From an uncultured Chloroflexia bacterium (lineage in GTDB: Bacteria; Chloroflexota; Chloroflexia; Thermomicrobiales; UBA6265): a stretch of 64,000 nt of DNA. The stretch is taken from the NCBI GenBank assembly GCA_963741795.1, contig CAVUJM010000043.1:24538-88537 (forward strand), given 5' to 3'. This document shows, one piece after another, positions 1-64,000 of this stretch. The notes beneath the pieces are model-generated. The model was not told where the DNA came from and did not search any database. It worked only from the letters and a program-made list of their open reading frames with translations. The position numbers were made by a program, and so were the translations under genes. Position 1 is the stretch's first letter; the number at the start of each line of letters is the position of its first letter.

Positions 1-1
1 G

Positions 2-2528
2 GCGCGAACGGAGCTGGAGCGTCAGGCCACCGAGCTGGCGCAGGCGATCGCCCGCAACGAGCGGAAGGCGAGCGACATCGAGCAGCGACGCGCCCTGCTG
101 GTGCAGCGCATGCAGGCCGTCGCGTCGGATCGCGAACGGATCGACCGCGAGCGGGAGGAGCGCGCCGGGCGCATCGCCGGCTTCGAGACCGAGCTGGCGG
201 CGTTCACGGAAGAGGACGAGCGCATCGGTGGCGAGATGGCGTCCCTCGCGAGCCGGCTGGATGAGTTGAAGGCGTCACTCGCCGAGAAGCAGGAGGCAGC
301 ACGGGAGGCCGCCGCGGACCTCGCCGAGCTGGACCGGCGTCATGGACAGGCGACCAACCGCCTCGATGTGCTGCAGCGCCTTCACGAGAGCGGCACGAAC
401 CTGCACGCCGGCGTGCGGCAGGTGATGCAGTGGAGCCGCGACGGGAAGCTGGATGGCATCCGGGGCACGCTCGCCGAGCTGATCGCGGTCGACAAGGAAT
501 ACGACACCGCCCTGGAGGTTGCCCTCGGCGGCCACCTGCAGGATGTGGTCGTCGAGCGCTGGGCCGACGCCGAGGCGGCAATCCGGATGCTCAAGAACGC
601 CAAGGCTGGCCGCGCGACGTTCCAGCCGATCGAGACGGTACGCCAGCGTGGCGGCAACCGGCCGATGCCGCGCGAGCTGGACGGCGCGCCGGGCGTGCAT
701 GGCGTCGCGTCCGACCTCGTGCGCAGCGAGCCGGGCGTCGAGGATGTTGTGCGCGGGCTGCTGGGCCGGATCGTCGTCGTGGACGATCTCCAGACGTCGC
801 GCCGTTTGATGTCCACCCTTCCCGGCGGTTGGAGCACGGTGACGCTCGCCGGCGAGATCGCCCGCTCCGGCGGCTCGGTCACCGGTGGCTCGGCCGTGCG
901 CGAGAGCGGCGTGCTGGGGCGGGAGCGCGAGCTGCGGGAGCTACCGGACGAGATCCGGCGCCTGTCCCGCGAGCGGGAGGAAGCCCGGCAGGCGCAGTCG
1001 ACCGTCGCCGAGGCGATCCAGGCGCTGCTCGACGAGCGAAACCGCACTGACTCCTCCCGGGCCGGCCTGGCGGCACAGCTAAGGGAACGTTCCGGCCAAC
1101 GTCAGCGGCTGGAGACGTGGCTACGCGACCTCCGCAAGGAACAGGAGGCCGCCGATCAGCGCACCGCCAGCGCCGACGACTCCCGCGCGGAGCAAGAGCG
1201 CACGGTTGCGTCGCTTGAGGCAGACCAGGAAACCGCGCAAGGGCGATATCCGCGAGCTGCAGGAGCGCCTCGCGGAGGTCCAGGCGAAGCTTGGCCGCGA
1301 GCGGGAATCCGCCGACGCGGACGACGGCGCGCTGTCCGCGGCGAACCGCGACCTCGCGATGCTTGAGGAGCGCCTGCGCTCGGAGGACCAGCATCGCTCT
1401 CGCCTGCTCTCCCAACGGCGTGGTCTTGCGGAGGAGATCGACCTGCGCTCGACGCGGGCTGCCGAGCTGGACGGCGAGCGCCAGGCACTGGCGGGCCAGC
1501 TGGACCGCGTGACGCGCGAGGTCGAGCGGCTCTCGGCCGCGCTCGAGGCCGCCTCAACGGAGCGATCCCCGCTGCTGCAGTCGGTCACTGATCTTGAGCG
1601 CTCGGCGCGCGAACTCGCCACACAGATCGACGCGGCTCGCCAGGAGATGCTCGAGCGCCAGCGCGGTCTCGGCGAGCGAGGCCTGAACGTCGAGCGGGCC
1701 CGGTCGGACGCCGCCGGGATTCGGCAGCGCATTGCGGACGATCTCGATTATGAGGAAGCGGATAATCTGATACCGGACACCGACGGAGAAACGTTCGACG
1801 AGCTGGACGATGACCATGCCGTGGTCGAGAAGGAGATCGGCCGCCTGCGCGATCGCCTCCGCCGCGTCGGGTACGTCAGCGAGGATGTCGTCAGCGAATA
1901 CGAGCGCGAGGCCGAGCGCTACACGTTCATGACGACGCAACTGGCCGACGTCGAGGCGGCCGCCGCGTCGCTCCGCGAGATGATCGCCGACCTCCACCGC
2001 ACCATGCAGGAGCGCTTCGAGGCGACCTTCGCCCAGGTTGCCGAGGCGTTCACCGAGGCCTTCACCGCCCTCTTTGGCGGCGGCACGGCCCGACTGGTGC
2101 TGACCTCCGACGACGAGGGCGCGCCCGGCGGCATCGATATCGTGGCCCAGCCGCCCGGCAAGCGCCTGCAGGGGCTTTCCCTGCTCTCCGGTGGCGAGCG
2201 CTCTCTCACCGCGGTCGCGCTGCTCTTCGCGATCCTGCGCGTGAACCCCTCGCCGTTCGTGCTGCTCGACGAGGTCGACGCCGCGCTGGACGAGGCGAAC
2301 GTCGTCCGCTTCCGCGATGAGCTGCGGACGCTCGCCGACGAGACGCAGGCGATCGTGATTACCCACAACCGCGGCACGGTCGAGATCGCCGACACGCTCT
2401 ACGGTGTGACGATGGGCGGCGACGGCGTCTCGCAGGTGCTCTCGCTGCGCCTGGCCGACATCCCGCTCGACGAGGATGTCGATGTGCGCGATCTTCCCGC
2501 TGTTTCGGCAGGCCTCCCGGTCCGCTGA
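2..2528 (+). pseudogene. smc: Chromosome segregation ATPase SMC (hinge, coiled coil, C-terminal head). The 5' end lies outside the window and the frame is broken near 1241.
   Basis: ORF 101..1366 has coiled coil plus hinge (GIRGTLAELIAVDKEYDTALEVALGG). ORF 1206..2528 has the ABC signature LSGGERSLTAVALLFAI and Walker B FVLLDEVDAALD. Frame 2 is open back to nt 2. The frames swap at GGG 1241-1243. Confidence 0.9.
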
Positions 2529-2635
2529 TACGCTGATCCGCGCCGACGCAGGATCAGAGAAGCCTGTTCATGCCCTCCTCGCTATGGTGAACACGGGTCA
2601 ATCGTGACCGTCGCACCTATTTCAGGAGGATCCGT

Positions 2636-3256
2636 ATGGCACAGACCAGCACAAGAGACACGACCCGACCGACGATCGTTTCCATGGACGAATGGAGCGC
2701 GGCACTCGATGGCTTCCGCGCGAGGGAACAGGAGCTTCAGGAGGCGATCGCCGCGGTGAACGCCGAGCGACGCCAGCTCCCGATGGTCGAGGTGACCGAG
2801 GACTACATCTTCGAGGGACCCGATGGCCCCGCCCGGCTCGTGGACCTGTTCAACGGCCAGCCCCAGCTCGTGATCTACCACTTCATGTTCGCCCCGGATT
2901 GGGACGAGGGCTGCCCCGGCTGCACCGGTTACACGAACGGCATCGGGGAGACGTCGCAGATCCGCGAGCAGGAAACGGAGTTCGTGCTGGTGTCGCGAGC
3001 GCCGGTGGAAAAGCTCCAGGCCTGGAAAGCCCGGCACGGCTGGACGATGCCGTGGTTCTCGGGCGAGACGAAGTTCAGCGAGGACATGGGCGCGCTCCCC
3101 GGTGGCAGCGATATGCCGACGATCAACGTCTTCGTCAAGGATGCCGCCGGCAAGGTCTATCGCACCTACGAAACCGGCGGAGCCGCGCTTGAGACGACGA
3201 TGGGCCAGAAGGCCCTGCTCGACCTTACTCCGCGAGGAGCCGACCCGCTCGGTTAA
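2636..3256 (+). CDS. DUF899 thioredoxin-like family protein
   Basis: 206 aa. It has the pattern typical of DUF899 (LVIYHFMFAPDWDEGCPGCT, FVLVSRAP..KLQAWKARHGW). Confidence 0.75.
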   Translation: MAQTSTRDTTRPTIVSMDEWSAALDGFRAREQELQEAIAAVNAERRQLPMVEVTEDYIFEGPDGPARLVDLFNGQPQLVIYHFMFAPDWDEGCPGCTGYTNGIGETSQIREQETEFVLVSRAPVEKLQAWKARHGWTMPWFSGETKFSEDMGALPGGSDMPTINVFVKDAAGKVYRTYETGGAALETTMGQKALLDLTPRGADPLG

Positions 3257-3344
3257 GGGAACGTCGGTTCGCGCGCGCTGACCGTAGATGGATGAGGACC
3301 GGGTGGTATACATCCCATCCGGTCTTCTTGTGGGAGACTCCCGG

Positions 3345-4022
3345 CTACCGCGGAGGTCTCGCCACCATCAGGTGGAAGATGCCGAGCATGCGCGACTGGT
3401 CCTGCTCGACCCGAAAACCGAGCTTTCGGACTATCCGATGCGTCTTGCGGTCGATGTGGCAGCCCATCGCGCGGACCTGCAGCGGCGCGGCCACCTTCAT
3501 CAGCGGCTTCACCAGCGGGTTCGGCGAGAGGACGTGCTCCAGCAGCACGATCTTCCCCTCCGGCTTGACCACCCGCGCCATCTCCCGCAGCGCCGCCTCC
3601 TGGTCCGGGACCGTGCAGAGCACCAGGCTGCACGTCACCGTGTCGAACGTCGCGTCGCCGAACATCGCCAGCGACTCCGCGTTCGCCTGGTGAAGCGAGA
3701 CGGGGAACGGCATCGCGCTGGACTGGCGGGACGCTTGCCCGAGCATCGCCGTCGAGATGTCGACGCCGGTAAACGAGGTCACCCGCGCGGGCTGGACCTT
3801 CTGGAGCCGGCGCAACGTCTCGCCCGTTCCCGTCCCGATCTCCAGGACGTCGCCCTCGAGCTCCGCCGCGACCCGATCCCGGAAGGCGTCCCCGACCACC
3901 CGGTTCTCTGCCCGGGCTTCGCGTTCGTCCCAGTGCTCTGCCCGCGCATCGTAGATGCGGGCGATGCGCTGGATGTCATCAGCGGTGTGGTTGGTCCGGG
4001 ATGAACGCTGTCGGTTGGGCAT
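3345..4022 (-). CDS. Class I SAM-dependent methyltransferase
   Basis: Motif I VLEIGTGTGE and post-I/II motifs (FDTVTCSLVLCTVPD, VKPEGKIVLLEH). Confidence 0.85.
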   Translation of the reverse strand: MPNRQRSSRTNHTADDIQRIARIYDARAEHWDEREARAENRVVGDAFRDRVAAELEGDVLEIGTGTGETLRRLQKVQPARVTSFTGVDISTAMLGQASRQSSAMPFPVSLHQANAESLAMFGDATFDTVTCSLVLCTVPDQEAALREMARVVKPEGKIVLLEHVLSPNPLVKPLMKVAAPLQVRAMGCHIDRKTHRIVRKLGFRVEQDQSRMLGIFHLMVARPPR

Positions 4023-4034
4023 GGATACGTCCTC

Positions 4035-5003
4035 GTGATCGCGGGAAATGCGTATGATGGAGTGTACCGCCGGACGAGGCGGTCATGTACCGACCATGTG
4101 AAAGCATTGCCCGTGCCCCGATCGCCCCGCTCTTCCCGCGCCGATGCCGCCGAGCTCCTCCGGGAACTCCGTGCAATCTCGGATGATCCGGAAGCTCAGC
4201 TTCAGGTGGCACTGCAGGCTATGGAATCCTCACCCCATCTCGACGTGCTCCGCACCGCGATCGGCATCGTCGGCGAGCGGCGTGATTCGGCGCACCGCGA
4301 AGCGCTGATCCGCAAGTACGAGTGGTGCGAGACGAAGCCCGGCCAGCACGACTCCGGCGGGTATGTTCGCGAGGCCATCATCAAGGCCCTGCAACCCATC
4401 GTGCAGCCGCGCGATCTCGCCTTGCTCCAGCGGGCGCTCACGACCTACCAGCTCGACGGCGCCTATGAGCTCTGCGCGGGGCTCCGGGCGGCGGCGCTCA
4501 TCGCGGCGAACGAGATCGACCCCGGTTTCGCGGCGCTCTTCGCCGCCCGTTTCCTCACCGACCCGCAGAACTCGTTCTCCGGCGAACCGGCAACGACCGC
4601 GATCCGCGTCCTCATCGCGCAGCAGAACCTCGCGCCGGTGTTCGGCCTGGTCTCGTGGGGACAAGCGAACGGGGAGACGATCGGGGAAGGACTGCGGAAC
4701 CTGATCGACCTGCCGCCATCACTGCTGCCGCTCCTGATCGAGCGATACCGGGAGAGTGAGGATGAGCAGGTGATCCTCGGACTCTTCGACCTGCTGCTCG
4801 GCCACCCGACGCGAGATGACTGGGTCGACGAGATCATCACCTTCTTCCGGACGACCACGCTGATGGACCTCTACGGCATCATCGCGATCCAGGTCGTCGC
4901 CAGCCGGTCAGGGGCGTTGATCGAGGCGTTGCGAGACCTGCGCGCCACCGAGTTCGACCGCCTGCGCCAGCAGATGCTCGACCAGGCACTGGAGCTGGCG
5001 TGA
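4035..5003 (+). CDS. Hypothetical alpha-helical repeat protein
   Basis: 322-aa ORF with Leu/Ala-rich helical-repeat character and no motif I recognise. The start is uncertain; an in-frame GTG near 4096 is possible. Confidence 0.4.
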   Translation: MIAGNAYDGVYRRTRRSCTDHVKALPVPRSPRSSRADAAELLRELRAISDDPEAQLQVALQAMESSPHLDVLRTAIGIVGERRDSAHREALIRKYEWCETKPGQHDSGGYVREAIIKALQPIVQPRDLALLQRALTTYQLDGAYELCAGLRAAALIAANEIDPGFAALFAARFLTDPQNSFSGEPATTAIRVLIAQQNLAPVFGLVSWGQANGETIGEGLRNLIDLPPSLLPLLIERYRESEDEQVILGLFDLLLGHPTRDDWVDEIITFFRTTTLMDLYGIIAIQVVASRSGALIEALRDLRATEFDRLRQQMLDQALELA

Positions 5004-5200
5004 ACCCCGTGTAACGAAAGGCTCGCTTCGGCCAGGGACTTTCAACCGATCGATCACCGCATCGACTGCCGCGTCGCTGGTCGAAATGCCCTCCCTTGAC
5101 GCGGTCGCCGACGTCGATCGCTCCGAAAGCGGACCGGGAAGGAGGACATTGCGGCGCATTCGTGCAGGCCGCATTGTGTGATACCGCCGCAAGTCCTCCG

Positions 5201-5632
5201 CTACACCTGCAGGCCGTCCTCCCACGGGTTCACGATTGGCACGCCGGTCGGCTCAAAATCCTTCACGTTCCGAGTGACAACATGCATGCCATGCTGGATC
5301 GCCGTCGCCGCGATGAGCCCATCGACGAAAGCCAACTGTGTTCCTTGCCGACGAAGGCCACCCGAAATCTCTCCCCATAAACGGGCCGTATCGGCATCGA
5401 CAGGAACAATTCGCGATTCGAACTCTCGCTCCATGTCATCGATCCATTCGAGGAGCGCCGCGCGACGTCGTCCCGCCGGCAGCATATGAGCTCCGCGAAC
5501 CAACTCGCCGAACGACAACACGCTGATCCATTGATCCTGTTTGGTCCGCTCCACAAATGCTGATACTTCGGGTGCGGTTTGCGGCCGATTCAGCTCCGAA
5601 AGCACGCACGTATCGAGCAGGTACCTCACCAT
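5201..5632 (-). CDS. vapC: Type II toxin, PIN-domain ribonuclease VapC
   Basis: N-terminal YLLDTCVLSE (PIN acidic residue) and C-terminal VTRNVKDFEPTGVPIVNPW. It overlaps the upstream antitoxin gene by 7 nt. Confidence 0.85.
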   Translation of the reverse strand: MVRYLLDTCVLSELNRPQTAPEVSAFVERTKQDQWISVLSFGELVRGAHMLPAGRRRAALLEWIDDMEREFESRIVPVDADTARLWGEISGGLRRQGTQLAFVDGLIAATAIQHGMHVVTRNVKDFEPTGVPIVNPWEDGLQV

Positions 5633-5862
5633 TCAATGTCCCGAGGCAGGTCCCTATCCCTTGGGAACTCCACATCGCCCTTCGGGATGCTCAGTAGATG
5701 CTCTCCGAAAGACTTCTTCTTACCCTCGATCTGCTCGAGCTCTTCCTGCGAGATCACGACCACGGCACCCTCATCCGTCTGGATCCGCTGACGCTTCTCG
5801 TGCAGCGCCTTCTCCACGATCTCCGAGAGCTTCTGATCGTCCTTTGTGATCGTCCAGTCCAT
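5626..5862 (-). CDS. Type II antitoxin (Phd/YefM-like VapB partner)
   Basis: 78 aa and acidic. It sits directly upstream of vapC and is translationally overlapped with it. There is a strong AGGAGG 6 nt before the ATG. Confidence 0.7.
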   Translation of the reverse strand: MDWTITKDDQKLSEIVEKALHEKRQRIQTDEGAVVVISQEELEQIEGKKKSFGEHLLSIPKGDVEFPRDRDLPRDIEW

Positions 5863-7315
5863 GACAGCACCTCCTGATGTTCTGTTGGGTTGCGACTGTC
5901 TGGATCAATCGTAGCAGGAGCCGAACGGCCCGGATCCCTACTCGTCCGTCAGGTGCCGCGAGCATGAGGTCGTAGACGTCGGTCGCGTCGATCTCATCGG
6001 AACCAAGCAGGTCGTGGGCATTGGTGATCACCATCGGGCGATCGTCGATGTGCTCATTGCGCAGGCCGTGCGAGCCCCTCACGACGGAAGCGTCCAGCGG
6101 CACGATCTCCAGCAGCGACCGGAAGCCGAGTTTCTTTTTCGCCAGCGAGAGACCGGCCTTGGCCTTCACGAACTTGTCCGCCGGGTCAAAGAAGAGCTCC
6201 GCCGGGTCGTAGCCCGGCTTCTGGTGGATATCCACCGTGCGCGCGTAGTCCGGCGCCTTGGCGTCATCGGTCCACCAGTAGTAGGTGAACCACGCGTCCG
6301 GATCCGACAGCGCGACGAGCTCGCCGGCCCGCTCGTGGTCCAGCCCCATCTCGCGCTTGCCCGCCTCGTCCAGCACGCGGCCGACACCGTCAACGCCCTC
6401 GACCACGTGCTTGACCTCGTCGATCTTCGCCAAATCGTTGACGTAGATATGCGCGATCTGGTGATCCGCGACGGCGAACGCCGTGCACGTCGCGACGTCG
6501 ATCATCTCGCGGCCCCATTCCTCGCGCCACGAGAGCCACCCCTTCTCGCGGAAGACGCGGTTCAGGTGCACCGGTTTCGAGACCGGCATGATGCCGTACT
6601 CGGAGAGCAGGATCACCCGGGCGCCACGCGACTCATAGAAGTCGATCAGGTCCCCCGTCACCTCGTCGATCTCCTGCAGGTCCTTGGTGATGTAGGTCCG
6701 GTCCGGTCCGTACTTCTGCAGGCAATAGTCGAGATGCGGGAGGTAGATCAGCGTCAGCGTCGGATTGAACTCGCGTTCATAGATCTTCGAGGCGTCGGCG
6801 ATCCACTTCGACGACACGATCGTCGCGTTCGCCCCCCAGAAGTTGAAGAGCGGGAACTGCCCCAGCTCTTCGGTCAGCCGGTCGCGCATCCACATCGGCT
6901 TCGTGTAGCAATCGGGGATCTTGCGGCCGTCGGAGGGATACATCGGGCGCGGAGTGACGAGATAGTCGGCGGTGGTGTTCATATTGAACCACCAGCTCAT
7001 GTTCGCCACGGTGAATGACGGATCCTGCTTCTTCGCGGCGTCCCAGATCTTCTCGCCCTCGACGAGCTTGTTCGACTGCCGCCAGAACTTCACCTCGTCG
7101 CGATCACGGAAGTACCACCCGTTGCCGACCACGCCATGCTCGCGCGGACGCTTGCCGGTCAGGTAGGTCGCGTGGCCGGTGGCCGTCACGGCGGGGATGA
7201 CCGGGTCGATCGACGCAGCCTTCCCGCGCTCGACAAAGTCCTTGATGCGCGGCGTCGATTCGCCGATGAGCGACGGGACGAGGCCGACCACGTTGATGAC
7301 AACGGTCTTGTGCAT
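5771..7315 (-). CDS. eboF: Alkaline-phosphatase-superfamily nucleotide pyrophosphatase/phosphodiesterase (EboF-type). The 3' end is uncertain.
   Basis: N-terminal VVINVVGL...AVTATGHATYLTG is the metal/nucleophile region of type I phosphodiesterases. It is the last gene of the ebo-like cluster. The last ~55 codons look non-native and overlap the antitoxin gene. Confidence 0.75.
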   Translation of the reverse strand: MHKTVVINVVGLVPSLIGESTPRIKDFVERGKAASIDPVIPAVTATGHATYLTGKRPREHGVVGNGWYFRDRDEVKFWRQSNKLVEGEKIWDAAKKQDPSFTVANMSWWFNMNTTADYLVTPRPMYPSDGRKIPDCYTKPMWMRDRLTEELGQFPLFNFWGANATIVSSKWIADASKIYEREFNPTLTLIYLPHLDYCLQKYGPDRTYITKDLQEIDEVTGDLIDFYESRGARVILLSEYGIMPVSKPVHLNRVFREKGWLSWREEWGREMIDVATCTAFAVADHQIAHIYVNDLAKIDEVKHVVEGVDGVGRVLDEAGKREMGLDHERAGELVALSDPDAWFTYYWWTDDAKAPDYARTVDIHQKPGYDPAELFFDPADKFVKAKAGLSLAKKKLGFRSLLEIVPLDASVVRGSHGLRNEHIDDRPMVITNAHDLLGSDEIDATDVYDLMLAAPDGRVGIRAVRLLLRLIQTVATQQNIRRCCHGLDDHKGRSEALGDRGEGAAREASADPDG

Positions 7316-7319
7316 AGGT

Positions 7320-8192
7320 TCAGGTTCCCTTGATATAGCGCTGGAGGAACATCGTCAGGGCGAGGCAGGTCATCGCGGTCAACGCGCCCCACCACGCCTG
7401 GTGGGTGGCAAGCACCAGCGCATCGAGCATCGAGATCCCGGCAATCAGGCGGGCGATCGCCCCACCGACCTGCCGATTGGAACTGCGGTAGGCAAACGCG
7501 ACGCTATGCAGCACCCACACCACATGGGCCACCGCGAGCGACCAGACCAGCACATCAACCGGCTCCATGATCACGGCAACCACGGCCGGGGCGATCACGG
7601 TCGCCAGAGGCCAGTAGCGCCCAACGCCCGGCAGCGACTCCGTCTTGGCGATATAGGTCAGGCCGGAGACGTACGCAAGCATCACCAGCGACCAGATCCA
7701 GAGCTCGCCCGTCGCCTCGCTCGCGAACGCATAAAAGGCGACGACGTAGACCATCACGCGGGCGAGCGCCATGATCACCGGGCCGATCGGGTTGCCCTTG
7801 TGCCAGGCATCGTAGATCGCGATCACCGCGACAAGCACGACACCCGCGTAGAACGACTCACGGTCGACCGTCCAGAGCAGCACCAGCCCGGAGATGAAGA
7901 GCACGAGCGTGACCGACCACGCCTCCACGAGCGTGATGCGCCCTGAAGGCAGAGGCCGGTCGGGGCGCTGCTCCCGATCGATTCTCAGGTCGAGGATGTC
8001 GTTCAGGTACATCCCTGCCGTGTAGAAGAGCGCGACGGCGATGATGATCAGCGCGATCTCCACGCTGAACACCAGCGGCGCGGCGATCACCGCCCCGGCG
8101 AGGACGTTGCTGATCGTGGTCGGCGTGTTGGAGATGCGCGCGAGCCCGAGGTGCGCCCGCAGCGCCGCGCCGGAGGGCCTCGGCTCAGACAT
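7320..8192 (-). CDS. eboC: UbiA-family prenyltransferase (EboC-type)
   Basis: Polytopic membrane protein with the Asp-rich motif NDILDLRIDREQRPDRPLPSG. Confidence 0.85.
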   Translation of the reverse strand: MSEPRPSGAALRAHLGLARISNTPTTISNVLAGAVIAAPLVFSVEIALIIIAVALFYTAGMYLNDILDLRIDREQRPDRPLPSGRITLVEAWSVTLVLFISGLVLLWTVDRESFYAGVVLVAVIAIYDAWHKGNPIGPVIMALARVMVYVVAFYAFASEATGELWIWSLVMLAYVSGLTYIAKTESLPGVGRYWPLATVIAPAVVAVIMEPVDVLVWSLAVAHVVWVLHSVAFAYRSSNRQVGGAIARLIAGISMLDALVLATHQAWWGALTAMTCLALTMFLQRYIKGT

Positions 8193-9396
8193 GATCCAGC
8201 ACCCACTGGAGCTCGCGGCTGATCATCGTCTCCAGCGGCGCCTTGAGGTCCGCCGGAAGCACATCCCAGGTGTATGTCTCGATCTCGAGGTGGTTCGTGA
8301 CCTCGCGCTCTCGCATCAGTCGGAACGTCTCGAGGATCGTGTCCTGCGTCGACTCGAACGCCTCGTACCGCTCAACGAAGACCGGCACATGGAAGTGCAG
8401 CCGCCATTCCTCCGCGTCCGCGTCGCCGATATGCGGCAGGGCGTCGGGCAAATCCGGGTAGTTCGTGAACGAGCCATCGGCGTTGCGCTGGACGACCTGA
8501 TGCAGGTAGACCGGCTCGTTGAACGCGGCGAGCTCCTTCGAGACCCGCTTGCGCCCCACCTCATCATCCGGCAGCGTCACCTTCAGCGCAGAGCTGATCT
8601 GGACCTTGCCGACCTTGATCCCAAGCGCGTCGAAGCGGTCCAGTAGCTCCCGAGGATCCTCGTAGCTGACGGCGACGTGGCAGGTGTCGAAGCAGACGCG
8701 AACATGATCGAGGATCTGCTCTCTCGCCAGCCCCGGGTCGTTCCCGGCCCGGTCGGCAAGCAAGGCCACACCCTGCTTCAGCAGCCAGTCCTCGTAGAAG
8801 CGGATCAGCTCGGTGCCATTGCTGAGCACGCCGTCCGGCTCCGGCTCGATATCGAGGTGAATGAGCTTGCCGGTTTCCTCGCGCAGGCGCACGAGGTGCT
8901 GCACGATGCGGACGATGTTCAGCGTGAACACGGTCCAGTTCGCCGGCATCCCGGTATCGACCCACGGCTTGTAGCCGAGCGGGCTCGTCGAGATGCTGCC
9001 CTCATCGATGTCGTCCGGCAGGAGCTTCGAGAGGATCGTGCTGAGCCGGAAGGTGTAACCGAGGCGCTCCTCGTCGTGCCAGTCCGGCAGGTGGACCTTG
9101 CCTTTCACCGCCTCGCCGTGGAACGGGCCATACGGGAAGCCGTTCATAGTGAAGACGTAGAGGCCGTGCTCGTCCAGCAGCGCGCGGAAGCGGTCCAGCC
9201 GGTCACCTTCGAGGATGTCCTTGCTGGCCTGACCGGCGAGCCGCAACCCGACGCCGAACGGCGCATCCGGCGAAAAGCGCGCCTTCAGCGGCGGTAGGTA
9301 CGTCTGGATGTTCGCTTCGACGTCATCCAGCGTGACCCCCGGATGCACGTTCATGCAGTAGGTGAGATGGCGAGACGGATGATCCGGTAACCGCAC
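8185..9396 (-). CDS. eboE: Xylose-isomerase-like TIM-barrel protein (EboE-type)
   Basis: The conserved N-terminal LTYCMNVHPG fits the EboE family, and so does the gene context. I chose the GTG at 9394-9396 (GAAAGG upstream). The longer ORF to 9567 would run into an intergenic repeat. Confidence 0.7.
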   Translation of the reverse strand: MRLPDHPSRHLTYCMNVHPGVTLDDVEANIQTYLPPLKARFSPDAPFGVGLRLAGQASKDILEGDRLDRFRALLDEHGLYVFTMNGFPYGPFHGEAVKGKVHLPDWHDEERLGYTFRLSTILSKLLPDDIDEGSISTSPLGYKPWVDTGMPANWTVFTLNIVRIVQHLVRLREETGKLIHLDIEPEPDGVLSNGTELIRFYEDWLLKQGVALLADRAGNDPGLAREQILDHVRVCFDTCHVAVSYEDPRELLDRFDALGIKVGKVQISSALKVTLPDDEVGRKRVSKELAAFNEPVYLHQVVQRNADGSFTNYPDLPDALPHIGDADAEEWRLHFHVPVFVERYEAFESTQDTILETFRLMREREVTNHLEIETYTWDVLPADLKAPLETMISRELQWVLDHV

Positions 9397-9451
9397 GAGG
9401 GATGGCCTTTCGTGATGGTAAAAGATCGCGTACAGCCGCGCGTGAAACACC

Positions 9452-9611
9452 GTCATTCCGAGGTAAGCGAAGCGGCGAGGAATCCCCCGGCGAAGCCGAT
9501 CGACCGCAGGTCGATACCCATGCGCGGCATCAAGCCCAGAACGGAAACGGAAGGCGCTTCGCGCCATTGGATGTGCTTCGCACGGGGATTCTTCGCTTCG
9601 CTCAGAATGAC
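9452..9611. repeat. MITE/REP-like element bounded by imperfect terminal inverted repeats
   Basis: GTCATTCCGAGGTAAGCGAAGCGGCGAGGAATCCCC (9452-9487) is the near reverse complement of GGGGATTCTTCGCTTCGCTCAGAATGAC (9584-9611). It lies in the eboB-eboE spacer. Confidence 0.6.
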
Positions 9612-9636
9612 GATGGCGTTGTCGCTTCGGGTTCGT

Positions 9637-10483
9637 TTACTGATCCAGGCTCACCGGCATCTGGCCGGCCGCGACGCCGCGCTTGAGCTGGAACTTCGGC
9701 GACTGGCTCAGGAAGCGCTTCGGGTTCTCGAACACGATCTCCCGGATCAACTCGTCCGTGTGCCCGCGCCGGCGCATCTCCATCATGAACTTCGGCACCG
9801 CGACCGGCTCGCTCGGTCCCCAGTCGCAGGCGGCCGCAACGACGATCCGCTCGGTGCCATAGCGCTCGAACATGTCGACCGCACGGCCCGGCGTCATCTT
9901 CGTCACCGGGTAGAGCGTGAACCCGGTCCAGAAACCCGGCATCGCGGATCAGCGGCAGGGTGTGCTCCTCGGCGTGGTCGATCATCACCCGGTTCGGGTC
10001 GATGCGGCCATCGGCGGCGAGCGTCTCCACGATCACCTTCGTGCCCTTGTACTTGTCCTCGAGGTGCGGCGTGTGGATATGGATCATCTGGTTGTGCTCG
10101 AGCGCCAGCTCGACGTGATCCTTGAACGACTCGAGCTCCTTGCGCGTCACGCGGTTGAGCCCGATCTCGCCGATGCCGAGCACGTTCGGGCGCTCGAGGT
10201 ACTCGGGGATGAACGCAAGCACCTGCTTGGTCAGCTCGCGGTCCTCGGCCTCCTTCGGGTTGAGGCAGAGCCAGGCGTAGTGCTGGATGCCGTACTCCGC
10301 GGCGCGGGCCGGCTCGAACGTCGTGATGTGATTGAAGTAGTCGCGGAAGACGTCGGCCGAGTAGCGGTCGTATCCGGCCCAGAACGCCGGCTCCGTGACG
10401 GCGACGCACCCGGAGAGCGCCATCTTCTCGTAGTCGTCCGTCGTCCGCGACACCATGTGCGCGTGCATGTCGATGTATTCCAT
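9637..10483 (-). pseudogene. eboB: TatD-family metal-dependent hydrolase (EboB-type), frameshifted as assembled
   Basis: ORF 9602..10483 has [14 protein letters not shown]...HIHTPH motifs but goes out of frame after LIRDAGF. ORF 9637..9942 continues [11 protein letters not shown]. The junction is at AAACCC 9932-9937. Confidence 0.75.
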
Positions 10484-10507
10484 AGGACTTGTCCCCCGTG
10501 TCTCGTC

Positions 10508-10807
10508 CTACCGGACGGATGCGCCATAGGCGGCCTTGCGGTCCAGCTCCTCGAGCAGGTCGGTGTTCTGGTCGCTGAAGATCATCTGGATCCGCTCGAT
10601 GCGCCCGGGCTCGTCGGAGTTCAGCTCCGCCATCGCCTTCCGCAGCGCGATGATCCGGAAATCGTCCTCGGCGTTCTTCTCCTCCAGCCGGTCGAGCCGG
10701 TCGAGGAATGCCGCAATCTCCAGCACCCGGTTACGCTGCTCCATGAAGTACTGGTCGATGTGCTGCTGCTGCGTCAACGGGCTCTTGGGAACGGTGATCT
10801 CGCTCAT
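10508..10807 (-). CDS. Small helical hypothetical protein inside the ebo-type cluster
   Basis: 99 aa. Its start overlaps the eboD stop by 4 nt (10804-10807). It is too short for me to equate confidently with EboA. Confidence 0.5.
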   Translation of the reverse strand: MSEITVPKSPLTQQQHIDQYFMEQRNRVLEIAAFLDRLDRLEEKNAEDDFRIIALRKAMAELNSDEPGRIERIQMIFSDQNTDLLEELDRKAAYGASVR

Positions 10808-12012
10808 GATGTAACTCCTGTCCTCACGCGCGCCGCGCTCTCGGCCGCAAGCACGTGCATCGACTCGACAATGACCGACTCGTCCATTTCGTGGACCTCG
10901 ACGCCGCGACCAATCCCTTCCAACAACATGATCGTCAGCTCCCCACCCAGATGCTCACGGAACTCGTTCAACCCCGCAAGGATCGACGACGACGTTCCAC
11001 GCTGCTCCAGGGACGCGAGCAACTCTGGCGCGGAGATCGGCAGCCCGACGGCGACGAACACGTCGAGGATGCGTCGCCAGTCGTCCTCCGGCAGCATCCC
11101 CAGCTTCCATGCATACGTGGAATCCAGCGCGATGCCGATCGCGACCGCCTCACCGTGGCGCCAGGCGTAGCCGGAGATCTGCTCCAGCTTGTGCGCCGCC
11201 CAGTGGCCGAAGTCGAGCGGCCGCGACGACCCGAACTCGAACGGATCACCGCTGGTCGCGATGTGCTGCAGGTGCAGCTCCGCGCAGCGGAAGATCAGCC
11301 AGTCCATCGCCTCGGCATCGCGTTCGCGCAGCGCCGTCGCCTGCTCCTCGATCCACGCGAAGAAGGACGCATCCTTCAGCAACGCGACCTTGATCGCCTC
11401 GGCGATGCCACCGATCCATTCGCGGTCCGGCAGCCGGGAGATGAGCAGGGCATCGTTGATCACGGCATACGGCGGGGCGAAGGTGCCCAGGAAGTTCTTC
11501 TTGCCGAACTTGTTGACGCTGTTCTTCACGCCGACGCCGGAGTCGTTCTGGGAGAGGATCGTCGTGGGCATGCGAATCAGGCGAATCCCGCGGTGCGCCG
11601 TCGCCGCCGCGTAGCCAACCATATCGAGGATCGCCCCGCCGCCGATCACGACGACGTAGGAATGCCGGTCGATACCGCCGGCGTCGATCGCGGCATGGAT
11701 CTCGTCGACGATCTCCGGGTCATTCTTGATCGCCTCGCCACCGGAAACCAGCATCGGTGGCTGGACAAGCTGCAGCTGCCTGCCATGCGCGGCGAACCAC
11801 GCCTCGATCTCCGGCGCGAGGTCGGGATACGCGTTGGCGACACCGCCGTCGAGGACAACCAGCACCTTCCGCACGCGGGCCGCGCCATCGCGCGCGCAGA
11901 CCTCGGCGAGGATCTCGTTGTCAGGATGGAAGACATCCCGGGTGAACAGGACTGGATAGGTATACGGGACCTGGATCGATTGCTCGATCACGCGGGATTG
12001 AACGTGGGACAT
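10804..12012 (-). CDS. eboD: 3-dehydroquinate-synthase-like sugar phosphate cyclase (EboD-type)
   Basis: DHQS-fold motifs VVVIGGGAILDMVGYAAATAHRGIRLIRMPTT and LSQNDSGVGVKNSVN. It is the first gene of the minus-strand cluster. Confidence 0.8.
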   Translation of the reverse strand: MSHVQSRVIEQSIQVPYTYPVLFTRDVFHPDNEILAEVCARDGAARVRKVLVVLDGGVANAYPDLAPEIEAWFAAHGRQLQLVQPPMLVSGGEAIKNDPEIVDEIHAAIDAGGIDRHSYVVVIGGGAILDMVGYAAATAHRGIRLIRMPTTILSQNDSGVGVKNSVNKFGKKNFLGTFAPPYAVINDALLISRLPDREWIGGIAEAIKVALLKDASFFAWIEEQATALRERDAEAMDWLIFRCAELHLQHIATSGDPFEFGSSRPLDFGHWAAHKLEQISGYAWRHGEAVAIGIALDSTYAWKLGMLPEDDWRRILDVFVAVGLPISAPELLASLEQRGTSSSILAGLNEFREHLGGELTIMLLEGIGRGVEVHEMDESVIVESMHVLAAESAARVRTGVTS

Positions 12013-12197
12013 GGATCAGGAACATCCTTCAGGCTGCGTGGTCCTCTCCAAAGGGACACGAAAGGGAAACGGTGAATCACCGACGCCGGTTGCCAATGGA
12101 CTTCCGGGGACACGATGTCGGTATTATCCCGCATCCGTTCCATTGCGCCACCATCGGCACACCAACGTGACCGGCGGTCACAGGGATCATCTGGAAT

Positions 12198-12436
12198 TGT
12201 GGATAACCCCGCCCATATGGTGGATAACCCGCCACATTTGTGGACAACATGCCGGGGATTGTGGTGAAAGCCGGGTTGGGCCGTGTGTGGGCTGTGCATG
12301 TCGCGGGGACGCCCGTGGGGATTGTCAACGCTGTCGGAAGACGTGACAGTGGAGCCGTGGATGACGCTGGCCGGTTGTCCACGACGAAATTTCGGCGCCA
12401 TATCGGGCCAATCGGGACTTATCCCCACTATCCACA
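12198..12436. promoter_or_regulatory. Cluster of 8 DnaA-box-like 9-mers (oriC-like / DnaA-binding region)
   Basis: TGTGGATAA 12198, GGTGGATAA 12219, TGTGGACAA 12239 and TGTGGTGAA 12260 are spaced 20-21 bp apart. CGTGGATGA is at 12356. On the opposite strand are TTGTCCACG 12375, TTATCCCCA 12419 and CTATCCACA 12428. Confidence 0.65.
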
Positions 12437-12441
12437 CCCCC

Positions 12442-12485
12442 TATTAACGGTTACGAATTCTCTTTCATACTTTAAGAATTAACGG
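12442..12485. other. AT-rich tract (candidate DNA unwinding element) right after the last DnaA-box pair and a C5 run
   Basis: TATTAACGGTTACGAATTCTCTTTCATACTTTAAGAATTAACGG is about one-third G+C by my count, in an otherwise GC-rich window. Confidence 0.5.
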
Positions 12486-12684
12486 GCACGGACAACGCTC
12501 ACGTGGACACACGTCACATGCACACACCAAACCACCTCCATTCCATAGACCCCGGACCCCGGCCGAGCGCGCAGCGCGAGAAGCGTCAGCGAGCCTTTGT
12601 GTCCGGGGTCGTGCGCGGAGACTCACGGGCATCAGGTCGCTTGTGCGACGTGACTGCGTACGAGGTGAACGTCTTCGAAGACGC

Positions 12685-13761
12685 TTAGTAATAGATCGTC
12701 GGTGTCAGGTGATAGGGATGGAGGGCGCCCGGAAGCGCCTGCGACTGCGTCCACAGCAACCAGTCCAGCTCATATGCCGAAAACGCGCGGCCGCGGTCCC
12801 GTAACGCCTGGCGCAGCAGCTCCACGCCCCAGATCGTGCCGGCGCGAATCTCTATCTCGACCAATGATCCGGCCGGGATGTGCTCGCGCGCCTCGATGAT
12901 CGCCGCCAGCCCGGGCGCGTAGCGCAGGATGCCCAGCTCGCGGAGCATCTGCGGCACCTTGTAGTCCGCGAATGCCGTCAAGGTGTGGAGATCGTGGAAA
13001 ACGCCGAGCGGCGAGCCCTGGAGCCCACCCGCGAGATCGCCGGCGAGGATCTGGGCGCGCTTGTAGAAGCGCACCTCGTTTCCGGGCAGGCCGGTTTCGC
13101 CGCGCGGCCAGGTCGCGACGTCATGAAACGATGGGAACCGCCGCACGACGTCCTCGATCAGCGCGATGGCCGAGCCCTTGGCCTGCTGGATCAGCGTTGT
13201 CGCTGGTCTCTCGCTGTCGAGGTCGAGCAGGCCGCTGCCGAGCTCGCGGAGGTTCCAGACACGATGGTGGAAGAGCGGGATGAGCGCATGGCCCTCTGCA
13301 GGCGCCAGGATCGCCTCCACGGTCCCGTCATCGATGTTCGCGAGAAACGGTGCATTGTGCAGCGGCACGCCGTTCTCGACGGCCCTGGTGAGCGCGGCAA
13401 CGAGGGCGACGTAGCCGTCGACCAGCTCCCCGCGCCACTCGACGCGCCAGCGGAAGGCGGGATCGCTCCCCTGCCCCCAGAAGCAGAAGTTCAACGCGTC
13501 CAGCACAAGGATCCACATCGCCGTGCGCTCGTCGCCGTCCGGTCCGGTCGCCCGGTAGTGCAGCGCCGCATCCCACTCCGGGGCAGAGTCGTGATCGCGA
13601 AGGTCATCGGCGACCGTGGCGATGGCATCCATGTCGATCGCGACATCGTCCGCGGTGCGCATCACGGCCGCGGTCGAGCGCAGGATACCCAGCGGATCCT
13701 CCGCCTCGGTCATCGCGATGCGGGACCAATCGACTCCGGATGCGGGTCGCCACGATGCCAT
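12685..13761 (-). CDS. Queuosine salvage family protein (DUF2419)
   Basis: LDALNFCFW, RFYKRAQILAGDL, LTAFADYKVPQMLRELGIL, and the C-terminal HPYHLTPTIYY. Confidence 0.75.
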   Translation of the reverse strand: MASWRPASGVDWSRIAMTEAEDPLGILRSTAAVMRTADDVAIDMDAIATVADDLRDHDSAPEWDAALHYRATGPDGDERTAMWILVLDALNFCFWGQGSDPAFRWRVEWRGELVDGYVALVAALTRAVENGVPLHNAPFLANIDDGTVEAILAPAEGHALIPLFHHRVWNLRELGSGLLDLDSERPATTLIQQAKGSAIALIEDVVRRFPSFHDVATWPRGETGLPGNEVRFYKRAQILAGDLAGGLQGSPLGVFHDLHTLTAFADYKVPQMLRELGILRYAPGLAAIIEAREHIPAGSLVEIEIRAGTIWGVELLRQALRDRGRAFSAYELDWLLWTQSQALPGALHPYHLTPTIYY

Positions 13762-13762
13762 C

Positions 13763-14389
13763 TCACACCTCGCGGATCATCGTCCAGTGACGAACGGAAC
13801 CCGGAACGAGGGGAACATCCCGCTCGCGGATCCGGAAGCCGAACCGCTCGTAGAAGCGGACGTTCCGCTCCGTGCCGGTTTCGAGATAGACCGGTGCAAC
13901 CTCTCTCGCCAGGACATCGTCCAGCGTGGCCTGGAGGAGCGCGCGACCGGTTCCGGCGCCCTGGCCATCCGGATGAACGCCCAGGTACATGAGGTACCAC
14001 GCCGGGTGTGGCGGGAAGTGCGCCACACAGGCCTCGTCATAGGCGATCAGGCCATGCAGCATCTCTTCGGGAAGTTCGTGGAGATAGGGTGGGAGTTGGG
14101 GCGCCACGCCATCTGGCATCGGCGCCGGCGGGTAGGCGCCCGGCGCGGCGAACGCGGCCACACCGAGCAGCTCCTCACCCCGGAAGGCGCCGTACGCCGC
14201 GTCATCACGGACTGCCGCATGGACGGTATCCGTGATGAGCGGCGCGAGCACCTGCCGCCGGATCTCCTCATCCGGGAGAACGGCGGCGTAACCCGGCTCG
14301 ACCATCATTGCCTCGGCGAGGATGGTGCCGCCCTGGGCGGCGGACGCATGGGAAAGCTTCCTGATATCGATCGACACGTGTGTCCTCAT
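13763..14389 (-). CDS. GNAT family N-acetyltransferase (paralog 1)
   Basis: GVHPDGQGAGTGRALL acetyl-CoA motif and NVRFYERFGF. Confidence 0.8.
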   Translation of the reverse strand: MRTHVSIDIRKLSHASAAQGGTILAEAMMVEPGYAAVLPDEEIRRQVLAPLITDTVHAAVRDDAAYGAFRGEELLGVAAFAAPGAYPPAPMPDGVAPQLPPYLHELPEEMLHGLIAYDEACVAHFPPHPAWYLMYLGVHPDGQGAGTGRALLQATLDDVLAREVAPVYLETGTERNVRFYERFGFRIRERDVPLVPGSVRHWTMIREV

Positions 14390-14442
14390 CGTCTGGGGAT
14401 CATCTGAACGGCGCGAATAGGTCCCGATCCGATGAGTATGCC

Positions 14443-15063
14443 CTAGACCGTGGCGGGAACGCGCGCCGGGCGGTACATCGTCCAGTGCGGCGTGGAGCCC
14501 GGCGCGAGCTGCACCTCGGCCTTGCGCACGTCGAAGCCGAAGCGCTTGTAGAAGCGGACGTTGCGCTGGGTGCCGGTCTCGAGATAGGCCGGGAGGCCGT
14601 CCTTGTCGAGCTCTTCCAGCGACTCGCGCAGCAGCGTACTGCCGATGCCCTTGCCCTGGCCTTCCGGATCGACGCCGAGCAGCTTCAGGTACCAGACCGG
14701 CTCGTCCGGGAAGTGCGTGTAGCAGTTGTCGTCGTACGCCTGGAGGCCCTCGGCGATCTCGGGATCGACGTTCTTCAGGTACGTCGGCGTCCCGTCATCG
14801 TCGGCCGGCGGGTAGGAGCCCGGAGCGCCCCAGATGGCGACGCCGAGGATCTTGCCGGTCTCCTCGTCGGTGGCGACGAAGACGGCGTCGTGCGACATCG
14901 CGGTCTCGATCGAATCGTGCATGCGGGAGACGAGTACGCGGCGGCGCACGTCCTCGTCGGGGAGGACGGCGGCGTAGCCGGGCTCAACCATCATCGCTTC
15001 GGCGATCACCGGGCTGGCGTGCGGGGTCTCATGGGCGTCGAGTTTGCGGATCTGAATACTCAT
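14443..15063 (-). CDS. GNAT family N-acetyltransferase (paralog 2)
   Basis: GVDPEGQGKGIGSTLL and NVRFYKRFGF. It is collinear with paralog 1. I use the ATG at 15061-15063; the longer 529-aa ORF upstream is a shadow ORF over rlmN. Confidence 0.8.
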   Translation of the reverse strand: MSIQIRKLDAHETPHASPVIAEAMMVEPGYAAVLPDEDVRRRVLVSRMHDSIETAMSHDAVFVATDEETGKILGVAIWGAPGSYPPADDDGTPTYLKNVDPEIAEGLQAYDDNCYTHFPDEPVWYLKLLGVDPEGQGKGIGSTLLRESLEELDKDGLPAYLETGTQRNVRFYKRFGFDVRKAEVQLAPGSTPHWTMYRPARVPATV

Positions 15064-15299
15064 AAACGGAAAACGGGTCCTTTTCGATCGTGATCGTCCG
15101 AAACATACTGTGACCTCGCGGGGTGCGGACGATCTCGCGTCCCGCGGGTCATGCCAATCGCCCTCGATCCCGCATGTGCGGGGAGGGCATGGCGACATAC
15201 CGGTATACCTCCCGCCAGTCTCGTGCCGTCGGGGCAATCGATCAGGCTGATACCCCGAGGCGGCACCTGCGGTACCGGTCTCGCACACGTGGTGCGAGA

Positions 15300-16439
15300 C
15301 TACGCGGAGACGGCTTTTTCCTGCTGCATCTGCTGATGCCGGTTGCGAAGCTGGCCGCAGGCGGCGTCGATCTCCACACCGCGCGAGTACCGCACCGTCG
15401 TCGGGATCCCGGCGTCGCGCAGGATGCTCGCGAAGCGCTCGATCACCTCCGGGTTGGGCCGCTCGAACTCCAGCACGTCGACCGGGTTGAACGGGATCAC
15501 GTTCACATGGCAGAGCCGGCCCCTCAGGAGCTGGCCCAGCTCGCGGGCGATCTCGTCGCTGTTGTTGATGCCGTTCATCAGCGCGTACTCGAACGAGATG
15601 CGCCGGCCGGTCTTCTCCGCGAAGCGGTCCGTCGCCTCCAGCAGCACCTCGATCGGCCAGCGGTTGTTGACCGGCACCAGCTGCGAGCGCAGCTCGTTGT
15701 TCGGCGCGTGCAGCGAGACCGCGAGGTTCACCTGGTACGGCTCGTCGGCCAGGGCGTCGATGCGCGGCACGATGCCAGAGGTCGAGATCGTGATCCGGCG
15801 CGCGCCGAAGTTCATCCCCCGCGGGTCGTGGATGATGTTGATGAACTTCATCGTCTCCGCGTAGTTCTGGAGCGGCTCGCCCATCCCCATCATCACGAGG
15901 TTCGTCAGGTTGCGGCCGAGCTTGCGCGCCTGCCGCGCGGCGTCCACCGTCTGCTGCACGATCTCGCCGGCGGAGAGGCTGCGCGTCAGCCCGCCAAGCC
16001 CGGTCGCGCAGAACGCGCACCCCACCGCACACCCGACCTGGCAGGACACGCAGACCGTTGCGCGGTCCGGATAGAGCATCAGCACCGTCTCCACAAGCTG
16101 GCCGTCGAACGTCTCGTAGAGCAGCTTGTAGGTGTCCCCGTTGTCGGTCACCTGCTCGGAGACCGGCTTCATCGTGCGGAAGGGTGTCCCCTCACCCATC
16201 GCCTGGAGCAACGGGCCGGGCACGTTCGCCATGTCGCCGTAGTCCTCGACGAACTTGTCGTAGGCCCAGTCGAACATCTGCTTCGCGCGGTAGGCAGGGG
16301 CGCCCTGCTCGACCAGGCGTGCCTGCAGGTCGTCGAAGGTCAGGTCGTAGAACCCGCTCAGTCGCTTGCTGCGGGGCACGGCCCGGCGAACGGGCACGAT
16401 GGGGCTCTCGGTTGGTGTGTGCTGGGTCGTCTCTGTCAT
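15300..16439 (-). CDS. rlmN: 23S rRNA/tRNA adenine-C2 methyltransferase RlmN (radical SAM)
   Basis: CVSCQVGCAVGCAFCATG cluster, MGMGEPL, and conserved C-terminal CGQL. Confidence 0.95.
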   Translation of the reverse strand: MTETTQHTPTESPIVPVRRAVPRSKRLSGFYDLTFDDLQARLVEQGAPAYRAKQMFDWAYDKFVEDYGDMANVPGPLLQAMGEGTPFRTMKPVSEQVTDNGDTYKLLYETFDGQLVETVLMLYPDRATVCVSCQVGCAVGCAFCATGLGGLTRSLSAGEIVQQTVDAARQARKLGRNLTNLVMMGMGEPLQNYAETMKFINIIHDPRGMNFGARRITISTSGIVPRIDALADEPYQVNLAVSLHAPNNELRSQLVPVNNRWPIEVLLEATDRFAEKTGRRISFEYALMNGINNSDEIARELGQLLRGRLCHVNVIPFNPVDVLEFERPNPEVIERFASILRDAGIPTTVRYSRGVEIDAACGQLRNRHQQMQQEKAVSA

Positions 16440-16675
16440 GGATCGTTTCAGGGTGATGGGGGAAAGGGCCGAGAGTGGTGACCTCCGCGCGGGAGGCTTT
16501 CGGCATCAACGGGACCATTTTACCATTGGTGGGAAGTCCCTTCCGTTTTGGTCGTAGTGGAGGACATGCGACCAAGGCGGGTAGGGTGTGTGACGACGTG
16601 CAGATCGCACTGTCCTTCCGGCTCGCGCGTACTGTACGTACATCCAAATCGTAACGTCTCACAGGGAGGCTCTGT

Positions 16676-17446
16676 ATGGCCCCGACACCCGGCACGATCG
16701 ATATCAACAGCGACGTCGGCGAGAGCTTTGGCTCATGGACGGTCGGCGCCGACGCCGAGCTCTTCCCGCTCCTGTCCAGCGCCAATGTCGCCTGCGGCTT
16801 CCACGGCGGCGACCCGCGCGTGATGGAGCGCACCGTGCTCACCCTTGCGGACCTGGGCGTGGCGGTCGGGGCCCATCCCGGCTTCCCGGATCTGGTCGGC
16901 TTCGGGCGGCGGGAGATGTCCCTCTCCGCCGACGAGCTGCGGACCGACGTGATGTACCAGATTGGCGCGCTGAAGGCATTTTGTGATGCGGCTGGCGTGG
17001 CGCTGCATCACGTCAAGCCGCACGGCGCGATGTACAACATGGCCGCGAAGGACGAGAAGATGGCCGCAGCGATCGCCCGGGGCATCGCTCTCGCCGCGCC
17101 GGACGCCCTCGTCTACGCGCAGGATGGCTCCGCCCTGGCGCGGGCGGCAGACGCGGCGGGCCTGCGTGTCGCCTATGAGGTCTTCGCCGATCGCGCGTAT
17201 CTCGCGGACGGTCGCCTGGCGCCCCGGTCGCGGCCAGACGCCATGCTGCACGATCCGCTGGAGGTGGCCGATCGGGTGATCCGCATGACGCGCGGCGAGG
17301 CGATCCCCACGGTCGACGGCGATCCGATTGTTGTGCGCGCCGACACGGTCTGCATCCATTCGGACACCCCGGCGGCGGTGGCGATGGCGAAGGCCTTGCG
17401 CGGCGCCCTCGACGCTGCCGGCATCGCGGTCCGCACGTCGGAATGA
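16676..17446 (+). CDS. pxpA: 5-oxoprolinase subunit A (LamB/YcsF family)
   Basis: IDINSDVGESFG, ANVACGFHGGDP and KPHGAMYN motifs. Confidence 0.9.
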   Translation: MAPTPGTIDINSDVGESFGSWTVGADAELFPLLSSANVACGFHGGDPRVMERTVLTLADLGVAVGAHPGFPDLVGFGRREMSLSADELRTDVMYQIGALKAFCDAAGVALHHVKPHGAMYNMAAKDEKMAAAIARGIALAAPDALVYAQDGSALARAADAAGLRVAYEVFADRAYLADGRLAPRSRPDAMLHDPLEVADRVIRMTRGEAIPTVDGDPIVVRADTVCIHSDTPAAVAMAKALRGALDAAGIAVRTSE

Positions 17447-18118
17447 CGGAGCCCCGCTTCTTCCCGGTGCTGCCGTCGGCCCTGCTGATGACGGTCGGCG
17501 ACCGCATCGACGCCACCCTTACGCGGCGTATCGCCCGCTTTGCACAGTGGATCGAACAGGAGTTGGGAGACGTTGTGCGGGACGTCGTCCCCTCCTACAC
17601 GACCGTGCTGGTCCTTTACTGTACGGACGTAACTGACAACGATGCGTTGTCCACGGCACTGTCATTAGGGTGGACAAGATCTGGCGGGCCGAGAAATTCG
17701 CACAGATGATCGAATTATCAGTGTTCCTGTCGTTTATGGGGATGAGTTTGGGGATGACCTGGAGGACGTCGCGCGGCAGACCGGGCTCTCGGCTGATGAG
17801 GTGATTCGACGTCATCAGGAGCCGGTCTACACCGTCGGCGCGCTCGGTTTCGCCCCGGGTTTCACCTACCTCGTCGGCCTCCCGCCCGAGCTGGCGACGC
17901 CGCGCAAGGATCGTCCACGCCTGAGGGTCCCGGCGGGGTCCGTCGGGATCGGTGGCGCGCAGGCTGGCATCTATGCCCTGCCGACCGCTGGCGGCTGGAA
18001 CCTCATTGGCCGCACCGCCTATCCCCTCTTCGACCGCGCCTCCGATGACCCGGTCCGCTTGCGAATGGGTGACCGCGTGCGCTTCCGGCAGATACCGGTA
18101 TCGGAGTGGGTCGAGCCG
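17443..18118 (+). pseudogene. pxpB: 5-oxoprolinase subunit B (KipI / allophanate hydrolase subunit 1 family), frameshifted as assembled
   Basis: The N-terminus is in ORF 17443..17709. The remainder (IISVPVVYGDEFGDDLEDVA...YTVGALGFAPGFTYL) is in the frame of ORF 17801... The switch is plausible at GGG 17686-17688. There is no stop before the pxpC-like part. Confidence 0.75.
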
Positions 18119-19044
18119 GTGATTCATGCGCCGAACGACGCGCCCGGCGATGGGCCGATCGAGGTGGTCGCGCCCGGCATGCAGACAACCGTGCAGGATC
18201 TCGGGCGGATCGGGCACGGCGACACCGGCTTCGCCCCGAACGGTGCCGCCGACAGAACGAGCCTGGTCGCCGCAAACCGGCTGTCGGGAACGACGACAAC
18301 GCGCCGGCGCTGGAGATGACGCTCTCCGGGCCCCACCTGCGCTTCGGTCGGCGCATGACCATCGCCCTCGCCGGAGCCCCGTTCGAGGTGACACTAAACG
18401 GGCTCCCTTTCCCGATGGGTCGCACGCAGGATGTGATGCCCGGCGACGAGCTTCGCATCGGTCATGCGCGACGCGGGATGCGCGCCTATCTCGCGGTCGC
18501 CGGCGGGATCGACGTTCCCCATGTGATGGGCAGCGCCTCGACGGACCTGACGGCGGGCCTTGGCGGTTTCCGGGGACGCGCCCTCCGGGCCGGCGATCGC
18601 CTGCCGGTAGGACGAGCGGATCCATCGCGGAAAGCGCGCCCGGCATCCGGCATACGGATCGACGACCGGCCGTTCCGCGTCGTGCCCGGTCCGCAACGGG
18701 AGTCATTCTCCGACGAGACATGGGAACGGCTTGTACGTACCGGATTTACGGTGTCGTCGGAGGCCAATCGCGTGGGGATCCGGTTGGAGGGGCCGTCGCT
18801 GAAGCCGGAGCGCGGCGCGGACATCATCTCCGAGGGCATCGTCACCGGCTCGATCCAGGTCACCGGCGAGGGCCAGGCGATCGTCATGCTCCCCGGCCAC
18901 GCCACGATCGGCGGCTACACCAAGATCGCCACCGTCATCGAGGAAGACTGGGACCGCCTGGGCCAACTGGCGCCGGGCGATACGATGCGGTTCGAGGAAC
19001 CTGAGCGTAGCGTCGGAGCGTCCACGCAGCGCGAAGCGGCATAA
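18119..19044 (+). pseudogene. pxpC: 5-oxoprolinase subunit C (KipA / allophanate hydrolase subunit 2 family), frameshifted as assembled
   Basis: IEVVAPGMQTTVQDLGRIGH...AANRL is followed, in another frame, by VGNDDNAPALEMTLSGP...SEANRVGIRLEG...GHATIGGYTKIA. The break is near 18283. The start at GTG 18119 is a guess. Confidence 0.75.
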
Positions 19045-19140
19045 CGAGGTGCGGCGATACGATGAACCATGCGTACAGCCGCCCCTCGTGGGCGGCTCAT
19101 ATCAACTGCCTTCGATCATATGTTCGACGATGAGATCCAG

Positions 19141-20187
19141 TCACGCATCCCGGACGGCCGGGTTGGTGGCGACGATTCGCTCTGCGACCGCATGCACTTC
19201 CGGGACAAGCTCCTGCAAGAGCGCCATTCGCTGCTGCACCTCTTCCGCCGACGTGATGCCGAGCTCGGAGAGCAGTTCGGCGTAGCCATCGGCATAGGCG
19301 TCGCGAACGTCCTGATCCGCGTCGTTATAGAGTGCCTTGTAGCACCAGGTATGGATGAGGGCGATCCAGATCATTGACTCCCGATGGTCCCCGCTCTCGA
19401 TGAGCTCCTCGCCGCCACCAATGGCGATCTGGCGGGCGAACGCCGAGAGATTGCTCGATCCAAAGAACGGCGTGGTCACGATCGGGACAGCGGCGTCGAA
19501 TGATTCCGCAGTGCTTGCGAGCAGCGCGGTTGCTCGCTCTCGGGTGACAGATGCACTGCCGAACGCCTCCAGCAGGCGCTCGTGCATCTCCTCAAAGCCA
19601 TAGCGCCTGAGGATTCGCCCGGTATTGACAAGAGCCTTCCGGAAGGTTGGATGATCCAGATCCGCAACGTGGACCATGTGTGACATTCCGAAGAAGGCGA
19701 CCAGCCAGATGAAGACCTGGTCATGCAGCGGCGCAGCGAGGTCTAGACCGGCGATGCGCCCGTCATTCTGCTTCCAGGCATGGTCCACTCGTTCCTGAAC
19801 CCATGGACGAAGGGCGTAGTCCCGCGCGACGATTGGCTGGATGGCCCCCAAATGACCTGTTGGATCGTAGGCGATGTTCGGGTACTGGAAATGGATGGCG
19901 GTGTAGTAGTTGGCGAGCACGGCTTCGGCCGAGCGAAACTCGTGAAAGGGAGCGGCTGAGACATCGAGCACGACACCGTCGATGACGCTCTTGCGAGGAT
20001 CGAGCTCCATGTCAGCATCTTCGACGACGATCTTGATGTCGAGATCGGACGTCGGAGAGAGGATGTCATCCCCTGCCCTCGTGCTCGCTGAGCCGTATAG
20101 AAACGCTCCGGTGATACCGGGCTGGCCGGCAACCTCACGCTGGACCCATTGGCGAGCGATGTCCCTGGCCTCGGCGAAGGTCGTCAT
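19141..20187 (-). CDS. Nucleotidyltransferase (Pol-beta superfamily) domain protein with a helical C-terminal domain
   Basis: GAFLYGSASTRAGDDILSPTSDLDIKIVV is a G-S...D-x-D minimal NTase signature. The substrate is unknown. Confidence 0.55.
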   Translation of the reverse strand: MTTFAEARDIARQWVQREVAGQPGITGAFLYGSASTRAGDDILSPTSDLDIKIVVEDADMELDPRKSVIDGVVLDVSAAPFHEFRSAEAVLANYYTAIHFQYPNIAYDPTGHLGAIQPIVARDYALRPWVQERVDHAWKQNDGRIAGLDLAAPLHDQVFIWLVAFFGMSHMVHVADLDHPTFRKALVNTGRILRRYGFEEMHERLLEAFGSASVTRERATALLASTAESFDAAVPIVTTPFFGSSNLSAFARQIAIGGGEELIESGDHRESMIWIALIHTWCYKALYNDADQDVRDAYADGYAELLSELGITSAEEVQQRMALLQELVPEVHAVAERIVATNPAVRDA

Positions 20188-20371
20188 AGGTCTGTTCTCC
20201 CCTGAGCGCTTTCCGTGATGTGGCGGTGTCGTCCTAACTTTATGGCAGCAGGCAGCGGGAAGCGATCTGACGACAGGTAGTGAGATCGTACAGCAGCCCT
20301 ATGTGGGCGGCTCCGATCGGCCCGCGGAAGAGCCGGCCACAAGGGCCGGCTGTACGCAGGAGTTTGCCCAT

Positions 20372-21766
<1,395 letters not shown>

Positions 21767-21869
21767 GAATGCGGGTTCTCGTGTAGGGATGAAGCGGCGG
21801 GACGCTGGCGATGCGGCCAGTTCCATTAAAGAATAGCCAACGCGGCCCTCACCCGTCCGTTGCCGGGGA

Positions 21870-22542
21870 TCAGCGTTTGGTGCGACCGTCCGGCCCTGGC
21901 ATGGTCGTCGTCCTCCGGCCGGACGCTCTCGCGGCCGAGCGCATGGTCCCGAACATGGAGGCCAGGACCGCTCCCAGGATCAGGACCGGCACAAACTGGA
22001 ATCGGAAGATGATCATCATGCCGACGACAAAGACCACCCCGAGCACGAGCTGCCCGATGGATGGGCCCGTTCTTGTGGCCGTGGTTTCGCGTGCAGCCGG
22101 CTGAGCGGTCGGGACGGAACGCGCCGGGCGAGTCATGGCAGGCGCCTCGACTGGCGGCTCGGGGCGTCGCGACCGCTTCGATGCGGGCGCCAACCGGCGT
22201 CGCTTTCTCTTTCGCCGGAGCGGGCTTTTGAGGTGTCTCCCATGCAGGAGGTTCCGTCCGGACCCGGGCGGGCTCCGCAACGGCCACGGCCTCGACCACC
22301 GGCTCGGCAATCACGGGTGGGGCGACGGTCTTGACAGGCGGTGACGTCAGGACCGCCGGCTCGGTGGGGATCGGCGTCGAATGCACCGGTGGCGGCGGTA
22401 TGGGAGCTTCCGCGACGCTCGTGGCCCCGGCCGGCGCCTCGTAGGCCGCCAGCAGCGCGCCGCACGCCGGGCAGGTGATGTCCGCCGCGGCCACTGTCGC
22501 GCCGCAGCTCCCGCATGTCCTTGTGGTATCGCCGGTGCTCAC
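21870..22542 (-). pseudogene. Zinc-ribbon, Pro-rich, single-pass membrane protein, probably frameshifted as assembled
   Basis: The N-terminus has CGSCG...CPACG (ORF 21826..22542). The TM segment GQLVLGVVFVVGMMIIFRFQFVPVLILGAVLASMF is in ORF 21870..22310. The frames can be joined at GGGG 22161-22164. Confidence 0.5.
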
Positions 22543-22647
22543 GGCCAGGTCCTTCTTCCATCAATGGGGCGGTGTGCTATACACATGCATGCGGTTATCA
22601 ACGCCGATCACGCCCGTTTCGTTGCGAATACCGACAGGATATCGTGT

Positions 22648-23313
22648 GTGAGCACTCCCCCGAACCAGCCCTCCGATGCCGACCAGGAGCCCGTTGAGGG
22701 CGAGGGCCGCGGTGGCCTGATCTTCTGCGGCATGTGCGGCGCCCTCAACCCGTCGACGAACTTCTATTGCGCCGCTTGCGGCACGACGCTGGTCGACGCC
22801 TTCCACGCTACCGAGGGTCTGCGCGTCCATGAGCGGCCGGACTCCGCCTCGCGCCTGATCGAGATCGTCGCGACCGGCACGGAGCTGGAGGTGGTCGAGG
22901 ATCCGGACGCGCCGGAGGACTTCGTTCGCGTGCGCCTGCCCTACGGGCGGCTGGGCTACATTCGCCTGCACGACGTCGCGAACATGGCCGAGGCCGCCAA
23001 GCTGACCACGCGCACGCCGGCCGGCCGGCCGAGCCCGGACATCAACACGCATGCGACCGGATGCATCTCCTCGACCGCGGCGCTCGGGGCGCTGGCGCTG
23101 GTCGTGATGCTCGGCGCGCTGATGCTGGTGATCGCCTGGCGGGCAAACACCTACGATCAGGGCACGATGGCGCTGGTCTTCTGCGTCGGTATCGGGCCGC
23201 TGTTGCTGCTCACGGTCGCGTTCTACCTCTACGCCAAGAGCCGTGAGGATCGCCTGGCCGATGAGGATGAGGAAGCGGCGCTTGCGTTGTCGCGTACCAC
23301 GGAGGAGGCGTAG
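22648..23313 (+). CDS. Zinc-ribbon protein with a central beta-rich (SH3-like) region and two C-terminal TM helices
   Basis: CGMCG...CAACG, then ELEVVEDPDAPEDFVRVRLPYGRLGYI, then two hydrophobic helices. The GTG start at 22648 is inferred. Confidence 0.5.
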   Translation: MSTPPNQPSDADQEPVEGEGRGGLIFCGMCGALNPSTNFYCAACGTTLVDAFHATEGLRVHERPDSASRLIEIVATGTELEVVEDPDAPEDFVRVRLPYGRLGYIRLHDVANMAEAAKLTTRTPAGRPSPDINTHATGCISSTAALGALALVVMLGALMLVIAWRANTYDQGTMALVFCVGIGPLLLLTVAFYLYAKSREDRLADEDEEAALALSRTTEEA

Positions 23314-23315
23314 GC

Positions 23316-23525
23316 ATGGATGTACTCGGGACGCTCGAGGGCCGGCAGGACTATACGATCCACGGTGAGCTCTACGCCCAGCTCTACTTCTCGCTGCCGG
23401 AGAACCCGGAGAACATCCAGCAGTGTCGCCTGCCAAGCGACGCCTTTGACGCCGACCTCAAGCCTGGCGACCCGATCCGCATCACCTTCCTGCTCAAGAC
23501 CGTCATGGAAATCCGCCACGCGTAG
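23316..23525 (+). CDS. Small hypothetical protein (69 aa)
   Basis: It starts 2 nt after the upstream stop and has high third-position GC. I see no recognisable motif. Confidence 0.4.
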   Translation: MDVLGTLEGRQDYTIHGELYAQLYFSLPENPENIQQCRLPSDAFDADLKPGDPIRITFLLKTVMEIRHA

Positions 23526-23544
23526 GGACAAACCCCGATCCTCT

Positions 23545-23717
23545 TGTAGCGGACGACTTGCGGCGCTGGGAAACCGCCTGGCACGCTCGGACGCGCCGCA
23601 ATGTCGTCCCTGCCTGCCGGCGAACGCGTCCGGCATCTCCGTCACCGGTAGGACGACATTGGATGCGTGTTAGCGCTCGGTTCCTGTTCCTCATGGACGC
23701 ATCCAAGTCGTCCGCTA
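23545..23717. repeat. Nested long-range inverted repeats (about 170-nt potential hairpin)
   Basis: GTAGCGGACGACTTG 23545-23559 pairs with CAAGTCGTCCGCTAC 23703-23717. CAATGTCGTCC 23598-23608 pairs with GGACGACATTG 23650-23660. Confidence 0.6.
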
Positions 23718-23783
23718 CGACGACACATGCCGGCCAGATGTCCCAAGACAAGATAATCCACAATCGGATCATCACAACTGTCG

Positions 23784-24275
23784 TTATTGTGGACGGTTGC
23801 CCCGCTCGGCGAGCCAGAGTTGCTTCTGGATTTGCGCATGGCCAAGGTGCAACGCGGTGTGATCGATCATGTGCAGCAGCCAGTGCATCCGCGTCCAGTG
23901 CGGGATCGACTCGCGAATCGTCGGGGGCATGGCCGTGAGGTCGATCTCTTCCCCGCTTTCCATCCGCTCCCGGAAGCTGGCGAGCCACCCCTCGAACACC
24001 GCGTCGATCTCGTCTCGCGTAGCGATGGCGCGGAACTCCGCCTCCCGGTCGCGCGGGAGCTCGTCTCCAAACACCTGGTGGTGCAGCATCCAGCCCCCGG
24101 CCGATGCCGTGTGCACCGCCATCGCGGCAAAGGTGTTCATCTCCCCGCCGCCGGCGGTCTCCGCGGCCGGTTTCCACGACGCGAGGTCGCTGTCCGGGAT
24201 GCCGTCAAGGGCGGCCTCGTAGTCGGTGAGCAGCTTGTCCAGCGCGTCGTAGGTCGCTTCCAGGATCGAGTGCAT
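23784..24275 (-). CDS. DinB-family (DinB_2-like) metal-dependent protein, paralog 1
   Basis: Four-helix DinB pattern with HTASAGGW...HMIDHTALHLGHAQI. I chose the ATG at 24275, which has a GGAGA RBS. Confidence 0.7.
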   Translation of the reverse strand: MHSILEATYDALDKLLTDYEAALDGIPDSDLASWKPAAETAGGGEMNTFAAMAVHTASAGGWMLHHQVFGDELPRDREAEFRAIATRDEIDAVFEGWLASFRERMESGEEIDLTAMPPTIRESIPHWTRMHWLLHMIDHTALHLGHAQIQKQLWLAERGNRPQ

Positions 24276-24325
24276 TCGGTCTCCATTCGTTAAATACTGA
24301 GGAATCGGACCATCCGGGCTTTGCC

Positions 24326-24817
24326 TTATACCGGTTTGCCTGCCTCCGCCATCCAGAGTTGCCGATGGATCTGGACATGGCCGAGATGCAGCGCGTTGTG
24401 GTCGATCATCGTGAGGAGCCACCGCTTTCGCGTCCAGTCGGGGTGATCCTCTCGTGGCGTCCCGGGCAACGTGGTGAGGTCTGGCTGTACCGGTCGCTCG
24501 AGGCGTTCGCGAAATCCCGCCAGCCAGTCGTCGAACATCCGGTCGATCTCATCAGCGGTTGCCGTGGCATGGAACTCGGCGTCCCGATCGCGATGGACGT
24601 CGTCTCCAAAGACCTGCTGGAACACGCGCCACGTTCCCGCGCCCGTGATGTGCACGGCGAGCGAGGCGAACGTGTTCATCTCCCCTCCCCCGGCGGCCTC
24701 CGCTGCAGGTTTCCAGGTATTGAGATCATGGTCCGGGATGCCGGCGATCGCCTGCCGGAACTGGGCGAGCTGGGTCTCCAGCATCTGGTACACGTCGCTG
24801 AGCAGGCTGTCGGACAT
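24326..24817 (-). CDS. DinB-family protein, paralog 2
   Basis: Collinear with paralog 1 (WKPAAEAAGGGEMNTFA, MIDHNALHLGHVQI). I chose the ATG at 24817, which has a GAGGTGA RBS. Confidence 0.7.
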   Translation of the reverse strand: MSDSLLSDVYQMLETQLAQFRQAIAGIPDHDLNTWKPAAEAAGGGEMNTFASLAVHITGAGTWRVFQQVFGDDVHRDRDAEFHATATADEIDRMFDDWLAGFRERLERPVQPDLTTLPGTPREDHPDWTRKRWLLTMIDHNALHLGHVQIHRQLWMAEAGKPV

Positions 24818-24868
24818 GGAATCACCTCGGGGCATGAGCGCTGCGTGTCGGACTGCCAGGCGATGGCG

Positions 24869-25501
24869 TCAATCCGTGCTGAGGGTTTCGATCCATGCGC
24901 GCTCGGCGCCGACGGTTGTCGCGTCGCCGTGCCCGGGCAGGACCCGTACCTCGTCCGGCATGTCGAGGAAGCGGCGCAGTGTCCGGTTCATCACCTGCTG
25001 GTCGGAACCCGGCAGGTCGGTGCGGCCATGCCCGCCCGGGAACAGCACGTCACCGCCCAGCACCAGGCCGTCATCCTCGCTATAAAGGACGATGTGCGCG
25101 ATGTCGTGGCCCGGCATATGCAGGACAGTAAAAACGTGGCCGCCGACGGTCACTTCGTCGCCCTCGTCCAGCTCTCGGTCCAGGCCGACCGGAGAGATCG
25201 GGAGGGGGCCGGTTCCCGGAGCGGGTGCCTCGATGCGCGAGCGGAGATCCCGATGACCATGCACCGTCGCGTTGGTGGCGTTCCGCAACTCGTAAAGGCC
25301 AAGGATATGATCCCAATGGCCATGCGTGACTACGATGTCGAGTACCGTGACGCCGAGCGACTCGGCGGTCGCCAGGATCTCCTTGCTGACGTCGGCGGGG
25401 CCGTCGACCACGATGGCGTCACCAGTGGCGGAATCAGCGACGAGATAGGCGTTTGTGGCCAACGGGCCACCCTCGAAGCGTTTGATGGTCAACGGCATCA
25501 T
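24869..25501 (-). CDS. MBL-fold metallo-hydrolase (glyoxalase II-like)
   Basis: VVTHGHWDH motif, HMPGHD and FPGGHGRTD. An AGGAGA RBS precedes tandem ATGs at 25496-25501. Confidence 0.85.
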   Translation of the reverse strand: MMPLTIKRFEGGPLATNAYLVADSATGDAIVVDGPADVSKEILATAESLGVTVLDIVVTHGHWDHILGLYELRNATNATVHGHRDLRSRIEAPAPGTGPLPISPVGLDRELDEGDEVTVGGHVFTVLHMPGHDIAHIVLYSEDDGLVLGGDVLFPGGHGRTDLPGSDQQVMNRTLRRFLDMPDEVRVLPGHGDATTVGAERAWIETLSTD

Positions 25502-25781
25502 CGGTCTCCTTTTCGTGGCGGTTTCAATGCCGGCAGCATACCCCATTCATGTGAATTGTCGGATAGAATATTCGCTTTGATGCGCGAAAGGCCGCGACGT
25601 CTCGCACAGAAGTGTCGCCGGGGTATGGATCGTGCAAACGTTATGGGAACGGGGCCAGACGCGTTGTTGGGTCCTCACGAAATCTTGCCCGTAGGTCGTC
25701 TCTCGCCCGGGATGCGAGGGAAACTCCAGGTTATCTTCCATGCTTCATTTTTCGAACGAGTATCCAATCAGCAATGCCTTT

Positions 25782-26147
25782 ATGGGTAAGTCTGACAAGG
25801 CGACCACGCCAGTCGTCCTGGTCGTGGATGACGAGCGTCCGATCGTCGACCTGCTGCAGGATCTTCTCCAGGACCAGGGCTACGAAGTCCGCCGGGCATA
25901 CGATGGTATGACCGCGCTCCAGATCATCGAGCGAGATCCACCCGATCTCGTCGTCACCGACGTGATGATGCCGCGCCTTGACGGTCTCGCGCTTTTCAAC
26001 GAGATCCGCACGCGCGCCGCGACCATGCCGGTGATCCTGATGAGCGCCGCGGTAACCCCGCGCAAGATCGACGCGACGTTCGTTCCCAAGCCGTTTGACA
26101 TTGATACGTTGCTTAACCTTGTCGACGAGAAGCTCCGGGGGCGTTAG
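25782..26147 (+). CDS. Stand-alone response regulator receiver protein (CheY-like)
   Basis: VVLVVDDE, DLVVTDVMMPRLDG and FVPKPF. There is no output domain. Confidence 0.85.
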   Translation: MGKSDKATTPVVLVVDDERPIVDLLQDLLQDQGYEVRRAYDGMTALQIIERDPPDLVVTDVMMPRLDGLALFNEIRTRAATMPVILMSAAVTPRKIDATFVPKPFDIDTLLNLVDEKLRGR

Positions 26148-26246
26148 TCCCCCACCTTCACATCTGATGAACGCGACCCAGCGCCTGGTCGGATAGCGTG
26201 GCCAGGCGCGTTGTGTTGGCTGGAGACATCCCGAGACGCACGACAA

Positions 26247-26278
26247 CGGCCACCCGCATGCGGGTGGCCGTTCTCTGT
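26247..26278 (+). terminator. Intrinsic terminator-like hairpin (possibly bidirectional)
   Basis: CGGCCACCCG-CATG-CGGGTGGCCG is followed by TTCTCTGT. It lies between the convergent response regulator and pfkB-family genes. Confidence 0.6.
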
Positions 26279-26316
26279 GGTCGCTGACGTGGCGGGACGA
26301 ACCGATGTCAGTCTGC

Positions 26317-27369
26317 CTAGACGTAGGTCCTCATAACCTCGTCAATCTCGCGGCGGGACGGCACGCTGCCCACGCCGATCTCGCGCAGGCTCAGCGCGGC
26401 CACGATATTCGCGAAGCGGCCGGCCTCCAGCGCCGAGCTGGTCGCCTCCGCCGCCTTCATGAAGAACGCCGCCGCGAAGACATCGCCGGCACCGGTCAGG
26501 CTCTTCACCTTGACCTCGTAGCCGGGGATTTCGACCGTGCGATGGCGCTTGGCGCCAGCCGGGAGATGCTCCAGCTGCTCGGCGCGGACGGCATGGTAGA
26601 CGGTCGCGCCCAGTGGCCCGCGCGTCACCACGCTCATGCGCCGCTCCGCGACCCGCTCGATCACCTCGCGCGCCTGGAAGATTTCCTCATCGCTCACGAT
26701 CGCGCAGTCGATCCGGTTGACGAGGTCCACCGGCAGGCGCAGCGGCGTCACGCGCACGCGGCCGCCGCGCTCGTGTGGCCAGTCGCGCATCCAGCCCTGC
26801 GGCGTGACGCCAAGGAAGCCTGGCGTGAGACCGGTGATGTGGCGGGGGTCGATCTCGTCGGCGATCGGGCCGAGATGCAGGATCTTCGCATTGGTCCAAT
26901 GCGGTGGCAGGCCGCGCAGGTCAATCGGGCCGGCCCAGTGGCGCACCACCTGCTGGCGGCGCGAGCCGAGGTAGTGGTTCTCGAACGTCGTCGGCACGTC
27001 GGCGTCCTGCACGATGATCTGTAGTTCGCCGGCATACTCGTCCAGCCCGGGGACGGTCATCCCGGCGACCTCCTTGCCGAACGCGCCACGCGTCAGCACG
27101 GCGACACGGGCTCCCAGCCGCGCGGCGGTTAGCGCCGAGTACAGCGCCGTGCCGCCCAACACGACCTCGCCGTCGTCCAGCACGTCGGCGGTGATGTGTC
27201 CGACGACCAGGTAGTCTGGCGTACGCGTGGTCTGGAGGGGCGAGCGGGTCTTCTGGTTGCGGAAGGGCGTTCGCTCGCGGTCGCGACGGCGCGCGGCACC
27301 CCCACCCTGGCTGGGCGCGTCCGTCTTCGGGGTCTTGGGCGGGCGTGGGCCCTGCTCGGGCTGGGACAT
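26317..27369 (-). CDS. PfkB-family carbohydrate/nucleoside kinase with a basic N-terminal extension
   Basis: C-terminal GAGDVFAAAF anion-hole motif and a ribokinase-like fold pattern. The first ~50 aa are Pro/Arg/Lys-rich. Confidence 0.75.
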   Translation of the reverse strand: MSQPEQGPRPPKTPKTDAPSQGGGAARRRDRERTPFRNQKTRSPLQTTRTPDYLVVGHITADVLDDGEVVLGGTALYSALTAARLGARVAVLTRGAFGKEVAGMTVPGLDEYAGELQIIVQDADVPTTFENHYLGSRRQQVVRHWAGPIDLRGLPPHWTNAKILHLGPIADEIDPRHITGLTPGFLGVTPQGWMRDWPHERGGRVRVTPLRLPVDLVNRIDCAIVSDEEIFQAREVIERVAERRMSVVTRGPLGATVYHAVRAEQLEHLPAGAKRHRTVEIPGYEVKVKSLTGAGDVFAAAFFMKAAEATSSALEAGRFANIVAALSLREIGVGSVPSRREIDEVMRTYV

Positions 27370-27392
27370 GGTGCGTTCCGTTCCTGTCGCAC

Positions 27393-27420
27393 AAAGCCGG
27401 CGACGCGCGTCGCCGGCTTT
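27393..27420 (-). terminator. Terminator hairpin downstream of jag
   Basis: AAAGCCGGCGAC-GCGC-GTCGCCGGCTTT, followed by TTTGTG on the minus strand. Confidence 0.6.
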
Positions 27421-27447
27421 GCGAACGAATATGACCGTGTGGGCGGT

Positions 27448-28302
27448 CTAGGTGGTTGCGGGCTCGACGGTGATACGCCGTTGCGGGCCTTCACCGGAGC
27501 TATGGGTCGAGACGTCAGGGTGCGAGCGCAACGTGAGATGGATGATGCGGCGCTCGTTCGGCGGCATCGGCTCCAGCACGATCGAGCGGCCACTGCGCGC
27601 GACCTGCCGGGCGACGCGCTCGGCGAGGCCGACCAGCGACTCCTCGCGCCGCGAGCGGTAGCCCTCGACATCGATGATCACACGGGTCCAATCCCCGAGC
27701 TTGCGGTTCACAAGCGTGTTGATCAGGTATTGCAGCTGCGAGAGGTGCTCGCCGCGGCGGCCAATCAGCATGCCAAGATCGCGCCCCAATACGTCGAGAA
27801 AGATCGTTGGCGGGTCCTCTGGACTGAGCGGCACGGACGAGGGATTGTCCACGGCAACGACATCGGCATCGATACCCATGCGGGTCAGCAGAGCCGCGGC
27901 GATGGCCTTCGCTTCCCGCTCTTGCTCGGCGTCGACCCGATCGATCGGCGCGCTGGCCCGGGCTGGCGGCGGTGTGCCGCGGCGAGACGGCCGGTCTTGC
28001 GGGGAGGTGCGGCCACCGAGCCAGTCCTTGTTGTCGCCCCGGTTGCCCTCGCCGCCGCGTCCACGGCGCCGGCTGCGGCTCGAACGGCCGGTGACGGTGG
28101 CGCCCGGCGCGCTCGGCTCCGGCTGCGACGCCTGGCCGCGCGCGGTCACCCGGACGAGCGCCTCGGCGTCGTCGCCCGGTCCCTCTTCCGAGAGAATCTC
28201 GATCTCGACATCATCCCGGCCCAGCTGCAGCTCCTCGAGCGCCAGCCGGACGGCCTCATCGACGGATACGGCCTGTATCTCTACACTCGTGCGCTTTGCC
28301 AT
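27448..28302 (-). CDS. jag: RNA-binding protein Jag/KhpB (Jag_N, KH, R3H)
   Basis: N-terminal SVDEAVRLALEELQ and C-terminal PMPPNERRIIHLTL...STHSSGEGPQRRITV. It sits downstream of yidC. Confidence 0.9.
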   Translation of the reverse strand: MAKRTSVEIQAVSVDEAVRLALEELQLGRDDVEIEILSEEGPGDDAEALVRVTARGQASQPEPSAPGATVTGRSSRSRRRGRGGEGNRGDNKDWLGGRTSPQDRPSRRGTPPPARASAPIDRVDAEQEREAKAIAAALLTRMGIDADVVAVDNPSSVPLSPEDPPTIFLDVLGRDLGMLIGRRGEHLSQLQYLINTLVNRKLGDWTRVIIDVEGYRSRREESLVGLAERVARQVARSGRSIVLEPMPPNERRIIHLTLRSHPDVSTHSSGEGPQRRITVEPATT

Positions 28303-28340
28303 GATGTCTCCCCGGGTGTGACGGCGACTTCAGTCCATGA

Positions 28341-29465
28341 CTATGTGCGACGACGCTGCTTCTTCTTTGGTCGGGCGGACGGCTGGGCGGTGGTCTCGAT
28401 GACCTCACCCTCGCCCTCGCCGGAGCCGTTCTTCCGGTAGCGCGAGGCGGCATCGACCCGCGCCTGGTAATCCGATCGCTTCTTGCTGGTCTTCTGGGCG
28501 GTTGCCCCAGCGGATGCGGTCGCGGCCGCAGTCGAGGCAGCAGGCTTGGACGCCTTGGCGGATGCCTCCTGCTGGCGCTGCTGCATATGCTGGGCCTTCT
28601 CCTGCTGCGCCGCCATCCACTTGGCGAAGCGGCCCTTCGGCTCCGGCTTCTGGCCGGAGACCACGACGACATCATCGATGTTGCGCGGCGGATGGTATCC
28701 GAGGCGACGATGCTCCGGGAGCTCCGGCAGGAATGGGAACCACTCGCCGATCGCCCCCCAGCCACCGATGAACCACTGCTGGACGACGGAGTACATGGCC
28801 TGGACCACCCAGTACAACACCGGGCCGGCCGCGAAGCCCCAGCCGAAGATGACCACCGACAGCGGCAGGAAGGTCATCATCGTGTTCATCATCTGCTGCT
28901 GCGGATCGGTGATCTTCTGGTTCGCCGGACGGAGCATGCGGCTCTGGAAGAGCTGGAAGACGCCGGCGAGGATCGGCAAGAGGTGGATCGGGTCTGGCTC
29001 GGCGAGGTGCGGTATCCAGAGGAAGCCGTTCGCCCACTCACCGGAGCCGTGTGTCGACATGTCCCGGATACCGAAGTAGACGCCGAAGAAGATCGGCATC
29101 TGGATCAGCATCGGCAGACACCCGGCCATCGGGTTGACGCCGTAGGCCTGGTAGAGCGCCATCTGCTCCTGGGAGGCCGCCTGCCGGTCGTTGCCGTGCT
29201 TCTTCTGGATCTCCTTGATCTTCGGAGCCAGCTCCTGCATGGCCTTGGCCGACTTGGTGCTCTTGATGGTGAGTGGGAGCAGGAGGGTCTTAACGACGAT
29301 GGTGAAGGCGATGATCGCCAGGCCGCCGCTGTTGAAGGCGTCGGCGAGATGCCCCAACACCCACTCGACGAAGCTGGTGTACTGGTCCCAGACGGGGATG
29401 GCGGCGGGGGCGAGGGTGGTGAGGGCATGACCGAGCTGGTCGGCGGCGGGAAGATCGAGAAGCAC
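28341..29465 (-). CDS. yidC: Membrane protein insertase YidC
   Basis: PLTIKSTKSAKAMQELAPKIKEIQKKH...GVNPMAGCLPMLIQMPIFF. The C-terminal tail is basic. Confidence 0.95.
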   Translation of the reverse strand: MLLDLPAADQLGHALTTLAPAAIPVWDQYTSFVEWVLGHLADAFNSGGLAIIAFTIVVKTLLLPLTIKSTKSAKAMQELAPKIKEIQKKHGNDRQAASQEQMALYQAYGVNPMAGCLPMLIQMPIFFGVYFGIRDMSTHGSGEWANGFLWIPHLAEPDPIHLLPILAGVFQLFQSRMLRPANQKITDPQQQMMNTMMTFLPLSVVIFGWGFAAGPVLYWVVQAMYSVVQQWFIGGWGAIGEWFPFLPELPEHRRLGYHPPRNIDDVVVVSGQKPEPKGRFAKWMAAQQEKAQHMQQRQQEASAKASKPAASTAAATASAGATAQKTSKKRSDYQARVDAASRYRKNGSGEGEGEVIETTAQPSARPKKKQRRRT

Positions 29466-29648
29466 GAAGGTTGGCCTCCTCCCGCGCTCGTTGCGGGATC
29501 CGATGGGTATGGGCGACGGCGGGGCGTCGCGGCGATCACTCGTCTCAGGTGCACGCGCGGCGGTGGACGCCCGCCTGCGTTTGCGCCGGGGAGAAGCCCG
29601 GTCGCGGTCAAGGTCGTTGAAGGCTCGCGCGGGGCGCGAGAGGTTGGC

Positions 29649-29858
29649 CTACGGAACCGGATCCCAGCCGCTGCCACCCCACGGGTTGCAGCGCAGGACC
29701 CGCCAGATCGCGAGCCGACCGCCCTTAAGAATACCGTACTTGTCGACGGCCTCGTAGGCGTATTCGGAGCAGGTCGGGTGGAAACGGCATGACGGCGGGG
29801 TGTTGGGAGAGATGAACTTCCGATAGAAGCGAATGGGACCGAGCAGGAGCTGTTTCAT
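29649..29858 (-). CDS. yidD: Membrane protein insertion efficiency factor YidD
   Basis: FYRKFISP...[11 protein letters not shown]...RCNPW. Confidence 0.95.
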
Positions 29859-30349
29859 TGCGGTGTGCCTGATGCGGAGGTGGAGGACGAATCGGGATCG
29901 GCATCGGCCGGTGTGGCGTCGGTCCAGCCCGTGTGGACTGGCGAGCCGGGTTCCGGCGCGCTGGCCGGGTCGGTAAAGAGCTCGCCGCGCCGGAAGATAC
30001 CGCGCAGCGCGCGCTGGGCCTCGGTTAGGGACGGCATCTCCTCGACCGTTCCCCGGCAGATCACGACGATATCGTAGCCGGTCTGGAGATACGGGTGGTA
30101 GCCGCGCAGTGCCTCGCGCACGAGCCGCTTCAGCCGGTTGCGCTGCACCGCCTTGCCGCAGCGCTTTCCCGCGATCACCGTATAGCGGTTCTGCGCCGGG
30201 TCGAGGCTGTTGTGCATGTAGCGCACGACCAACGGCCCCTGGGCGACCGCGCGCCCACGGGAGCGAACCCGCTTGACGTCATGCTCTTCGCGAAGCCGGT
30301 ACTGTCGTGCTACCACCGAATGGAGATTCCTTTTCCCGCCTGTGACCAT
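29855..30349 (-). CDS. rnpA: Ribonuclease P protein component with an acidic/Pro-rich C-terminal extension
   Basis: [11 protein letters not shown]...[16 protein letters not shown] (RNR motif). It lies immediately downstream of rpmH and overlaps yidD by 4 nt. The start is uncertain (ATG 30349 or GTG about 30313). Confidence 0.85.
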
Positions 30350-30429
30350 CAACAAAAAAAGCGAGGAGCGGCAAAAGACGACGATCGCGTCCGTTGCCCT
30401 CCCCGCTCCGTACTCGCCGTCTCCGGCGA

Positions 30430-30600
30430 CTACTTGTTCTGGGTAAACTTCTTCTCTTCCGCCACCGTCAGCGCGTGACGCCCCTTGCGGCGGCGAGCGT
30501 TGAGGACGTTGCGGCCACCCTTGGTCGACATGCGGGCAAGGAAGCCGAACTTGCGGATGCGCTTGATGCGCTTGGGCTGGTAAGTGCGCTTCGTGGACAC
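30430..30600 (-). CDS. rpmH: 50S ribosomal protein L34
   Basis: (V)[45 protein letters not shown]. The start is GTG, with GGAG 7 nt upstream. Confidence 0.95.
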
Positions 30601-30903
30601 GCGAATACTCCTTCTACCTGGTCGCTGACCCTCGTGGGCCGGGCATGATTCTCGCGTAGCCGGGTCTGGACTCGGCAGGCACGCGTTTGGTGGCGAACGA
30701 AGCCCGGTGCTGTGACAGGAATGCCAACCATCTCCGGGCAGATGCACCGCGATAGGCGCGCAGGCACGCTGATACCGCGCACACGGTGCACAAGACGTTG
30801 GAGTATAGGCCCATATCCGGAGAGCCGTCAACTTCCGCCCGTGGCATGCGTGACTCGACGTCACGGGTCTGCCCGGGTGCTATCGACCGAGAGGATCACC
30901 CGC

Positions 30904-31494
30904 ATGACCCACGATGACACCAGGTCCCTACCCCCGCTGATTCTCGTCAGCGGACCGCCAGGCGCCGGCAAAACAAGCCTCGCCCGTGAGATTGCCCGGG
31001 CCTTCGGGCTGCCGCTGCTCTCGAAGGACATGTTCAAGGAGGCGATCTTCGATCATCTTCCTGGCGTCGATACGAGCGACGCCCACCGGCTCGGGATCGC
31101 CTCGGTCGGGATGATGTACACCTTCGCCCGGCGCCAGCTCGAGAACGGTGTTGGGGTGATCCTCGAATCGACGTTCGACCGTGGCAAGGCTGAGGACGAC
31201 GTCCTTCCCCTGCTCGACGATGCGCGCGGGGTGATCGTGCATTGCACGGCGCCGCCGGAGCTGATCATGGAGCGCTACGTCCAGCGCGCCGATGACCCCG
31301 ACCGGCACGAGGTCCATCGCGACGAAGAACACGTCGATGCGCTTGAGCAGAATCTCGCCGCTGGCATCTACGACTCGATGGAGATCGGCCTGCCGACGAT
31401 CGAGATTGATATGCGCGATCCGGAGAAGGTCCATGCGAACGACCTGATAGTCCGACTTCGGACTATTCTGGAAGGAGAAGAGGCGAAGGGCTGA
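30904..31494 (+). CDS. P-loop kinase-like AAA family ATPase
   Basis: Walker A at LILVSGPPGAGKTSLA. The size (196 aa) and pattern resemble AAA_33/zeta-like small kinases. Confidence 0.65.
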   Translation: MTHDDTRSLPPLILVSGPPGAGKTSLAREIARAFGLPLLSKDMFKEAIFDHLPGVDTSDAHRLGIASVGMMYTFARRQLENGVGVILESTFDRGKAEDDVLPLLDDARGVIVHCTAPPELIMERYVQRADDPDRHEVHRDEEHVDALEQNLAAGIYDSMEIGLPTIEIDMRDPEKVHANDLIVRLRTILEGEEAKG

Positions 31495-31927
31495 TGTGGC
31501 CCTCGACGACGGGAAGGAGCAGGTCCGCGAGCCGCTCCGGGTAGAAGGTGTCGCTTGATGCGCGTATTCCGGCCAGCGACCACCATTCGTTGCGCGTGTA
31601 GTGCCGCTTCTCATCCTCGAACTGGTGCTCGTTCGTCACGGTTTGCATGCCGCACCGGACCAGGTAGTACCGCTCGTCAGCGAGCATTTCGTGGCCGTTG
31701 TAGAAGTGGCGCGCGCGGCGCGTCCACAGGAGCGGGCCTATGGGGACGCCGCTGATCCCGGTCTCCTCCCACATCTCGCGCAGGGCGGCATCCTCCCATG
31801 ACTCCCCGTCTTCCACGCCTCCGCCCGGCAGCACCCAGTACGAGCGGTGCTCACCGGTATGCCGGAACATGAATACTTCATCGAGGTCGTTGAGTAGGAC
31901 CACCCGCGCGCATTTTCGGATCCTCAC
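31463..31927 (-). CDS. NUDIX hydrolase
   Basis: Nudix box GGGVEDGESWEDAALREMWEETGI. Confidence 0.9.
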   Translation of the reverse strand: MRIRKCARVVLLNDLDEVFMFRHTGEHRSYWVLPGGGVEDGESWEDAALREMWEETGISGVPIGPLLWTRRARHFYNGHEMLADERYYLVRCGMQTVTNEHQFEDEKRHYTRNEWWSLAGIRASSDTFYPERLADLLLPVVEGHISPSPLLLPE

Positions 31928-32238
31928 GAGCCTGTCGTCCTTCCCTGCTGCCTTCTATGGCTGGGCGGCCAGTATACCTCCTGTCAGAATGCGACGGACG
32001 AGTCGCTTGACGGCACATGTCTTGTCGTCATTAGCATGCTCGTGGGAGGCGTGCCTGCTGACGTGGCGAGATGGATAATCGGCCTTGGCGGTTGGACGAG
32101 CGACAGGTTGGCCCTGCCTTCGATGACCGCGTCGCTCGTCGAGGCCACCACGCGCATGAGCGTGGGACAGCGTGGCCTCGGGCTGGTACGCTGACGTTCG
32201 ATAGCGTGCCGGCGTGTACAGGAGGGAGCGCACCATCG

Positions 32239-33597
32239 ATGCGCATCAGGTTGCCGTTCTCATGGTTCGATATTCGCGACAGCCTCTGGTACTGGCCCTC
32301 CATCATGACGATCGCCGCGATCGTCCTCTCGTTCATCACCATCTGGTTGGACCATACCCTCTTCAAGGAGCAGCGCATTCAGGCCTGGTGGCTCTTCGAG
32401 GGCGGCGCGGAAGGGGCGCGCGGCGTGCTCAGCGCCATCGCCAGTACGACCATGGCCGTCGCGACGACCGCGTTCTCCTTCACCCTGGTCGCGCTGCAGC
32501 TCAGCTCCAGCCAGTACTCCCCCCGCATCGTTCGCAACTTCACCGGTGACCGCTCGAACCAGCTCGTGATCGGCATCTTCGTCAGCACGTTCGTGTACAG
32601 CCTGCTCGTCCTCCGCGTCGTCCGCTCGGAGTTTGGCGACCGGGATCGCTTTGTGCCCGCCATCTCGGTTACCTTCGCTGTTTTCCTGGCGATGATCAGC
32701 ATCGGGGCCCTGATCTATTTCTTCCACCACGCCACGCGCACGATCCAGGCGTCGGTGATTATCTCGCGCACCACCGAGCAGGCCTCGAAGGTGATCGGGG
32801 AGGCGGCCGAACGCCTTGTCGGGAACGAGGCTTGGCGCCTCTCTCCGGTGCCGTTCCAGCGCCCGCCGCGCCTGCGGCCGGTTGGCATCGTGCGTGATCG
32901 CGATAGCGGATACGTACAGCGTATCCAGTACGAGAACCTCGCGGCCCTCTCCCGTCGGCACAACCTCCTGATCGAAGTGAATGCCCGTCCGGGCGATTTC
33001 CTGCTTTCCAACGATGCTCGCCTGACGCTCTGGGCCTATCCGGAGCAGTCGGACGTTGAGCGGGAGGAGATGAAGGAGGAGCAGCCGGACGAGGAGGACG
33101 GTGACCTGCTTTCCGCCTGCCAACATCTGGTCGAGATCGGACTGGAGCGGACGCTGGAGGCGGATGTGATCTTCGGGATGCAGCAGGTGAGCGATATCGC
33201 GCTGCGCGCCCTCTCGCCCGGCGTCAATGACCCGAACACGGCGATCGTCTCGCTGGACCGTATCGGTGAGCTGCTGCTGCTGATGGAGCCGACGAGCGGG
33301 AGTGAATCCGCCCGGATCGACGAGGATGGAGTCATGCGGTTGATCCAGCCCGAAGTGTCATGGGAAGCCATGGTGCGCGATGCGTTCATGCAGCTGCGGC
33401 ACTACGCCTCCAGCGATATCGGGGCAACCGTCGCGGTCATCTGCATGGCCGGCCGGTTGCGCGCCCACGTGCGGCCGGCATCGCGTCCGGCGCTGGAGAT
33501 CGTCGCGCAGAACATGGCGCAGGCGGCGCTGGGAGATCTGGAGATCGAGAGCGACCGGCAGCTCATCCGCAAGACACTTGCGGATGCCTTGGCCTAA
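32239..33597 (+). CDS. DUF2254 family membrane protein
   Basis: N-terminal TM helices and a conserved C-terminal region (VSDIALRALSPGVNDPNTA). I chose the ATG at 32239, which has a GGAGGGA RBS. Confidence 0.7.
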   Translation: MRIRLPFSWFDIRDSLWYWPSIMTIAAIVLSFITIWLDHTLFKEQRIQAWWLFEGGAEGARGVLSAIASTTMAVATTAFSFTLVALQLSSSQYSPRIVRNFTGDRSNQLVIGIFVSTFVYSLLVLRVVRSEFGDRDRFVPAISVTFAVFLAMISIGALIYFFHHATRTIQASVIISRTTEQASKVIGEAAERLVGNEAWRLSPVPFQRPPRLRPVGIVRDRDSGYVQRIQYENLAALSRRHNLLIEVNARPGDFLLSNDARLTLWAYPEQSDVEREEMKEEQPDEEDGDLLSACQHLVEIGLERTLEADVIFGMQQVSDIALRALSPGVNDPNTAIVSLDRIGELLLLMEPTSGSESARIDEDGVMRLIQPEVSWEAMVRDAFMQLRHYASSDIGATVAVICMAGRLRAHVRPASRPALEIVAQNMAQAALGDLEIESDRQLIRKTLADALA

Positions 33598-33660
33598 TGG
33601 GTTCCGCACAGACAGCACAACGCCGGCATGGGGAAGCGCATGCCGGCGTTGTGCTGTGTA

Positions 33661-34149
33661 CTAGAAGTTCGCCGGGCTCGCTTCCGGCGTGACCTCGGGC
33701 GGTCCGTCCGGCTGCGGCGCGACCGGGGTGCCGTTCTCCTGGAAGACCGGCTCGCTGCCCTGCGTGGCGTTCAGGCCGTTGAGGAGCATGTTGTCCGAGG
33801 ATACCGGGTCGCTGGAGTAATTGTCGGTTAGGTAGGAGATGATCCAGGCCGCGTCCTCGTCCGAGATCTCTGCGCCGTACGTGTTCCGCATTTTCTGGAC
33901 CTCAGCGTCCCACACCTCCGGCGTGAAGCCCGCGTGGGTCAGGATCGGCTGTGCCTGGTGGCAGACGAGGCAGTTCGCCTCCAGCTTGTCCTTCCCAGGT
34001 GCGTCGACCAGTTTCGCCGGGTTCTGGCTGGGGACAAGTGTCAGTTCCTCGTCGGAGCCCTGTCCCGCCGCCTGCCCGATCGCGAAGGCGATCGTCAGTA
34101 TCCCGATCATCGCCAGCAGCGCGACCTGCTTCCCAAACGTCGATCTCAT
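33661..34149 (-). CDS. Mono-haem c-type cytochrome (SorB-like electron acceptor subunit)
   Basis: Signal peptide and a single CLVCH haem-binding motif. It begins 6 nt after the molybdoenzyme gene. Confidence 0.75.
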   Translation of the reverse strand: MRSTFGKQVALLAMIGILTIAFAIGQAAGQGSDEELTLVPSQNPAKLVDAPGKDKLEANCLVCHQAQPILTHAGFTPEVWDAEVQKMRNTYGAEISDEDAAWIISYLTDNYSSDPVSSDNMLLNGLNATQGSEPVFQENGTPVAPQPDGPPEVTPEASPANF

Positions 34150-34154
34150 CGATA

Positions 34155-35357
34155 TTACCCCTCTACCCCGACCAGGATCGCGGCGAACGTCTCGGTTCCG
34201 ATGGCATTACGTCCTCCACCGTCCCATGTGGCCTGCGGTTCCTCCACCGGCTGTGTCTCGCCCTCGTCGTTGGTCGCGCGGCTCATGACCTTGAACGGCC
34301 CGGCCACCGGCGCAGTGATCTCGGCATTGAAGACCCTCCAAGCGTATTGTCCGACCGACTCTTCCAGCTCCGCTTCCTGCCAGCTAGCGCCACCGTCAAC
34401 GCTGATCTCGACCTTCTCGATGCCGACGCCCTTGTCATAGGCGACGCCCTTGATCGCGACCTTCTCACCGACCTTCACCTCAGTGCCGTCGGCCGGCAGG
34501 GTGATCAGCGACTTGGTCTGCATATAGCTCTTGCCGATCTCGCGCTGCGACCATTCGCGCTCGTCTTCCTTGGTGCGCAGGTCAATCTCAACAAGTTGCT
34601 TGACCCAGCGCGGGGCCTTGTTGCCCGGCGAGACGAGGCGCAACGGGTAGCCGTTCCAGAAGTTCAACGGCTCGCCGTTCTGCTTCATGGCCAGGATCGC
34701 CGGCTCGTTCAGCAGCTGCTCGGCCGTGTAGGTGCGGACGTAGTCGCCCTTTTTGGCGGAGATGGTGCTCGCGCCGGAGCGCAGCGAGATGAACTTCGTG
34801 CGGTCGTCGATGCCCACGTGCTCGAGAATGGCCTTGAGGTTGACGCCCGTCCACTTCGCGCAACTCACATCGCCCTTCGTCCACGGCAGGCCCGGGACCA
34901 TCGGCCGCAGCAGGCCGCGCCCCATTCCGGCGCACTCGCCAACAGCGATGAGGCTCTCTTCCGGGAATGTGTCCCGCAGATCCTGGAGCGTGAACTCGTA
35001 CTCCTTGTCGATCGCGTCGCCGATGACGCGGAGGACGAAATCGTCCTCGGTGAACTTCGGCGGCATCGGCTCGCGGTACCGCACGTAGTAGTACTCGTTG
35101 TCCGTCAGGGGATAGTTCTTCTCGCCGATGAGGCGCGGCGTTGGCGTCTCGTAGTTCGGCGGCAGGTCGTAGACCTGACCCATCAGCCCCTTGGTCGGCA
35201 AGGCGACCAACGGATAAGGCGTGCCCGGGCGCCCGGTGCCCTGGGCGCTGGCCTTCAGCAGCCAGGACTCGACCGAGATCCGGCCAAGATTGCCAACACC
35301 AAGGGCGGTGGTCGCCGCAGCGATTGCCCCGGTGACAAACCGACGTCTGTTTAACAT
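34155..35357 (-). CDS. Sulfite-oxidase-family molybdopterin oxidoreductase (SorA-like) with a Tat signal
   Basis: Twin-arginine MLNRRRFVTG, the Moco-Cys region AVGECAGMGRG, and a C-terminal dimerisation-type beta domain. A GGGAGGG RBS precedes the start. Confidence 0.8.
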   Translation of the reverse strand: MLNRRRFVTGAIAAATTALGVGNLGRISVESWLLKASAQGTGRPGTPYPLVALPTKGLMGQVYDLPPNYETPTPRLIGEKNYPLTDNEYYYVRYREPMPPKFTEDDFVLRVIGDAIDKEYEFTLQDLRDTFPEESLIAVGECAGMGRGLLRPMVPGLPWTKGDVSCAKWTGVNLKAILEHVGIDDRTKFISLRSGASTISAKKGDYVRTYTAEQLLNEPAILAMKQNGEPLNFWNGYPLRLVSPGNKAPRWVKQLVEIDLRTKEDEREWSQREIGKSYMQTKSLITLPADGTEVKVGEKVAIKGVAYDKGVGIEKVEISVDGGASWQEAELEESVGQYAWRVFNAEITAPVAGPFKVMSRATNDEGETQPVEEPQATWDGGGRNAIGTETFAAILVGVEG

Positions 35358-35736
35358 AAAAGACCCTCCCGACGTCAAAGGTAATCGCGCTGCGCAGCCG
35401 AGAGCGGCTGGAGCCTCTCCTCTTCCGAAGACGGACCCGTCCTCGTTCCCGTTTCGGCGCACCTGAGTGTACGGGAAACTACCCTTTCGGGTAGGGAACA
35501 AGGACATTATTGACCCTGTATCGGTCCTGTTCTGTCGCCTTGTCGCGCCTGGCGCCATCTTGTGGATACGCACCAATACCTTGGCTGGATCTTTCCGCAG
35601 GGCCGTATTGCGCGGAACGGGATGCCAGATCGCCTGTACTGTGGCGAGGACAATGCTGTTCTTCGCAGCATGCGGGCCACGGTTATGACGTGAACGCGGG
35701 ATACGCAAGCGTCGTTTGGAGGCAGCGAGGCGGTAC

Positions 35737-37569
35737 CTAGTTGCCCGCCTCGTCCTCATCGACCGGGTCGAGCGTGCGCTGCTCCCGGTTCGTGGTCGGC
35801 GTGCTGTCGGAGGAGGGCGCCGAAGTCGGCTGCACGCCGGATGGCTCGTCGGCACCGGTCTCGCGCTGGTAATCCTCGAGCGACCATTGATCGCCGGCGG
35901 GGTCCGGCGCGTCGTTGCCGAGCATCACCACGATGTCATAGCCGGCGTACTGGTCGATCCCATCGTTGGCAATTGAGCTTGCGTCGCCGAGCACGATCGT
36001 ATCGGCGCCGACGCCGATCAGGCTCGAGATCATCGCCGAGGTGCCGAGGTTGCTGTCATGGTCCACGATCGTCGATTGGTCGTGGTCGCCCTGGTTGTCC
36101 GCATTGTCGACGGAGACGTTCCAGAAGCCGTTCTGTTCGAGCGTGGTGCCGACGCGTCCAGCGAGGCCGGTGTTGGTGGTGCCGTTGAGGATCATGATCG
36201 AGGCGCCGTAATCCGGGTCAGCGATGGCCGCGCCGGGCGGGCTGATCGGCGCGCCGGCGAACTCGCTGAAGATATCCGTCGCGATATTCCAATCGGCGCT
36301 GAGGTAGTACGTGCCGTCGAGGCCGGGGTCGTCGTAGAGGGCCGGCAAGAGTGAGATCGACTGGATCTCGTCGCGCGGGATTTCCATGCCGACCTGTGCG
36401 AGGCGAATGGCGTCGCTGATGGAGATATCGGTGCGCACGGAGTCGCCGAACTGCCGGATCAGCGTTGGGAGCTGGCCGACGAGGTTGAGGCTGACGGCCT
36501 GGTCGCGCAGGGCGAGGAGGACCTGCTGCTGTCGCGCCGAGCGCATCGTGTCGCCGTCCTGGTGGCGCGTGCGGGCGTAGATCAGCGCCTCTTCGCCATC
36601 GAGGTGCTGCCATCCGGCCGGGAAGTAGATGCGCTGGTAGCGGTAGTTCTCCGCCGGGTAGGCATCGTCGCGGATCGGGTACGGCACGTCGACAACCACG
36701 CCGCCGACCGTATCGATCATCTGGATAAAGCCCTGGAAATCGATTTGGACGAAACCGTGGACCGGGATGCCGAGGTTCGACTCGATCGTGCGGATGGTGA
36801 GGCCGGCTCCCCCACCCTGTACCTGGTTGAACTCGCCGAGGGCGAAGGCGGCGTTGATCTTGTGGACGCCGTAGCCAGGGATGACCACCTTCAGGTCCCG
36901 CGGGATCGACATCATCGTCGCGGACTTGTCGACCGGGTCGATGTTCACGAGGATCAGCGTGTCAGTCCGCGAGGCGCCGCCGGCCTCGATATCGACGCCT
37001 AGCAGCAGGATGGTGATCGGCTCGGAGCCCGACCAGCTGCTTCCGTCTTCCTCATTGGATGCGGCGACCAGCTCGGGCGTGCCTTGCACGTTGAGCTGGG
37101 GCACGAACGCCGAGTTGAGATGCTCGACCGGGCCGACGGTGACATTTCGGTACGCCTGGAACGAGGACCAGATGACTGGGCTGAGCGCGAGCATGGCCAC
37201 GATGAGCAGGATGCCAGGGATGCCGAGGACCGGCCAGAACCAGCGCTTCTGGCGTAGGGCGGCGATGCGCGAGGCGGGACGGCGGTTCGCCGCCTGGACC
37301 TCCTGGGCGATGGCGAACTCGGCCTGGAGCGGTGTGGCGGTCGCCGGTATGGCGGTCGGAATCGCGGTTGGAAAGGAACGCTGGCGCGATGCGCGTCGCG
37401 AGCGAGGTGCGCTGTACCGCTGGTAACGGTCGGCCGGGCGTTCGCGACGTCGGGCGGCGTCCACAGCGCCCGCGCGGGTGCGTGCGGCGTGTCGGCGCCG
37501 GCGAGCCAGGTAGTCCCCGGCGGAATCGTCCGGGCGGGATTGGTGCATGGGTGAGTCGTGATCTGGCAT
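35737..37569 (-). CDS. LytR-CpsA-Psr (LCP) family cell-envelope phosphotransferase with a C-terminal LytR_C-like domain
   Basis: TM anchor, then ILLLGVDIEAGGASRTDTLILVNIDP...SIPRDL...KINAAFALGE. Confidence 0.85.
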   Translation of the reverse strand: MPDHDSPMHQSRPDDSAGDYLARRRRHAARTRAGAVDAARRRERPADRYQRYSAPRSRRASRQRSFPTAIPTAIPATATPLQAEFAIAQEVQAANRRPASRIAALRQKRWFWPVLGIPGILLIVAMLALSPVIWSSFQAYRNVTVGPVEHLNSAFVPQLNVQGTPELVAASNEEDGSSWSGSEPITILLLGVDIEAGGASRTDTLILVNIDPVDKSATMMSIPRDLKVVIPGYGVHKINAAFALGEFNQVQGGGAGLTIRTIESNLGIPVHGFVQIDFQGFIQMIDTVGGVVVDVPYPIRDDAYPAENYRYQRIYFPAGWQHLDGEEALIYARTRHQDGDTMRSARQQQVLLALRDQAVSLNLVGQLPTLIRQFGDSVRTDISISDAIRLAQVGMEIPRDEIQSISLLPALYDDPGLDGTYYLSADWNIATDIFSEFAGAPISPPGAAIADPDYGASIMILNGTTNTGLAGRVGTTLEQNGFWNVSVDNADNQGDHDQSTIVDHDSNLGTSAMISSLIGVGADTIVLGDASSIANDGIDQYAGYDIVVMLGNDAPDPAGDQWSLEDYQRETGADEPSGVQPTSAPSSDSTPTTNREQRTLDPVDEDEAGN

Positions 37570-37846
37570 GGCACCGGGGCGAGAGCGACAAGGGCGGCAC
37601 GATCGGGACCGGACGGAACAGCCGTCGCCGTGCGGCGGGTGTTCGGGTCGGGAGCGCGATCAGTCTACCATGGTCCGCTACGTGCGCTTCCCTGGAAAGA
37701 TAAGATTATGTCGACTCACGTCGACCGGGAGCGACCGGTATCGGCGGGATATCCCTTCGCGATGGGATAGAATACTGATCGAGTGCTGATGCCGCGGGGG
37801 CGGTAATGCAGCCTGTCCTGATCATTGTGGAAGTGAGTAGCCCCGA

Positions 37847-38431
37847 ATGGTGCTGTCGGACCGAGACATTATCAAGGCCCTCGAGGAGGGCCGCATCCGG
37901 ATCGACCCTGCTCCGGACCTCGAGAAGCAGCTCGGGTCGGTCTCGGTCGACTTCCGGCTGGGACGCACCTTCATGGTGTTCGAGCACAGCCGCTTCAGCT
38001 ACATTGATCCGCGACACCCGCAGTCGATCGGTGATGCGATGCGCACGATCGAGGTCGAGGACGACGAGTCCTTCATCATGCAGCCGGGCGACTTCGCCCT
38101 GGCCTCGACGATGGAGTCGCTCGAGCTTCCGGACGATCTGCTCGGCCGCCTGGAGGGCCGCTCCTCGATCGCGCGCCTTGGTATCACGGTGCACTCCACC
38201 GCGGCCGTGTTCGAGCCCGGATGGGTTGGGACGGCGACGATGGAGCTGAGCAATCTTGGTCGGATGCCGGTGGCGCTGTATCCGGGGATGCGTATCTGCG
38301 CGTTCTCGTTCGAAACGGTGTCGTCGCCCGTACGCACGCCGTATCGCGAGAAGATCGGGAACAAGTACGCGGGTCAGGTCACGCCGCGTGCGAGCCAATT
38401 GTCGGAGGAGAACCGGGCCGGCAATCCGTAA
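37847..38431 (+). CDS. dcd: dCTP deaminase
   Basis: MVLSDRDI...IDP...VDFRLG...GRSSIARLGI...EPGW.G..T.ELSN. Confidence 0.9.
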   Translation: MVLSDRDIIKALEEGRIRIDPAPDLEKQLGSVSVDFRLGRTFMVFEHSRFSYIDPRHPQSIGDAMRTIEVEDDESFIMQPGDFALASTMESLELPDDLLGRLEGRSSIARLGITVHSTAAVFEPGWVGTATMELSNLGRMPVALYPGMRICAFSFETVSSPVRTPYREKIGNKYAGQVTPRASQLSEENRAGNP

Positions 38432-38443
38432 GCCGGAATAGAA

Positions 38444-38459
38444 TGTTTCACGTGAAACA
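38444..38459. other. parS centromere-like site 1 (perfect consensus palindrome)
   Basis: TGTTTCACGTGAAACA. The extended palindrome GAATGTTTCACGTGAAACATTC spans 38441-38462, 10 nt after the dcd stop. Confidence 0.8.
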
Positions 38460-38549
38460 TTCGTGCGACGTTACGACCAGACGGGTAGATGGTTACGGCG
38501 GAGTACCCCGGCGTCAACGGGGCGCCATGAATCGGCAGGGAGTAGGGGA

Positions 38550-38930
38550 ATGCAGGCGTTGAAGGACATCCGGGACCGAATCCTCCCGATGATGGAAGTG
38601 GCGGCGGAGCAGTACAAGGGTCGGGTTCCCGCCGGGTACCCGATGGTCGTGGACGAGGTCGACCGCGGCACCGTCGGGCTGGAGCTGGACCCGAACTACG
38701 CGCTCTACATCACCGAGGACGGGGAGGGGCTTTCCGCGGAGGTGTACCGGCGCCTGCCTCGCATCGACAACCGCTCCAACGCGGGCCGGCAGAAGTACGG
38801 AGGCGCGCCGCTCTCCGACCGCCGACCGCTCTCGGCCGATGTCGACGACCAGACGTTGCGCAACCTTATCGCCGAGCTGAAGAACTACCTCAACTTCCAG
38901 CCCGGCTACCTGTACCTCAGCGACGACTAG
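38550..38930 (+). CDS. Hypothetical protein (126 aa)
   Basis: High GC3, with a purine-rich RBS before ATG 38550. I see no recognisable motif. Confidence 0.45.
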   Translation: MQALKDIRDRILPMMEVAAEQYKGRVPAGYPMVVDEVDRGTVGLELDPNYALYITEDGEGLSAEVYRRLPRIDNRSNAGRQKYGGAPLSDRRPLSADVDDQTLRNLIAELKNYLNFQPGYLYLSDD

Positions 38931-39086
38931 ACCGTCTGGAGCTCATGCAGAATGGTGGACAGGTAGCGCCTGTGCCCGGGCCGGCACCGCTGGTGCCGCT
39001 TTGGCGCCCTATCCCGTCGGGGCGATGTCTCGTCGATACTACAGGGCCGTCAAGACCGATATCCGCTCTAAGCGAGCGAAACGAGA

Positions 39087-39120
39087 CGCCCCGGACATCA
39101 AGTCCGGGGCGCTTTTGTGT
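39087..39120 (+). terminator. Rho-independent terminator
   Basis: CGCCCCGGAC-ATCAA-GTCCGGGGCG is followed by CTTTTGTGT. Confidence 0.75.
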
Positions 39121-39233
39121 CCTGTAGGCGGTTGCTCCGGGGGGCAGGCCCGCGCGCATACCTGAAGATATGCGTTTGGGCGCAGGGGAGGGCACCATCC
39201 GCGTAGGACCGCGGTACGAGAAAGCGGGCGGGA

Positions 39234-39249
39234 TGTTTCACGTGAAACG
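39234..39249. other. parS centromere-like site 2 (one mismatch), embedded in a 42-44 bp palindrome
   Basis: TGTTTCACGTGAAACG is flanked by AAAGCGGGCGGGA / TCCCGCCCGCTTT (39221-39262). Confidence 0.7.
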
Positions 39250-39287
39250 TCCCGCCCGCTTTCGTCTCTATCGGTTGAAGGAGAGGA

Positions 39288-39749
39288 TTACTCCTCGATC
39301 ACCCAGGTATCGACATCGCGACCGTAGTCGACAACGCCTCCGTCGCCGAAGAAGATCCCCACCTCGCGCTCGGCACTCTCGACGCTGTCCGACGCATGGA
39401 CGACATTGCGGCCGATCGTCAGTGCGAAGTCGCCGCGGATCGTGCCCGGGGCGGCCTCAGCCGGCTTGGTCGCGCCGTTCGTCGTGCGCACGACGCCAAT
39501 CGCGTCCGGGCCCTCGACCACCATCAGGACCGACGGGGCGGAGGTGATGTAGCTGACCAGGCCCTCGTAGAACGGCTTGCCCTTGTGCTCGCCGTAGTGC
39601 TTCTCGGCGGTCTCGCGGGAGACCTGCTCCAGCTTCATCGCCGCGATCTTCAGCCCGCGCTTCTCGTAGCGAGCGGTAATCTCGCCGATAAGTCCGCGCT
39701 GGACCGCGTCCGGCTTGATGATGACCAGGGAGCGTTCGTTGTTCGCCAT
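39288..39749 (-). CDS. ndk: Nucleoside diphosphate kinase
   Basis: [20 protein letters not shown]...RNVVHASDS (active-site His). Confidence 0.95.
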
Positions 39750-39842
39750 AGTATGTTCTCCATAAGATACTGCGGACTCCATCGTCCGCCCGTTTGCAGC
39801 TTTCATGCCCGCACGACTCGCGCCTGCGGAACCGGTCCGATT

Positions 39843-40169
39843 CTACCCGCTGCGGCTTTCGTCCGTCACGGGCGGTGTTTCACGTGAAACATCCTCGTCA
39901 GCGAGGGCAGGGGAGACATCCACCGCGCCAGAGGCCGTTGTGGAGCCCGCTTCCTCCTGCGCCTGCCTGGCCGCTCGTTCCGCACGGCGCGCGGCCGCTT
40001 CTTCCGGTGATAGCGCCGCCTTCCGCTTCACGCCAATCTGCGCGTCCGCGCGATTCTGGCGTTTGCGCTTGTTTGCCTGGTCGATGGTCCAGAGCGTGAC
40101 CACGATCGCCACGATCAGCGGCACCAGCACCACCACGACCACCAGCAGGAACCATTCGAAGTTCGTCAT
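39843..40169 (-). CDS. Small single-pass membrane protein, hypothetical
   Basis: The N-terminal TM helix FEWFLLVVVVVLVPLIVAIVVTLW is followed by a charged tail. It lies downstream of the E2 gene. Confidence 0.45.
   Translation of the reverse strand: MTNFEWFLLVVVVVLVPLIVAIVVTLWTIDQANKRKRQNRADAQIGVKRKAALSPEEAAARRAERAARQAQEEAGSTTASGAVDVSPALADEDVSRETPPVTDESRSG
39876..39891. other. parS centromere-like site 3 (perfect consensus palindrome)
   Basis: TGTTTCACGTGAAACA. It lies in the 3' part of the small ORF 39843..40169. Confidence 0.8.
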
Positions 40170-40301
40170 CGCGATCCTGACTGCTTCCCGCCCAGCCGAA
40201 CATTCTCCCGAATCAGGCTGGGTCTCCATACGAGAACGGCGCCGGCAGGACCCATGCCCCGCCAGCGCCGTCTCCAACGCATTCCGCGCCGCGCGTGACC
40301 G

Positions 40302-41600
40302 CTAGGCGATCGCCAGCAGCATCGGGTTCTCGAGGTACTTCTTCACGGACTGCAGGAACGTCGCGACCTCCGCGCCGTCCAGCGCCCGGTGATCCGCCGA
40401 GAGGGTGAGCTTCATGGTGTTGCCGACCACGATCTCGCCATCCTTGACGACCGGCACCTGCGCCACCGAGCCAACCGCCAGGATCGCCACCTGCGGCGGG
40501 TTGATCACGGCAATGAACTCATCCACGTCGAACATCCCGAGGTTCGAGATGGTGAACGTGCCGCCCTGGTACTCCTCCGGGGTCAGGCCGCCTTCCCGGG
40601 CGCGCTTCCCGAGGTCGCGCGCCATCGTCCCGATCGAGCCCAGGCTCTTCTGGTCAGCCGCCGGAATGAAGGGGGCGATGAGTCCACCGTCGATCGCGAT
40701 GGCGATGTTCACATCGATCGCGTCCTGCTGGTAGAGCTCACCGTTCACAAACGAGCGGTTCACGTTCGGATGGTCACGAAGCGCGAGGGCAGCGGCCTTT
40801 ACGATCATATCGTTGACCGATACCTTGCCGCCGGACGCCTCGAGCGCCGCGTTGACCTGCTTGCGGAACTCGAGCGCCGCCGTCATCTCCACGGTGGAGG
40901 TGACGTAATAGTGCGGGATCGTGCTCTTCGACTCGGACATCCGTTTGCCGGTGACCTGCTTGATCTTCGGCATCTTGACCAGCTCGCCCGACACCTCACC
41001 GGTTGGGGCGGCCTCGCCGGCACCAGCAGACGGCGCGGCCTGCGCCTGCGGCGCCTGCTTCTTGCCGGAGATGTAGTCCTGGATGTCGCGGTTCACGACC
41101 CGGCCATTCGGGCCGGAGCCTTCGATCTGCGAGAGGTCGAGACCGTGCTCCTCGGCCAGGCGCTTCACCAGCGGGGAGGCGCGGACGCGCTCGCCCGGCT
41201 CGCGGCTGGCAACCTGGCCATCCTGCTGCCAGGGGCCCGGCTTCTCCGCCGCTTCCGACTCGGCGGGCGTCACCGCTGCCTGGGTCGTCTCCTGGGCGGC
41301 CTCTTCGGCCTTCTCCTCAGGCGCGGCAGCCTTCTTCGACGGGGCCGGCGCCTTGCCAACCTCGTCCTGCGCGCCGATGGTCGCGACCGCCTCGCCGATC
41401 GGCACCGTGGCGCCTTCATCGACGAGGATGTTGGTCAGGAAGCCGCTCTCCTGCGCCTCCATCTCGAGCGTGACCTTGTCGGTCTCGATTTCCGCGAGGG
41501 CGTCGCCCTCGGAGATCTCGTCCCCGACGGCCTTCAGCCACTTCAGAAGAACGCCTTCCTCCATGGCATCGCCCATTTTCGGCATGATGACTTCTGCCAT
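40302..41600 (-). CDS. pdhC: 2-oxoacid dehydrogenase E2 (dihydrolipoamide acetyltransferase)
   Basis: Lipoyl domain (EIETDKVTLEMEA), E3-binding domain (ASPLVKRLAEEHGLDL), and catalytic domain (LSADHRALDGA). Confidence 0.9.
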   Translation of the reverse strand: MAEVIMPKMGDAMEEGVLLKWLKAVGDEISEGDALAEIETDKVTLEMEAQESGFLTNILVDEGATVPIGEAVATIGAQDEVGKAPAPSKKAAAPEEKAEEAAQETTQAAVTPAESEAAEKPGPWQQDGQVASREPGERVRASPLVKRLAEEHGLDLSQIEGSGPNGRVVNRDIQDYISGKKQAPQAQAAPSAGAGEAAPTGEVSGELVKMPKIKQVTGKRMSESKSTIPHYYVTSTVEMTAALEFRKQVNAALEASGGKVSVNDMIVKAAALALRDHPNVNRSFVNGELYQQDAIDVNIAIAIDGGLIAPFIPAADQKSLGSIGTMARDLGKRAREGGLTPEEYQGGTFTISNLGMFDVDEFIAVINPPQVAILAVGSVAQVPVVKDGEIVVGNTMKLTLSADHRALDGAEVATFLQSVKKYLENPMLLAIA

Positions 41601-41606
41601 GGGTGA

Positions 41607-42590
41607 TTACTTCTCCAGATACAGGACCCGGCGGGCGGCCTTCACGACATCGGCCTCGCTCGGGAATGCGGCAATCTCAAGGTTGCGGGCATACGGCGCC
41701 GGCACTTCCGCGCCGCTGACGCGCTCAACCGGGGCGTCGAGGTCGTCGAACGCCTCCAGTTGAAGCACCGCCATGACCTCGGAGGCGACGCTGAAGTAGC
41801 GCCACTGCTCCTGGACGACGACCGCGCGGTGCGTCTTCTTCACCGAGTCGACAATTGTCTGCTTGTCGAACGGGCGAATCGACCGGATATCGATCACCTC
41901 GGCGCCGATGTCCTGCTCGGCCAGCGTGTCGGCCACCTTCAGCAGCAGCGGAACCTGCCGGCCATAGGAGATCAGCGTCACGTCCTTGCCCTCGCGGGCA
42001 ACGCGCGCCTTGCCGAACTCGACCGTCTGGTCACCCTCGGCGACCTCACCCTTGGTGCCGTACAGCGCGCCGGCCTCCAGGAAGATCACCGGATCAGGAT
42101 CGCGGATCGCCTGCAGCATCATCCCCTTGACGTCCGCCGGCGTGGCGGGGGAGACGACCTTCAGGCCCGGAAAGTGGCCGTAGAAGCCTTCCAGCGAGTG
42201 GGTGTGCTGGGCGGAAAGCTGGACGCCACCGCCATTTGGGCCACGGATGACGAGCGGCACGTTTACCTGGCCGCCGGAGAAATACCGAAGCTTCGCGGCG
42301 TTCTGGATGATCTGGTCGGCGGCGAGGAACGAGAAGTTCCAGGTCATCATCTCGACGATCGGCTTCATGCCCGCCATCGCCATACCGATCGCCGCGCCGG
42401 TGAAACCACCCTCGGAGATCGGCGTATCGATCACGCGCTTGGGGCCGAACTGGTCGATCAGACCATTGGTGACGAGGTGGGTACCACCGTAGATGCCGAT
42501 ATCCTCGCCCATGAGCACGACGGTCTCGTCGCGCTCCATTTCTTCTGCCATCGCGCTGCGGAGAGCGTCGCGATAGGTCATGACTGCCAT
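41607..42590 (-). CDS. pdhB: 2-oxoacid dehydrogenase E1 beta subunit
   Basis: Transketolase-like Pyr and C-terminal domains (VVLMGEDIG..GG....T.GL...FG..RVIDTPISE). Confidence 0.9.
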   Translation of the reverse strand: MAVMTYRDALRSAMAEEMERDETVVLMGEDIGIYGGTHLVTNGLIDQFGPKRVIDTPISEGGFTGAAIGMAMAGMKPIVEMMTWNFSFLAADQIIQNAAKLRYFSGGQVNVPLVIRGPNGGGVQLSAQHTHSLEGFYGHFPGLKVVSPATPADVKGMMLQAIRDPDPVIFLEAGALYGTKGEVAEGDQTVEFGKARVAREGKDVTLISYGRQVPLLLKVADTLAEQDIGAEVIDIRSIRPFDKQTIVDSVKKTHRAVVVQEQWRYFSVASEVMAVLQLEAFDDLDAPVERVSGAEVPAPYARNLEIAAFPSEADVVKAARRVLYLEK

Positions 42591-42658
42591 GAGCCGAAAC
42601 CCTTTCTCAACTACCGGGGCCGACGGAGAGGATCCGCGGCTGCGGTTGCCCGGATGGC

Positions 42659-43750
42659 TTAACCGGCAACCTCGACCGGGATGCCTTCTGCGTAGACGTC
42701 GGTCGTCAGCTCGGAGAGGTCCGGCTCCGGGCTCTCCACGGCGAACTTCACCGCCTCATCAGCCTTCGCCTTGGCTTCACTGCGGATCTCTTCCAGGCGC
42801 GATTCGTCAACGCCCATGTCCAGCAGCTTCGCGGCGAGGGTCGTGATCGGGTCCTTCTCCCGCCACTTGGAGATCTCTTCCTTGGTGCGGTACTTCTCGA
42901 GGAAGTCGGCCGCGCCGTGCGGAACGAGGCGATACGAGAAGGCCTCGATGCCGTAGGGCTTACCGGTCTCGCGCACGTACTCCGAGGCGCGCTCGGCGAC
43001 CTTCGCCACCGCCTCGATGTCCATGCCGTCGACCTTCTCCCACTCGATGCCGTAGGCATCGAAGCGCTTGCCGAGGTCTGTCATGGCGGCCGCGCGCTCG
43101 ACGCTGGTCCCCATGCCGTACTGGTTGTTCTCGAGAATCATCAGCACCGGCGCGAGGCCCTGGTGGCCCCAGAGCCCGGCGAGGTTCGCCGACTCGTGGA
43201 AGGTGCCGTTGTTCATGGCGCCGTCACCGAAGTAGAGCTGGACGATGCCCGGCTCGCCGCGGTAGCGCAGCCCGTAGGCCATGCCGACACCCAGCGGGAT
43301 GTGCCCGCCGACGATGCCGTAGCCGCCGTACATGCCCCCTTCAACATTGAAGAGGTGCATCGAGCCGCCCTTGCCCTTGATGAGCCCGGTGCCCTTGCCA
43401 TAGAGCTCCGCCATCACGGCCTTCGGGTCGGCACCCTGGAGGATCGCATGCGCGTGGTCACGGTAGGCCGTGATCGTGCGGTCACCTTCCTTCATCGCGT
43501 TGATGAAGCCGAGGGCGACGGCCTCCTGGCCGCTGTACACGTGGAGGTAGCCACCGATCTTGCCCTGCCGGAAGCCGCGGCTTGCAGCGTCCTCGAACAG
43601 GCGGATCTCCACCATCTTCTGGTAGAAGCCGACGAGGGCTTCTGTATCAAACTGCACCTGCGCCTGTCCTTCCCGAACATGCTCGGCAGGAGTGTTGGTC
43701 GGCTCCGCTGCCGTCTCCTGTCGATTCCCATCATCCTTGGCGGTTCGCAT
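42659..43750 (-). CDS. pdhA: 2-oxoacid dehydrogenase E1 alpha subunit (TPP-dependent)
   Basis: TPP motif YFGDGAMNNGTFHESANLA and an IGGYLHVYSGQEA region. I chose the ATG at 43750. Confidence 0.9.
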   Translation of the reverse strand: MRTAKDDGNRQETAAEPTNTPAEHVREGQAQVQFDTEALVGFYQKMVEIRLFEDAASRGFRQGKIGGYLHVYSGQEAVALGFINAMKEGDRTITAYRDHAHAILQGADPKAVMAELYGKGTGLIKGKGGSMHLFNVEGGMYGGYGIVGGHIPLGVGMAYGLRYRGEPGIVQLYFGDGAMNNGTFHESANLAGLWGHQGLAPVLMILENNQYGMGTSVERAAAMTDLGKRFDAYGIEWEKVDGMDIEAVAKVAERASEYVRETGKPYGIEAFSYRLVPHGAADFLEKYRTKEEISKWREKDPITTLAAKLLDMGVDESRLEEIRSEAKAKADEAVKFAVESPEPDLSELTTDVYAEGIPVEVAG

Positions 43751-44118
43751 ATCGCAGCACCTGTCACTGGCCCGGAACAGCATGCGTTGCACAACGTTCG
43801 GGCGTCGTATGGCCCCGGCAGCCCGGAGCGCATCACGCCCGCTGTCATCGCATGCCGCGCGCCGGCGGCCAAAGGACAGCAGGAGCGCCGGGAACCCGCG
43901 GGTCTCCGGCTGTGATGGCCCCCTCTTGTCGGTACGGGACCTGGTCCTGGGTAAGGCGCCGAGGTAGCGCCCACCGCGCCCCCCGTAGCTTTCCTTGATT
44001 ATAGTCCAGACTCCGCGTGCGCTCGCGGACGCAACCTGACGAAACCCGTTGCCTCACACACCAGCGATCCCCGACTCGACAGGCGAATCGGGGATCGGCA
44101 CGTGGCGTATGGGGGCGG

Positions 44119-44571
44119 CTACTGGCCGGATTGTCCCGGCTCGGCGGGCTGCTCGGCGTCGGCCTGGGCCGCAAGCGCGGCAAGTTGCTCGTTTAGTCGG
44201 GTGCCGGACACAGCCAGCGCGTATCCGGCGAGCGGCCGGAGCGGCTTGCGGAGCAACGGGTTCGCCTTGCGGCGCTCCTCATAGGCTGGAGGGGCCTGCA
44301 CGAACCGCTCCGGATCGAGCGGATCCAGCCCTTCCTTCTCATAGACATGCATGATCCGCTGCGACGAGCCGTACTCGGTGAACGGGCGGCGCGGCCCCTC
44401 GACCGGGATCGGCACGGGCAGTTCGCCATGCTCCGGCACGGTCGAGCGGTCAGGAACCTGACCGGGCTCCTGCGGCGAATCGACCGCGCCCGGGGCCTCC
44501 GGGGCGTAGAAGCGGCCCGGCGTCGCGGCGGCCGAGCCGGGGTGTGCGAATTTGCGGGTGACAAAGGCCAT
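44119..44571 (-). CDS. Hypothetical protein (150 aa, Pro-rich N-terminal half)
   Basis: The ORF has high GC3 and no motif I recognise. Confidence 0.4.
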   Translation of the reverse strand: MAFVTRKFAHPGSAAATPGRFYAPEAPGAVDSPQEPGQVPDRSTVPEHGELPVPIPVEGPRRPFTEYGSSQRIMHVYEKEGLDPLDPERFVQAPPAYEERRKANPLLRKPLRPLAGYALAVSGTRLNEQLAALAAQADAEQPAEPGQSGQ

Positions 44572-44719
44572 GGTCGATTCGTCTCCTCAACGCGCGGGCG
44601 GTCCATCATCCCGCCTGATCGCGGGCATCGCACGGCGCGTACCGGGCAAAAGAGCACGTCGGTGCATTTGGGCCAATAGTAGCAGTTCGCCGCGACGACA
44701 GCGGCGGGGCGGGGGATGG

Positions 44720-45184
44720 CTATCCCTCCGGCCGCACCGGGCTGAAGTCGATCACCGGGTCGCTGCACGACGGCTCGCCACGCCCGGAGAGCTCCATCGC
44801 GACCGTCCGGCTCTCGTTGGCCTCCATCGGGCGCACGGTGCTGATCGCCGAGACGTACCCGTTGTCGGTGCACTGCACCATCACCTGGAACTCGTCGACG
44901 GGGAGATCGCTCGTGTTCAGGATCGCCACCTCGACCTCGACGAGCGTCACCTCGCCATCGGCCGTGCGCCCGCGCATGGTGAACCCGGACGCCTCCAGCG
45001 CATCCCGCGGGGCGGCGAATTCCGCGTCGTCATTCCCGGAGAAGCCCGGGAGCCCGATGCCGAAGGCCAGCGCCCCGAACACCAGCGCAGCGCCCAGCAG
45101 GATCACGGACAGGAACGCCAGCGGGATGACCGCTCCGGGGATGCCGCGGCCTTGCGACTCGGTTTTTGGGGGTTCGATACTCAC
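44720..45184 (-). CDS. Membrane-anchored hypothetical protein
   Basis: GTG start with an AGGAAGG RBS. The TM helix AVIPLAFLSVILLGAALVFGALAF is followed by a beta-rich ectodomain. Confidence 0.45.
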   Translation of the reverse strand: MSIEPPKTESQGRGIPGAVIPLAFLSVILLGAALVFGALAFGIGLPGFSGNDDAEFAAPRDALEASGFTMRGRTADGEVTLVEVEVAILNTSDLPVDEFQVMVQCTDNGYVSAISTVRPMEANESRTVAMELSGRGEPSCSDPVIDFSPVRPEG

Positions 45185-45320
45185 GACGGTGCCTTCCTTT
45201 TCTCGGAAGGCACTATACGACCGTCCGGGGAGACCGCTCAACGCCGCAGCGGCTCGCGCGACGGACTGAGAGGCGGAGTGCGGTCCACCACCCGTCACGA
45301 TCTCTCTGTATAGTGGACAA

Positions 45321-45354
45321 AGGACGACCCGGTGCGGTAACACCGGGTCGTCCT
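45321..45354 (-). terminator. Strong hairpin (14-bp perfect stem), likely a terminator after the KGG stress-protein gene
   Basis: AGGACGACCCGGTG-CGGTAA-CACCGGGTCGTCCT. The minus strand continues TTTGTCC. Confidence 0.55.
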
Positions 45355-45490
45355 TGCAGCCGTCGATTGCGATGAGTTCCGTCAGCCTATCCGAATCGTG
45401 CTCTGACGGCCGGTGGTGTCGACTGATCGACGATTCGGATGGCGTGCATCGCGTCGGCGGCTGCTCATTCTCTTGCGTCGCCGGAAGAGG

Positions 45491-45763
45491 CTAGCGGCTC
45501 TGGCCACCCTTCCGTCCAATCTCTGCCATGTGCTCACGGTCCTGGCTGACCGCTTCGCCGCCCTTCTCGCCAATGTCCGACATGTGCCCGCGGTCCTGGC
45601 TGACGGTCTCGCCGCCCTTCTTGCCGGCCTGACGGGCCTCGTCGGAGTCGAATTCGTGCGCGTGGCCCGACTCGTGGGCGGCATGTCCACCCTTGCTGGC
45701 GATGTCGCGTTGCTTGTCGTCGTCCATCGAGGCAAAACCGCGATTGTCGTTGTTGTTGGCCAT
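45491..45763 (-). CDS. KGG-repeat general stress protein (YciG-like)
   Basis: Repeated KGG-containing units: SKGGHAAHESG, GKKGGETVSQDRGHM, GEKGGEAVSQDREHM, GRKGGQS. Confidence 0.8.
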   Translation of the reverse strand: MANNNDNRGFASMDDDKQRDIASKGGHAAHESGHAHEFDSDEARQAGKKGGETVSQDRGHMSDIGEKGGEAVSQDREHMAEIGRKGGQSR

Positions 45764-46241
45764 GTCAGTTCCTTTCCTTTACGACGTTGGTACGCCACCG
45801 GGGTGACGCGCGTATCCACCAGCCGTTGGGTCGGAGCCCGCAGAAGGCATGCCACAATTCGTTTCCCGAATTGTCACGATTGTCTTCTGTCAACTTTTCG
45901 TGGGGGCGATTTGCGAAACGAATCGCGGTAAAAATGCCGGAATACTTCTCAACGGAAGGTAGCGGCCGGACTCGGCAGTTTCCGTCCGGTTTGCCCGGAC
46001 TGCGGCCCCTCCGGGCGTGTTGTGCGCCTCCTGTATGATGAGGAAAAGTCCTGGCCCGCTTGACGTTCGCACCCGGACACCTCACGTATGACGCAGCGAG
46101 ACATGCGCGCCTTCTGCAAGGCGCATAACCGTACCCACGGCCCGGAGTCCCCACTGTCCTGCTAAACCGGCACATAGGGCAGTGGATGGACGGGTGCCAC
46201 ACCCGCCTCATCCCATCGCCATGATGGGAGATTCTCTCGGC

Positions 46242-47454
46242 ATGTCTCGACGCATCCGCCGCTCCAGCGGTAACTGGAGCCATATCTACCGCTTCATCGC
46301 CTACCATCTCTTCTCGTCCGTTGGCTTCAGCAGCGCGATCTGGATCCTCTATCTCCAGCATCGCGGCTATTCCCTGACCCAGATCGGCATCGGCGAGGCG
46401 GCGTTTCATCTCGCCCCGGTGCTGCTGGAGGTGCCAAGTGGCTCGTTTGCCGACCTCATCGGCCGCCGCTGGTCGCTCGTCGTCAGCTCCGCGCTCGTCG
46501 CATTCAGCTCGGCGCTCTTCATCGGCGCGACGAGCTTCCCGATCGTGCTCGTGGCGATGTTCCTCAGCGGCGCCAGCATGAGCTTCCGCTCGGGGGCGGA
46601 CCAGGCGTTCCTCTTCGACGCCCTGACGGAGGACCAGCAATCCCGCTACGGGCGCGTCTTCGGGCGGCTGCTCTCTGCCGGGTACGTGCTCTCCGGGATC
46701 ACGATGTGGATCGGCGCCTGGGCCTCCGGCATCGACTACGCGATCCCGTACGCGCTGGCGATGGGCTTCGCCGTGATCTCGATCGTCCTCGCGCTCGGGC
46801 CTGAAGGAGCCGCCGCGAGCCCGCGCGCACCATGGCGTACACGGGATCACAGATCACCTACGGGATGTCCGTAGCCTGTTGCGCCAGCGACCGCTGATCG
46901 TCCTCATGATGGTCACCGCGGCGCTCTACTGGGTGGGGGTGACGATCGCTGAACTCTACGTGCAGGCGCTCTTCGCCGACCGCGGCCTCTCCAACGCGCA
47001 GATCGGCGCGTTCCTCGGCGTCATGTTCCTCGCTGTTGCGGCGGGGACGTCCGTCGGCGGGCAGCTCACCGGCAAGCTCGCCTGGCATTGGCCGGTGCTC
47101 ACGGCGCTCACCGGGATCGGCGTCATCACCCTCGGTGTGGCGAACGCGATGGTGCTCGTGATCGGCGCGTACATCATTGCCGAGTTCGTCAGCGGCGTCG
47201 CGGAGACGCGGATGTCCGCCTGGTACAACGAGCAGCTCGGCTCTGGCCAGCGCGCGACCGTGCTTTCGATCGACTCGTGGCTCTTCTCCGTGTTGATGAT
47301 CGGACTCTTCCCGCTCGCCGGGTGGTTTGCCGAGCGCGCCGGGTGGACGGCGATGTACGTCGTGGTCGGCGGCCTGATGATCCTCACCGGCGCCACCGCG
47401 CTCGCCCTCCGGCGTCACGAGTCCCCGGTCGTCGTCCCCGCCGTGGCGGATTGA
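46242..47454 (+). pseudogene. MFS transporter, frameshifted as assembled
   Basis: Six TM helices are in ORF 46182..46874 and six in ORF 46879..47454. The loop LKEPPRARAHH...LLRQRPL is readable in the second frame. The frames join at GGG 46797-46799. Confidence 0.75.
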
Positions 47455-47595
47455 CCGAGCGCTGCCCGGGTAATCCGCGACGACCACTCGTAGGGGCATG
47501 TTCTTTTGTCTGTCCGATCGATGTGATGGGCACTCGAAAGTGCCCTTCCGTCGTATGTCCGCCCCTACACGGCGCTGGTAGATGTCTGCCCGATC

Positions 47596-48384
47596 CTACG
47601 CCGAGGCGCCGGTGTAGTGCCGCAGCGCGTACCGCCAGAACGCCCGCGCCCCGGTAAAGAACGCGACGGCCAGGCCCACCGTCAGCAGCGCGGTCGTCGC
47701 GTCCAGCCGCCCGGTCAGGCTCTCGGCGGGGATCGTGACCGCGAACGCGACCGGCACGAAGAACGTCAGCGTCGTCCGCAGCCACCCGGGGTAGATGGTG
47801 ATCGGCCACGATCCCGCGTTGCCGAACATCGTCTGGAAGATGACCAGCACGTTGTCCAGTCGCACGAACCAGAAGGCGAGGGTGGAGAGGATCAGCATAA
47901 AGCTGTAGATGATTACGGTCCCGGCCAGCAACATGGTGACGAAGAGCAGCACCGATCCCACCGTAAGCTCCGTTCCGAGTCGCGCCATGCCGAAGAGCAC
48001 CACGGCCAGCCCGAACAACATGTCCGTGGTGCTCTGGGGGGCAACTTTCTGCACGCTCGTGAACAGCTGCGCATCCACCGGCTTCGTCAGCACGAAGTCG
48101 AATGTTCCGAGACGGATGCCCTCCATCAACGCCTGCATCGAGGGCCGGATGACCAGGCCAAGCAGTCCCCCGACGAACATATGGATGCCGATCAGCACGA
48201 TCAGGTCGTTCGCGGTCCAGCCCCGCAAATCCGTGGTCTGGCCGAAGATGACCTGCAGGCCCAGCAGCTGCGTCCCGAGCGTGATCAGCACGTTCAGCAG
48301 CGACACGAAGAAGTCGGACCGGTACTGCATGATGTTCAGCAGCCCCAGCCGGAAGAAGGTCCGGGCGACGGTCAACGGATGCAT
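47596..48384 (-). CDS. ABC-2 family transporter permease (second permease)
   Basis: 262 aa and polytopic. MQYRSDFF and FWFVRLDN fit ABC-2/DUF990-type permeases. A GGGAGG RBS precedes ATG 48384. Confidence 0.7.
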   Translation of the reverse strand: MHPLTVARTFFRLGLLNIMQYRSDFFVSLLNVLITLGTQLLGLQVIFGQTTDLRGWTANDLIVLIGIHMFVGGLLGLVIRPSMQALMEGIRLGTFDFVLTKPVDAQLFTSVQKVAPQSTTDMLFGLAVVLFGMARLGTELTVGSVLLFVTMLLAGTVIIYSFMLILSTLAFWFVRLDNVLVIFQTMFGNAGSWPITIYPGWLRTTLTFFVPVAFAVTIPAESLTGRLDATTALLTVGLAVAFFTGARAFWRYALRHYTGASA

Positions 48385-48506
48385 GGGCGGCCTCCCGGGT
48401 TCGTTCGGTTGTAGGGCCGAGGACCTTGTGTCGGCTCCCGTTCTGGCCGGCGCCGTGCCGGGAGTCGCCCACAAGGTCCTCGCCCGTACGGATGACCAAC
48501 CCATGC

Positions 48507-49341
48507 TCACGCCCCCACCGCGCTGTACTTGCTTGTCGCGCGTCGCCAAACCAGCGACAGCACGGTGATCGCGAAGGCGATCCAGCCCAGTTGCGCCGCG
48601 TACCCGACGAGGATCTCACTGCCGTCCCGTCGTCCCAGCGCCACCTCGACCGGGAAGGAGATGCTCCACGGAAAGGGGGAGAGCAGCGCCAAGGTCCGGA
48701 TCCAATCTGGCATCACGTCCAGCGGCGCGAACTGCCCGCCGAGGAACAGGAACATCACGTCGAAGAGGTTGTTGATCGCCGACACCTTCGTCAGCCAGAA
48801 CGCCGCCAGGGCCAGCGTCCACTCGACGACGAAGCGCAGTACCATCGCCAGCAGCAGTGCCGGCACGAACGCGAGCAGGTCCAGTGGCGATGTCCCGCCG
48901 AAATCCGCGTGGAACACCACACCGAGCAGGATTGCCGCCGGGATAATGCCCACCAGGCCGAGCAGCTTGAAGCTGAGGTTCTCGCTGACATCGTTGTGGA
49001 TCGGATGGATCGGTCGCAGGAGGAGGGGAGAGAACGCGCCCGTGCGGATGCGCCACTCGAACTCCCACATGTGCCAGATGAACGTCAGGTTGCTGACCAG
49101 CAGCACCATGATGAAGTAGGCGGTGTACTGGTCTGCCGTCAGTCCGCCGGCGCTGATCCTCTCCCGCGACCGTCCGCCAGACGACCATCGAGACCAGCGG
49201 CTGCATGATCGACGAAAATGTCCAGATCGCCGTCGCCCCGCGATAGGCGATGTTCAGGGAGATATCGATCGCGAGCTGGCTGCGGTAGTACTCGACCAGT
49301 CGCCGCACGGTGCTCCTTTGGTCCACCGGGGATGCGCTCAT
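48507..49341 (-). pseudogene. ABC-2 family transporter permease (first permease), frameshifted as assembled
   Basis: The N-terminus is in ORF 48616..49341 (to VWRTVAG). It continues as ISAGGLTADQYTAYFIMVLLVSN in ORF 48507..49109. The candidate site is CCC 49163-49165. Confidence 0.7.
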
Positions 49342-50370
49342 GTGGCTACGGTCTCACCAGAACGCTCCGGCCCGCTCTCGAACACCTTCTCGATAACTTC
49401 CTCGAAGGGCGGCTCCTCGATGTTCAGGTCAGCGACCGGCAGCTCGGCCAGCAACCGGCTCGCGACCCGCGCCGTCTCCGCCTTGGGCACGCTGATCGTC
49501 AGCCCCGCGGCCGACTGCGCCACGATCTCCGCGCCGTCCGGCAGCATCCCGTCCAACCGGTTCCCCGGCACGGCCGCGTCCTCCTCGAACTCGACGACGA
49601 TCGTCTTCTGCGGGGCGAATCGCCGCACCAACCCTGTCAGGTCGCCATCGTAGAGCAGCGTGCCATGGTGGATCACGATCACCCGCTTGCAGAGCGCCTC
49701 GACGTCCGCCATGTAGTGGCTCGTCAGCATCACCGACGCGCCCGTGCGCTCGTTGTACCCGGCGACGAACGAGCGGATCTTGCGCTGCATCGCCACATCA
49801 AGCCCGATCGTCGGCTCGTCGAGATACAGGATCTTCGGATAGTGCAGCAGGCTCCCGGCGATCTCGCACTTCATCCGCTCGCCGAGCGAGAGGTTTCTCA
49901 CGGGTTTGTTGACGAGGTCGCCCAACTCCAGCCACTCGACCAGCTCTTCGAGACGAGCGCCTGTAGTCGGCATCGCTGATGCCGAAAATCGCCTTGTTCA
50001 GCTGATACGAGTCGATGACCGGGATGTCCCACTGCAGCTGGTTGCGCTGCCCCATGATCAGGGCCATCTGCCGCAGGTAGTCGCGGTCGCGCTCCCATGG
50101 CGTGAACCCGAGCACGTCGACCGTGCCCGAGGTGGGGTGGAGGAGGCCGGAGAGCATCTTCAGCGTCGTCGTCTTGCCCGCGCCGTTCGGCCCGAGGAAC
50201 CCGACGATCTCGCCCGGCGCGATATCGAAGGAGATGTCGCGCACGGCCTGCACCTCGCGCGTTTTGCGGTGGAAGAGGGAGGTGATCGCCGCCTTCAGCC
50301 CGCCCTCGCGCTCCGGCACGATATAGGTCTTGGTCAGGTCGCGCACGGTGATCGCGGGTCGGTCGGGCAT
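49338..50370 (-). pseudogene. ABC transporter ATP-binding protein, frameshifted as assembled
   Basis: Walker A GPNGAGKTTT is in ORF 49798..50370. The signature LSLGERMK and Walker B ILYLDEPTIGLD are in ORF 49338..49973. The break is near 49955-49961. Confidence 0.85.
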
Positions 50371-50532
50371 GCGGAGCTCTCGTGATGATGGTGAGGGGCC
50401 GATGGTCTGCCGCCATGTTACAGCACCCGCAGGATGGCGCCGTACGATGAGGTCATGCCGGTTCCAACGCCTTCACGCATCAATCTGTAGCGGAGGACTT
50501 TCGACCACCGACCGCCCTATCAGTCAGTGCGT

Positions 50533-51898
<1,366 letters not shown>

Positions 51899-51945
51899 CT
51901 CTCCTGGTCCTGGTCGTCATACCAGAGACCCTGCTGTCGATAGAA

Positions 51946-53154
51946 CTACGGCGTCGTCACCGCCGCGATGTCCCGCTCCAAGAGCTCCTGTACCTTCTCC
52001 CGCTGCGTCTCGGAGTCGAAGCGGATCGCGGCGAACTCCCGGCGCGCGGCGTCGATCACGTGTTGCACGCCCTCGGCGGTGATCATCCCGCGCGCATAGG
52101 CTTCCGCCGCCGCGCCGACGTAGGTATCGAACGGGAAGATGCCTTCCTGCCGCCAGCCCTCGCGCACCGCCTCCGTCGACGCACGCACATCATGGATGAA
52201 GATGCCCTGCACGGCGTCCGGGTCGGTCTGGAGCATGCGGCGACCGACCGCGACGTCACCCTGCCCGCTGTCGCCGATGAACACGACCCCGGCCTCCGGG
52301 AAGAGCAGGCGGTAGCGGTTGAAGTTCTCGATCTTCTTGTCCGCCATGCTGTCGTGCGTCATCAAATGCAGGAAACTGCCGGAGAGCACCGTATGCGGCG
52401 GCAAGCCGAGCTCGTGCAGCGCGTCGCGCGTGTAGTTCTCGATCAGCCCGAACACGTCCATGGGCCGCGCCGTGATGAAGGTCAGGTCGCCCGGCATGCC
52501 CGGGATCGCCGCGCTGCCACGCTCCAGCGCCTCGATGAACGACACGACGCCGGGGTAGATCGTGCGCTTCGGGTAGCGCCGGTCGTGTAGCCGCGCCTGC
52601 ACGGTGTCGTCGATGTCGCAGAGGATCTTCAGGTCCGTCACCGGGAAGGCGGCCGCCTCCCGCGCGATGTGGTCGAGGATCTGCTGGCGCAGCTCGTTGT
52701 TGTCGATGTCGTCGAAGACCAGTTTCTCGAGGTCCTGATAGTCGCCGCGCGTGTTCAGCAGCGCCTTGAACGCCGCAAGCTGCTCGCCCTTTATCGAGAG
52801 CAGCACCTTGCTGATCGTCCGCTCATGCGGCAGCAGGGTCGGCCCGCTCTGCTCGGCGTGGATCAGCGCCGCCAGCGTCTCCGGCGAGAGATCGGCGGTG
52901 CGCTCGCTGATCAGGTCGACCAGCGCCTGGTGCATGTCCGGCCCGAAGACGCGGTCCTCGACGTCGGAGAGCAACCGGTCTATGTCCAGCCGCGAGAGCA
53001 CCTCGTCCAGCACGTTCCCCGGCAGGGCCGCGAGCAACGCGACGATCTGCCGCTCATCGCGGAGCGACGTGAAGCCGTGTAGCAGGTGGCGGATCCGCTC
53101 GACCGTCGCGTCGACGTCGGGTGGGCCGCTCATCGCGTCACGCTCGTTATCCAT
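51946..53154 (-). CDS. App1-like (DUF2183) HAD-type phosphatase domain protein with a helical N-terminal domain
   Basis: KILCDIDDTV nucleophile motif, LTFITARP, and VVFIGDSGQGD, as in App1-family phosphatidate phosphatases. Confidence 0.6.
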   Translation of the reverse strand: MDNERDAMSGPPDVDATVERIRHLLHGFTSLRDERQIVALLAALPGNVLDEVLSRLDIDRLLSDVEDRVFGPDMHQALVDLISERTADLSPETLAALIHAEQSGPTLLPHERTISKVLLSIKGEQLAAFKALLNTRGDYQDLEKLVFDDIDNNELRQQILDHIAREAAAFPVTDLKILCDIDDTVQARLHDRRYPKRTIYPGVVSFIEALERGSAAIPGMPGDLTFITARPMDVFGLIENYTRDALHELGLPPHTVLSGSFLHLMTHDSMADKKIENFNRYRLLFPEAGVVFIGDSGQGDVAVGRRMLQTDPDAVQGIFIHDVRASTEAVREGWRQEGIFPFDTYVGAAAEAYARGMITAEGVQHVIDAARREFAAIRFDSETQREKVQELLERDIAAVTTP

Positions 53155-54190
53155 TGGCGTTCTGCCAGGGCAGGCTGAAGCGGGGTTTCGGCTGGCGCGG
53201 CGGCCGCTTCGTCGAGCGCACCCGTAGCGCGCCCGGCTCGATCCGGATCGTGGCGCAGCTCACCGCGTCGACCACGTCGCCGTCGAGCTGCACCGCCAGC
53301 GGGTGCGTCGGCCGCGCGATCACCGACCGGGCCGGGCGATGGTGCAAGTCGTCGATCTGATACCGGTGCCGTAGCAGGATCTTCCCGGCGATTGGCAGCC
53401 ATCCGATCGGCGTTGCCGGGGTCATGATCACCACGTCGAGCTGCCCGTCGTCCAGCACCGCGTCCGGGATGAGCCGGATGCCCGCCGGAATCAGGCCGCA
53501 GTTGCCGACCATCAGCGTGCGCAGCTCGACATGCTGCTCCGGGCCGTCGTCCAGCCTGATCGCGATCTCCTCGCCGACCTCGAACACCCGCCGGACGAGC
53601 GAATCGAAGTAGGCGACCCACCCGAGCCGGCGCTTCAGTACCTCGCTGGTCTGGCTGATCGCCGCGGCATCCATTCCGAAGCCCGCGACGACGAGGAACA
53701 CGGTCTCGTACGGGGCGTGGGGATGGTCCGGCGTCTCCAGCCAGATCCGCCCGATGTCGATGGCACGATCCTGCCCTGTGAGGGCATGGCGGACGTTGTC
53801 CTCTATGTCGCCGGGCCGAAGCCCGAGGTTCCGGGCCAGCAGGTTCGCCGTCCCGATCGGCACGACGCCCATCGGGACGCCGGTGCCGGCCAGCGCACGC
53901 GCCACCTCGCGCACCGTGCCGTCGCCGCCCGCCGCCACGACGAGATCAGCCCCGGATGCCACCGCCTCGTGCGCCTGCGCGCCGCCCGGCTGGTTGATGG
54001 TCGTCTCCATCACGCAGGGGGTGGCCAGGCCCGCCGCGTCGCAGCTGGCACAAATGAGGTCCAGCGCCTCCGCCGCCCGGCGCTTCGAGGGGTTGAGGAC
54101 GACGACGGTCTTGGGCGATTCGGCTGATGCGGCGGGGCCGCGCGACGATGTCTCCATGCGCTCTTTATACCGCTTCGGGCCTCGGATCAC
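53147..54190 (-). CDS. Diacylglycerol/lipid kinase family protein (YegS/DagK-like)
   Basis: VVVLNPSKRR...DLVVAAGGDGTVREVA...MGVVPIGTANLLARNLGL. It overlaps the downstream phosphatase gene by 8 nt. The start is uncertain (GTG 54190 or ATG 54157). Confidence 0.85.
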   Translation of the reverse strand: MIRGPKRYKERMETSSRGPAASAESPKTVVVLNPSKRRAAEALDLICASCDAAGLATPCVMETTINQPGGAQAHEAVASGADLVVAAGGDGTVREVARALAGTGVPMGVVPIGTANLLARNLGLRPGDIEDNVRHALTGQDRAIDIGRIWLETPDHPHAPYETVFLVVAGFGMDAAAISQTSEVLKRRLGWVAYFDSLVRRVFEVGEEIAIRLDDGPEQHVELRTLMVGNCGLIPAGIRLIPDAVLDDGQLDVVIMTPATPIGWLPIAGKILLRHRYQIDDLHHRPARSVIARPTHPLAVQLDGDVVDAVSCATIRIEPGALRVRSTKRPPRQPKPRFSLPWQNANG

Positions 54191-54253
54191 CTTCGAGTAG
54201 GCCGTCCACGACCTGTTTCATGGCTCTCCCGTCCTCTGGAGCGGCCACACTAC

Positions 54254-54922
54254 TCAGCCTGTCACCAAATGCGTCTGGAACCAACGTGTCGCGTGCGCGG
54301 TGACCTGCTCCATCGTGCCCGGCTCCTCGAAGAGGTGCGTCGCGCCGGGCACGATCACCAGCTCCGAGATGCCCTTGAGGTGCGCCTTCGCGCGCTCGTT
54401 CATGCCGATCACGGGCTCGTCATTCCCGCCGACGATCAGCAGGGTCGGTGCGGTAACGTGGTCCAGCGCCTCGCCGGCGAGATCCGGACGTCCTCCGCGC
54501 GAGACGACGGCCTTTGTGTCCGCCCGCTTCGACGCGGCGATCAGCGCGGCGGCTGCCCCGGTGCTCGCCCCGAAGTACCCGACAGCAAGCTCGGCCGTCT
54601 CCGGTTGCTCGCGCAGCCAGTCGGTCACCGTCACCAGCCGGTTGCCGAGCAGGGGGATGTCGAAGCGATACTCCCGCGTGCGCTGGTCGATCGCATCCTC
54701 CTGCGCGGTCAGCAGGTCGAAGAGGAAGGTCGCGAGCCCGGCGTCCTGGAGCGCCGCGGCGACCTCCCGGTTGCGCGGGCTGTGGCGGCTGCTCCCGCTC
54801 CCGTGAGCGAAGACGACGATGCCCGTCGCGCCTTCGGGAATAGCGAGGGTGCCATGGATGTTCCCCGCGCTCGTGCTGATCGTGATGTCCCGTTCCGGTG
54901 CCTGGCGCATGATCCTCTCCAT
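54254..54922 (-). CDS. Dienelactone-hydrolase-like alpha/beta hydrolase
   Basis: GIVVFAHGSGSSRHSPRN and GYFGASTGAAAAL (nucleophile elbow). Confidence 0.75.
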   Translation of the reverse strand: MERIMRQAPERDITISTSAGNIHGTLAIPEGATGIVVFAHGSGSSRHSPRNREVAAALQDAGLATFLFDLLTAQEDAIDQRTREYRFDIPLLGNRLVTVTDWLREQPETAELAVGYFGASTGAAAALIAASKRADTKAVVSRGGRPDLAGEALDHVTAPTLLIVGGNDEPVIGMNERAKAHLKGISELVIVPGATHLFEEPGTMEQVTAHATRWFQTHLVTG

Positions 54923-54944
54923 TCCGGGATATCGATAACATCTT

Positions 54945-56233
54945 CTATGGAAGGGGCTCGTCGCCGAATGGCCATGTCTCCGGCGCGTCGCCCAGATCCT
55001 CGTCCGCGATCGGGTCCAGCGGCTGCAATGCGGTCGTCGCGTCGATGTGGATCACGGCGTCGAATTGCTCCGCCATCCGCGCGTGGAAGTAGTGGCTCGC
55101 ACGCTCAGTCTCCGGCCGGTAGATCACGCCGATCGCCCGCTCCAGCCGCTCGCGCGGCAGGGCATCGCCGGCTTCGCGCATCGAGAGCAGGAGAGCCTCG
55201 TGCGGGATGTCGTGAAACAGCGCCTCGTAGCTGCCCGGCAGTCCGGGCCGCACGCGCTTGCGTCGCGCCGGCATGTCCCAGTCATCCGCCGCCGTGACGG
55301 TGCCGTGGTAGGTCGTCTGCCCGATCAGGAACGCCGCGCGCTGGTGCCGCGTTCGCGCCAGTTGGCCGAGGTTCAACTCGCCGGTGTCGCCCATCTCTGT
55401 CGCGCGGGCGTCGCCGAGATGCGAGTTGTGGGCCCAGACAACGATCCGCGCCGGGTGGCCGTTGCGCTCCGTGAGATACGCCAGCAGCTCGTCGAGCGTC
55501 TCCGCCATGTGCATGTCGCGCAGGTTCCACGACGAGACTCGCCCCGGAACATGGCGCGGTAATAGGCCTCCGCGTTCTTCGCGAGGCGGGCATTCTGCTG
55601 CGCCGAGAAGAACTCGTCTTCAGAGACCTTGCCGTCGTGCATCGCCAGCTGCGCGGCGCGGGTGTGCATCTCGACGAGTTGATCAACGACGTCATCCTCA
55701 CAGCTTTCGATCTGGCCGTAACTCGCCGCGAGGCCATAGGCTTGTGAATCGTCGCCGAAGTGGTCGAAGCAACTGTAGCGATGCCGCGCGCGGTTCGCCG
55801 CGGCGGGGTCGACGGTGTCCAGGTAATCGATCACCGCGCGGATCGACTCGTTCAGGCTGTAGAGATCGAGCCCGTAGAACCCCGCCTGCCGACCAGGGTG
55901 CGCCTCGTTGAACTCCCGCAGCCAGAGGATGACGTCGTGGACCATCGTGTTGCGCCACATCCACTGCGGGAAGCGCGCGAAGCTGTCCAGCGCCTCCAGC
56001 GGGGTGTCGTCGGCGCTGGTATGGCGGACGTAGCGGTTGATGCGGAAGGCGTCTGGCCAGTCGGCCTCGACCGCGATCGCGTCGAAGCCCTTCTCCTCGA
56101 TCAGCCGCTTCGAGATCGCGGCGCGCTCGCGGTAGAACTCCTCGGTGCCATGGCTGCCCTCGCCAATGAGCACAAGGCGGGCGTCGCCGATTTCGTCCAG
56201 CAAGCCGTCGTAGTCGGCGGCCGTCCATTCCAA
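54945..56233 (-). pseudogene. Erythromycin-esterase-family protein, frameshifted as assembled
   Basis: LVLIGEGSHGTEEFY...AEAYYRAMFRG is in ORF 55373..56233. SSWNLRDMHMAETL...VVWAHNSHLGD is in ORF 54945..55514. The frames are restored if CCCC 55542-55545 is one base longer. Confidence 0.8.
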
Positions 56234-56356
56234 CGGGTGGGCGAGGGCAGCGAGCCGCTCCAGGTTGCGGGTCGGTACGTGGTTGGATGGAAGCCATGGC
56301 TGATCCTCCTTGTGGCGCGATGCGGGCTGCGGTGGAGGGGGATGATGGCAGGGACG

Positions 56357-57181
56357 TCAGGCCGGCGGGCCGTGGGCGATGTGCTCACGCACGCGGTCGA
56401 TCGGGACGTCCGGTCGGAAGCTGTCGATCCACCATGTCGCGCCCGCTTCCCGATACTCTCGCACCGGCGGCTGGTCGTCGCCCTGGAAGGTGATGATGGG
56501 GCCACGGGCGACGATGTCGAACGGTGCCGCCGAGGCTCGGTGCCGCATGATCTCCTCACGGATCGCGCGGATATCGTCCGGCCGCAAATTCCGGTCCCGG
56601 CCAATGGGGAAGATGCCGTCCCATCGCGCGGCCCGCCGGAAGGGCTTGCGGTTGGGCCAGCGACCCGCGACCCAGACCGGGATGCGCGGCTGTTGCACGG
56701 GAACGGGGAGGAATTGCGCGTCGCGGACGGTGTGGTGGGAGCCGTCATAGGAGAACGGCTCCCCGCGCCAGAGCCCGTCCAGGATCGCGAGTCCCTCGTC
56801 GAGCATCTTCCCGAGCACGCGCGGATCGGTCTCTTCGCCGAACGCCGTCATTTCGCCCCAGCCGTCCCCGCCACTGCCGACCCCGAGGGTCAGCCGGCCG
56901 TTCGAAACGTGATCGAGCGAAACCGTCTCACGGGCGAGCTTGGCGGGACGACGACGCGGCACCGGGGTCACCATCGGCCCGATGCGGACGCGCTCCGTCG
57001 CCACCGCGATCGCCGTCATGGCGATCCAGGGGTCCACGAAGGGTGCGCCCTCTTCGCGCAGCAGGTGGTCCCAGATGAAGACGCCGTCCCACCCGGCAGC
57101 CTCCGCCTCCGTCGCGAGCTGCACGAGCATGCCTACCTCGCCGAACGAACCGAGACACGGCAGGTTGAGCGCGAACTTCAC
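56357..57181 (-). CDS. LLM-class (luciferase-like) flavin/F420-dependent oxidoreductase, paralog 1
   Basis: WDGVFIWDHL...RIGPMVTPVPRRRPAKLARE..SLDHVSNGRL.LGVGSG. The start is GTG at 57181 with a GGAGAGGAG RBS. Confidence 0.75.
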   Translation of the reverse strand: MKFALNLPCLGSFGEVGMLVQLATEAEAAGWDGVFIWDHLLREEGAPFVDPWIAMTAIAVATERVRIGPMVTPVPRRRPAKLARETVSLDHVSNGRLTLGVGSGGDGWGEMTAFGEETDPRVLGKMLDEGLAILDGLWRGEPFSYDGSHHTVRDAQFLPVPVQQPRIPVWVAGRWPNRKPFRRAARWDGIFPIGRDRNLRPDDIRAIREEIMRHRASAAPFDIVARGPIITFQGDDQPPVREYREAGATWWIDSFRPDVPIDRVREHIAHGPPA

Positions 57182-57216
57182 GGCGGTTCTCCTCTCCGGC
57201 GTTCCGGATGATGGCG

Positions 57217-58044
57217 TCAGCCCGGCGGTCCCTGGCGGATCACCTCGCGCACGCGGTCTGCGGAGACATTGCCCCAGAAGACGTCCATCCACCAGGTCAC
57301 ACCGGCGTCGTCGTAATTCTGCGCGGAGACCGGCTGCTCGACGCCGTCCGGCGAGAACACCCGGCCGTTGACGGCGATATCAAACGGTGTGGTGACGGTC
57401 CGGTGCTCATCGATCACCGCCCGGATTGCGCGGATATCGTCGGGCAGCAGGTCCTGTTCCTTGCCGAGCGGAAAGACGCCATCCCATCGGGCTGCACGGT
57501 GGAACGGCTTGCGATTCGGCCACATTCCCGCGACCCAGACCGGGATACGGGGCTGTTGCATGGGGCGGGGGAGGAACTGGGCGTCGCTCACTTTGAAATG
57601 CCGGCCAGAGAAGGAGAATGGCTCGCCGGACCACAGACCGGTGAGGATCTCCAGCTCCTCGTCCAGCATCTCACCGTGCCGCTTCGCGTCCGGGTCCTCC
57701 CCGAACGCGCTGTACTCGCGCCAACCGTCGCCACCGATGCCCGCGCCGAGGATCAGCCGGCCCCGGGACAGGTGATCGAGCGAGACGGCCTCCCGCGCGA
57801 CCTTCCACGGCCGACGGCGGGGGAGGGGGGTGACCATCGGGCCGAGCCTGATGCGCTCGGTTGCCGAGGCGATCGCGGCCATCCCGATCCAGGGATCGAT
57901 AAAGGGGATGCCGGGGTCAGCGAGGATGTGGTCCCAAAGGAAGAAGCCGTCCCAACCGTAGACCTCGGCCTCCACGGCGAGTTCGACGAGCGTGTCGGGG
58001 TCGCTGAAGGTGCCGAAACAGGGGAGGTTGAAGCCGTACCGCAT
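57217..58044 (-). CDS. LLM-class flavin/F420-dependent oxidoreductase, paralog 2
   Basis: Collinear with paralog 1 along its whole length, with DNA-level identity in blocks (for example CGACCCAGACCGGGAT). Confidence 0.75.
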   Translation of the reverse strand: MRYGFNLPCFGTFSDPDTLVELAVEAEVYGWDGFFLWDHILADPGIPFIDPWIGMAAIASATERIRLGPMVTPLPRRRPWKVAREAVSLDHLSRGRLILGAGIGGDGWREYSAFGEDPDAKRHGEMLDEELEILTGLWSGEPFSFSGRHFKVSDAQFLPRPMQQPRIPVWVAGMWPNRKPFHRAARWDGVFPLGKEQDLLPDDIRAIRAVIDEHRTVTTPFDIAVNGRVFSPDGVEQPVSAQNYDDAGVTWWMDVFWGNVSADRVREVIRQGPPG

Positions 58045-58250
58045 CGCGTGCCTCCTTGGTCGTCCCCGGCGCGGAGGGGTGGTCGCGACGCTGCGGTCCC
58101 ACCCGCCGGTACCGTTTCCAGTGTATCGCCCGACGGAAGCGCGTCACCGAAACTACGTCATTTTGCTGATGGCATCACCCCGCTCGTTCCCTAGACTGGT
58201 GGCAAGTAATCCCGGAACAACAGCAGACGGCTTTTGAGAAGGAGCGTCCC

Positions 58251-60119
58251 ATGCCGCATCTCCGTATCCGTCCCGAAACGAACCCATTCGCGAAACTGGT
58301 GGCGATCCTCTCCTTTCTGCTCGCCATGGTCACGATCGGGGCCGGCACGGTGGGAGCTGTTCCGGCGCTCCACGTCGGCAACAGCGCTCGCTCGCAGTCC
58401 CAGGCATGCCAACGCATCGATCCGCCCGCGCCAGACACCTCCGGATTCAGGCGGGATGTCTGGAAATTCACCGACGAGACGACGTTGGCCAACGGGACAG
58501 TGGTCGGCTATGACACTTACTGGTACCCGGAGCCGGATTCGTCCGCGGAGCTCTTCCGCGCCACGACCAGCGACGATGCCCTGTTCCAGGCGACTGACTT
58601 CGAGGCCGGGACATCACTCGGAACAGTCTGGGACGAGCTCTGCCCGGTCCTGGCCGACCTGGGTTCGATCGTGAGCCAGGGAATCGGCCCCGAGGACAGT
58701 ATTGACGCGCTGATGACCATTCCCGTCGACGGTGGCGGCGAGAACTGGGGCGTGGCCCGGCTGCAATACGGGTATGGCACCGATGTCCCGGCGCTCGCCC
58801 TGCTCATCGCCCCTGCCGACACCTTCTCGATCGCTCTGGGGGACGCGTCCGGCCTCGGGTTCAACGGCATGAAGCTGCTCGAAGACATCGACGCCGATGC
58901 CGTCCTCGCCACGCTCGAGAGCGGGGCACCGCCAGCGCAGGAGACGGGGGCGCAAGAAGCGACGCTCGGCTCCGGCACGGTCGTCACCTGGACGCAGCCG
59001 TGGGGCGACGCGTATATCGAGCCGAACTCGGTCAACCTCGTCACAGCGGACACGACCGTGTTCAACGTCGAATCCTACCCGGTGACCGAGCAGACGCTGG
59101 AGAGTGCCGTGGCGCTCACGCCGGCGGGCGAGTACACCGTCTTCGACAGCGGTCCCGACGTGAACGGTGGCCTCTACCAGCTCAGCGGTGTCTCGATGCT
59201 CGATCCCATGCTGGGCGAGGTGCGGACCTGGTTCGTGTACTCGCGGGTCTGGCCGTCCGCCGATGGGCAGTGGATCATCACGACGCAACTCCAATCCATG
59301 ACCCCATTCTTCACGCGTGACCTGTCCAGCATTCCGGGCGCGATCACGCTCGATGGCCAGCCGCTCTGGGCGGATATGGATGTCGCCGCGATCGTCGATA
59401 CGGTCATCGCGGCCGGTGTCGACATGTCGTCCGAGGAGCCGGTTGCACCTCAGACCCAGGAAACGGGGACCACGAGCACGGAGACGCCAGAGGCCGCGAG
59501 CACGGAGGAGACAGCGACCAGGGGGTCGTCGTCTGGCGAGGTGCCCGGCACATCCCCGCGCGATGTCCTGGCCAATGTGCCTGTGGGCCGAACGGTACCG
59601 CGCGCGGTCCAGGACGGGATCTACACCAGCGACCTCTACGACTATACCGTCGAGTGGGAGGGCCAGTGGGACGTCTACGACGAGTGGACCGAGGTCGACC
59701 CGGAGACCGGATACGACACCCTGGCCCTGCGGAGGCCCGACGATAGCGCGGCGATCGTGATCTCCGGCGCGGCCTGGGATGATCAATACTCGGTCGACGA
59801 CTACGTGACGTACTGGACATCGGACGAGTACCTGACGGAGTACCAGCCCGAGGGCACCGAAGTCATCCTCGCGGATGCGTCCCGCCGCTCTGGCGCGGTG
59901 GTGATGGTCGGTCCCGCGAGCGAAGACGACGATGAGCCGTGGGTGACGGTGTTCGAAGTCCAGGTGGTCGGCGGCGAGCTGGAGATCGACGTCTCGTTCT
60001 TCGCCCCCGTGGCCGGGTTCGAGACCGCGTACGAGGATGCCCTTGCGTCCGTCACGCTCAACGGCGACGAGCCTATCGGCTACTTCACGACCGATGAGAT
60101 CGTCGCTGAACTCCCCTAG
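58251..60119 (+). CDS. Secreted/anchored acidic hypothetical protein (622 aa) with an internally repeated module
   Basis: N-terminal hydrophobic signal/anchor and a Thr/Glu/Ser-rich linker around aa 395-440. Both halves end in a similar [AS][IV]T[LV][DN]G motif segment. Confidence 0.55.
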   Translation: MPHLRIRPETNPFAKLVAILSFLLAMVTIGAGTVGAVPALHVGNSARSQSQACQRIDPPAPDTSGFRRDVWKFTDETTLANGTVVGYDTYWYPEPDSSAELFRATTSDDALFQATDFEAGTSLGTVWDELCPVLADLGSIVSQGIGPEDSIDALMTIPVDGGGENWGVARLQYGYGTDVPALALLIAPADTFSIALGDASGLGFNGMKLLEDIDADAVLATLESGAPPAQETGAQEATLGSGTVVTWTQPWGDAYIEPNSVNLVTADTTVFNVESYPVTEQTLESAVALTPAGEYTVFDSGPDVNGGLYQLSGVSMLDPMLGEVRTWFVYSRVWPSADGQWIITTQLQSMTPFFTRDLSSIPGAITLDGQPLWADMDVAAIVDTVIAAGVDMSSEEPVAPQTQETGTTSTETPEAASTEETATRGSSSGEVPGTSPRDVLANVPVGRTVPRAVQDGIYTSDLYDYTVEWEGQWDVYDEWTEVDPETGYDTLALRRPDDSAAIVISGAAWDDQYSVDDYVTYWTSDEYLTEYQPEGTEVILADASRRSGAVVMVGPASEDDDEPWVTVFEVQVVGGELEIDVSFFAPVAGFETAYEDALASVTLNGDEPIGYFTTDEIVAELP

Positions 60120-60308
60120 CTCCGCTCAGGAGGCGGTGCCCCGTGCGGGTATCGCCTCCTGCGGCGTCTCTGTCCTGCCGCCCGGGTTGAGCTGAAGGAT
60201 CAGCAATGCGGCGAGGACGACCATCTCCCCGGCGATGTTGAACGCCAGGACGCATTGCCCTATCGCCGACCGCGAGGCAGGTGCTCGCTCCGGGATGCCG
60301 CGTCTGCC

Positions 60309-60332
60309 GGAATGGCCCCATGGGGCCATTCC
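60309..60332. repeat. 24-bp perfect palindrome GGAATGGCCCCATGGGGCCATTCC
   Basis: Read directly from the sequence. A 19-nt core recurs at 63650-63668, and a related hairpin is at 62982-62999. Confidence 0.8.
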
Positions 60333-60524
60333 GATGCCCGTATCCCTGGATGAGAATATGGTCGGATGTGATGACCGGCTCATTATTCCCCGAGGATGGT
60401 GCACTCCCGTCGCAGCCTGTGCCGGTCACCATCCCGCCCTCCCTTCGGGGCTCCTGGTCCAGGACAGCCCCGAAGTCTCTGGTTGACGCCCCCACCACCC
60501 GAGGGGGCGTCTGCATGTCCCGCG

Positions 60525-62911
60525 TCAGGCGCCCTGGTCGCGCAACGCCGCGATCGCCGCCGCCTGCGAGCGCACGCCCAGCTTCTCCCGGATGTTCGCC
60601 ATATGCCGCTTGACCGTGTGCGGGCTCACGAAGAGGGCCGCGGCGATCTCCGACGATGTCATTCCCGTGGAGACCAGGTGCAGCACCTCCAGCTCGCGCG
60701 GAGAGAGCACCGTCTGCCCTGCCGGAGCCTCGGATGCCTCCGTCGTTGCCGCGCGGGGCGCTCGCTCGGGGTCGAAGCGCAAGAGGCGGTCGATCGTCTC
60801 GCCGAGGTCCAGGGTGCTGCCGTCCGCGATATCGCGCCCGGAGGCCACTCGCCAGCTATCGATACGCGCTCGCGTCGCCTCCGCGTCGGGAAGCTCCAGC
60901 GGGGAACGCGGCAGGCTCATCGTGCCACGCAGGTGCTCGCCCAGCGCCAACGCCTGCATCGCCAGCTCGCACGCGTCCAGCTCGACCAGCGTCGCCGACA
61001 CGATATCGAGCACCAGCGCGGTCGTGGCCAGGTCCCCGATCTCCATCAGCAGCGGCAATGCCTCGCGTAGCTTCCAGTACGCCTCTGCCGGCATGCCGTT
61101 CGCGCGGTCGACATGGGCCAGGTAGACCAGCGGCATGCCGATGCTCTGGCTGTCGTTGTGGGCGCGTCCGAGGCGTAGCGTCTCGATCAGGTGCTGCCGG
61201 GCGTCATCGAGCCGGCCGGCGAAGTAGCGCAGGATGCCGATCCCGAAGTGGCCGGCGGCTTCCTCGTGCCAGGCGTTCTCCACCTCCCGCGCCAGGGCGA
61301 TCACGCGCTCCAGCTCCTCGATCGCCGCCGGGGCATCCGGCCGCTCGAAGGTCAGCACATAGGAATACCCGATCATGCCGAGCAGCACGCCACGGCTCTG
61401 CGTATCGCCGAACAGCTCGCGCGCGGCCTGGAAATGCCGCTCCGTGCGCTCGATCTGGGCCATGCGGTGCGCGAACCACCCGGCGGTAACGTGGGCGCGG
61501 GCCCGCGTCTCCGGGGGTACGTCGTCGCCTGCCAGTTCCAGCAGCTCCTCGATCCGGGGCAGCGCCCACGGGTAGTGGCCCTGGCTGTACCAAAACCAGA
61601 ACATGTCGCCGCAGAGCTCCAGTGCCGCCGGGCGGAGGGCCGGGTCGGTCCGGCTGCGGGTGATGACCAGGTGCACGTCCGGCGACGCTTCCCGCATGCG
61701 TCGCAGCCAGCGCGGACCTTCCGGACCGTGATAGTGGCGGTCCGCGTCCTTCGCCAGCCGCACCAAGCGCGCGGGAGAGGCGGTCCAACGTGGTCGAGCG
61801 CAGCTCGGGCGACGCCTCCAGCTCGTCCAGCAGGACGGCTCCGGATCGTCTGCAGCATGGTGAAGGTGCGGTCCCCATCGCCCGCGGATGGCGCGCGCTG
61901 GATCAGGCTGCGATCGGCGAGGGTCAGCGTCAGGTCCCACGCGTCCCGGAGCGATCCGCTCTCCAGGATCGCCGCAACCGAGGTCGGGGTGAAGCCGTTG
62001 GAGAAGACCGCGAGGCGGATCGCGTCGTCCCGCGTGCCCGGTGGCAGCAGATCCAGGCTCCAGCGGACGAGATCCCGCAGCGATTGTTGCCGCGGGGGAA
62101 GGGTCCTCGGGCCGCCGCCCAGCGCCGGCATCGCATCATCCAGCATCGCCAGCACTTCGTCAGGCGAGAGGTGCCGCAGGTAGGCGGCGGCCAGCTCGAG
62201 CGCCACCGGCAGGCCGTCAAGGCGGCGCACAATGCGCTCGATCGTCTTGCGGTTGCAGTCGGTTACGGCGAAATCGTGGCGAAGCTGCCGCGCCCGGCTG
62301 ATGAAGAGCTCCATCGCGGGGGAACTCGACGCGACCGTCTTCTCGTCCGGCACCGGGAGCGGTGCAAGCCAGATCTCGTGCTCCCCCGGCAAGCGCAGCG
62401 TCTCCCGGCTCGTTGCCAGCGTCACGACGGCGGGGCAGGCGTGCAGCAGCGTGGGGAGCTCGGCCATGGCCTCGATCATCGACTCGGCGTTGTCCAGCAC
62501 GAGCAGGAGTTCCTGGCCGCGCAGGGGGTCGAGAATGGCGTCCGCGCTGGTGGTGTCCTGTCCGGAGGTCAGGCCGATATGCCGGCCAATCGCCTCCCAC
62601 AGAGAGGTGGCATCGAGCCGATCAAGCCGGAGGAAGAGCACGCCATGGGCGAAGTCGCCCGCCAGCCGGTGCGCGGTCGTGAGCGCGAGACGTGTCTTGC
62701 CTACGCCACCCGGCCCCAGGAGGGAGACAACCCGCGATGCACGGCTCTTCAGGAGCCGGAGCACGAGCGCAAGATCATCGTCCCGTCCAACCAGTGGATT
62801 TGTCGGTAGTGGTGGTGGCTGGCGCCTGGGAATGCCGGAGATACCCGGCAAGTGCGGCCCCGTAAGCGTATCCATCGTTGATGACGATCGACGAAGGTCA
62901 TCGCGTTCCAT
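60525..62911 (-). pseudogene. Large LuxR-family regulator (N-terminal P-loop NTPase, TPR-like middle, C-terminal LuxR HTH), two frame breaks as assembled
   Basis: The Walker A GPGGVGKTRLA, LLVLDNAE and GLPVALELAA lie in ORF 61373..62911. A short middle piece LLDELEASPELRSTTLDRLSRAL is in a third frame. TPR-like repeats and LSPRELEVLHLVSTGMTSSEIAAALFVSPHTVKRHMANI are in ORF 60525..61940. Confidence 0.8.
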
Positions 62912-62981
62912 GCGTGCGCCTCACGTTCGCTCCCGTGGGGTGACGTCCGTTTCGTCGAAACCGGCCAAACCGGTTCCGGAA

Positions 62982-62999
62982 ATGGCCCGGAAAGGCCAT
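62982..62999. repeat. ATGGCC-N6-GGCCAT hairpin related to the 60.3 kb and 63.65 kb palindromes
   Basis: CCGGAAATGGCCCGGAAAGGCCATG shares CCGGAATGGCCC-like sequence with 60306-60320. It lies about 70-90 nt upstream of the LuxR-family start. Confidence 0.5.
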
Positions 63000-63107
63000 G
63001 ACTGTTTGTGGATACCGCAGACATCATACCTCATAGGGCTCGCATCTTGACGATAGGCACTCGGGCAGCATGCCCGGGATGCCGTGATGCTGCGGAGGAG
63101 GGGGGGA

Positions 63108-63407
63108 ATGACTGGACGCCTTGTATGGAGGGTGTCGATGGCGTTGCGGCTGGCGGCGGTGATGAGCGCGATCCCGCTGCTGGACGATCCCGGGGCGGGC
63201 GGTGGGCCGCCCGTGATTGAAGGCGCGATGGCCGGTGAACCGGCGCGGGAGGCATCGGCCAGCCGGAGGACAGCGTTCCCGACGCTGTTCGGGTTCGGCG
63301 CACTGCGTTCGGAGGCGACGGTGGAGCAGGGACATACGGCGGATGAGGAGCAGGGTTCGGGGCAGGAACAGACGATCGAGCGCGTGAAGAGAAGTCGTAA
63401 CAGATGA
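63108..63407 (+). CDS. Small hypothetical protein with an N-terminal hydrophobic segment (99 aa)
   Basis: A strong GGAGGAGGGGGG RBS precedes ATG 63108, and third-position GC is high. The long antisense ORF 62921..63886 is judged a shadow. Confidence 0.45.
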   Translation: MTGRLVWRVSMALRLAAVMSAIPLLDDPGAGGGPPVIEGAMAGEPAREASASRRTAFPTLFGFGALRSEATVEQGHTADEEQGSGQEQTIERVKRSRNR

Positions 63408-63437
63408 ATAGCGTTCTGAGGCCACCAGGGTCCGGGC

Positions 63438-63650
63438 ATGGTGACGGAGATCGGCGGGACCGTGAACTGCATGAGCGGCTGGAGCCTCGTCCCCGAGGAA
63501 TCCACGCCGAAGCTCGTGATGTTCGCCGGCCCGGCGGCGTCGCTGGAGGCGATGTACACCGACGCGCAAGGGTCAGTGACGGTGAACGGTGTCCCCGCGC
63601 TCGGGCTCTTCACCGTTCCGGAGATCCTGGGGGCGATTACGCCAGGGTAA
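63438..63650 (+). CDS. Small protein (70 aa) homologous to the C-terminal module of the 622-aa protein
   Basis: LVMFAGPAASLEAMYTDAQGSVTVNGVPALGLFTVPEILGAI aligns with VSFFAPVAGFETAYEDALASVTLNGDEPIGYFTTDEIVAEL. It is in the same frame as 63108..63407 but separated from it by two stops. Confidence 0.5.
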   Translation: MVTEIGGTVNCMSGWSLVPEESTPKLVMFAGPAASLEAMYTDAQGSVTVNGVPALGLFTVPEILGAITPG

Positions 63651-63669
63651 ATGGCCCCATGGGGCCATG
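63650..63669. repeat. Palindrome AATGGCCCCATGGGGCCATG (second copy)
   Basis: It overlaps the stop codon of the 70-aa ORF and shares a 19-nt core with 60310-60328. Confidence 0.75.
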
Positions 63670-63961
63670 GACATAACCATGACCCTCGCGGCAGGATAGA
63701 TACACAGGCGATCCGCTTAACCCATTCCGCACGTTCCCGGGCGCACCGACTCCTGTCGGGCGTAATGACAACGATCCAGTCGCCCACTGGGCATGCAGGC
63801 GATTTGGACGAACCGGCTGGGACCAGGGCACCCGGGAACATGCGGGGGACGGAAAACGGTTCGCCGACACAGGCACATACCCTCACGGTATGGACGTGCC
63901 GAAGCCGCCGGTCGGTCCCCCAACTCCCCGGCGGCTTCGGTCTGCCTTGCAGCGAAACCCT

Positions 63962-64000
63962 CTACCAGCGCTCGCGGTGCAGCACCGTGTCCAGCGGGCG
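63962..64000 (-). CDS. 3' end of an unidentified minus-strand gene (partial)
   Basis: The open frame ending ...RPLDTVLHRERW-TAG is followed downstream by a 14-bp-stem hairpin (63898-63943). Too little sequence is present to identify it. Confidence 0.3.
   Translation of the reverse strand, partial: RPLDTVLHRERW

Follow-up and report, generated by a model that had tools for sequence, protein, structure and literature searches.

The locus at positions 5771-12012 of the window (the whole stretch of DNA analysed, 64,000 nt) is a genuine ebo biosynthetic gene cluster of an uncultured soil Thermomicrobiales bacterium (Chloroflexota). It is best explained as an ebo operon of the eboG type with the published gene order DGBECF, which would carry out thallusin-type chemistry together with an accessory EboG protein and is probably intact in the organism, a reading to which we give a probability of about 0.6. 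The cluster consists of six ORFs on the minus strand, all co-directional, and their families match those named in an earlier note on this DNA:

10804-12012, minus strand: eboD, DHQS-like sugar phosphate cyclase (NF004852)
10508-10807, minus strand: eboG, 99-aa helical protein, its start overlapping the eboD stop (ATGA)
9637-10483, minus strand: eboB, TatD-like metallohydrolase (Pfam TatD), frame broken by an additional T at 9932-9934
9397-9636, minus strand: eboB-eboE spacer, about 240 nt, with the GTCATTCTGAGCGAAGCGAAGAATC motif and a weak hairpin
8185-9396, minus strand: eboE, xylose-isomerase-like TIM barrel (NF035939 TIM_EboE)
7320-8192, minus strand: eboC, UbiA-family membrane prenyltransferase of 290 aa (Pfam UbiA)
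5938-7315, minus strand: eboF, alkaline-phosphatase-superfamily phosphodiesterase (Pfam Phosphodiest), coordinates of the ancestral gene of about 458 aa

The families were confirmed by profile searches and alignment. EboD and EboE scored above their NCBIfam cutoffs (588.6 bits against NF004852, cutoff 333; 475.3 bits against NF035939, cutoff 250, with the model beginning at residue 68 of the long ORF), and EboB, EboC and EboF were assigned by Pfam together with full-length alignment to cluster-resident homologues. EboB matched TatD with 36 bits (cutoff 27) over residues 4-144 only, EboC matched UbiA with 81 bits (cutoff 34) and carries an NDxxDxxxD motif at residues 64-72, and EboF matched Phosphodiest with 224 bits over residues 4-370. 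For comparison we used a G-type cluster from a Deinococcus plasmid and A-type clusters from Aureibacter and Ketogulonicigenium plasmids (with PGAP-annotated EboA, EboC or EboE), and the window gene products aligned full length with the Ebo proteins of these clusters. Identity to the Deinococcus cluster, which has the same layout, was 45-73% (EboD 60%, EboG 50%, EboB 73% after repair of its frame, EboE 54%, EboC 45%). EboB, C, D, E and F are also orthologous to those of the canonical eboABCDEF clusters of Bacteroidota, Cyanobacteria and eustigmatophyte plastids, with 32-50% identity to Aureibacter (EboD 50%, EboB 43%, EboE 43%, EboC 32%, EboF 50%), and EboC shared 36% with the Ketogulonicigenium enzyme.

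The Pfam matches in EboD are DHQ synthase domains only, as could be expected if it were a real shikimate-pathway AroB lying by accident beside unrelated hydrolase and prenyltransferase genes. However, the aroB equivalog model TIGR01357 gave 217.8 bits, under its cutoff of 305, whereas the EboD-type model gave 588, and the six-gene set is kept as a unit in many phyla. Model scores and conserved synteny thus refute the AroB reading, whose remaining probability is negligible, and the earlier identification of an ebo-type cluster rather than a shikimate locus holds. The source for the EboD product is PMC12904256. Relative to the closest relative, L002, eboD shows 80 synonymous and 17 nonsynonymous codon changes.

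Synteny was evaluated in 80 loci of about 18 kb containing homologues of the 99-aa gene, taken from GTDB species representatives. eboG lies directly upstream of eboB in 80/80 loci from at least eight phyla, and nearly all of them carry further ebo genes. Because ebo genes surround the homologues of the 99-aa gene in all 80 loci, their clustering is not due to chance, and the comparison of relatives suggested in the earlier note showed the cluster to be conserved as a co-directional unit. That note had called the order D-x-B-E-C-F non-canonical; it is in fact the commonest one (DGBECF in 39 of the 80, CDGBEF in 11) and had already been published (PMC5133447, section 3.2 and Table S2), with DGBECF in Herpetosiphon aurantiacus (Chloroflexi) and Deinococcus, and CDGBEF in Thermithiobacillus and one acidobacterium. 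The eboG-type operon described there (Yurchenko et al. 2016, Open Biol 6:160249; H. aurantiacus DSM 785 and Deinococcus spp.) has the same content, order and orientation as the window cluster; both lack eboA and encode a protein of about 100 aa in the eboD-eboB interval. The window differs in its host, an uncultured Thermomicrobiales lineage outside the 2016 sampling, in the frameshifted eboB and eboF terminus, and in a 240-280 nt eboB-eboE spacer. On its own the locus adds little, since both the arrangement and the small protein have been in the literature since 2016, and the chemistry of the pathway is now being worked out.

Judged by slot, arrangement, host lineage and its 50% identity to the Deinococcus protein of that slot, the 99-aa protein is the EboG of Yurchenko et al. 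2016 (PMC5133447), a provisional name for a short conserved protein beside eboB in eboA-less clusters of Deinococcales, Thermithiobacillus, Acidobacteria and Chloroflexi. Thermithiobacillus tepidarius DSM 3134 (L049), for which Table S2 of that study gives CDGBEF, has an EboG homologue flanked by eboD and eboB, and the same slot holds homologues in Trueperaceae, Acidobacteriota and Chloroflexota, also in agreement with the table. Searches against Pfam and NCBIfam gave no match for the 99-aa protein. The NCBIfam family and domain models of EboA did not match it at E<=10 either, with 133-171 bits on three genuine EboA proteins as the control, and hhalign against an EboA profile returned a probability of 0.2%. 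These negative results led us to reject a truncated or divergent EboA, an identity that the earlier note had left to HMM searches. The same note was right that canonical EboA is missing and that a small helical protein coupled translationally to eboD occupies its slot. EboA was sought by tblastn in the 80 G-type loci and the window and was absent throughout, so within the ~18-kb loci and the window EboA and EboG are mutually exclusive.

EboA (NF035937/NF035938) shares with EboG its position next to the start of eboB, the lack of a recognisable catalytic domain and a predicted cytosolic location, and the canonical clusters thus resemble the window in a small, non-enzymatic-looking gene immediately before eboB. 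In contrast to eboABCDEF, the window has a different gene order, an EboC under the NCBIfam EboC cutoff, and the unrelated 99-aa EboG instead of a 228-248-aa EboA. As EboG has neither sequence nor profile similarity to EboA and is less than half its length, it is a positional analogue of EboA and not a member of its family.

Comparison with L002 revealed 12 synonymous and 0 nonsynonymous changes in eboG, which is under purifying selection. The AF2 model (pLDDT 78) consists of four helices and gave no match to known enzyme folds, and a GAF-EboG fusion occupies the eboG slot of another ebo cluster. On the basis of the purifying selection, the small all-helical structure without a known enzyme fold and the GAF-EboG fusion, we infer that EboG most likely assists or regulates the pathway without being an enzyme itself, probably as a partner of EboB, this pairing being suggested by gene adjacency alone. 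We found 321 EboG homologues, and 988 representative clusters at 50% identity; a family of about 1000 such clusters, under purifying selection and placed directly before eboB in every examined locus, is of wider interest. To our knowledge, EboG has not been studied since it was named.

The earlier note described the cluster as complete, which does not hold for the sequence as given: frameshifts affect eboB and the terminus of eboF. A frameshift gives rise to the 293-aa 'eboB' ORF (9602-10483): against the close relatives L002, L003 and L005, all with an intact EboB of 281 aa, the window has one additional T in GGGTT(T)C at 9932-9934. tblastn divides eboB into two frames at 9932-9936, and the true C-terminal 99 residues lie in a different frame ending at 9637. 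In the 514-aa 'eboF' ORF one nucleotide is inserted at about 5958, six codons ahead of the ancestral TAG (5938-5940), which is still present in the alignment with L002. This insertion alters the last 6 codons and then adds 56 codons running into a downstream antitoxin gene, up to the ORF end at 5771; the EboF of L002 has 458 aa and is 96% identical over 452 aa.

At least six uncompensated 1-nt indels relative to L002 were found in coding sequence within 22 kb, smc included, and additional split genes lie near 49.9 kb and 61.8 kb. Besides smc, indels of this single-base kind also break pxpB, the gene of an ABC ATPase and that of a LuxR regulator. Errors in the assembly are accordingly the most likely source of the eboB and eboF-terminal frameshifts, as the retained ancestral stop of eboF also indicates, and the operon is therefore probably intact in the organism. 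The frameshifts do stand in the given sequence, and eboB is intact in the three relatives, which would also fit a decaying relic that makes no product. This explanation is unlikely, since comparable indels hit even the essential smc, a density of about one indel per 4-10 kb is far too high for a free-living bacterium, and eboB past the shift shows 9 synonymous and 0 nonsynonymous changes in its old frame with the original stop kept. Furthermore, the closest relatives are long-read MAG contigs.

The junctions, described earlier as mostly overlapping or short, are so at D/G (overlap ATGA), G/B (gap of 24 nt), E/C (overlap of 8 nt) and C/F (gap of 4 nt), but not at eboB-eboE. The eboE start at 9567 was rejected, as relatives use ATG 9354 and a GTG with a Shine-Dalgarno sequence is conserved at 9396. 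Upstream of GTG 9396 lie the conserved peptide ERPSLVRLPDHPSRHLTYC and the Shine-Dalgarno sequence GAAAGG, and this codon appears the likelier start compared with ATG 9354. EboE has about 403 aa from GTG 9396 and 389 aa from ATG 9354, and the eboB-eboE spacer accordingly measures 240 or 282 nt. It is partly conserved with L002 and contains the GTCATTCTGAGCGAAGCGAAGAATC motif, which occurs only once in the window, and a weak terminator-like hairpin at 9565-9553.

The earlier statement that the product has never been defined is out of date. A 2026 preprint (bioRxiv 10.64898/2026.05.21.724671) links the ebo genes to thallusin, a morphogen of algae, and reports that thallusin is lost when eboB, C, E or F is deleted, that aspartate is incorporated, that EboC farnesylates 6,7,8-trihydroxyquinaldate, and that EboC enzymes of three phyla have a common substrate. 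The five genes of its thallusin biosynthetic gene set are all present in the window cluster, with the caveat of the eboB and eboF frameshifts. By homology to characterised ebo systems, we infer that EboB (TatD-like hydrolase), EboE (TIM barrel) and EboF (phosphodiesterase) would convert a cyclitol and L-aspartate into a hydroxylated quinaldic-acid scaffold, which EboC would farnesylate and possibly cyclise to a meroterpenoid of the saccharoquinoline/thallusin type. In the accessible text of the preprint, the validated producers are A-type, or planctomycetes of unstated eboG status, with no G-type named; Chloroflexota are not among the phyla covered there. Deinococcota and Acidobacteriota, which are eboG lineages, are counted as potential producers in a text that does not mention eboG.

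It is possible, though doubtful, that the same eboG-type cluster makes an end product other than thallusin, with the EboA/EboG swap and a divergent EboC redirecting a late step, an idea raised in section 3.7 of PMC5133447. EboA and EboG are unrelated in sequence and exclude each other in the 80 loci and the window, and EboB is 73% identical within the G-type and about 42% across types. The substrate or product of EboC could differ, because its identity to A-type EboC is only 32-36% and its best NCBIfam match, EboC NF035940, gave 126.7 bits, below the equivalog cutoff of 250. Nevertheless, proteobacterial A-type EboC likewise falls under that cutoff, as does the cluster-resident UbiA of Deinococcus (96 bits), and PGAP names the cluster-resident enzymes of Deinococcus, Ketogulonicigenium and Mycetohabitans only 'UbiA family prenyltransferase'. 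The four core genes plus eboD show the 43-50% identity usual for iso-functional orthologues of different phyla, and the common substrate of EboC from three phyla in the preprint argues in the same direction.

Far less probable is that a prenylated cyclitol in the membrane moves other metabolites to the periplasm, as proposed for scytonemin export in Nostoc. The cluster does combine a cyclitol synthase with a membrane prenyltransferase, and Klicki et al. 2018 (PMC6282210) reported that ebo is required for the export of scytonemin precursors. However, no scytonemin genes were found near the ebo cluster in the window, and according to the 2026 preprint EboC prenylates a quinoline and not a cyclitol in vitro, ebo-carrying Nostoc is a source of thallusin, and the scytonemin effect is deemed indirect. 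Thallusin-type chemistry remains our preferred reading of the operon.

A more far-reaching proposal, which we offer tentatively and consider rather unlikely as a whole, is that EboG partners EboB as a ligand-responsive regulator and has displaced the unrelated EboA, and that the eboG-type cluster is the dominant ebo form of soil phyla, either under a control unlike that of the marine eboA-type thallusin pathway or leading to another end product. The soil phyla concerned would be Chloroflexota, Deinococcota, Acidobacteriota, Solirubrobacterales, Gemmatimonadota and others. In addition, the EDB cluster of Pseudomonas fluorescens NZI7, an ebo variant required for repelling C. elegans (PMC12904256), resembles the window locus by its description, with six ebo homologues including a cyclase and a prenyltransferase, and differs from it by three extra genes.

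Six co-directional open reading frames occupy the minus strand of the window between 5771 and 12012, as the earlier note had described, and the ebo families it had claimed for them were checked by HMM search.

10804-12012, minus strand, eboD, DHQS-like cyclase; NF004852, 588 bits (cutoff 333)
10508-10807, minus strand, eboG, 99-aa ORF; no Pfam or NCBIfam family
9602-10483, minus strand, eboB ORF as read; TatD, residues 4-144 only
8185-9567, minus strand, eboE ORF as read; TIM_EboE NF035939, 475 bits (cutoff 250)
7320-8192, minus strand, eboC ORF; Pfam UbiA, with EboC as top NCBIfam match at 126.7 bits, short of the equivalog cutoff (250)
5771-7315, minus strand, eboF ORF as read; type I phosphodiesterase, 224 bits

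The EboD-type and EboE models passed their cutoffs, and the TatD, UbiA and phosphodiesterase members were recognised by family match. The shikimate-pathway reading of eboD as a genuine AroB was refuted, since the ORF scored 218 bits against the true aroB model, under its cutoff of 305, and 588 bits against the EboD-type model. In full-length alignments with plasmid ebo clusters where PGAP names EboA, EboC or EboE, the window products shared 50% (D), 43% (B), 43% (E), 50% (F) and 32% (C) identity with those of Aureibacter (Bacteroidota), and 60% (D), 73% (B), 54% (E), 45% (C) and 56% (F) with those of a Deinococcus plasmid cluster.

The 99-aa protein is EboG. Yurchenko et al. (2016, PMC5133447, section 3.2) described an ebo operon variant "consistently lacking eboA" that has a short conserved gene in its stead, to which they gave the provisional name eboG; the variant was present in Deinococcales, Herpetosiphon, Thermithiobacillus tepidarius and an acidobacterium. 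In their Table S2, Herpetosiphon aurantiacus and Deinococcus have the order DGBECF, and Thermithiobacillus has CDGBEF. The window protein shares 50% identity with the same-slot protein of the Deinococcus plasmid cluster, and its Thermithiobacillus homologue lies between eboD and eboB. The slot match, the Deinococcus identity and the published DGBECF order together identify the protein as EboG and the gene order as the modal order of the published variant. Hence the order D-x-B-E-C-F, which had been put forward as non-canonical, is the commonest one of a variant published in 2016; the genes present, their arrangement and the small protein's name were all known already. The Thermomicrobiales instance is new yet unsurprising, because Chloroflexi were already counted among the eboG taxa.

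A collection of 5.8 billion proteins contained 321 EboG homologues, and with a profile the search reached 988 representative clusters (50% identity); almost all of these are stand-alone proteins of about 100 aa. Scanning the GTDB species representatives, we found eboG in at least 378 genomes and fetched 80 loci, which came from Thermomicrobiales, Ktedonobacteria, Anaerolineae and Roseiflexaceae, and further from Trueperaceae, Solirubrobacterales, Thermoleophilia, Rhodothermales, Acidobacteriota, Gemmatimonadota, Armatimonadota, Phycisphaerae, one verrucomicrobium and Thermithiobacillus tepidarius. The cluster proved to be conserved in relatives: eboG lay immediately 5' of eboB on the same strand in all 80 loci (median gap 27 nt), and the order was DGBECF in 39/80 and CDGBEF in 11/80, the remainder being partial or rearranged.

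The possibility that the 99-aa protein is a truncated or divergent EboA was rejected. Searches against Pfam and NCBIfam, including the EboA models, returned nothing at E<=10; three genuine EboA proteins, 228-248 aa long, scored 133-171 bits with these NCBIfam models, but the window EboG and its Deinococcus homologue gave no hit. With hhalign, a 28-sequence EboG alignment matched an EboA alignment at a probability of 0.2%, and an HHalign comparison was likewise negative in PMC5133447. A BLAST-level search with three EboA queries detected no EboA homologue in the window or in any of the 80 eboG-type loci. The observation that a helical 99-aa protein stands in place of a canonical-size EboA was borne out, as the AF2 model of EboG has four helices (pLDDT 78); no PDB relative of this model was found. 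EboA and EboG are alike in that each always precedes eboB, in all arrangements listed in Table S2 and all loci examined here.

As read, eboB and eboF are both frameshifted. Three Logan contigs and contig CAVUJR010000008.1, from MAG MFD01721.bin.2.39 ("uncultured Chloroflexia"), are about 92% identical to the window DNA; more distant homologues come from Thermomicrobiales, which places the source in an uncultured lineage of that order. Alignment with the relatives revealed one T too many in GGGTT(T)C at 9932-9934, and the 293-aa eboB ORF keeps the N-terminal 184 residues and then continues out of frame, the genuine C-terminal 99 residues lying in a different frame that ends at 9637 (281 aa in relatives). 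In eboF, a single additional base at about 5958 precedes by six codons the ancestral TAG, retained at 5938-5940, and the ORF consequently extends 56 codons into the next gene; eboF of L002, the closest related locus, encodes 458 aa. A codon-usage frame scan with Pfam checks, run across the window in search of further split genes, identified the following single-base frameshifts.

about 1239, smc split
about 17691, pxpB split (pxpB/pxpC), followed by shifts at 18280 and 18499
about 49955, ABC-transporter ATPase split
about 61800, STAND-TPR-LuxR regulator split

At least six uncompensated single-base indels separate the coding sequences of the window and L002 over 22 kb; the closest relatives are MAG contigs from long reads. 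Programmed frameshifting in eboB was ruled out because three close relatives encode EboB in one frame. Assembly error is the probable origin of the eboB and eboF shifts, because the indel density is high and an essential gene, smc, is among those split. The old frame of eboB, with 9 synonymous and 0 nonsynonymous differences after the shift, and the old stop kept in eboF agree with such an error. Genuine decay of the cluster in this genome, for which the interrupted frames themselves might be taken, is quite improbable.

The view of the earlier note that the product is unknown has largely been overtaken by work on thallusin. According to the sections consulted of a May 2026 preprint (bioRxiv 10.64898/2026.05.21.724671), ebo genes occur in 27/27 thallusin producers tested and in 0/8 non-producers, deleting any one of eboB, eboC, eboE and eboF in Stieleria abolishes thallusin, the quinoline core takes up L-aspartate, and 6,7,8-trihydroxyquinaldate is farnesylated by EboC enzymes of three phyla; these sections mention neither eboG nor Chloroflexota. 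By homology, the window cluster would direct synthesis of a saccharoquinoline/thallusin-type meroterpenoid. We assign a probability of roughly 0.6 to the joint reading of an eboG-type ebo operon that is intact in vivo and has a thallusin-type product. The divergent EboC of the window counts against such a product, and the validated producers in the consulted sections of the preprint are of the eboA type or planctomycetes said to be without eboA. A different end product of the cluster is rather improbable. A gene for a "ferritin-like protein" lies just upstream of the eboA-type clusters on the plasmids of Aureibacter tunicatorum (L087, 817-2085) and Mycetohabitans endofungorum (L089, 1969-3051), two unrelated phyla. 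This protein could be considered as a candidate for the oxidation that turns saccharoquinoline into thallusin; no counterpart adjoins the window cluster.

EboG is a large, conserved family left aside by the current thallusin work, and in it lies the remaining interest of the locus. Between the window and L002, eboG differs by 12 synonymous and 0 nonsynonymous changes (DNA identity 96%). A 251-aa GAF-EboG fusion (L090, a locus of JGI metagenome 3300065614, 6001-6756) fills the eboG slot of a G-B-E-C-D-F cluster; it is genuine in its context, but one case. Upstream, L090 has genes for a GAF histidine kinase and a sigma-54 activator. Position, size and the one fusion would fit a non-catalytic role for EboG, as an accessory protein or a regulatory partner, with EboB as the simplest choice of partner. 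In P0253, an apparent EboD-EboG "fusion", the DHQS_C domain is truncated, and a frameshift or a gene-calling artefact probably accounts for it.

The junctions, described earlier as mostly overlapping or short, are so for D/G (ATGA overlap), G/B (24-nt gap), E/C (8-nt overlap) and C/F (4-nt gap), but not for eboB-eboE. The eboE gene does not start at 9567. ATG 9354 is called in relatives, and the peptide ERPSLVRLPDHPSRHLTYC upstream of it is conserved; from GTG 9396, which has GAAAGG in front of it, EboE would be 403 aa long, in line with the 401-402 aa of the Deinococcus and Aureibacter proteins. The eboB-eboE spacer is thus 240 nt (start 9396) or 282 nt (start 9354). It holds a GTCATTCTGAGCGAAGCGAAGAATC motif (9587-9611), single-copy in the window and partly kept at the same place in L002, followed by a weak terminator-like hairpin at 9565-9553. 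Scanning 5-13 kb, we found no sigma-70 promoters, terminator-like sites were not enriched over shuffled sequence, and Rfam gave zero matches at gathering thresholds over the entire window.

Upstream of eboD, 5 of the window's 12 DnaA-box-like sites (TTATCCACA with <=1 mismatch; 2.9 expected over the full window) lie within 240 nt at 12198-12480, adjoined by an AT-rich stretch (12440-12480). This upstream region (12013-12684, about 670 nt) is 90-93% identical to loci L002-L004 and about 70% to L007 and L008, which have 5-6 DnaA boxes upstream of eboD; loci of other phyla are without them. Cumulative GC skew passes through a local minimum at 12-14 kb, and trmE and rpmH-rnpA-yidD lie nearby. The region is a candidate oriC or DnaA-binding region; as a general ebo regulatory feature the boxes were rejected, being confined to the closest Thermomicrobiales loci. 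Immediately downstream of eboF, also on the minus strand, lie a Phd-like antitoxin (5626-5862) and a VapC PIN toxin (5201-5632). The toxin-antitoxin proteins in the same slot of L002 are 45-59% identical, with flanks at 93-97% and an identical leader (5860-5906), and the cassette looks like one swapped at a fixed site. Two tandem GNAT acetyltransferase paralogues (13763-15072, minus strand), about 51% identical to each other, are flanked by a queuosine-salvage gene (12685-13761) on one side and a radical-SAM RlmN-like gene on the other, as they are in L002.

Follow-up and report, generated by a model that had tools for sequence, protein, structure and literature searches.

Setting of the array

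Where replication of a Thermomicrobiales chromosome begins is the question raised by a group of DnaA boxes in a 64-kb stretch of DNA (the window, 65% G+C), which the first-pass annotation had described as an oriC-like locus away from dnaA. The window is a piece of a Thermomicrobiales chromosome (Chloroflexota), and the best 120 matches in the homologue lists come solely from uncultured Thermomicrobiales; the host is a soil bacterium of this order. Comparative and architectural evidence supports the earlier description, and we consider it probable that the element at positions 12177-12490 is the DnaA-dependent oriC of a Thermomicrobiales chromosome. Its surroundings are as follows.

12012 to 5771, minus strand: ebo-type operon, left flank of the array (Pfam)
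10804-12012, minus strand: first gene of the ebo operon, 3-dehydroquinate-synthase-like (Pfam)
12522-12684, no strand: hypervariable spacer from the Q_salvage stop codon to the element, outside the conserved element (43% identity to locus L001)
12685-13761, minus strand: right flank gene, queuosine-salvage family protein (Q_salvage; Pfam)
38444, 39234 and 39876 (span 38444-39891), no strand: three parS sites, about 26 kb from the array

Pfam identifies smc, mnmE, jag, yidC and rnpA in the 64-kb window, rpmH was identified by direct reading of the sequence, and there are 3 parS matches against 0.03 expected. The parS trio marks the region as origin-proximal and, with smc, mnmE and jag-yidC-rnpA-rpmH, gives the array the origin-proximal setting that had been claimed for it. 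Scans of the window with Rfam and for tRNA genes gave no match. The reported absence of dnaA is also real, as the DnaA Walker-A signature does not occur in any frame of the whole 64-kb window; as an argument against an origin, the absence carries less weight than it might seem to. In Thermomicrobium roseum the classical origin marker genes (dnaA, dnaN, gyrA/B, spo0J, gidA) are scattered, the origin could not be placed by gene context, and GC skew was used for the purpose (PMC2615216); an origin away from dnaA is therefore what would be expected in Thermomicrobiales.

Organization of the array

The element consists of two sets of boxes that face each other, followed at one end by a GC spacer and an AT-rich tract:

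12177-12186, no strand: conserved flank motif GTCACAGGGA, immediately beyond the outermost box (alignment A3)
12198-12268, minus strand: four phased DnaA boxes, TTATCCACA-type on the minus strand, facing the tandem pair
12316-12333, minus strand: conserved central motif CAGCGTTGACAATCCCCA, which holds a degenerate box, CAATCCCCA, with 3 mismatches
12356-12364, minus strand: DnaA box, first of the opposite-facing set (CGTGGATGA on the plus strand, TCATCCACG on the minus strand)
12375-12383, plus strand: DnaA box TTGTCCACG, oriented like the tandem pair, its start 44 bp before that of the box at 12419
12419-12436, plus strand: abutting tandem DnaA boxes TTATCCCCA and CTATCCACA (starts 12419 and 12428), oriented toward the unwinding element
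12437-12441, no strand: C5/G5 run, GC spacer between the box pair and the unwinding element (read directly)
12442-12485, no strand: AT-rich tract, proposed DNA-unwinding element (DUE)
12478-12490, minus strand: conserved motif CGTGCCCGTTAAT (minus-strand reading), at the end of the DUE farther from the boxes (repeat search and alignment)

Each box was found where the first-pass annotation had put it. The phased boxes, which read TGTGGATAA (12198), GGTGGATAA (12219), TGTGGACAA (12239) and TGTGGTGAA (12260) on the plus strand, are spaced 21, 20 and 21 bp start to start, and the two boxes of the tandem pair, the proposed anchor of the unwinding module, carry 1 mismatch each. Boxes with at most 1 mismatch number 12 in the window against 2.9 expected, a count reached in none of 100 shuffles; 5 of the 12 fall inside 250 bp (maximum 3 in 1000 block shuffles) and, when 2 mismatches are allowed, 8 boxes fall inside 300 bp (shuffle maximum 6). 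The array is the sole DnaA-box cluster in 64 kb, and on these shuffle tests it is a significant intergenic cluster of the kind expected of an oriC.

A second expectation for an oriC is that an easily melted DUE should lie beside the boxes. Of all 40-mers in the 64 kb, the one at 12442-12482 is the least stable and the richest in A+T (25% G+C; runner-up 35%), with only a 5-bp C run between it and the tandem pair; the sequence is CCCCC at 12437-12441, and the 44-nt tract that follows measures 29.5% G+C, in keeping with what had been reported. On the minus strand, the C5/G5 run and the adjoining TA give the first DnaA-trio, TAG. The motif at 12478-12490 repeats, in direct orientation, the sequence at 12443-12455, which reads CGTAACCGTTAAT on the minus strand.

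Relation to the BUS unwinding module

The basal unwinding system (BUS) of bacterial oriC was defined in Bacillus subtilis as boxes 6/7, a GC spacer, DnaA-trios and an AT-rich region, and is predicted in 85% of DoriC origins (PMC8287927). The core of our element, TAG-GGGG-TGTGGATAG-TGGGGATAA, is the canonical BUS front end: both have two tandem boxes directed toward the DUE, a 4-5 bp G/C spacer, first trios of 3'-GAT-5' and then 3'-AAT-5', and an AT-rich tract. Written 3'->5', as in Table S2 of PMC8287927, the element becomes AATAGGGGT GATAGGTGT GGGG GAT AAT, and its core matches the rows of that table for Geobacter (AATAGGGGT ATAGGTGT CGGG GAT GAC) and B. cereus (AATAGGTGT ATAGGTGT TCGG GAT AAT), with the same pair orientation and spacer. 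The BUS program looks for a box with at most 2 mismatches and an optional second tandem box with at most 4, oriented toward the trios, and for at least three consecutive 3'-NAN-5' trios, (.A.){3,}, starting within 16 nt of the box (PMC8287927). The abutting boxes of our pair, which face the AT tract, are of this kind; the trio run is too short, with GAT and AAT in register and then TGC, and three successive NAN trios next begin at a distance of 20 nt from the box. The element thus differs from the BUS in having 1-2 consecutive NAN trios, followed by CGT, AAC and CGT (1-2 trios are in register in the relatives as well), in not lying between dnaA and dnaN, and in the CGTTAAT-like repeat that brackets its AT tract.

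The core was also used in a blind scan of metagenome contigs, in which GGG was required and the fourth spacer position was left free. The scan returned 80 loci, from bacteria of 28-73% G+C, with G at the fourth position in most of the matches listed. The 40 nt upstream are AT-rich in 65 of the 71 distinct matches, and 42 of the 71 have at least three trios in register. Where enough downstream sequence was available, half of the matches (25/50) are accompanied by a dnaA-type Walker-A gene, which lies on the expected strand at a distance of 1-1.3 kb. The scan ties the core to dnaA-linked origins in unrelated bacteria, and the core is the standard origin-unwinding module.

Conservation of the element

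Arrays with identical box order and spacings are present at no fewer than nine other Thermomicrobiales loci, so that at least 10 loci could be compared, with identities of the neighbouring Q_salvage protein down to 53%. The recurring layout is 0>, 9>, +53 or +63>, +72<, then three or four boxes at 20/21 bp; it is carried by the window, L001, L081, L084, L085, L087, L114/L164/L208 and L209, while L156/L110 have the proximal part in common and a different distal set. The three strongest phased boxes hold the 20/21 bp phasing in all the carriers, L114, L164 and L208 each included; conservation of the box spacing in related genomes, which had been suggested as a check on the locus, is therefore observed.

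The individual parts of the element are conserved to different degrees. The tandem pair is almost invariant across all relatives, and the GC spacer is invariantly GGGGG or GGGC. The tract beyond it is AT-rich at the equal position in all relatives with an internal sequence that drifts, and a C(C/T)CGTTAAT-like motif is kept at the position of 12478-12490 in the aligned ones. Box 12375 has an unchanged offset (+53 from the pair) in the window, L001, L081, L084 and L085, and the TCCAC core of box 12356 is kept in all six aligned relatives. The central motif is kept in alignments A2 and A3, and the L084 equivalent of its degenerate box, CTATCCCCA, has 2 mismatches; the flank motif is TGTGAC-like, with TGTG fully invariant in the six-way alignment A3. 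In the comparison with L001 the overall identity of the element, 93%, does not differ from that of the coding flanks; only the boxes (97%, also the figure for the phased-box stretch 12198-12268) and the pair and DUE (98.5%) stand out, against 43% for the effectively unalignable spacer at 12522-12684; in remoter relatives the spacers between the phased boxes also vary. Overall, the boxes, G-run and AT tract are kept while the spacers drift, which amounts to an order-wide phylogenetic footprint and is the pattern expected of an oriC.

GC skew, gene orientation and the possibility of an origin elsewhere

GC skew is compatible with an oriC at the array but weak. At 6 of 6 loci it takes negative values left of the array and values of zero or above right of it, with an amplitude of about 0.03 over sequences that each cover less than a whole replicon; the cumulative minimum, in a noisy curve that spans only the 64-kb window, lies at 12-13 kb. 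The skew behaves erratically over the rest of the window (strongly positive at 35-39 kb, negative at 39-56 kb) and is near zero on the non-Q_salvage side in L085 and L087; on the Q_salvage side, the composition of homologous genes shared by the loci may account for much of the positive skew. Third-codon GC skew, being dominated by codon usage and gene strand, was uninformative, and the flipping at the array of strand-biased 6- to 8-mers and of GGGNAGGG was at noise level (|z| ~3-4), for 'flip' and 'pass-through' models alike.

A fork departing rightward from the array would meet about two thirds of the roughly called genes there head-on, rpmH-rnpA-yidC-jag and mnmE among them. The orientation of rpmH, cited in the first-pass annotation as counter-evidence, is no real objection, because the topology is the same in E. 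coli, in which the rpmH-rnpA-yidC-mnmE cluster, some tens of kb off, points toward the proven oriC from about 40 kb.

The same data can be read differently. The array may be a conserved origin-like DnaA-box locus and yet not the active initiation site, i.e. a cryptic or secondary origin, or a cluster that titrates or regulates DnaA, with the true origin at another place, such as beyond the right end of the window or beside dnaA. The minus-strand genes, 40 of the 59 rough calls in the window, would fit a fork passing leftward through the whole of it, the rpmH cluster points at the array both here and in L208, and the skew evidence is weak. There are also precedents: Pseudomonas oriCII and the non-oriC clusters of B. 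subtilis are conserved box clusters in origin-proximal intergenic positions near mnmE/gidA-type genes, as is our array, and act as transcriptional or titration elements rather than as a firing origin, the P. aeruginosa oriCII being a non-firing locus that regulates gidAB-parAB (PMC13438810, PMC3245932).

Other observations make this reading unlikely, in our estimate, if still the most serious of the alternatives. Unlike the oriCII and B. subtilis clusters, the array has the complete front end of an unwinding module together with the region's least stable tract. A GC spacer and a TAG trio connect a box pair of the correct orientation to the 40-mer that is the least stable in 64 kb; this module is the one found at dnaA-linked origins by the metagenome scan, and it is conserved across the order. 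Nor was a competing origin seen in the 64-kb window or in the flanks of about 10 kb in the relatives, where the nearest thing to a comparable array is one small 3-box group about 10 kb away in L085. The head-on rpmH cluster is neutralised by its E. coli counterpart, and with the markers dispersed in T. roseum no dnaA-dnaN origin is expected.

The datA/DARS loci of E. coli have a small defined set of boxes with IHF/Fis sites, and promote DnaA-ATP hydrolysis or nucleotide exchange. We know of no titration or reactivation locus that possesses a conserved unwinding element. The conserved AT-rich tract of the array, attached to the boxes by a BUS-type front end, disfavours the datA/DARS-like alternative that had been put forward.

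Flanking genes

That the array lies directly upstream of the ebo operon, as noted before, is true for this genome and for one close relative, L001. Such a position in the 5' region of ebo would suit an operator through which DnaA regulates transcription of a neighbour, either the ebo operon or the queuosine-salvage gene; Q_salvage is in fact the commonest neighbour of the array (adjacent in the window, L001, L085, L087 and L209), or is one gene off in L081 and L084, where a FemAB gene intervenes, so that it is close by in most of the relatives examined. The boxes are not linked to ebo operons: a box cluster is lacking at seven further ebo loci of Thermomicrobiales (L002-L007, L009), and the array is kept without ebo beside it in L081, L084, L085, L087, L208 and L209. 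At least one flank differs between lineages, the flanks seen being ebo, femAB with a 388-aa gene, AadA_C/NTP_transferase, a CsoR-like gene, rlmN on one side with SH3/PNPOx/mnmE on the other, and peptidase M16 with a ROK glucokinase. Since the neighbouring genes change in this way, the array is not a feature of the ebo promoter. As for Q_salvage, it is transcribed toward the array, which therefore lies at its 3' end, and in L208 and L210 the array has neither gene as a neighbour; furthermore, a sigma-70-like promoter was not detected in the interval 11900-12800. The operator reading, and with it the earlier suggestion of DnaA control of the ebo promoter, is largely refuted by these comparative data and we judge it very improbable. 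The ebo adjacency is incidental, and the element behaves as an autonomous unit.

An origin of L208 (rlmN-type) and L210 (ROK-type) in different organisms is weakly indicated as more likely by their tetranucleotide correlation of 0.94, compared to 0.97 between L208 and the window.

That the boxes are the iterons of an integrated plasmid or other mobile replicon, as had also been proposed, or a chance cluster, is next to inconceivable: the 21-bp units repeated directly at 12196-12237 share 81% identity, but the core that they repeat is the DnaA box, the Pfam-annotated neighbours include no rep gene, BLAST of the array and core against 72,556 plasmid records gave no similarity, the order conserves the element at a chromosomal housekeeping locus, and shuffles never reproduced the cluster.

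Possible mode of initiation

If the element is the oriC of these bacteria, DnaA would bind the two opposed sets of boxes. One set, formed by the abutting pair 12419-12436 and box 12375, faces the AT tract; the other faces back toward the pair and comprises box 12356, the degenerate box near 12320 and, phased every two helical turns, the four distal boxes at 12198-12268. A DnaA oligomer anchored on the pair might then extend over the G5 spacer onto the first DnaA-trios (3'-GAT AAT-5', minus strand) and open the 44-bp AT-rich tract, where the helicase would be loaded. Binding of DnaA, unwinding and firing at the array are steps that we infer from the architecture.

A more specific proposal, which we put forward tentatively and consider rather doubtful, has two parts. 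The unwinding module would be a variant one, with 1-2 trios, CGT-punctuated triplets and CGTTAAT-like repeats around the AT tract, in which DnaA or another factor may engage the single strand unlike in B. subtilis; and the whole would be a replicator of about 300 bp that keeps its geometry in at least three unrelated neighbourhoods, with the essential rpmH-yidC-mnmE block permanently head-on where visible.

A parallel to this organization is E. coli oriC, an origin likewise separate from dnaA (in the mnmG-mioC intergenic region), which has a 25% G+C 40-mer (the DUE) at one end, then directly a box in the TGTGGATAA orientation, and an opposite-facing box further along. The scale is also comparable, about 300 bp for our element and 232 bp for the annotated E. 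coli feature. Sequence homology between the two is confined to the boxes; the array is without 13-mer GATC repeats and without enrichment in Dam sites, and its distal boxes are phased at 20-21 bp, unlike the low-affinity sites of E. coli, which form 11-bp arrays.

Significance for the Thermomicrobiales

Our search found no origin studies for the Thermomicrobiales beyond the T. roseum genome paper and the DoriC tables. These two sources disagree: the genome paper sets the skew origin of T. roseum at bp 1 (PMC2615216), and the DoriC/Ori-Finder prediction (ORI92730242) is at about 1,777,700 in NC_011959. The prediction concerns the same order and, like our array, is DnaA-box-based and away from the dnaA-dnaN pair; its BUS candidate, GAAAGGTGT GGCTGCACG GAGCAAAAA, is unlike the array core, the comparison being with the listed candidate only. 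On the T. roseum megaplasmid (NC_011961) there is no such array at the skew-defined bp 1.

As a class the element is ordinary, because every bacterium has an origin. From the comparisons above, however, the array is likely to be a chromosome start site, a kind of element not previously pinned down in Thermomicrobiales, and as a conserved and precisely delimited replicator candidate it offers a testable origin for the order. It may also serve as a natural example of a module of BUS type in which the trio run is shortened. In practical terms, the motif TAGGGGNTGTGGAWAGTGKGGAWAA plus three boxes at 20/21 bp could anchor MAG chromosomes and coverage-based estimates of growth rate; the form suited to locating the array is TAGGGNNTGNGGANANTGNGGANAA, followed about 190-230 bp away by the three boxes at 20/21 bp.

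The DnaA-box array in the window

The array lies in the intergenic region between an ebo-type operon and a queuosine-salvage gene:

12013-12684, intergenic region of 672 bp holding the array
12012 to 5771, minus strand, ebo-type operon (left flank)
12685-13761, minus strand, queuosine-salvage gene (right flank), 3' end toward the array

The products of the operon are a 3-dehydroquinate-synthase-like protein (first gene, adjoining the array), a 99-aa protein, and TatD-like, TIM-barrel, UbiA and phosphodiesterase proteins. Every DnaA box listed in the first-pass annotation is present at its position, and the four direct boxes at 12198, 12219, 12239 and 12260 have the claimed spacings of 21, 20 and 21 bp. 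When at most one mismatch is allowed, the window contains 12 boxes (2.9 expected), 5 of which are found in 12198-12436; the maximum per 250-bp span was three in 1000 block shuffles, as against five in the array, and when two mismatches are allowed there are eight boxes in 300 bp versus six at most in the shuffles. The AT-rich tract after the C5 run has a G+C content of 29.5%, and its core, 12442-12482, has the highest A+T content and the lowest thermodynamic stability of any 40-mer in the 64 kb (25% G+C; 35% for the next most AT-rich). The array is the sole box cluster in this origin-proximal window, whose gene context is also as described in the first pass: smc, mnmE, jag, yidC and rnpA were found, rpmH was read from the sequence, three parS sites are present (0.03 expected), and there is no DnaA signature anywhere in the 64 kb. 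Two long minus-strand ORFs overlap: the one at 14443-16032 (529 aa) has a GNAT domain at the C terminus and probably has its start called too far upstream, and the one at 15300-16439 (379 aa) is RlmN-like.

Conservation of the array

The window was placed in the Thermomicrobiales (Chloroflexota) by a scan with the EboD-like protein, using one genome per species. The closest relative is MAG contig CAVUJR010000008.1 (L001; 96% protein identity, full synteny), which retains the array: identity over the whole element is 93%, equal to the coding flanks, with values of 97% for the four phased boxes and 98.5% for the abutting pair plus AT tract. The 163 bp between the stop codon of the queuosine-salvage gene and the AT tract (12522-12684) are unalignable (43% identity, against 93-98% on both sides), so that local turnover adjoins a conserved element; this stretch contains a perfect 10-bp inverted repeat (12548-12557/12601-12610).

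Further array loci were reached through homologues of the queuosine-salvage protein traced to their contigs (L081, L082 and L083, 74% protein identity; L084, 72%; L085, 62%; L087, 53%), all without the ebo operon at the site, and through RlmN homologues (L208 and L209). Conservation of the box spacing in related genomes, a point raised in the first pass, is borne out, as the layout is constant across the array loci. With positions given relative to the first box of the abutting pair, boxes of one shared orientation are at 0 and 9, then +53 (or +63), and boxes of opposite orientation at +72, then about +168, +189, +209 and +230; the last three keep their 20/21-bp phasing in the compared relatives. 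Multiple alignments show conserved boxes, a conserved G-run and a tract that stays AT-rich, separated by freely varying spacers, which at the sequence level is a classic footprint.

Genes on the far side of the array

ebo: window, L001
femAB plus 388-aa gene: L081, L084
nucleotidyltransferase genes: L085, L087
CsoR-like gene: L209
SH3, PNPOx, mnmE: L114, L208
both flanks changed, peptidase M16 and ROK glucokinase around the array: L156, L110, L210

Since the far-side gene varies by lineage, and one lineage has both flanks different, the array is a self-contained conserved element. In the latter lineage (L156 1160-1600, L110, L210 about 9100-9990) the same core (GTAACCGTTAGTAGGGGCTGTGGATAGTGGGGATAA) is found between the peptidase M16 and ROK glucokinase genes, in a housekeeping context with rlmN, the queuosine-salvage gene and mnmE not nearby; this means either that the origin has been relocated or that a second array exists, which might belong to another replicon. 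A comparison of tetranucleotides points, weakly, to a different organism as its source. Locus L085 also has three DnaA boxes (TTATCCACA, CTATCCACA, TGTGGAGAA) within 32 bp at 1351-1382, about 10 kb off its main array and beside DinB_2 and Lactamase_B genes; the homologous region of the window has a single one-mismatch box, at 23754.

Similarity to known unwinding modules

The basal unwinding system (BUS) consists of two tandem boxes, a short GC spacer, and DnaA-trios running into an AT-rich region (PMC8287927). The minus-strand order of the element is AT tract, TAA, TAG, GGGG, TGTGGATAG, TGGGGATAA and one more same-orientation box, with six boxes facing back beyond these three; it therefore has the front end of a BUS (tandem boxes, GC spacer, first trios, AT tract). 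Written 3'->5' as by Pelliciari et al., this front end reads AATAGGGGT GATAGGTGT GGGG GAT AAT, where their table has AATAGGGGT ATAGGTGT CGGG GAT GAC for Geobacter and AATAGGTGT ATAGGTGT TCGG GAT AAT for B. cereus (PMC8287927). The element differs from a BUS in having only GAT and AAT in register, after which come TGC, CAA and TGC. Under the published search rule, a run of three or more consecutive NAN trios must begin no further than 16 nt from a box (PMC8287927); here the next run of three begins 20 nt from the box, and the element thus has the BUS front end but falls outside the trio rule. In the relatives one or two trios are in register, and the shortened trio run is the one unusual feature of the element. 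The AT tract is bracketed by a CGTTAAT-like repeat, partly conserved in the relatives.

The specificity of the core was tested by scanning public metagenome contigs with TAGGGNNTGNGGANANTGNGGANAA, which yielded 80 loci (L088-L167) from bacteria of 28-73% G+C. The 40 nt upstream are AT-rich in 65 of the 71 distinct matches, and three or more in-register trios, typically TAGTAGTAG, are found in 42 of the 71. In half of the matches with enough downstream sequence (25/50), a gene carrying the Walker-A signature of DnaA is located on the expected strand at a distance of 1-1.3 kb; this placement is the classical dnaA-oriC-dnaN arrangement. The AT-rich upstream sequence, trios and dnaA linkage of its matches make the core an empirical marker for origins of replication. 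The same scan also retrieved, independently, loci of Thermomicrobiales (L114/L164 and L156/L110). Across these very different bacteria the core is nearly invariant (TAG, GGG(G/C)(C/N), TGTGGAnAn, TGTGGAnAA). In a sub-group (L122, L123, L125, L155, L159) TCG alternates with TAA/TAG triplets (TCGTAATCGTAGTAG), which recalls the CGT-punctuated triplets of the Thermomicrobiales array family.

GC skew

Cumulative GC skew in the window reaches its minimum at 12-13 kb; the skew has an amplitude of only about 0.03. Skew is negative left of the array and zero or positive right of it in all six loci examined; these observations are not independent, because the queuosine-salvage arm consists of the same homologous genes throughout, and on the other arm skew is near zero in L085 and L087. 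Third-position skew tracks gene strand, swings are larger elsewhere in the window, with a sign reversal at about 39 kb, and a search for strand-biased k-mers flipping at the array gave only noise. Overall, GC-skew support for the array as an origin is weak.

The parS sites (38444-39891) sit exactly at a flip from strongly positive (35-39 kb) to negative skew (39-50 kb), which may mark the edge of an inversion or just reflect gene composition. Much of the local peak at 36-38 kb is accounted for by a LytR_cpsA_psr gene (35737-37569; coding-strand skew -0.13 overall, -0.31 at third positions). The right part of the window, where skew is erratic, contains genes for an IS110-family transposase and a STAND/NB-ARC-type NTPase (50858-51844 and 61373-62911), hints of recent rearrangement or acquired DNA.

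Is the array an active origin?

The conservation of the array, its BUS-type front end and its origin-marker core support the claim of an oriC-like locus away from dnaA, and we believe that the array is probably the chromosomal oriC, judging from these comparisons of sequence. An origin away from dnaA is expected in Thermomicrobiales, since the usual origin marker genes, dnaA and dnaN among them, are dispersed in T. roseum (PMC2615216).

Gene orientation is the strongest point against this reading: to the right of the array, about two thirds of the rough gene calls run head-on to a fork that starts there, including mnmE and the jag-yidC-rnpA-rpmH operon, which faces the array also in L208. The head-on genes, pointed out in the first pass, carry less weight than they seem to, because Escherichia coli MG1655 has the same topology: its rpmH-rnpA-yidD-yidC-mnmE cluster (3,884-3,888 kb, plus strand) points toward, and is hence head-on to, the experimentally defined oriC (3,925,744-3,925,975), with dnaA situated beyond rpmH. 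The element is also similar to E. coli oriC in its general layout: in both, a 40-mer of 25% G+C is directly followed by a box in TGTGGATAA orientation, with an opposite-facing box further along; the element measures about 300 bp, the annotated E. coli feature 232 bp.

The same orientation would suit a conserved origin-like locus that does not fire, similar to Pseudomonas oriCII or the DnaA-box clusters of B. subtilis, and a second, stronger origin elsewhere would make the array a conserved cryptic origin or regulatory cluster. We consider such a silent locus rather unlikely; all other readings of the array share the remaining probability. The array is a precisely delimited, order-wide origin candidate for the Thermomicrobiales, whose origin had not been pinned down before.

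For Thermomicrobium roseum, DoriC places oriC near 1,777,700; the BUS candidate of that prediction is poor and unlike the array core in sequence. The skew-defined start of the T. roseum megaplasmid NC_011961 (L211/L212; 915217-917427 and bp 1) has no such DnaA-box cluster and adjoins a gene for a 736-aa 'AAA family ATPase', and for these reasons a different initiator is likely for the megaplasmid.

DnaA control of the ebo promoter, another suggestion of the first pass, is ruled out, since the array is a self-contained conserved element with varying far-side genes: there are array loci without ebo, and ebo loci without an array, with no DnaA-box cluster near the operon in seven more distant Thermomicrobiales loci (L002-L007, L009). 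Iterons are dismissed on the same ground, and because neither a rep gene nor similarity to plasmids was found.

The whole ebo-type operon (5771-12012) is at the array only in the window and L001, its position being occupied by other genes in L081, L084, L085, L087 and L209, and in one complete Thermomicrobiales MAG it is on 'chromosome 2' (L004, OZ244596.1); by its distribution, the operon looks mobile within the Thermomicrobiales.
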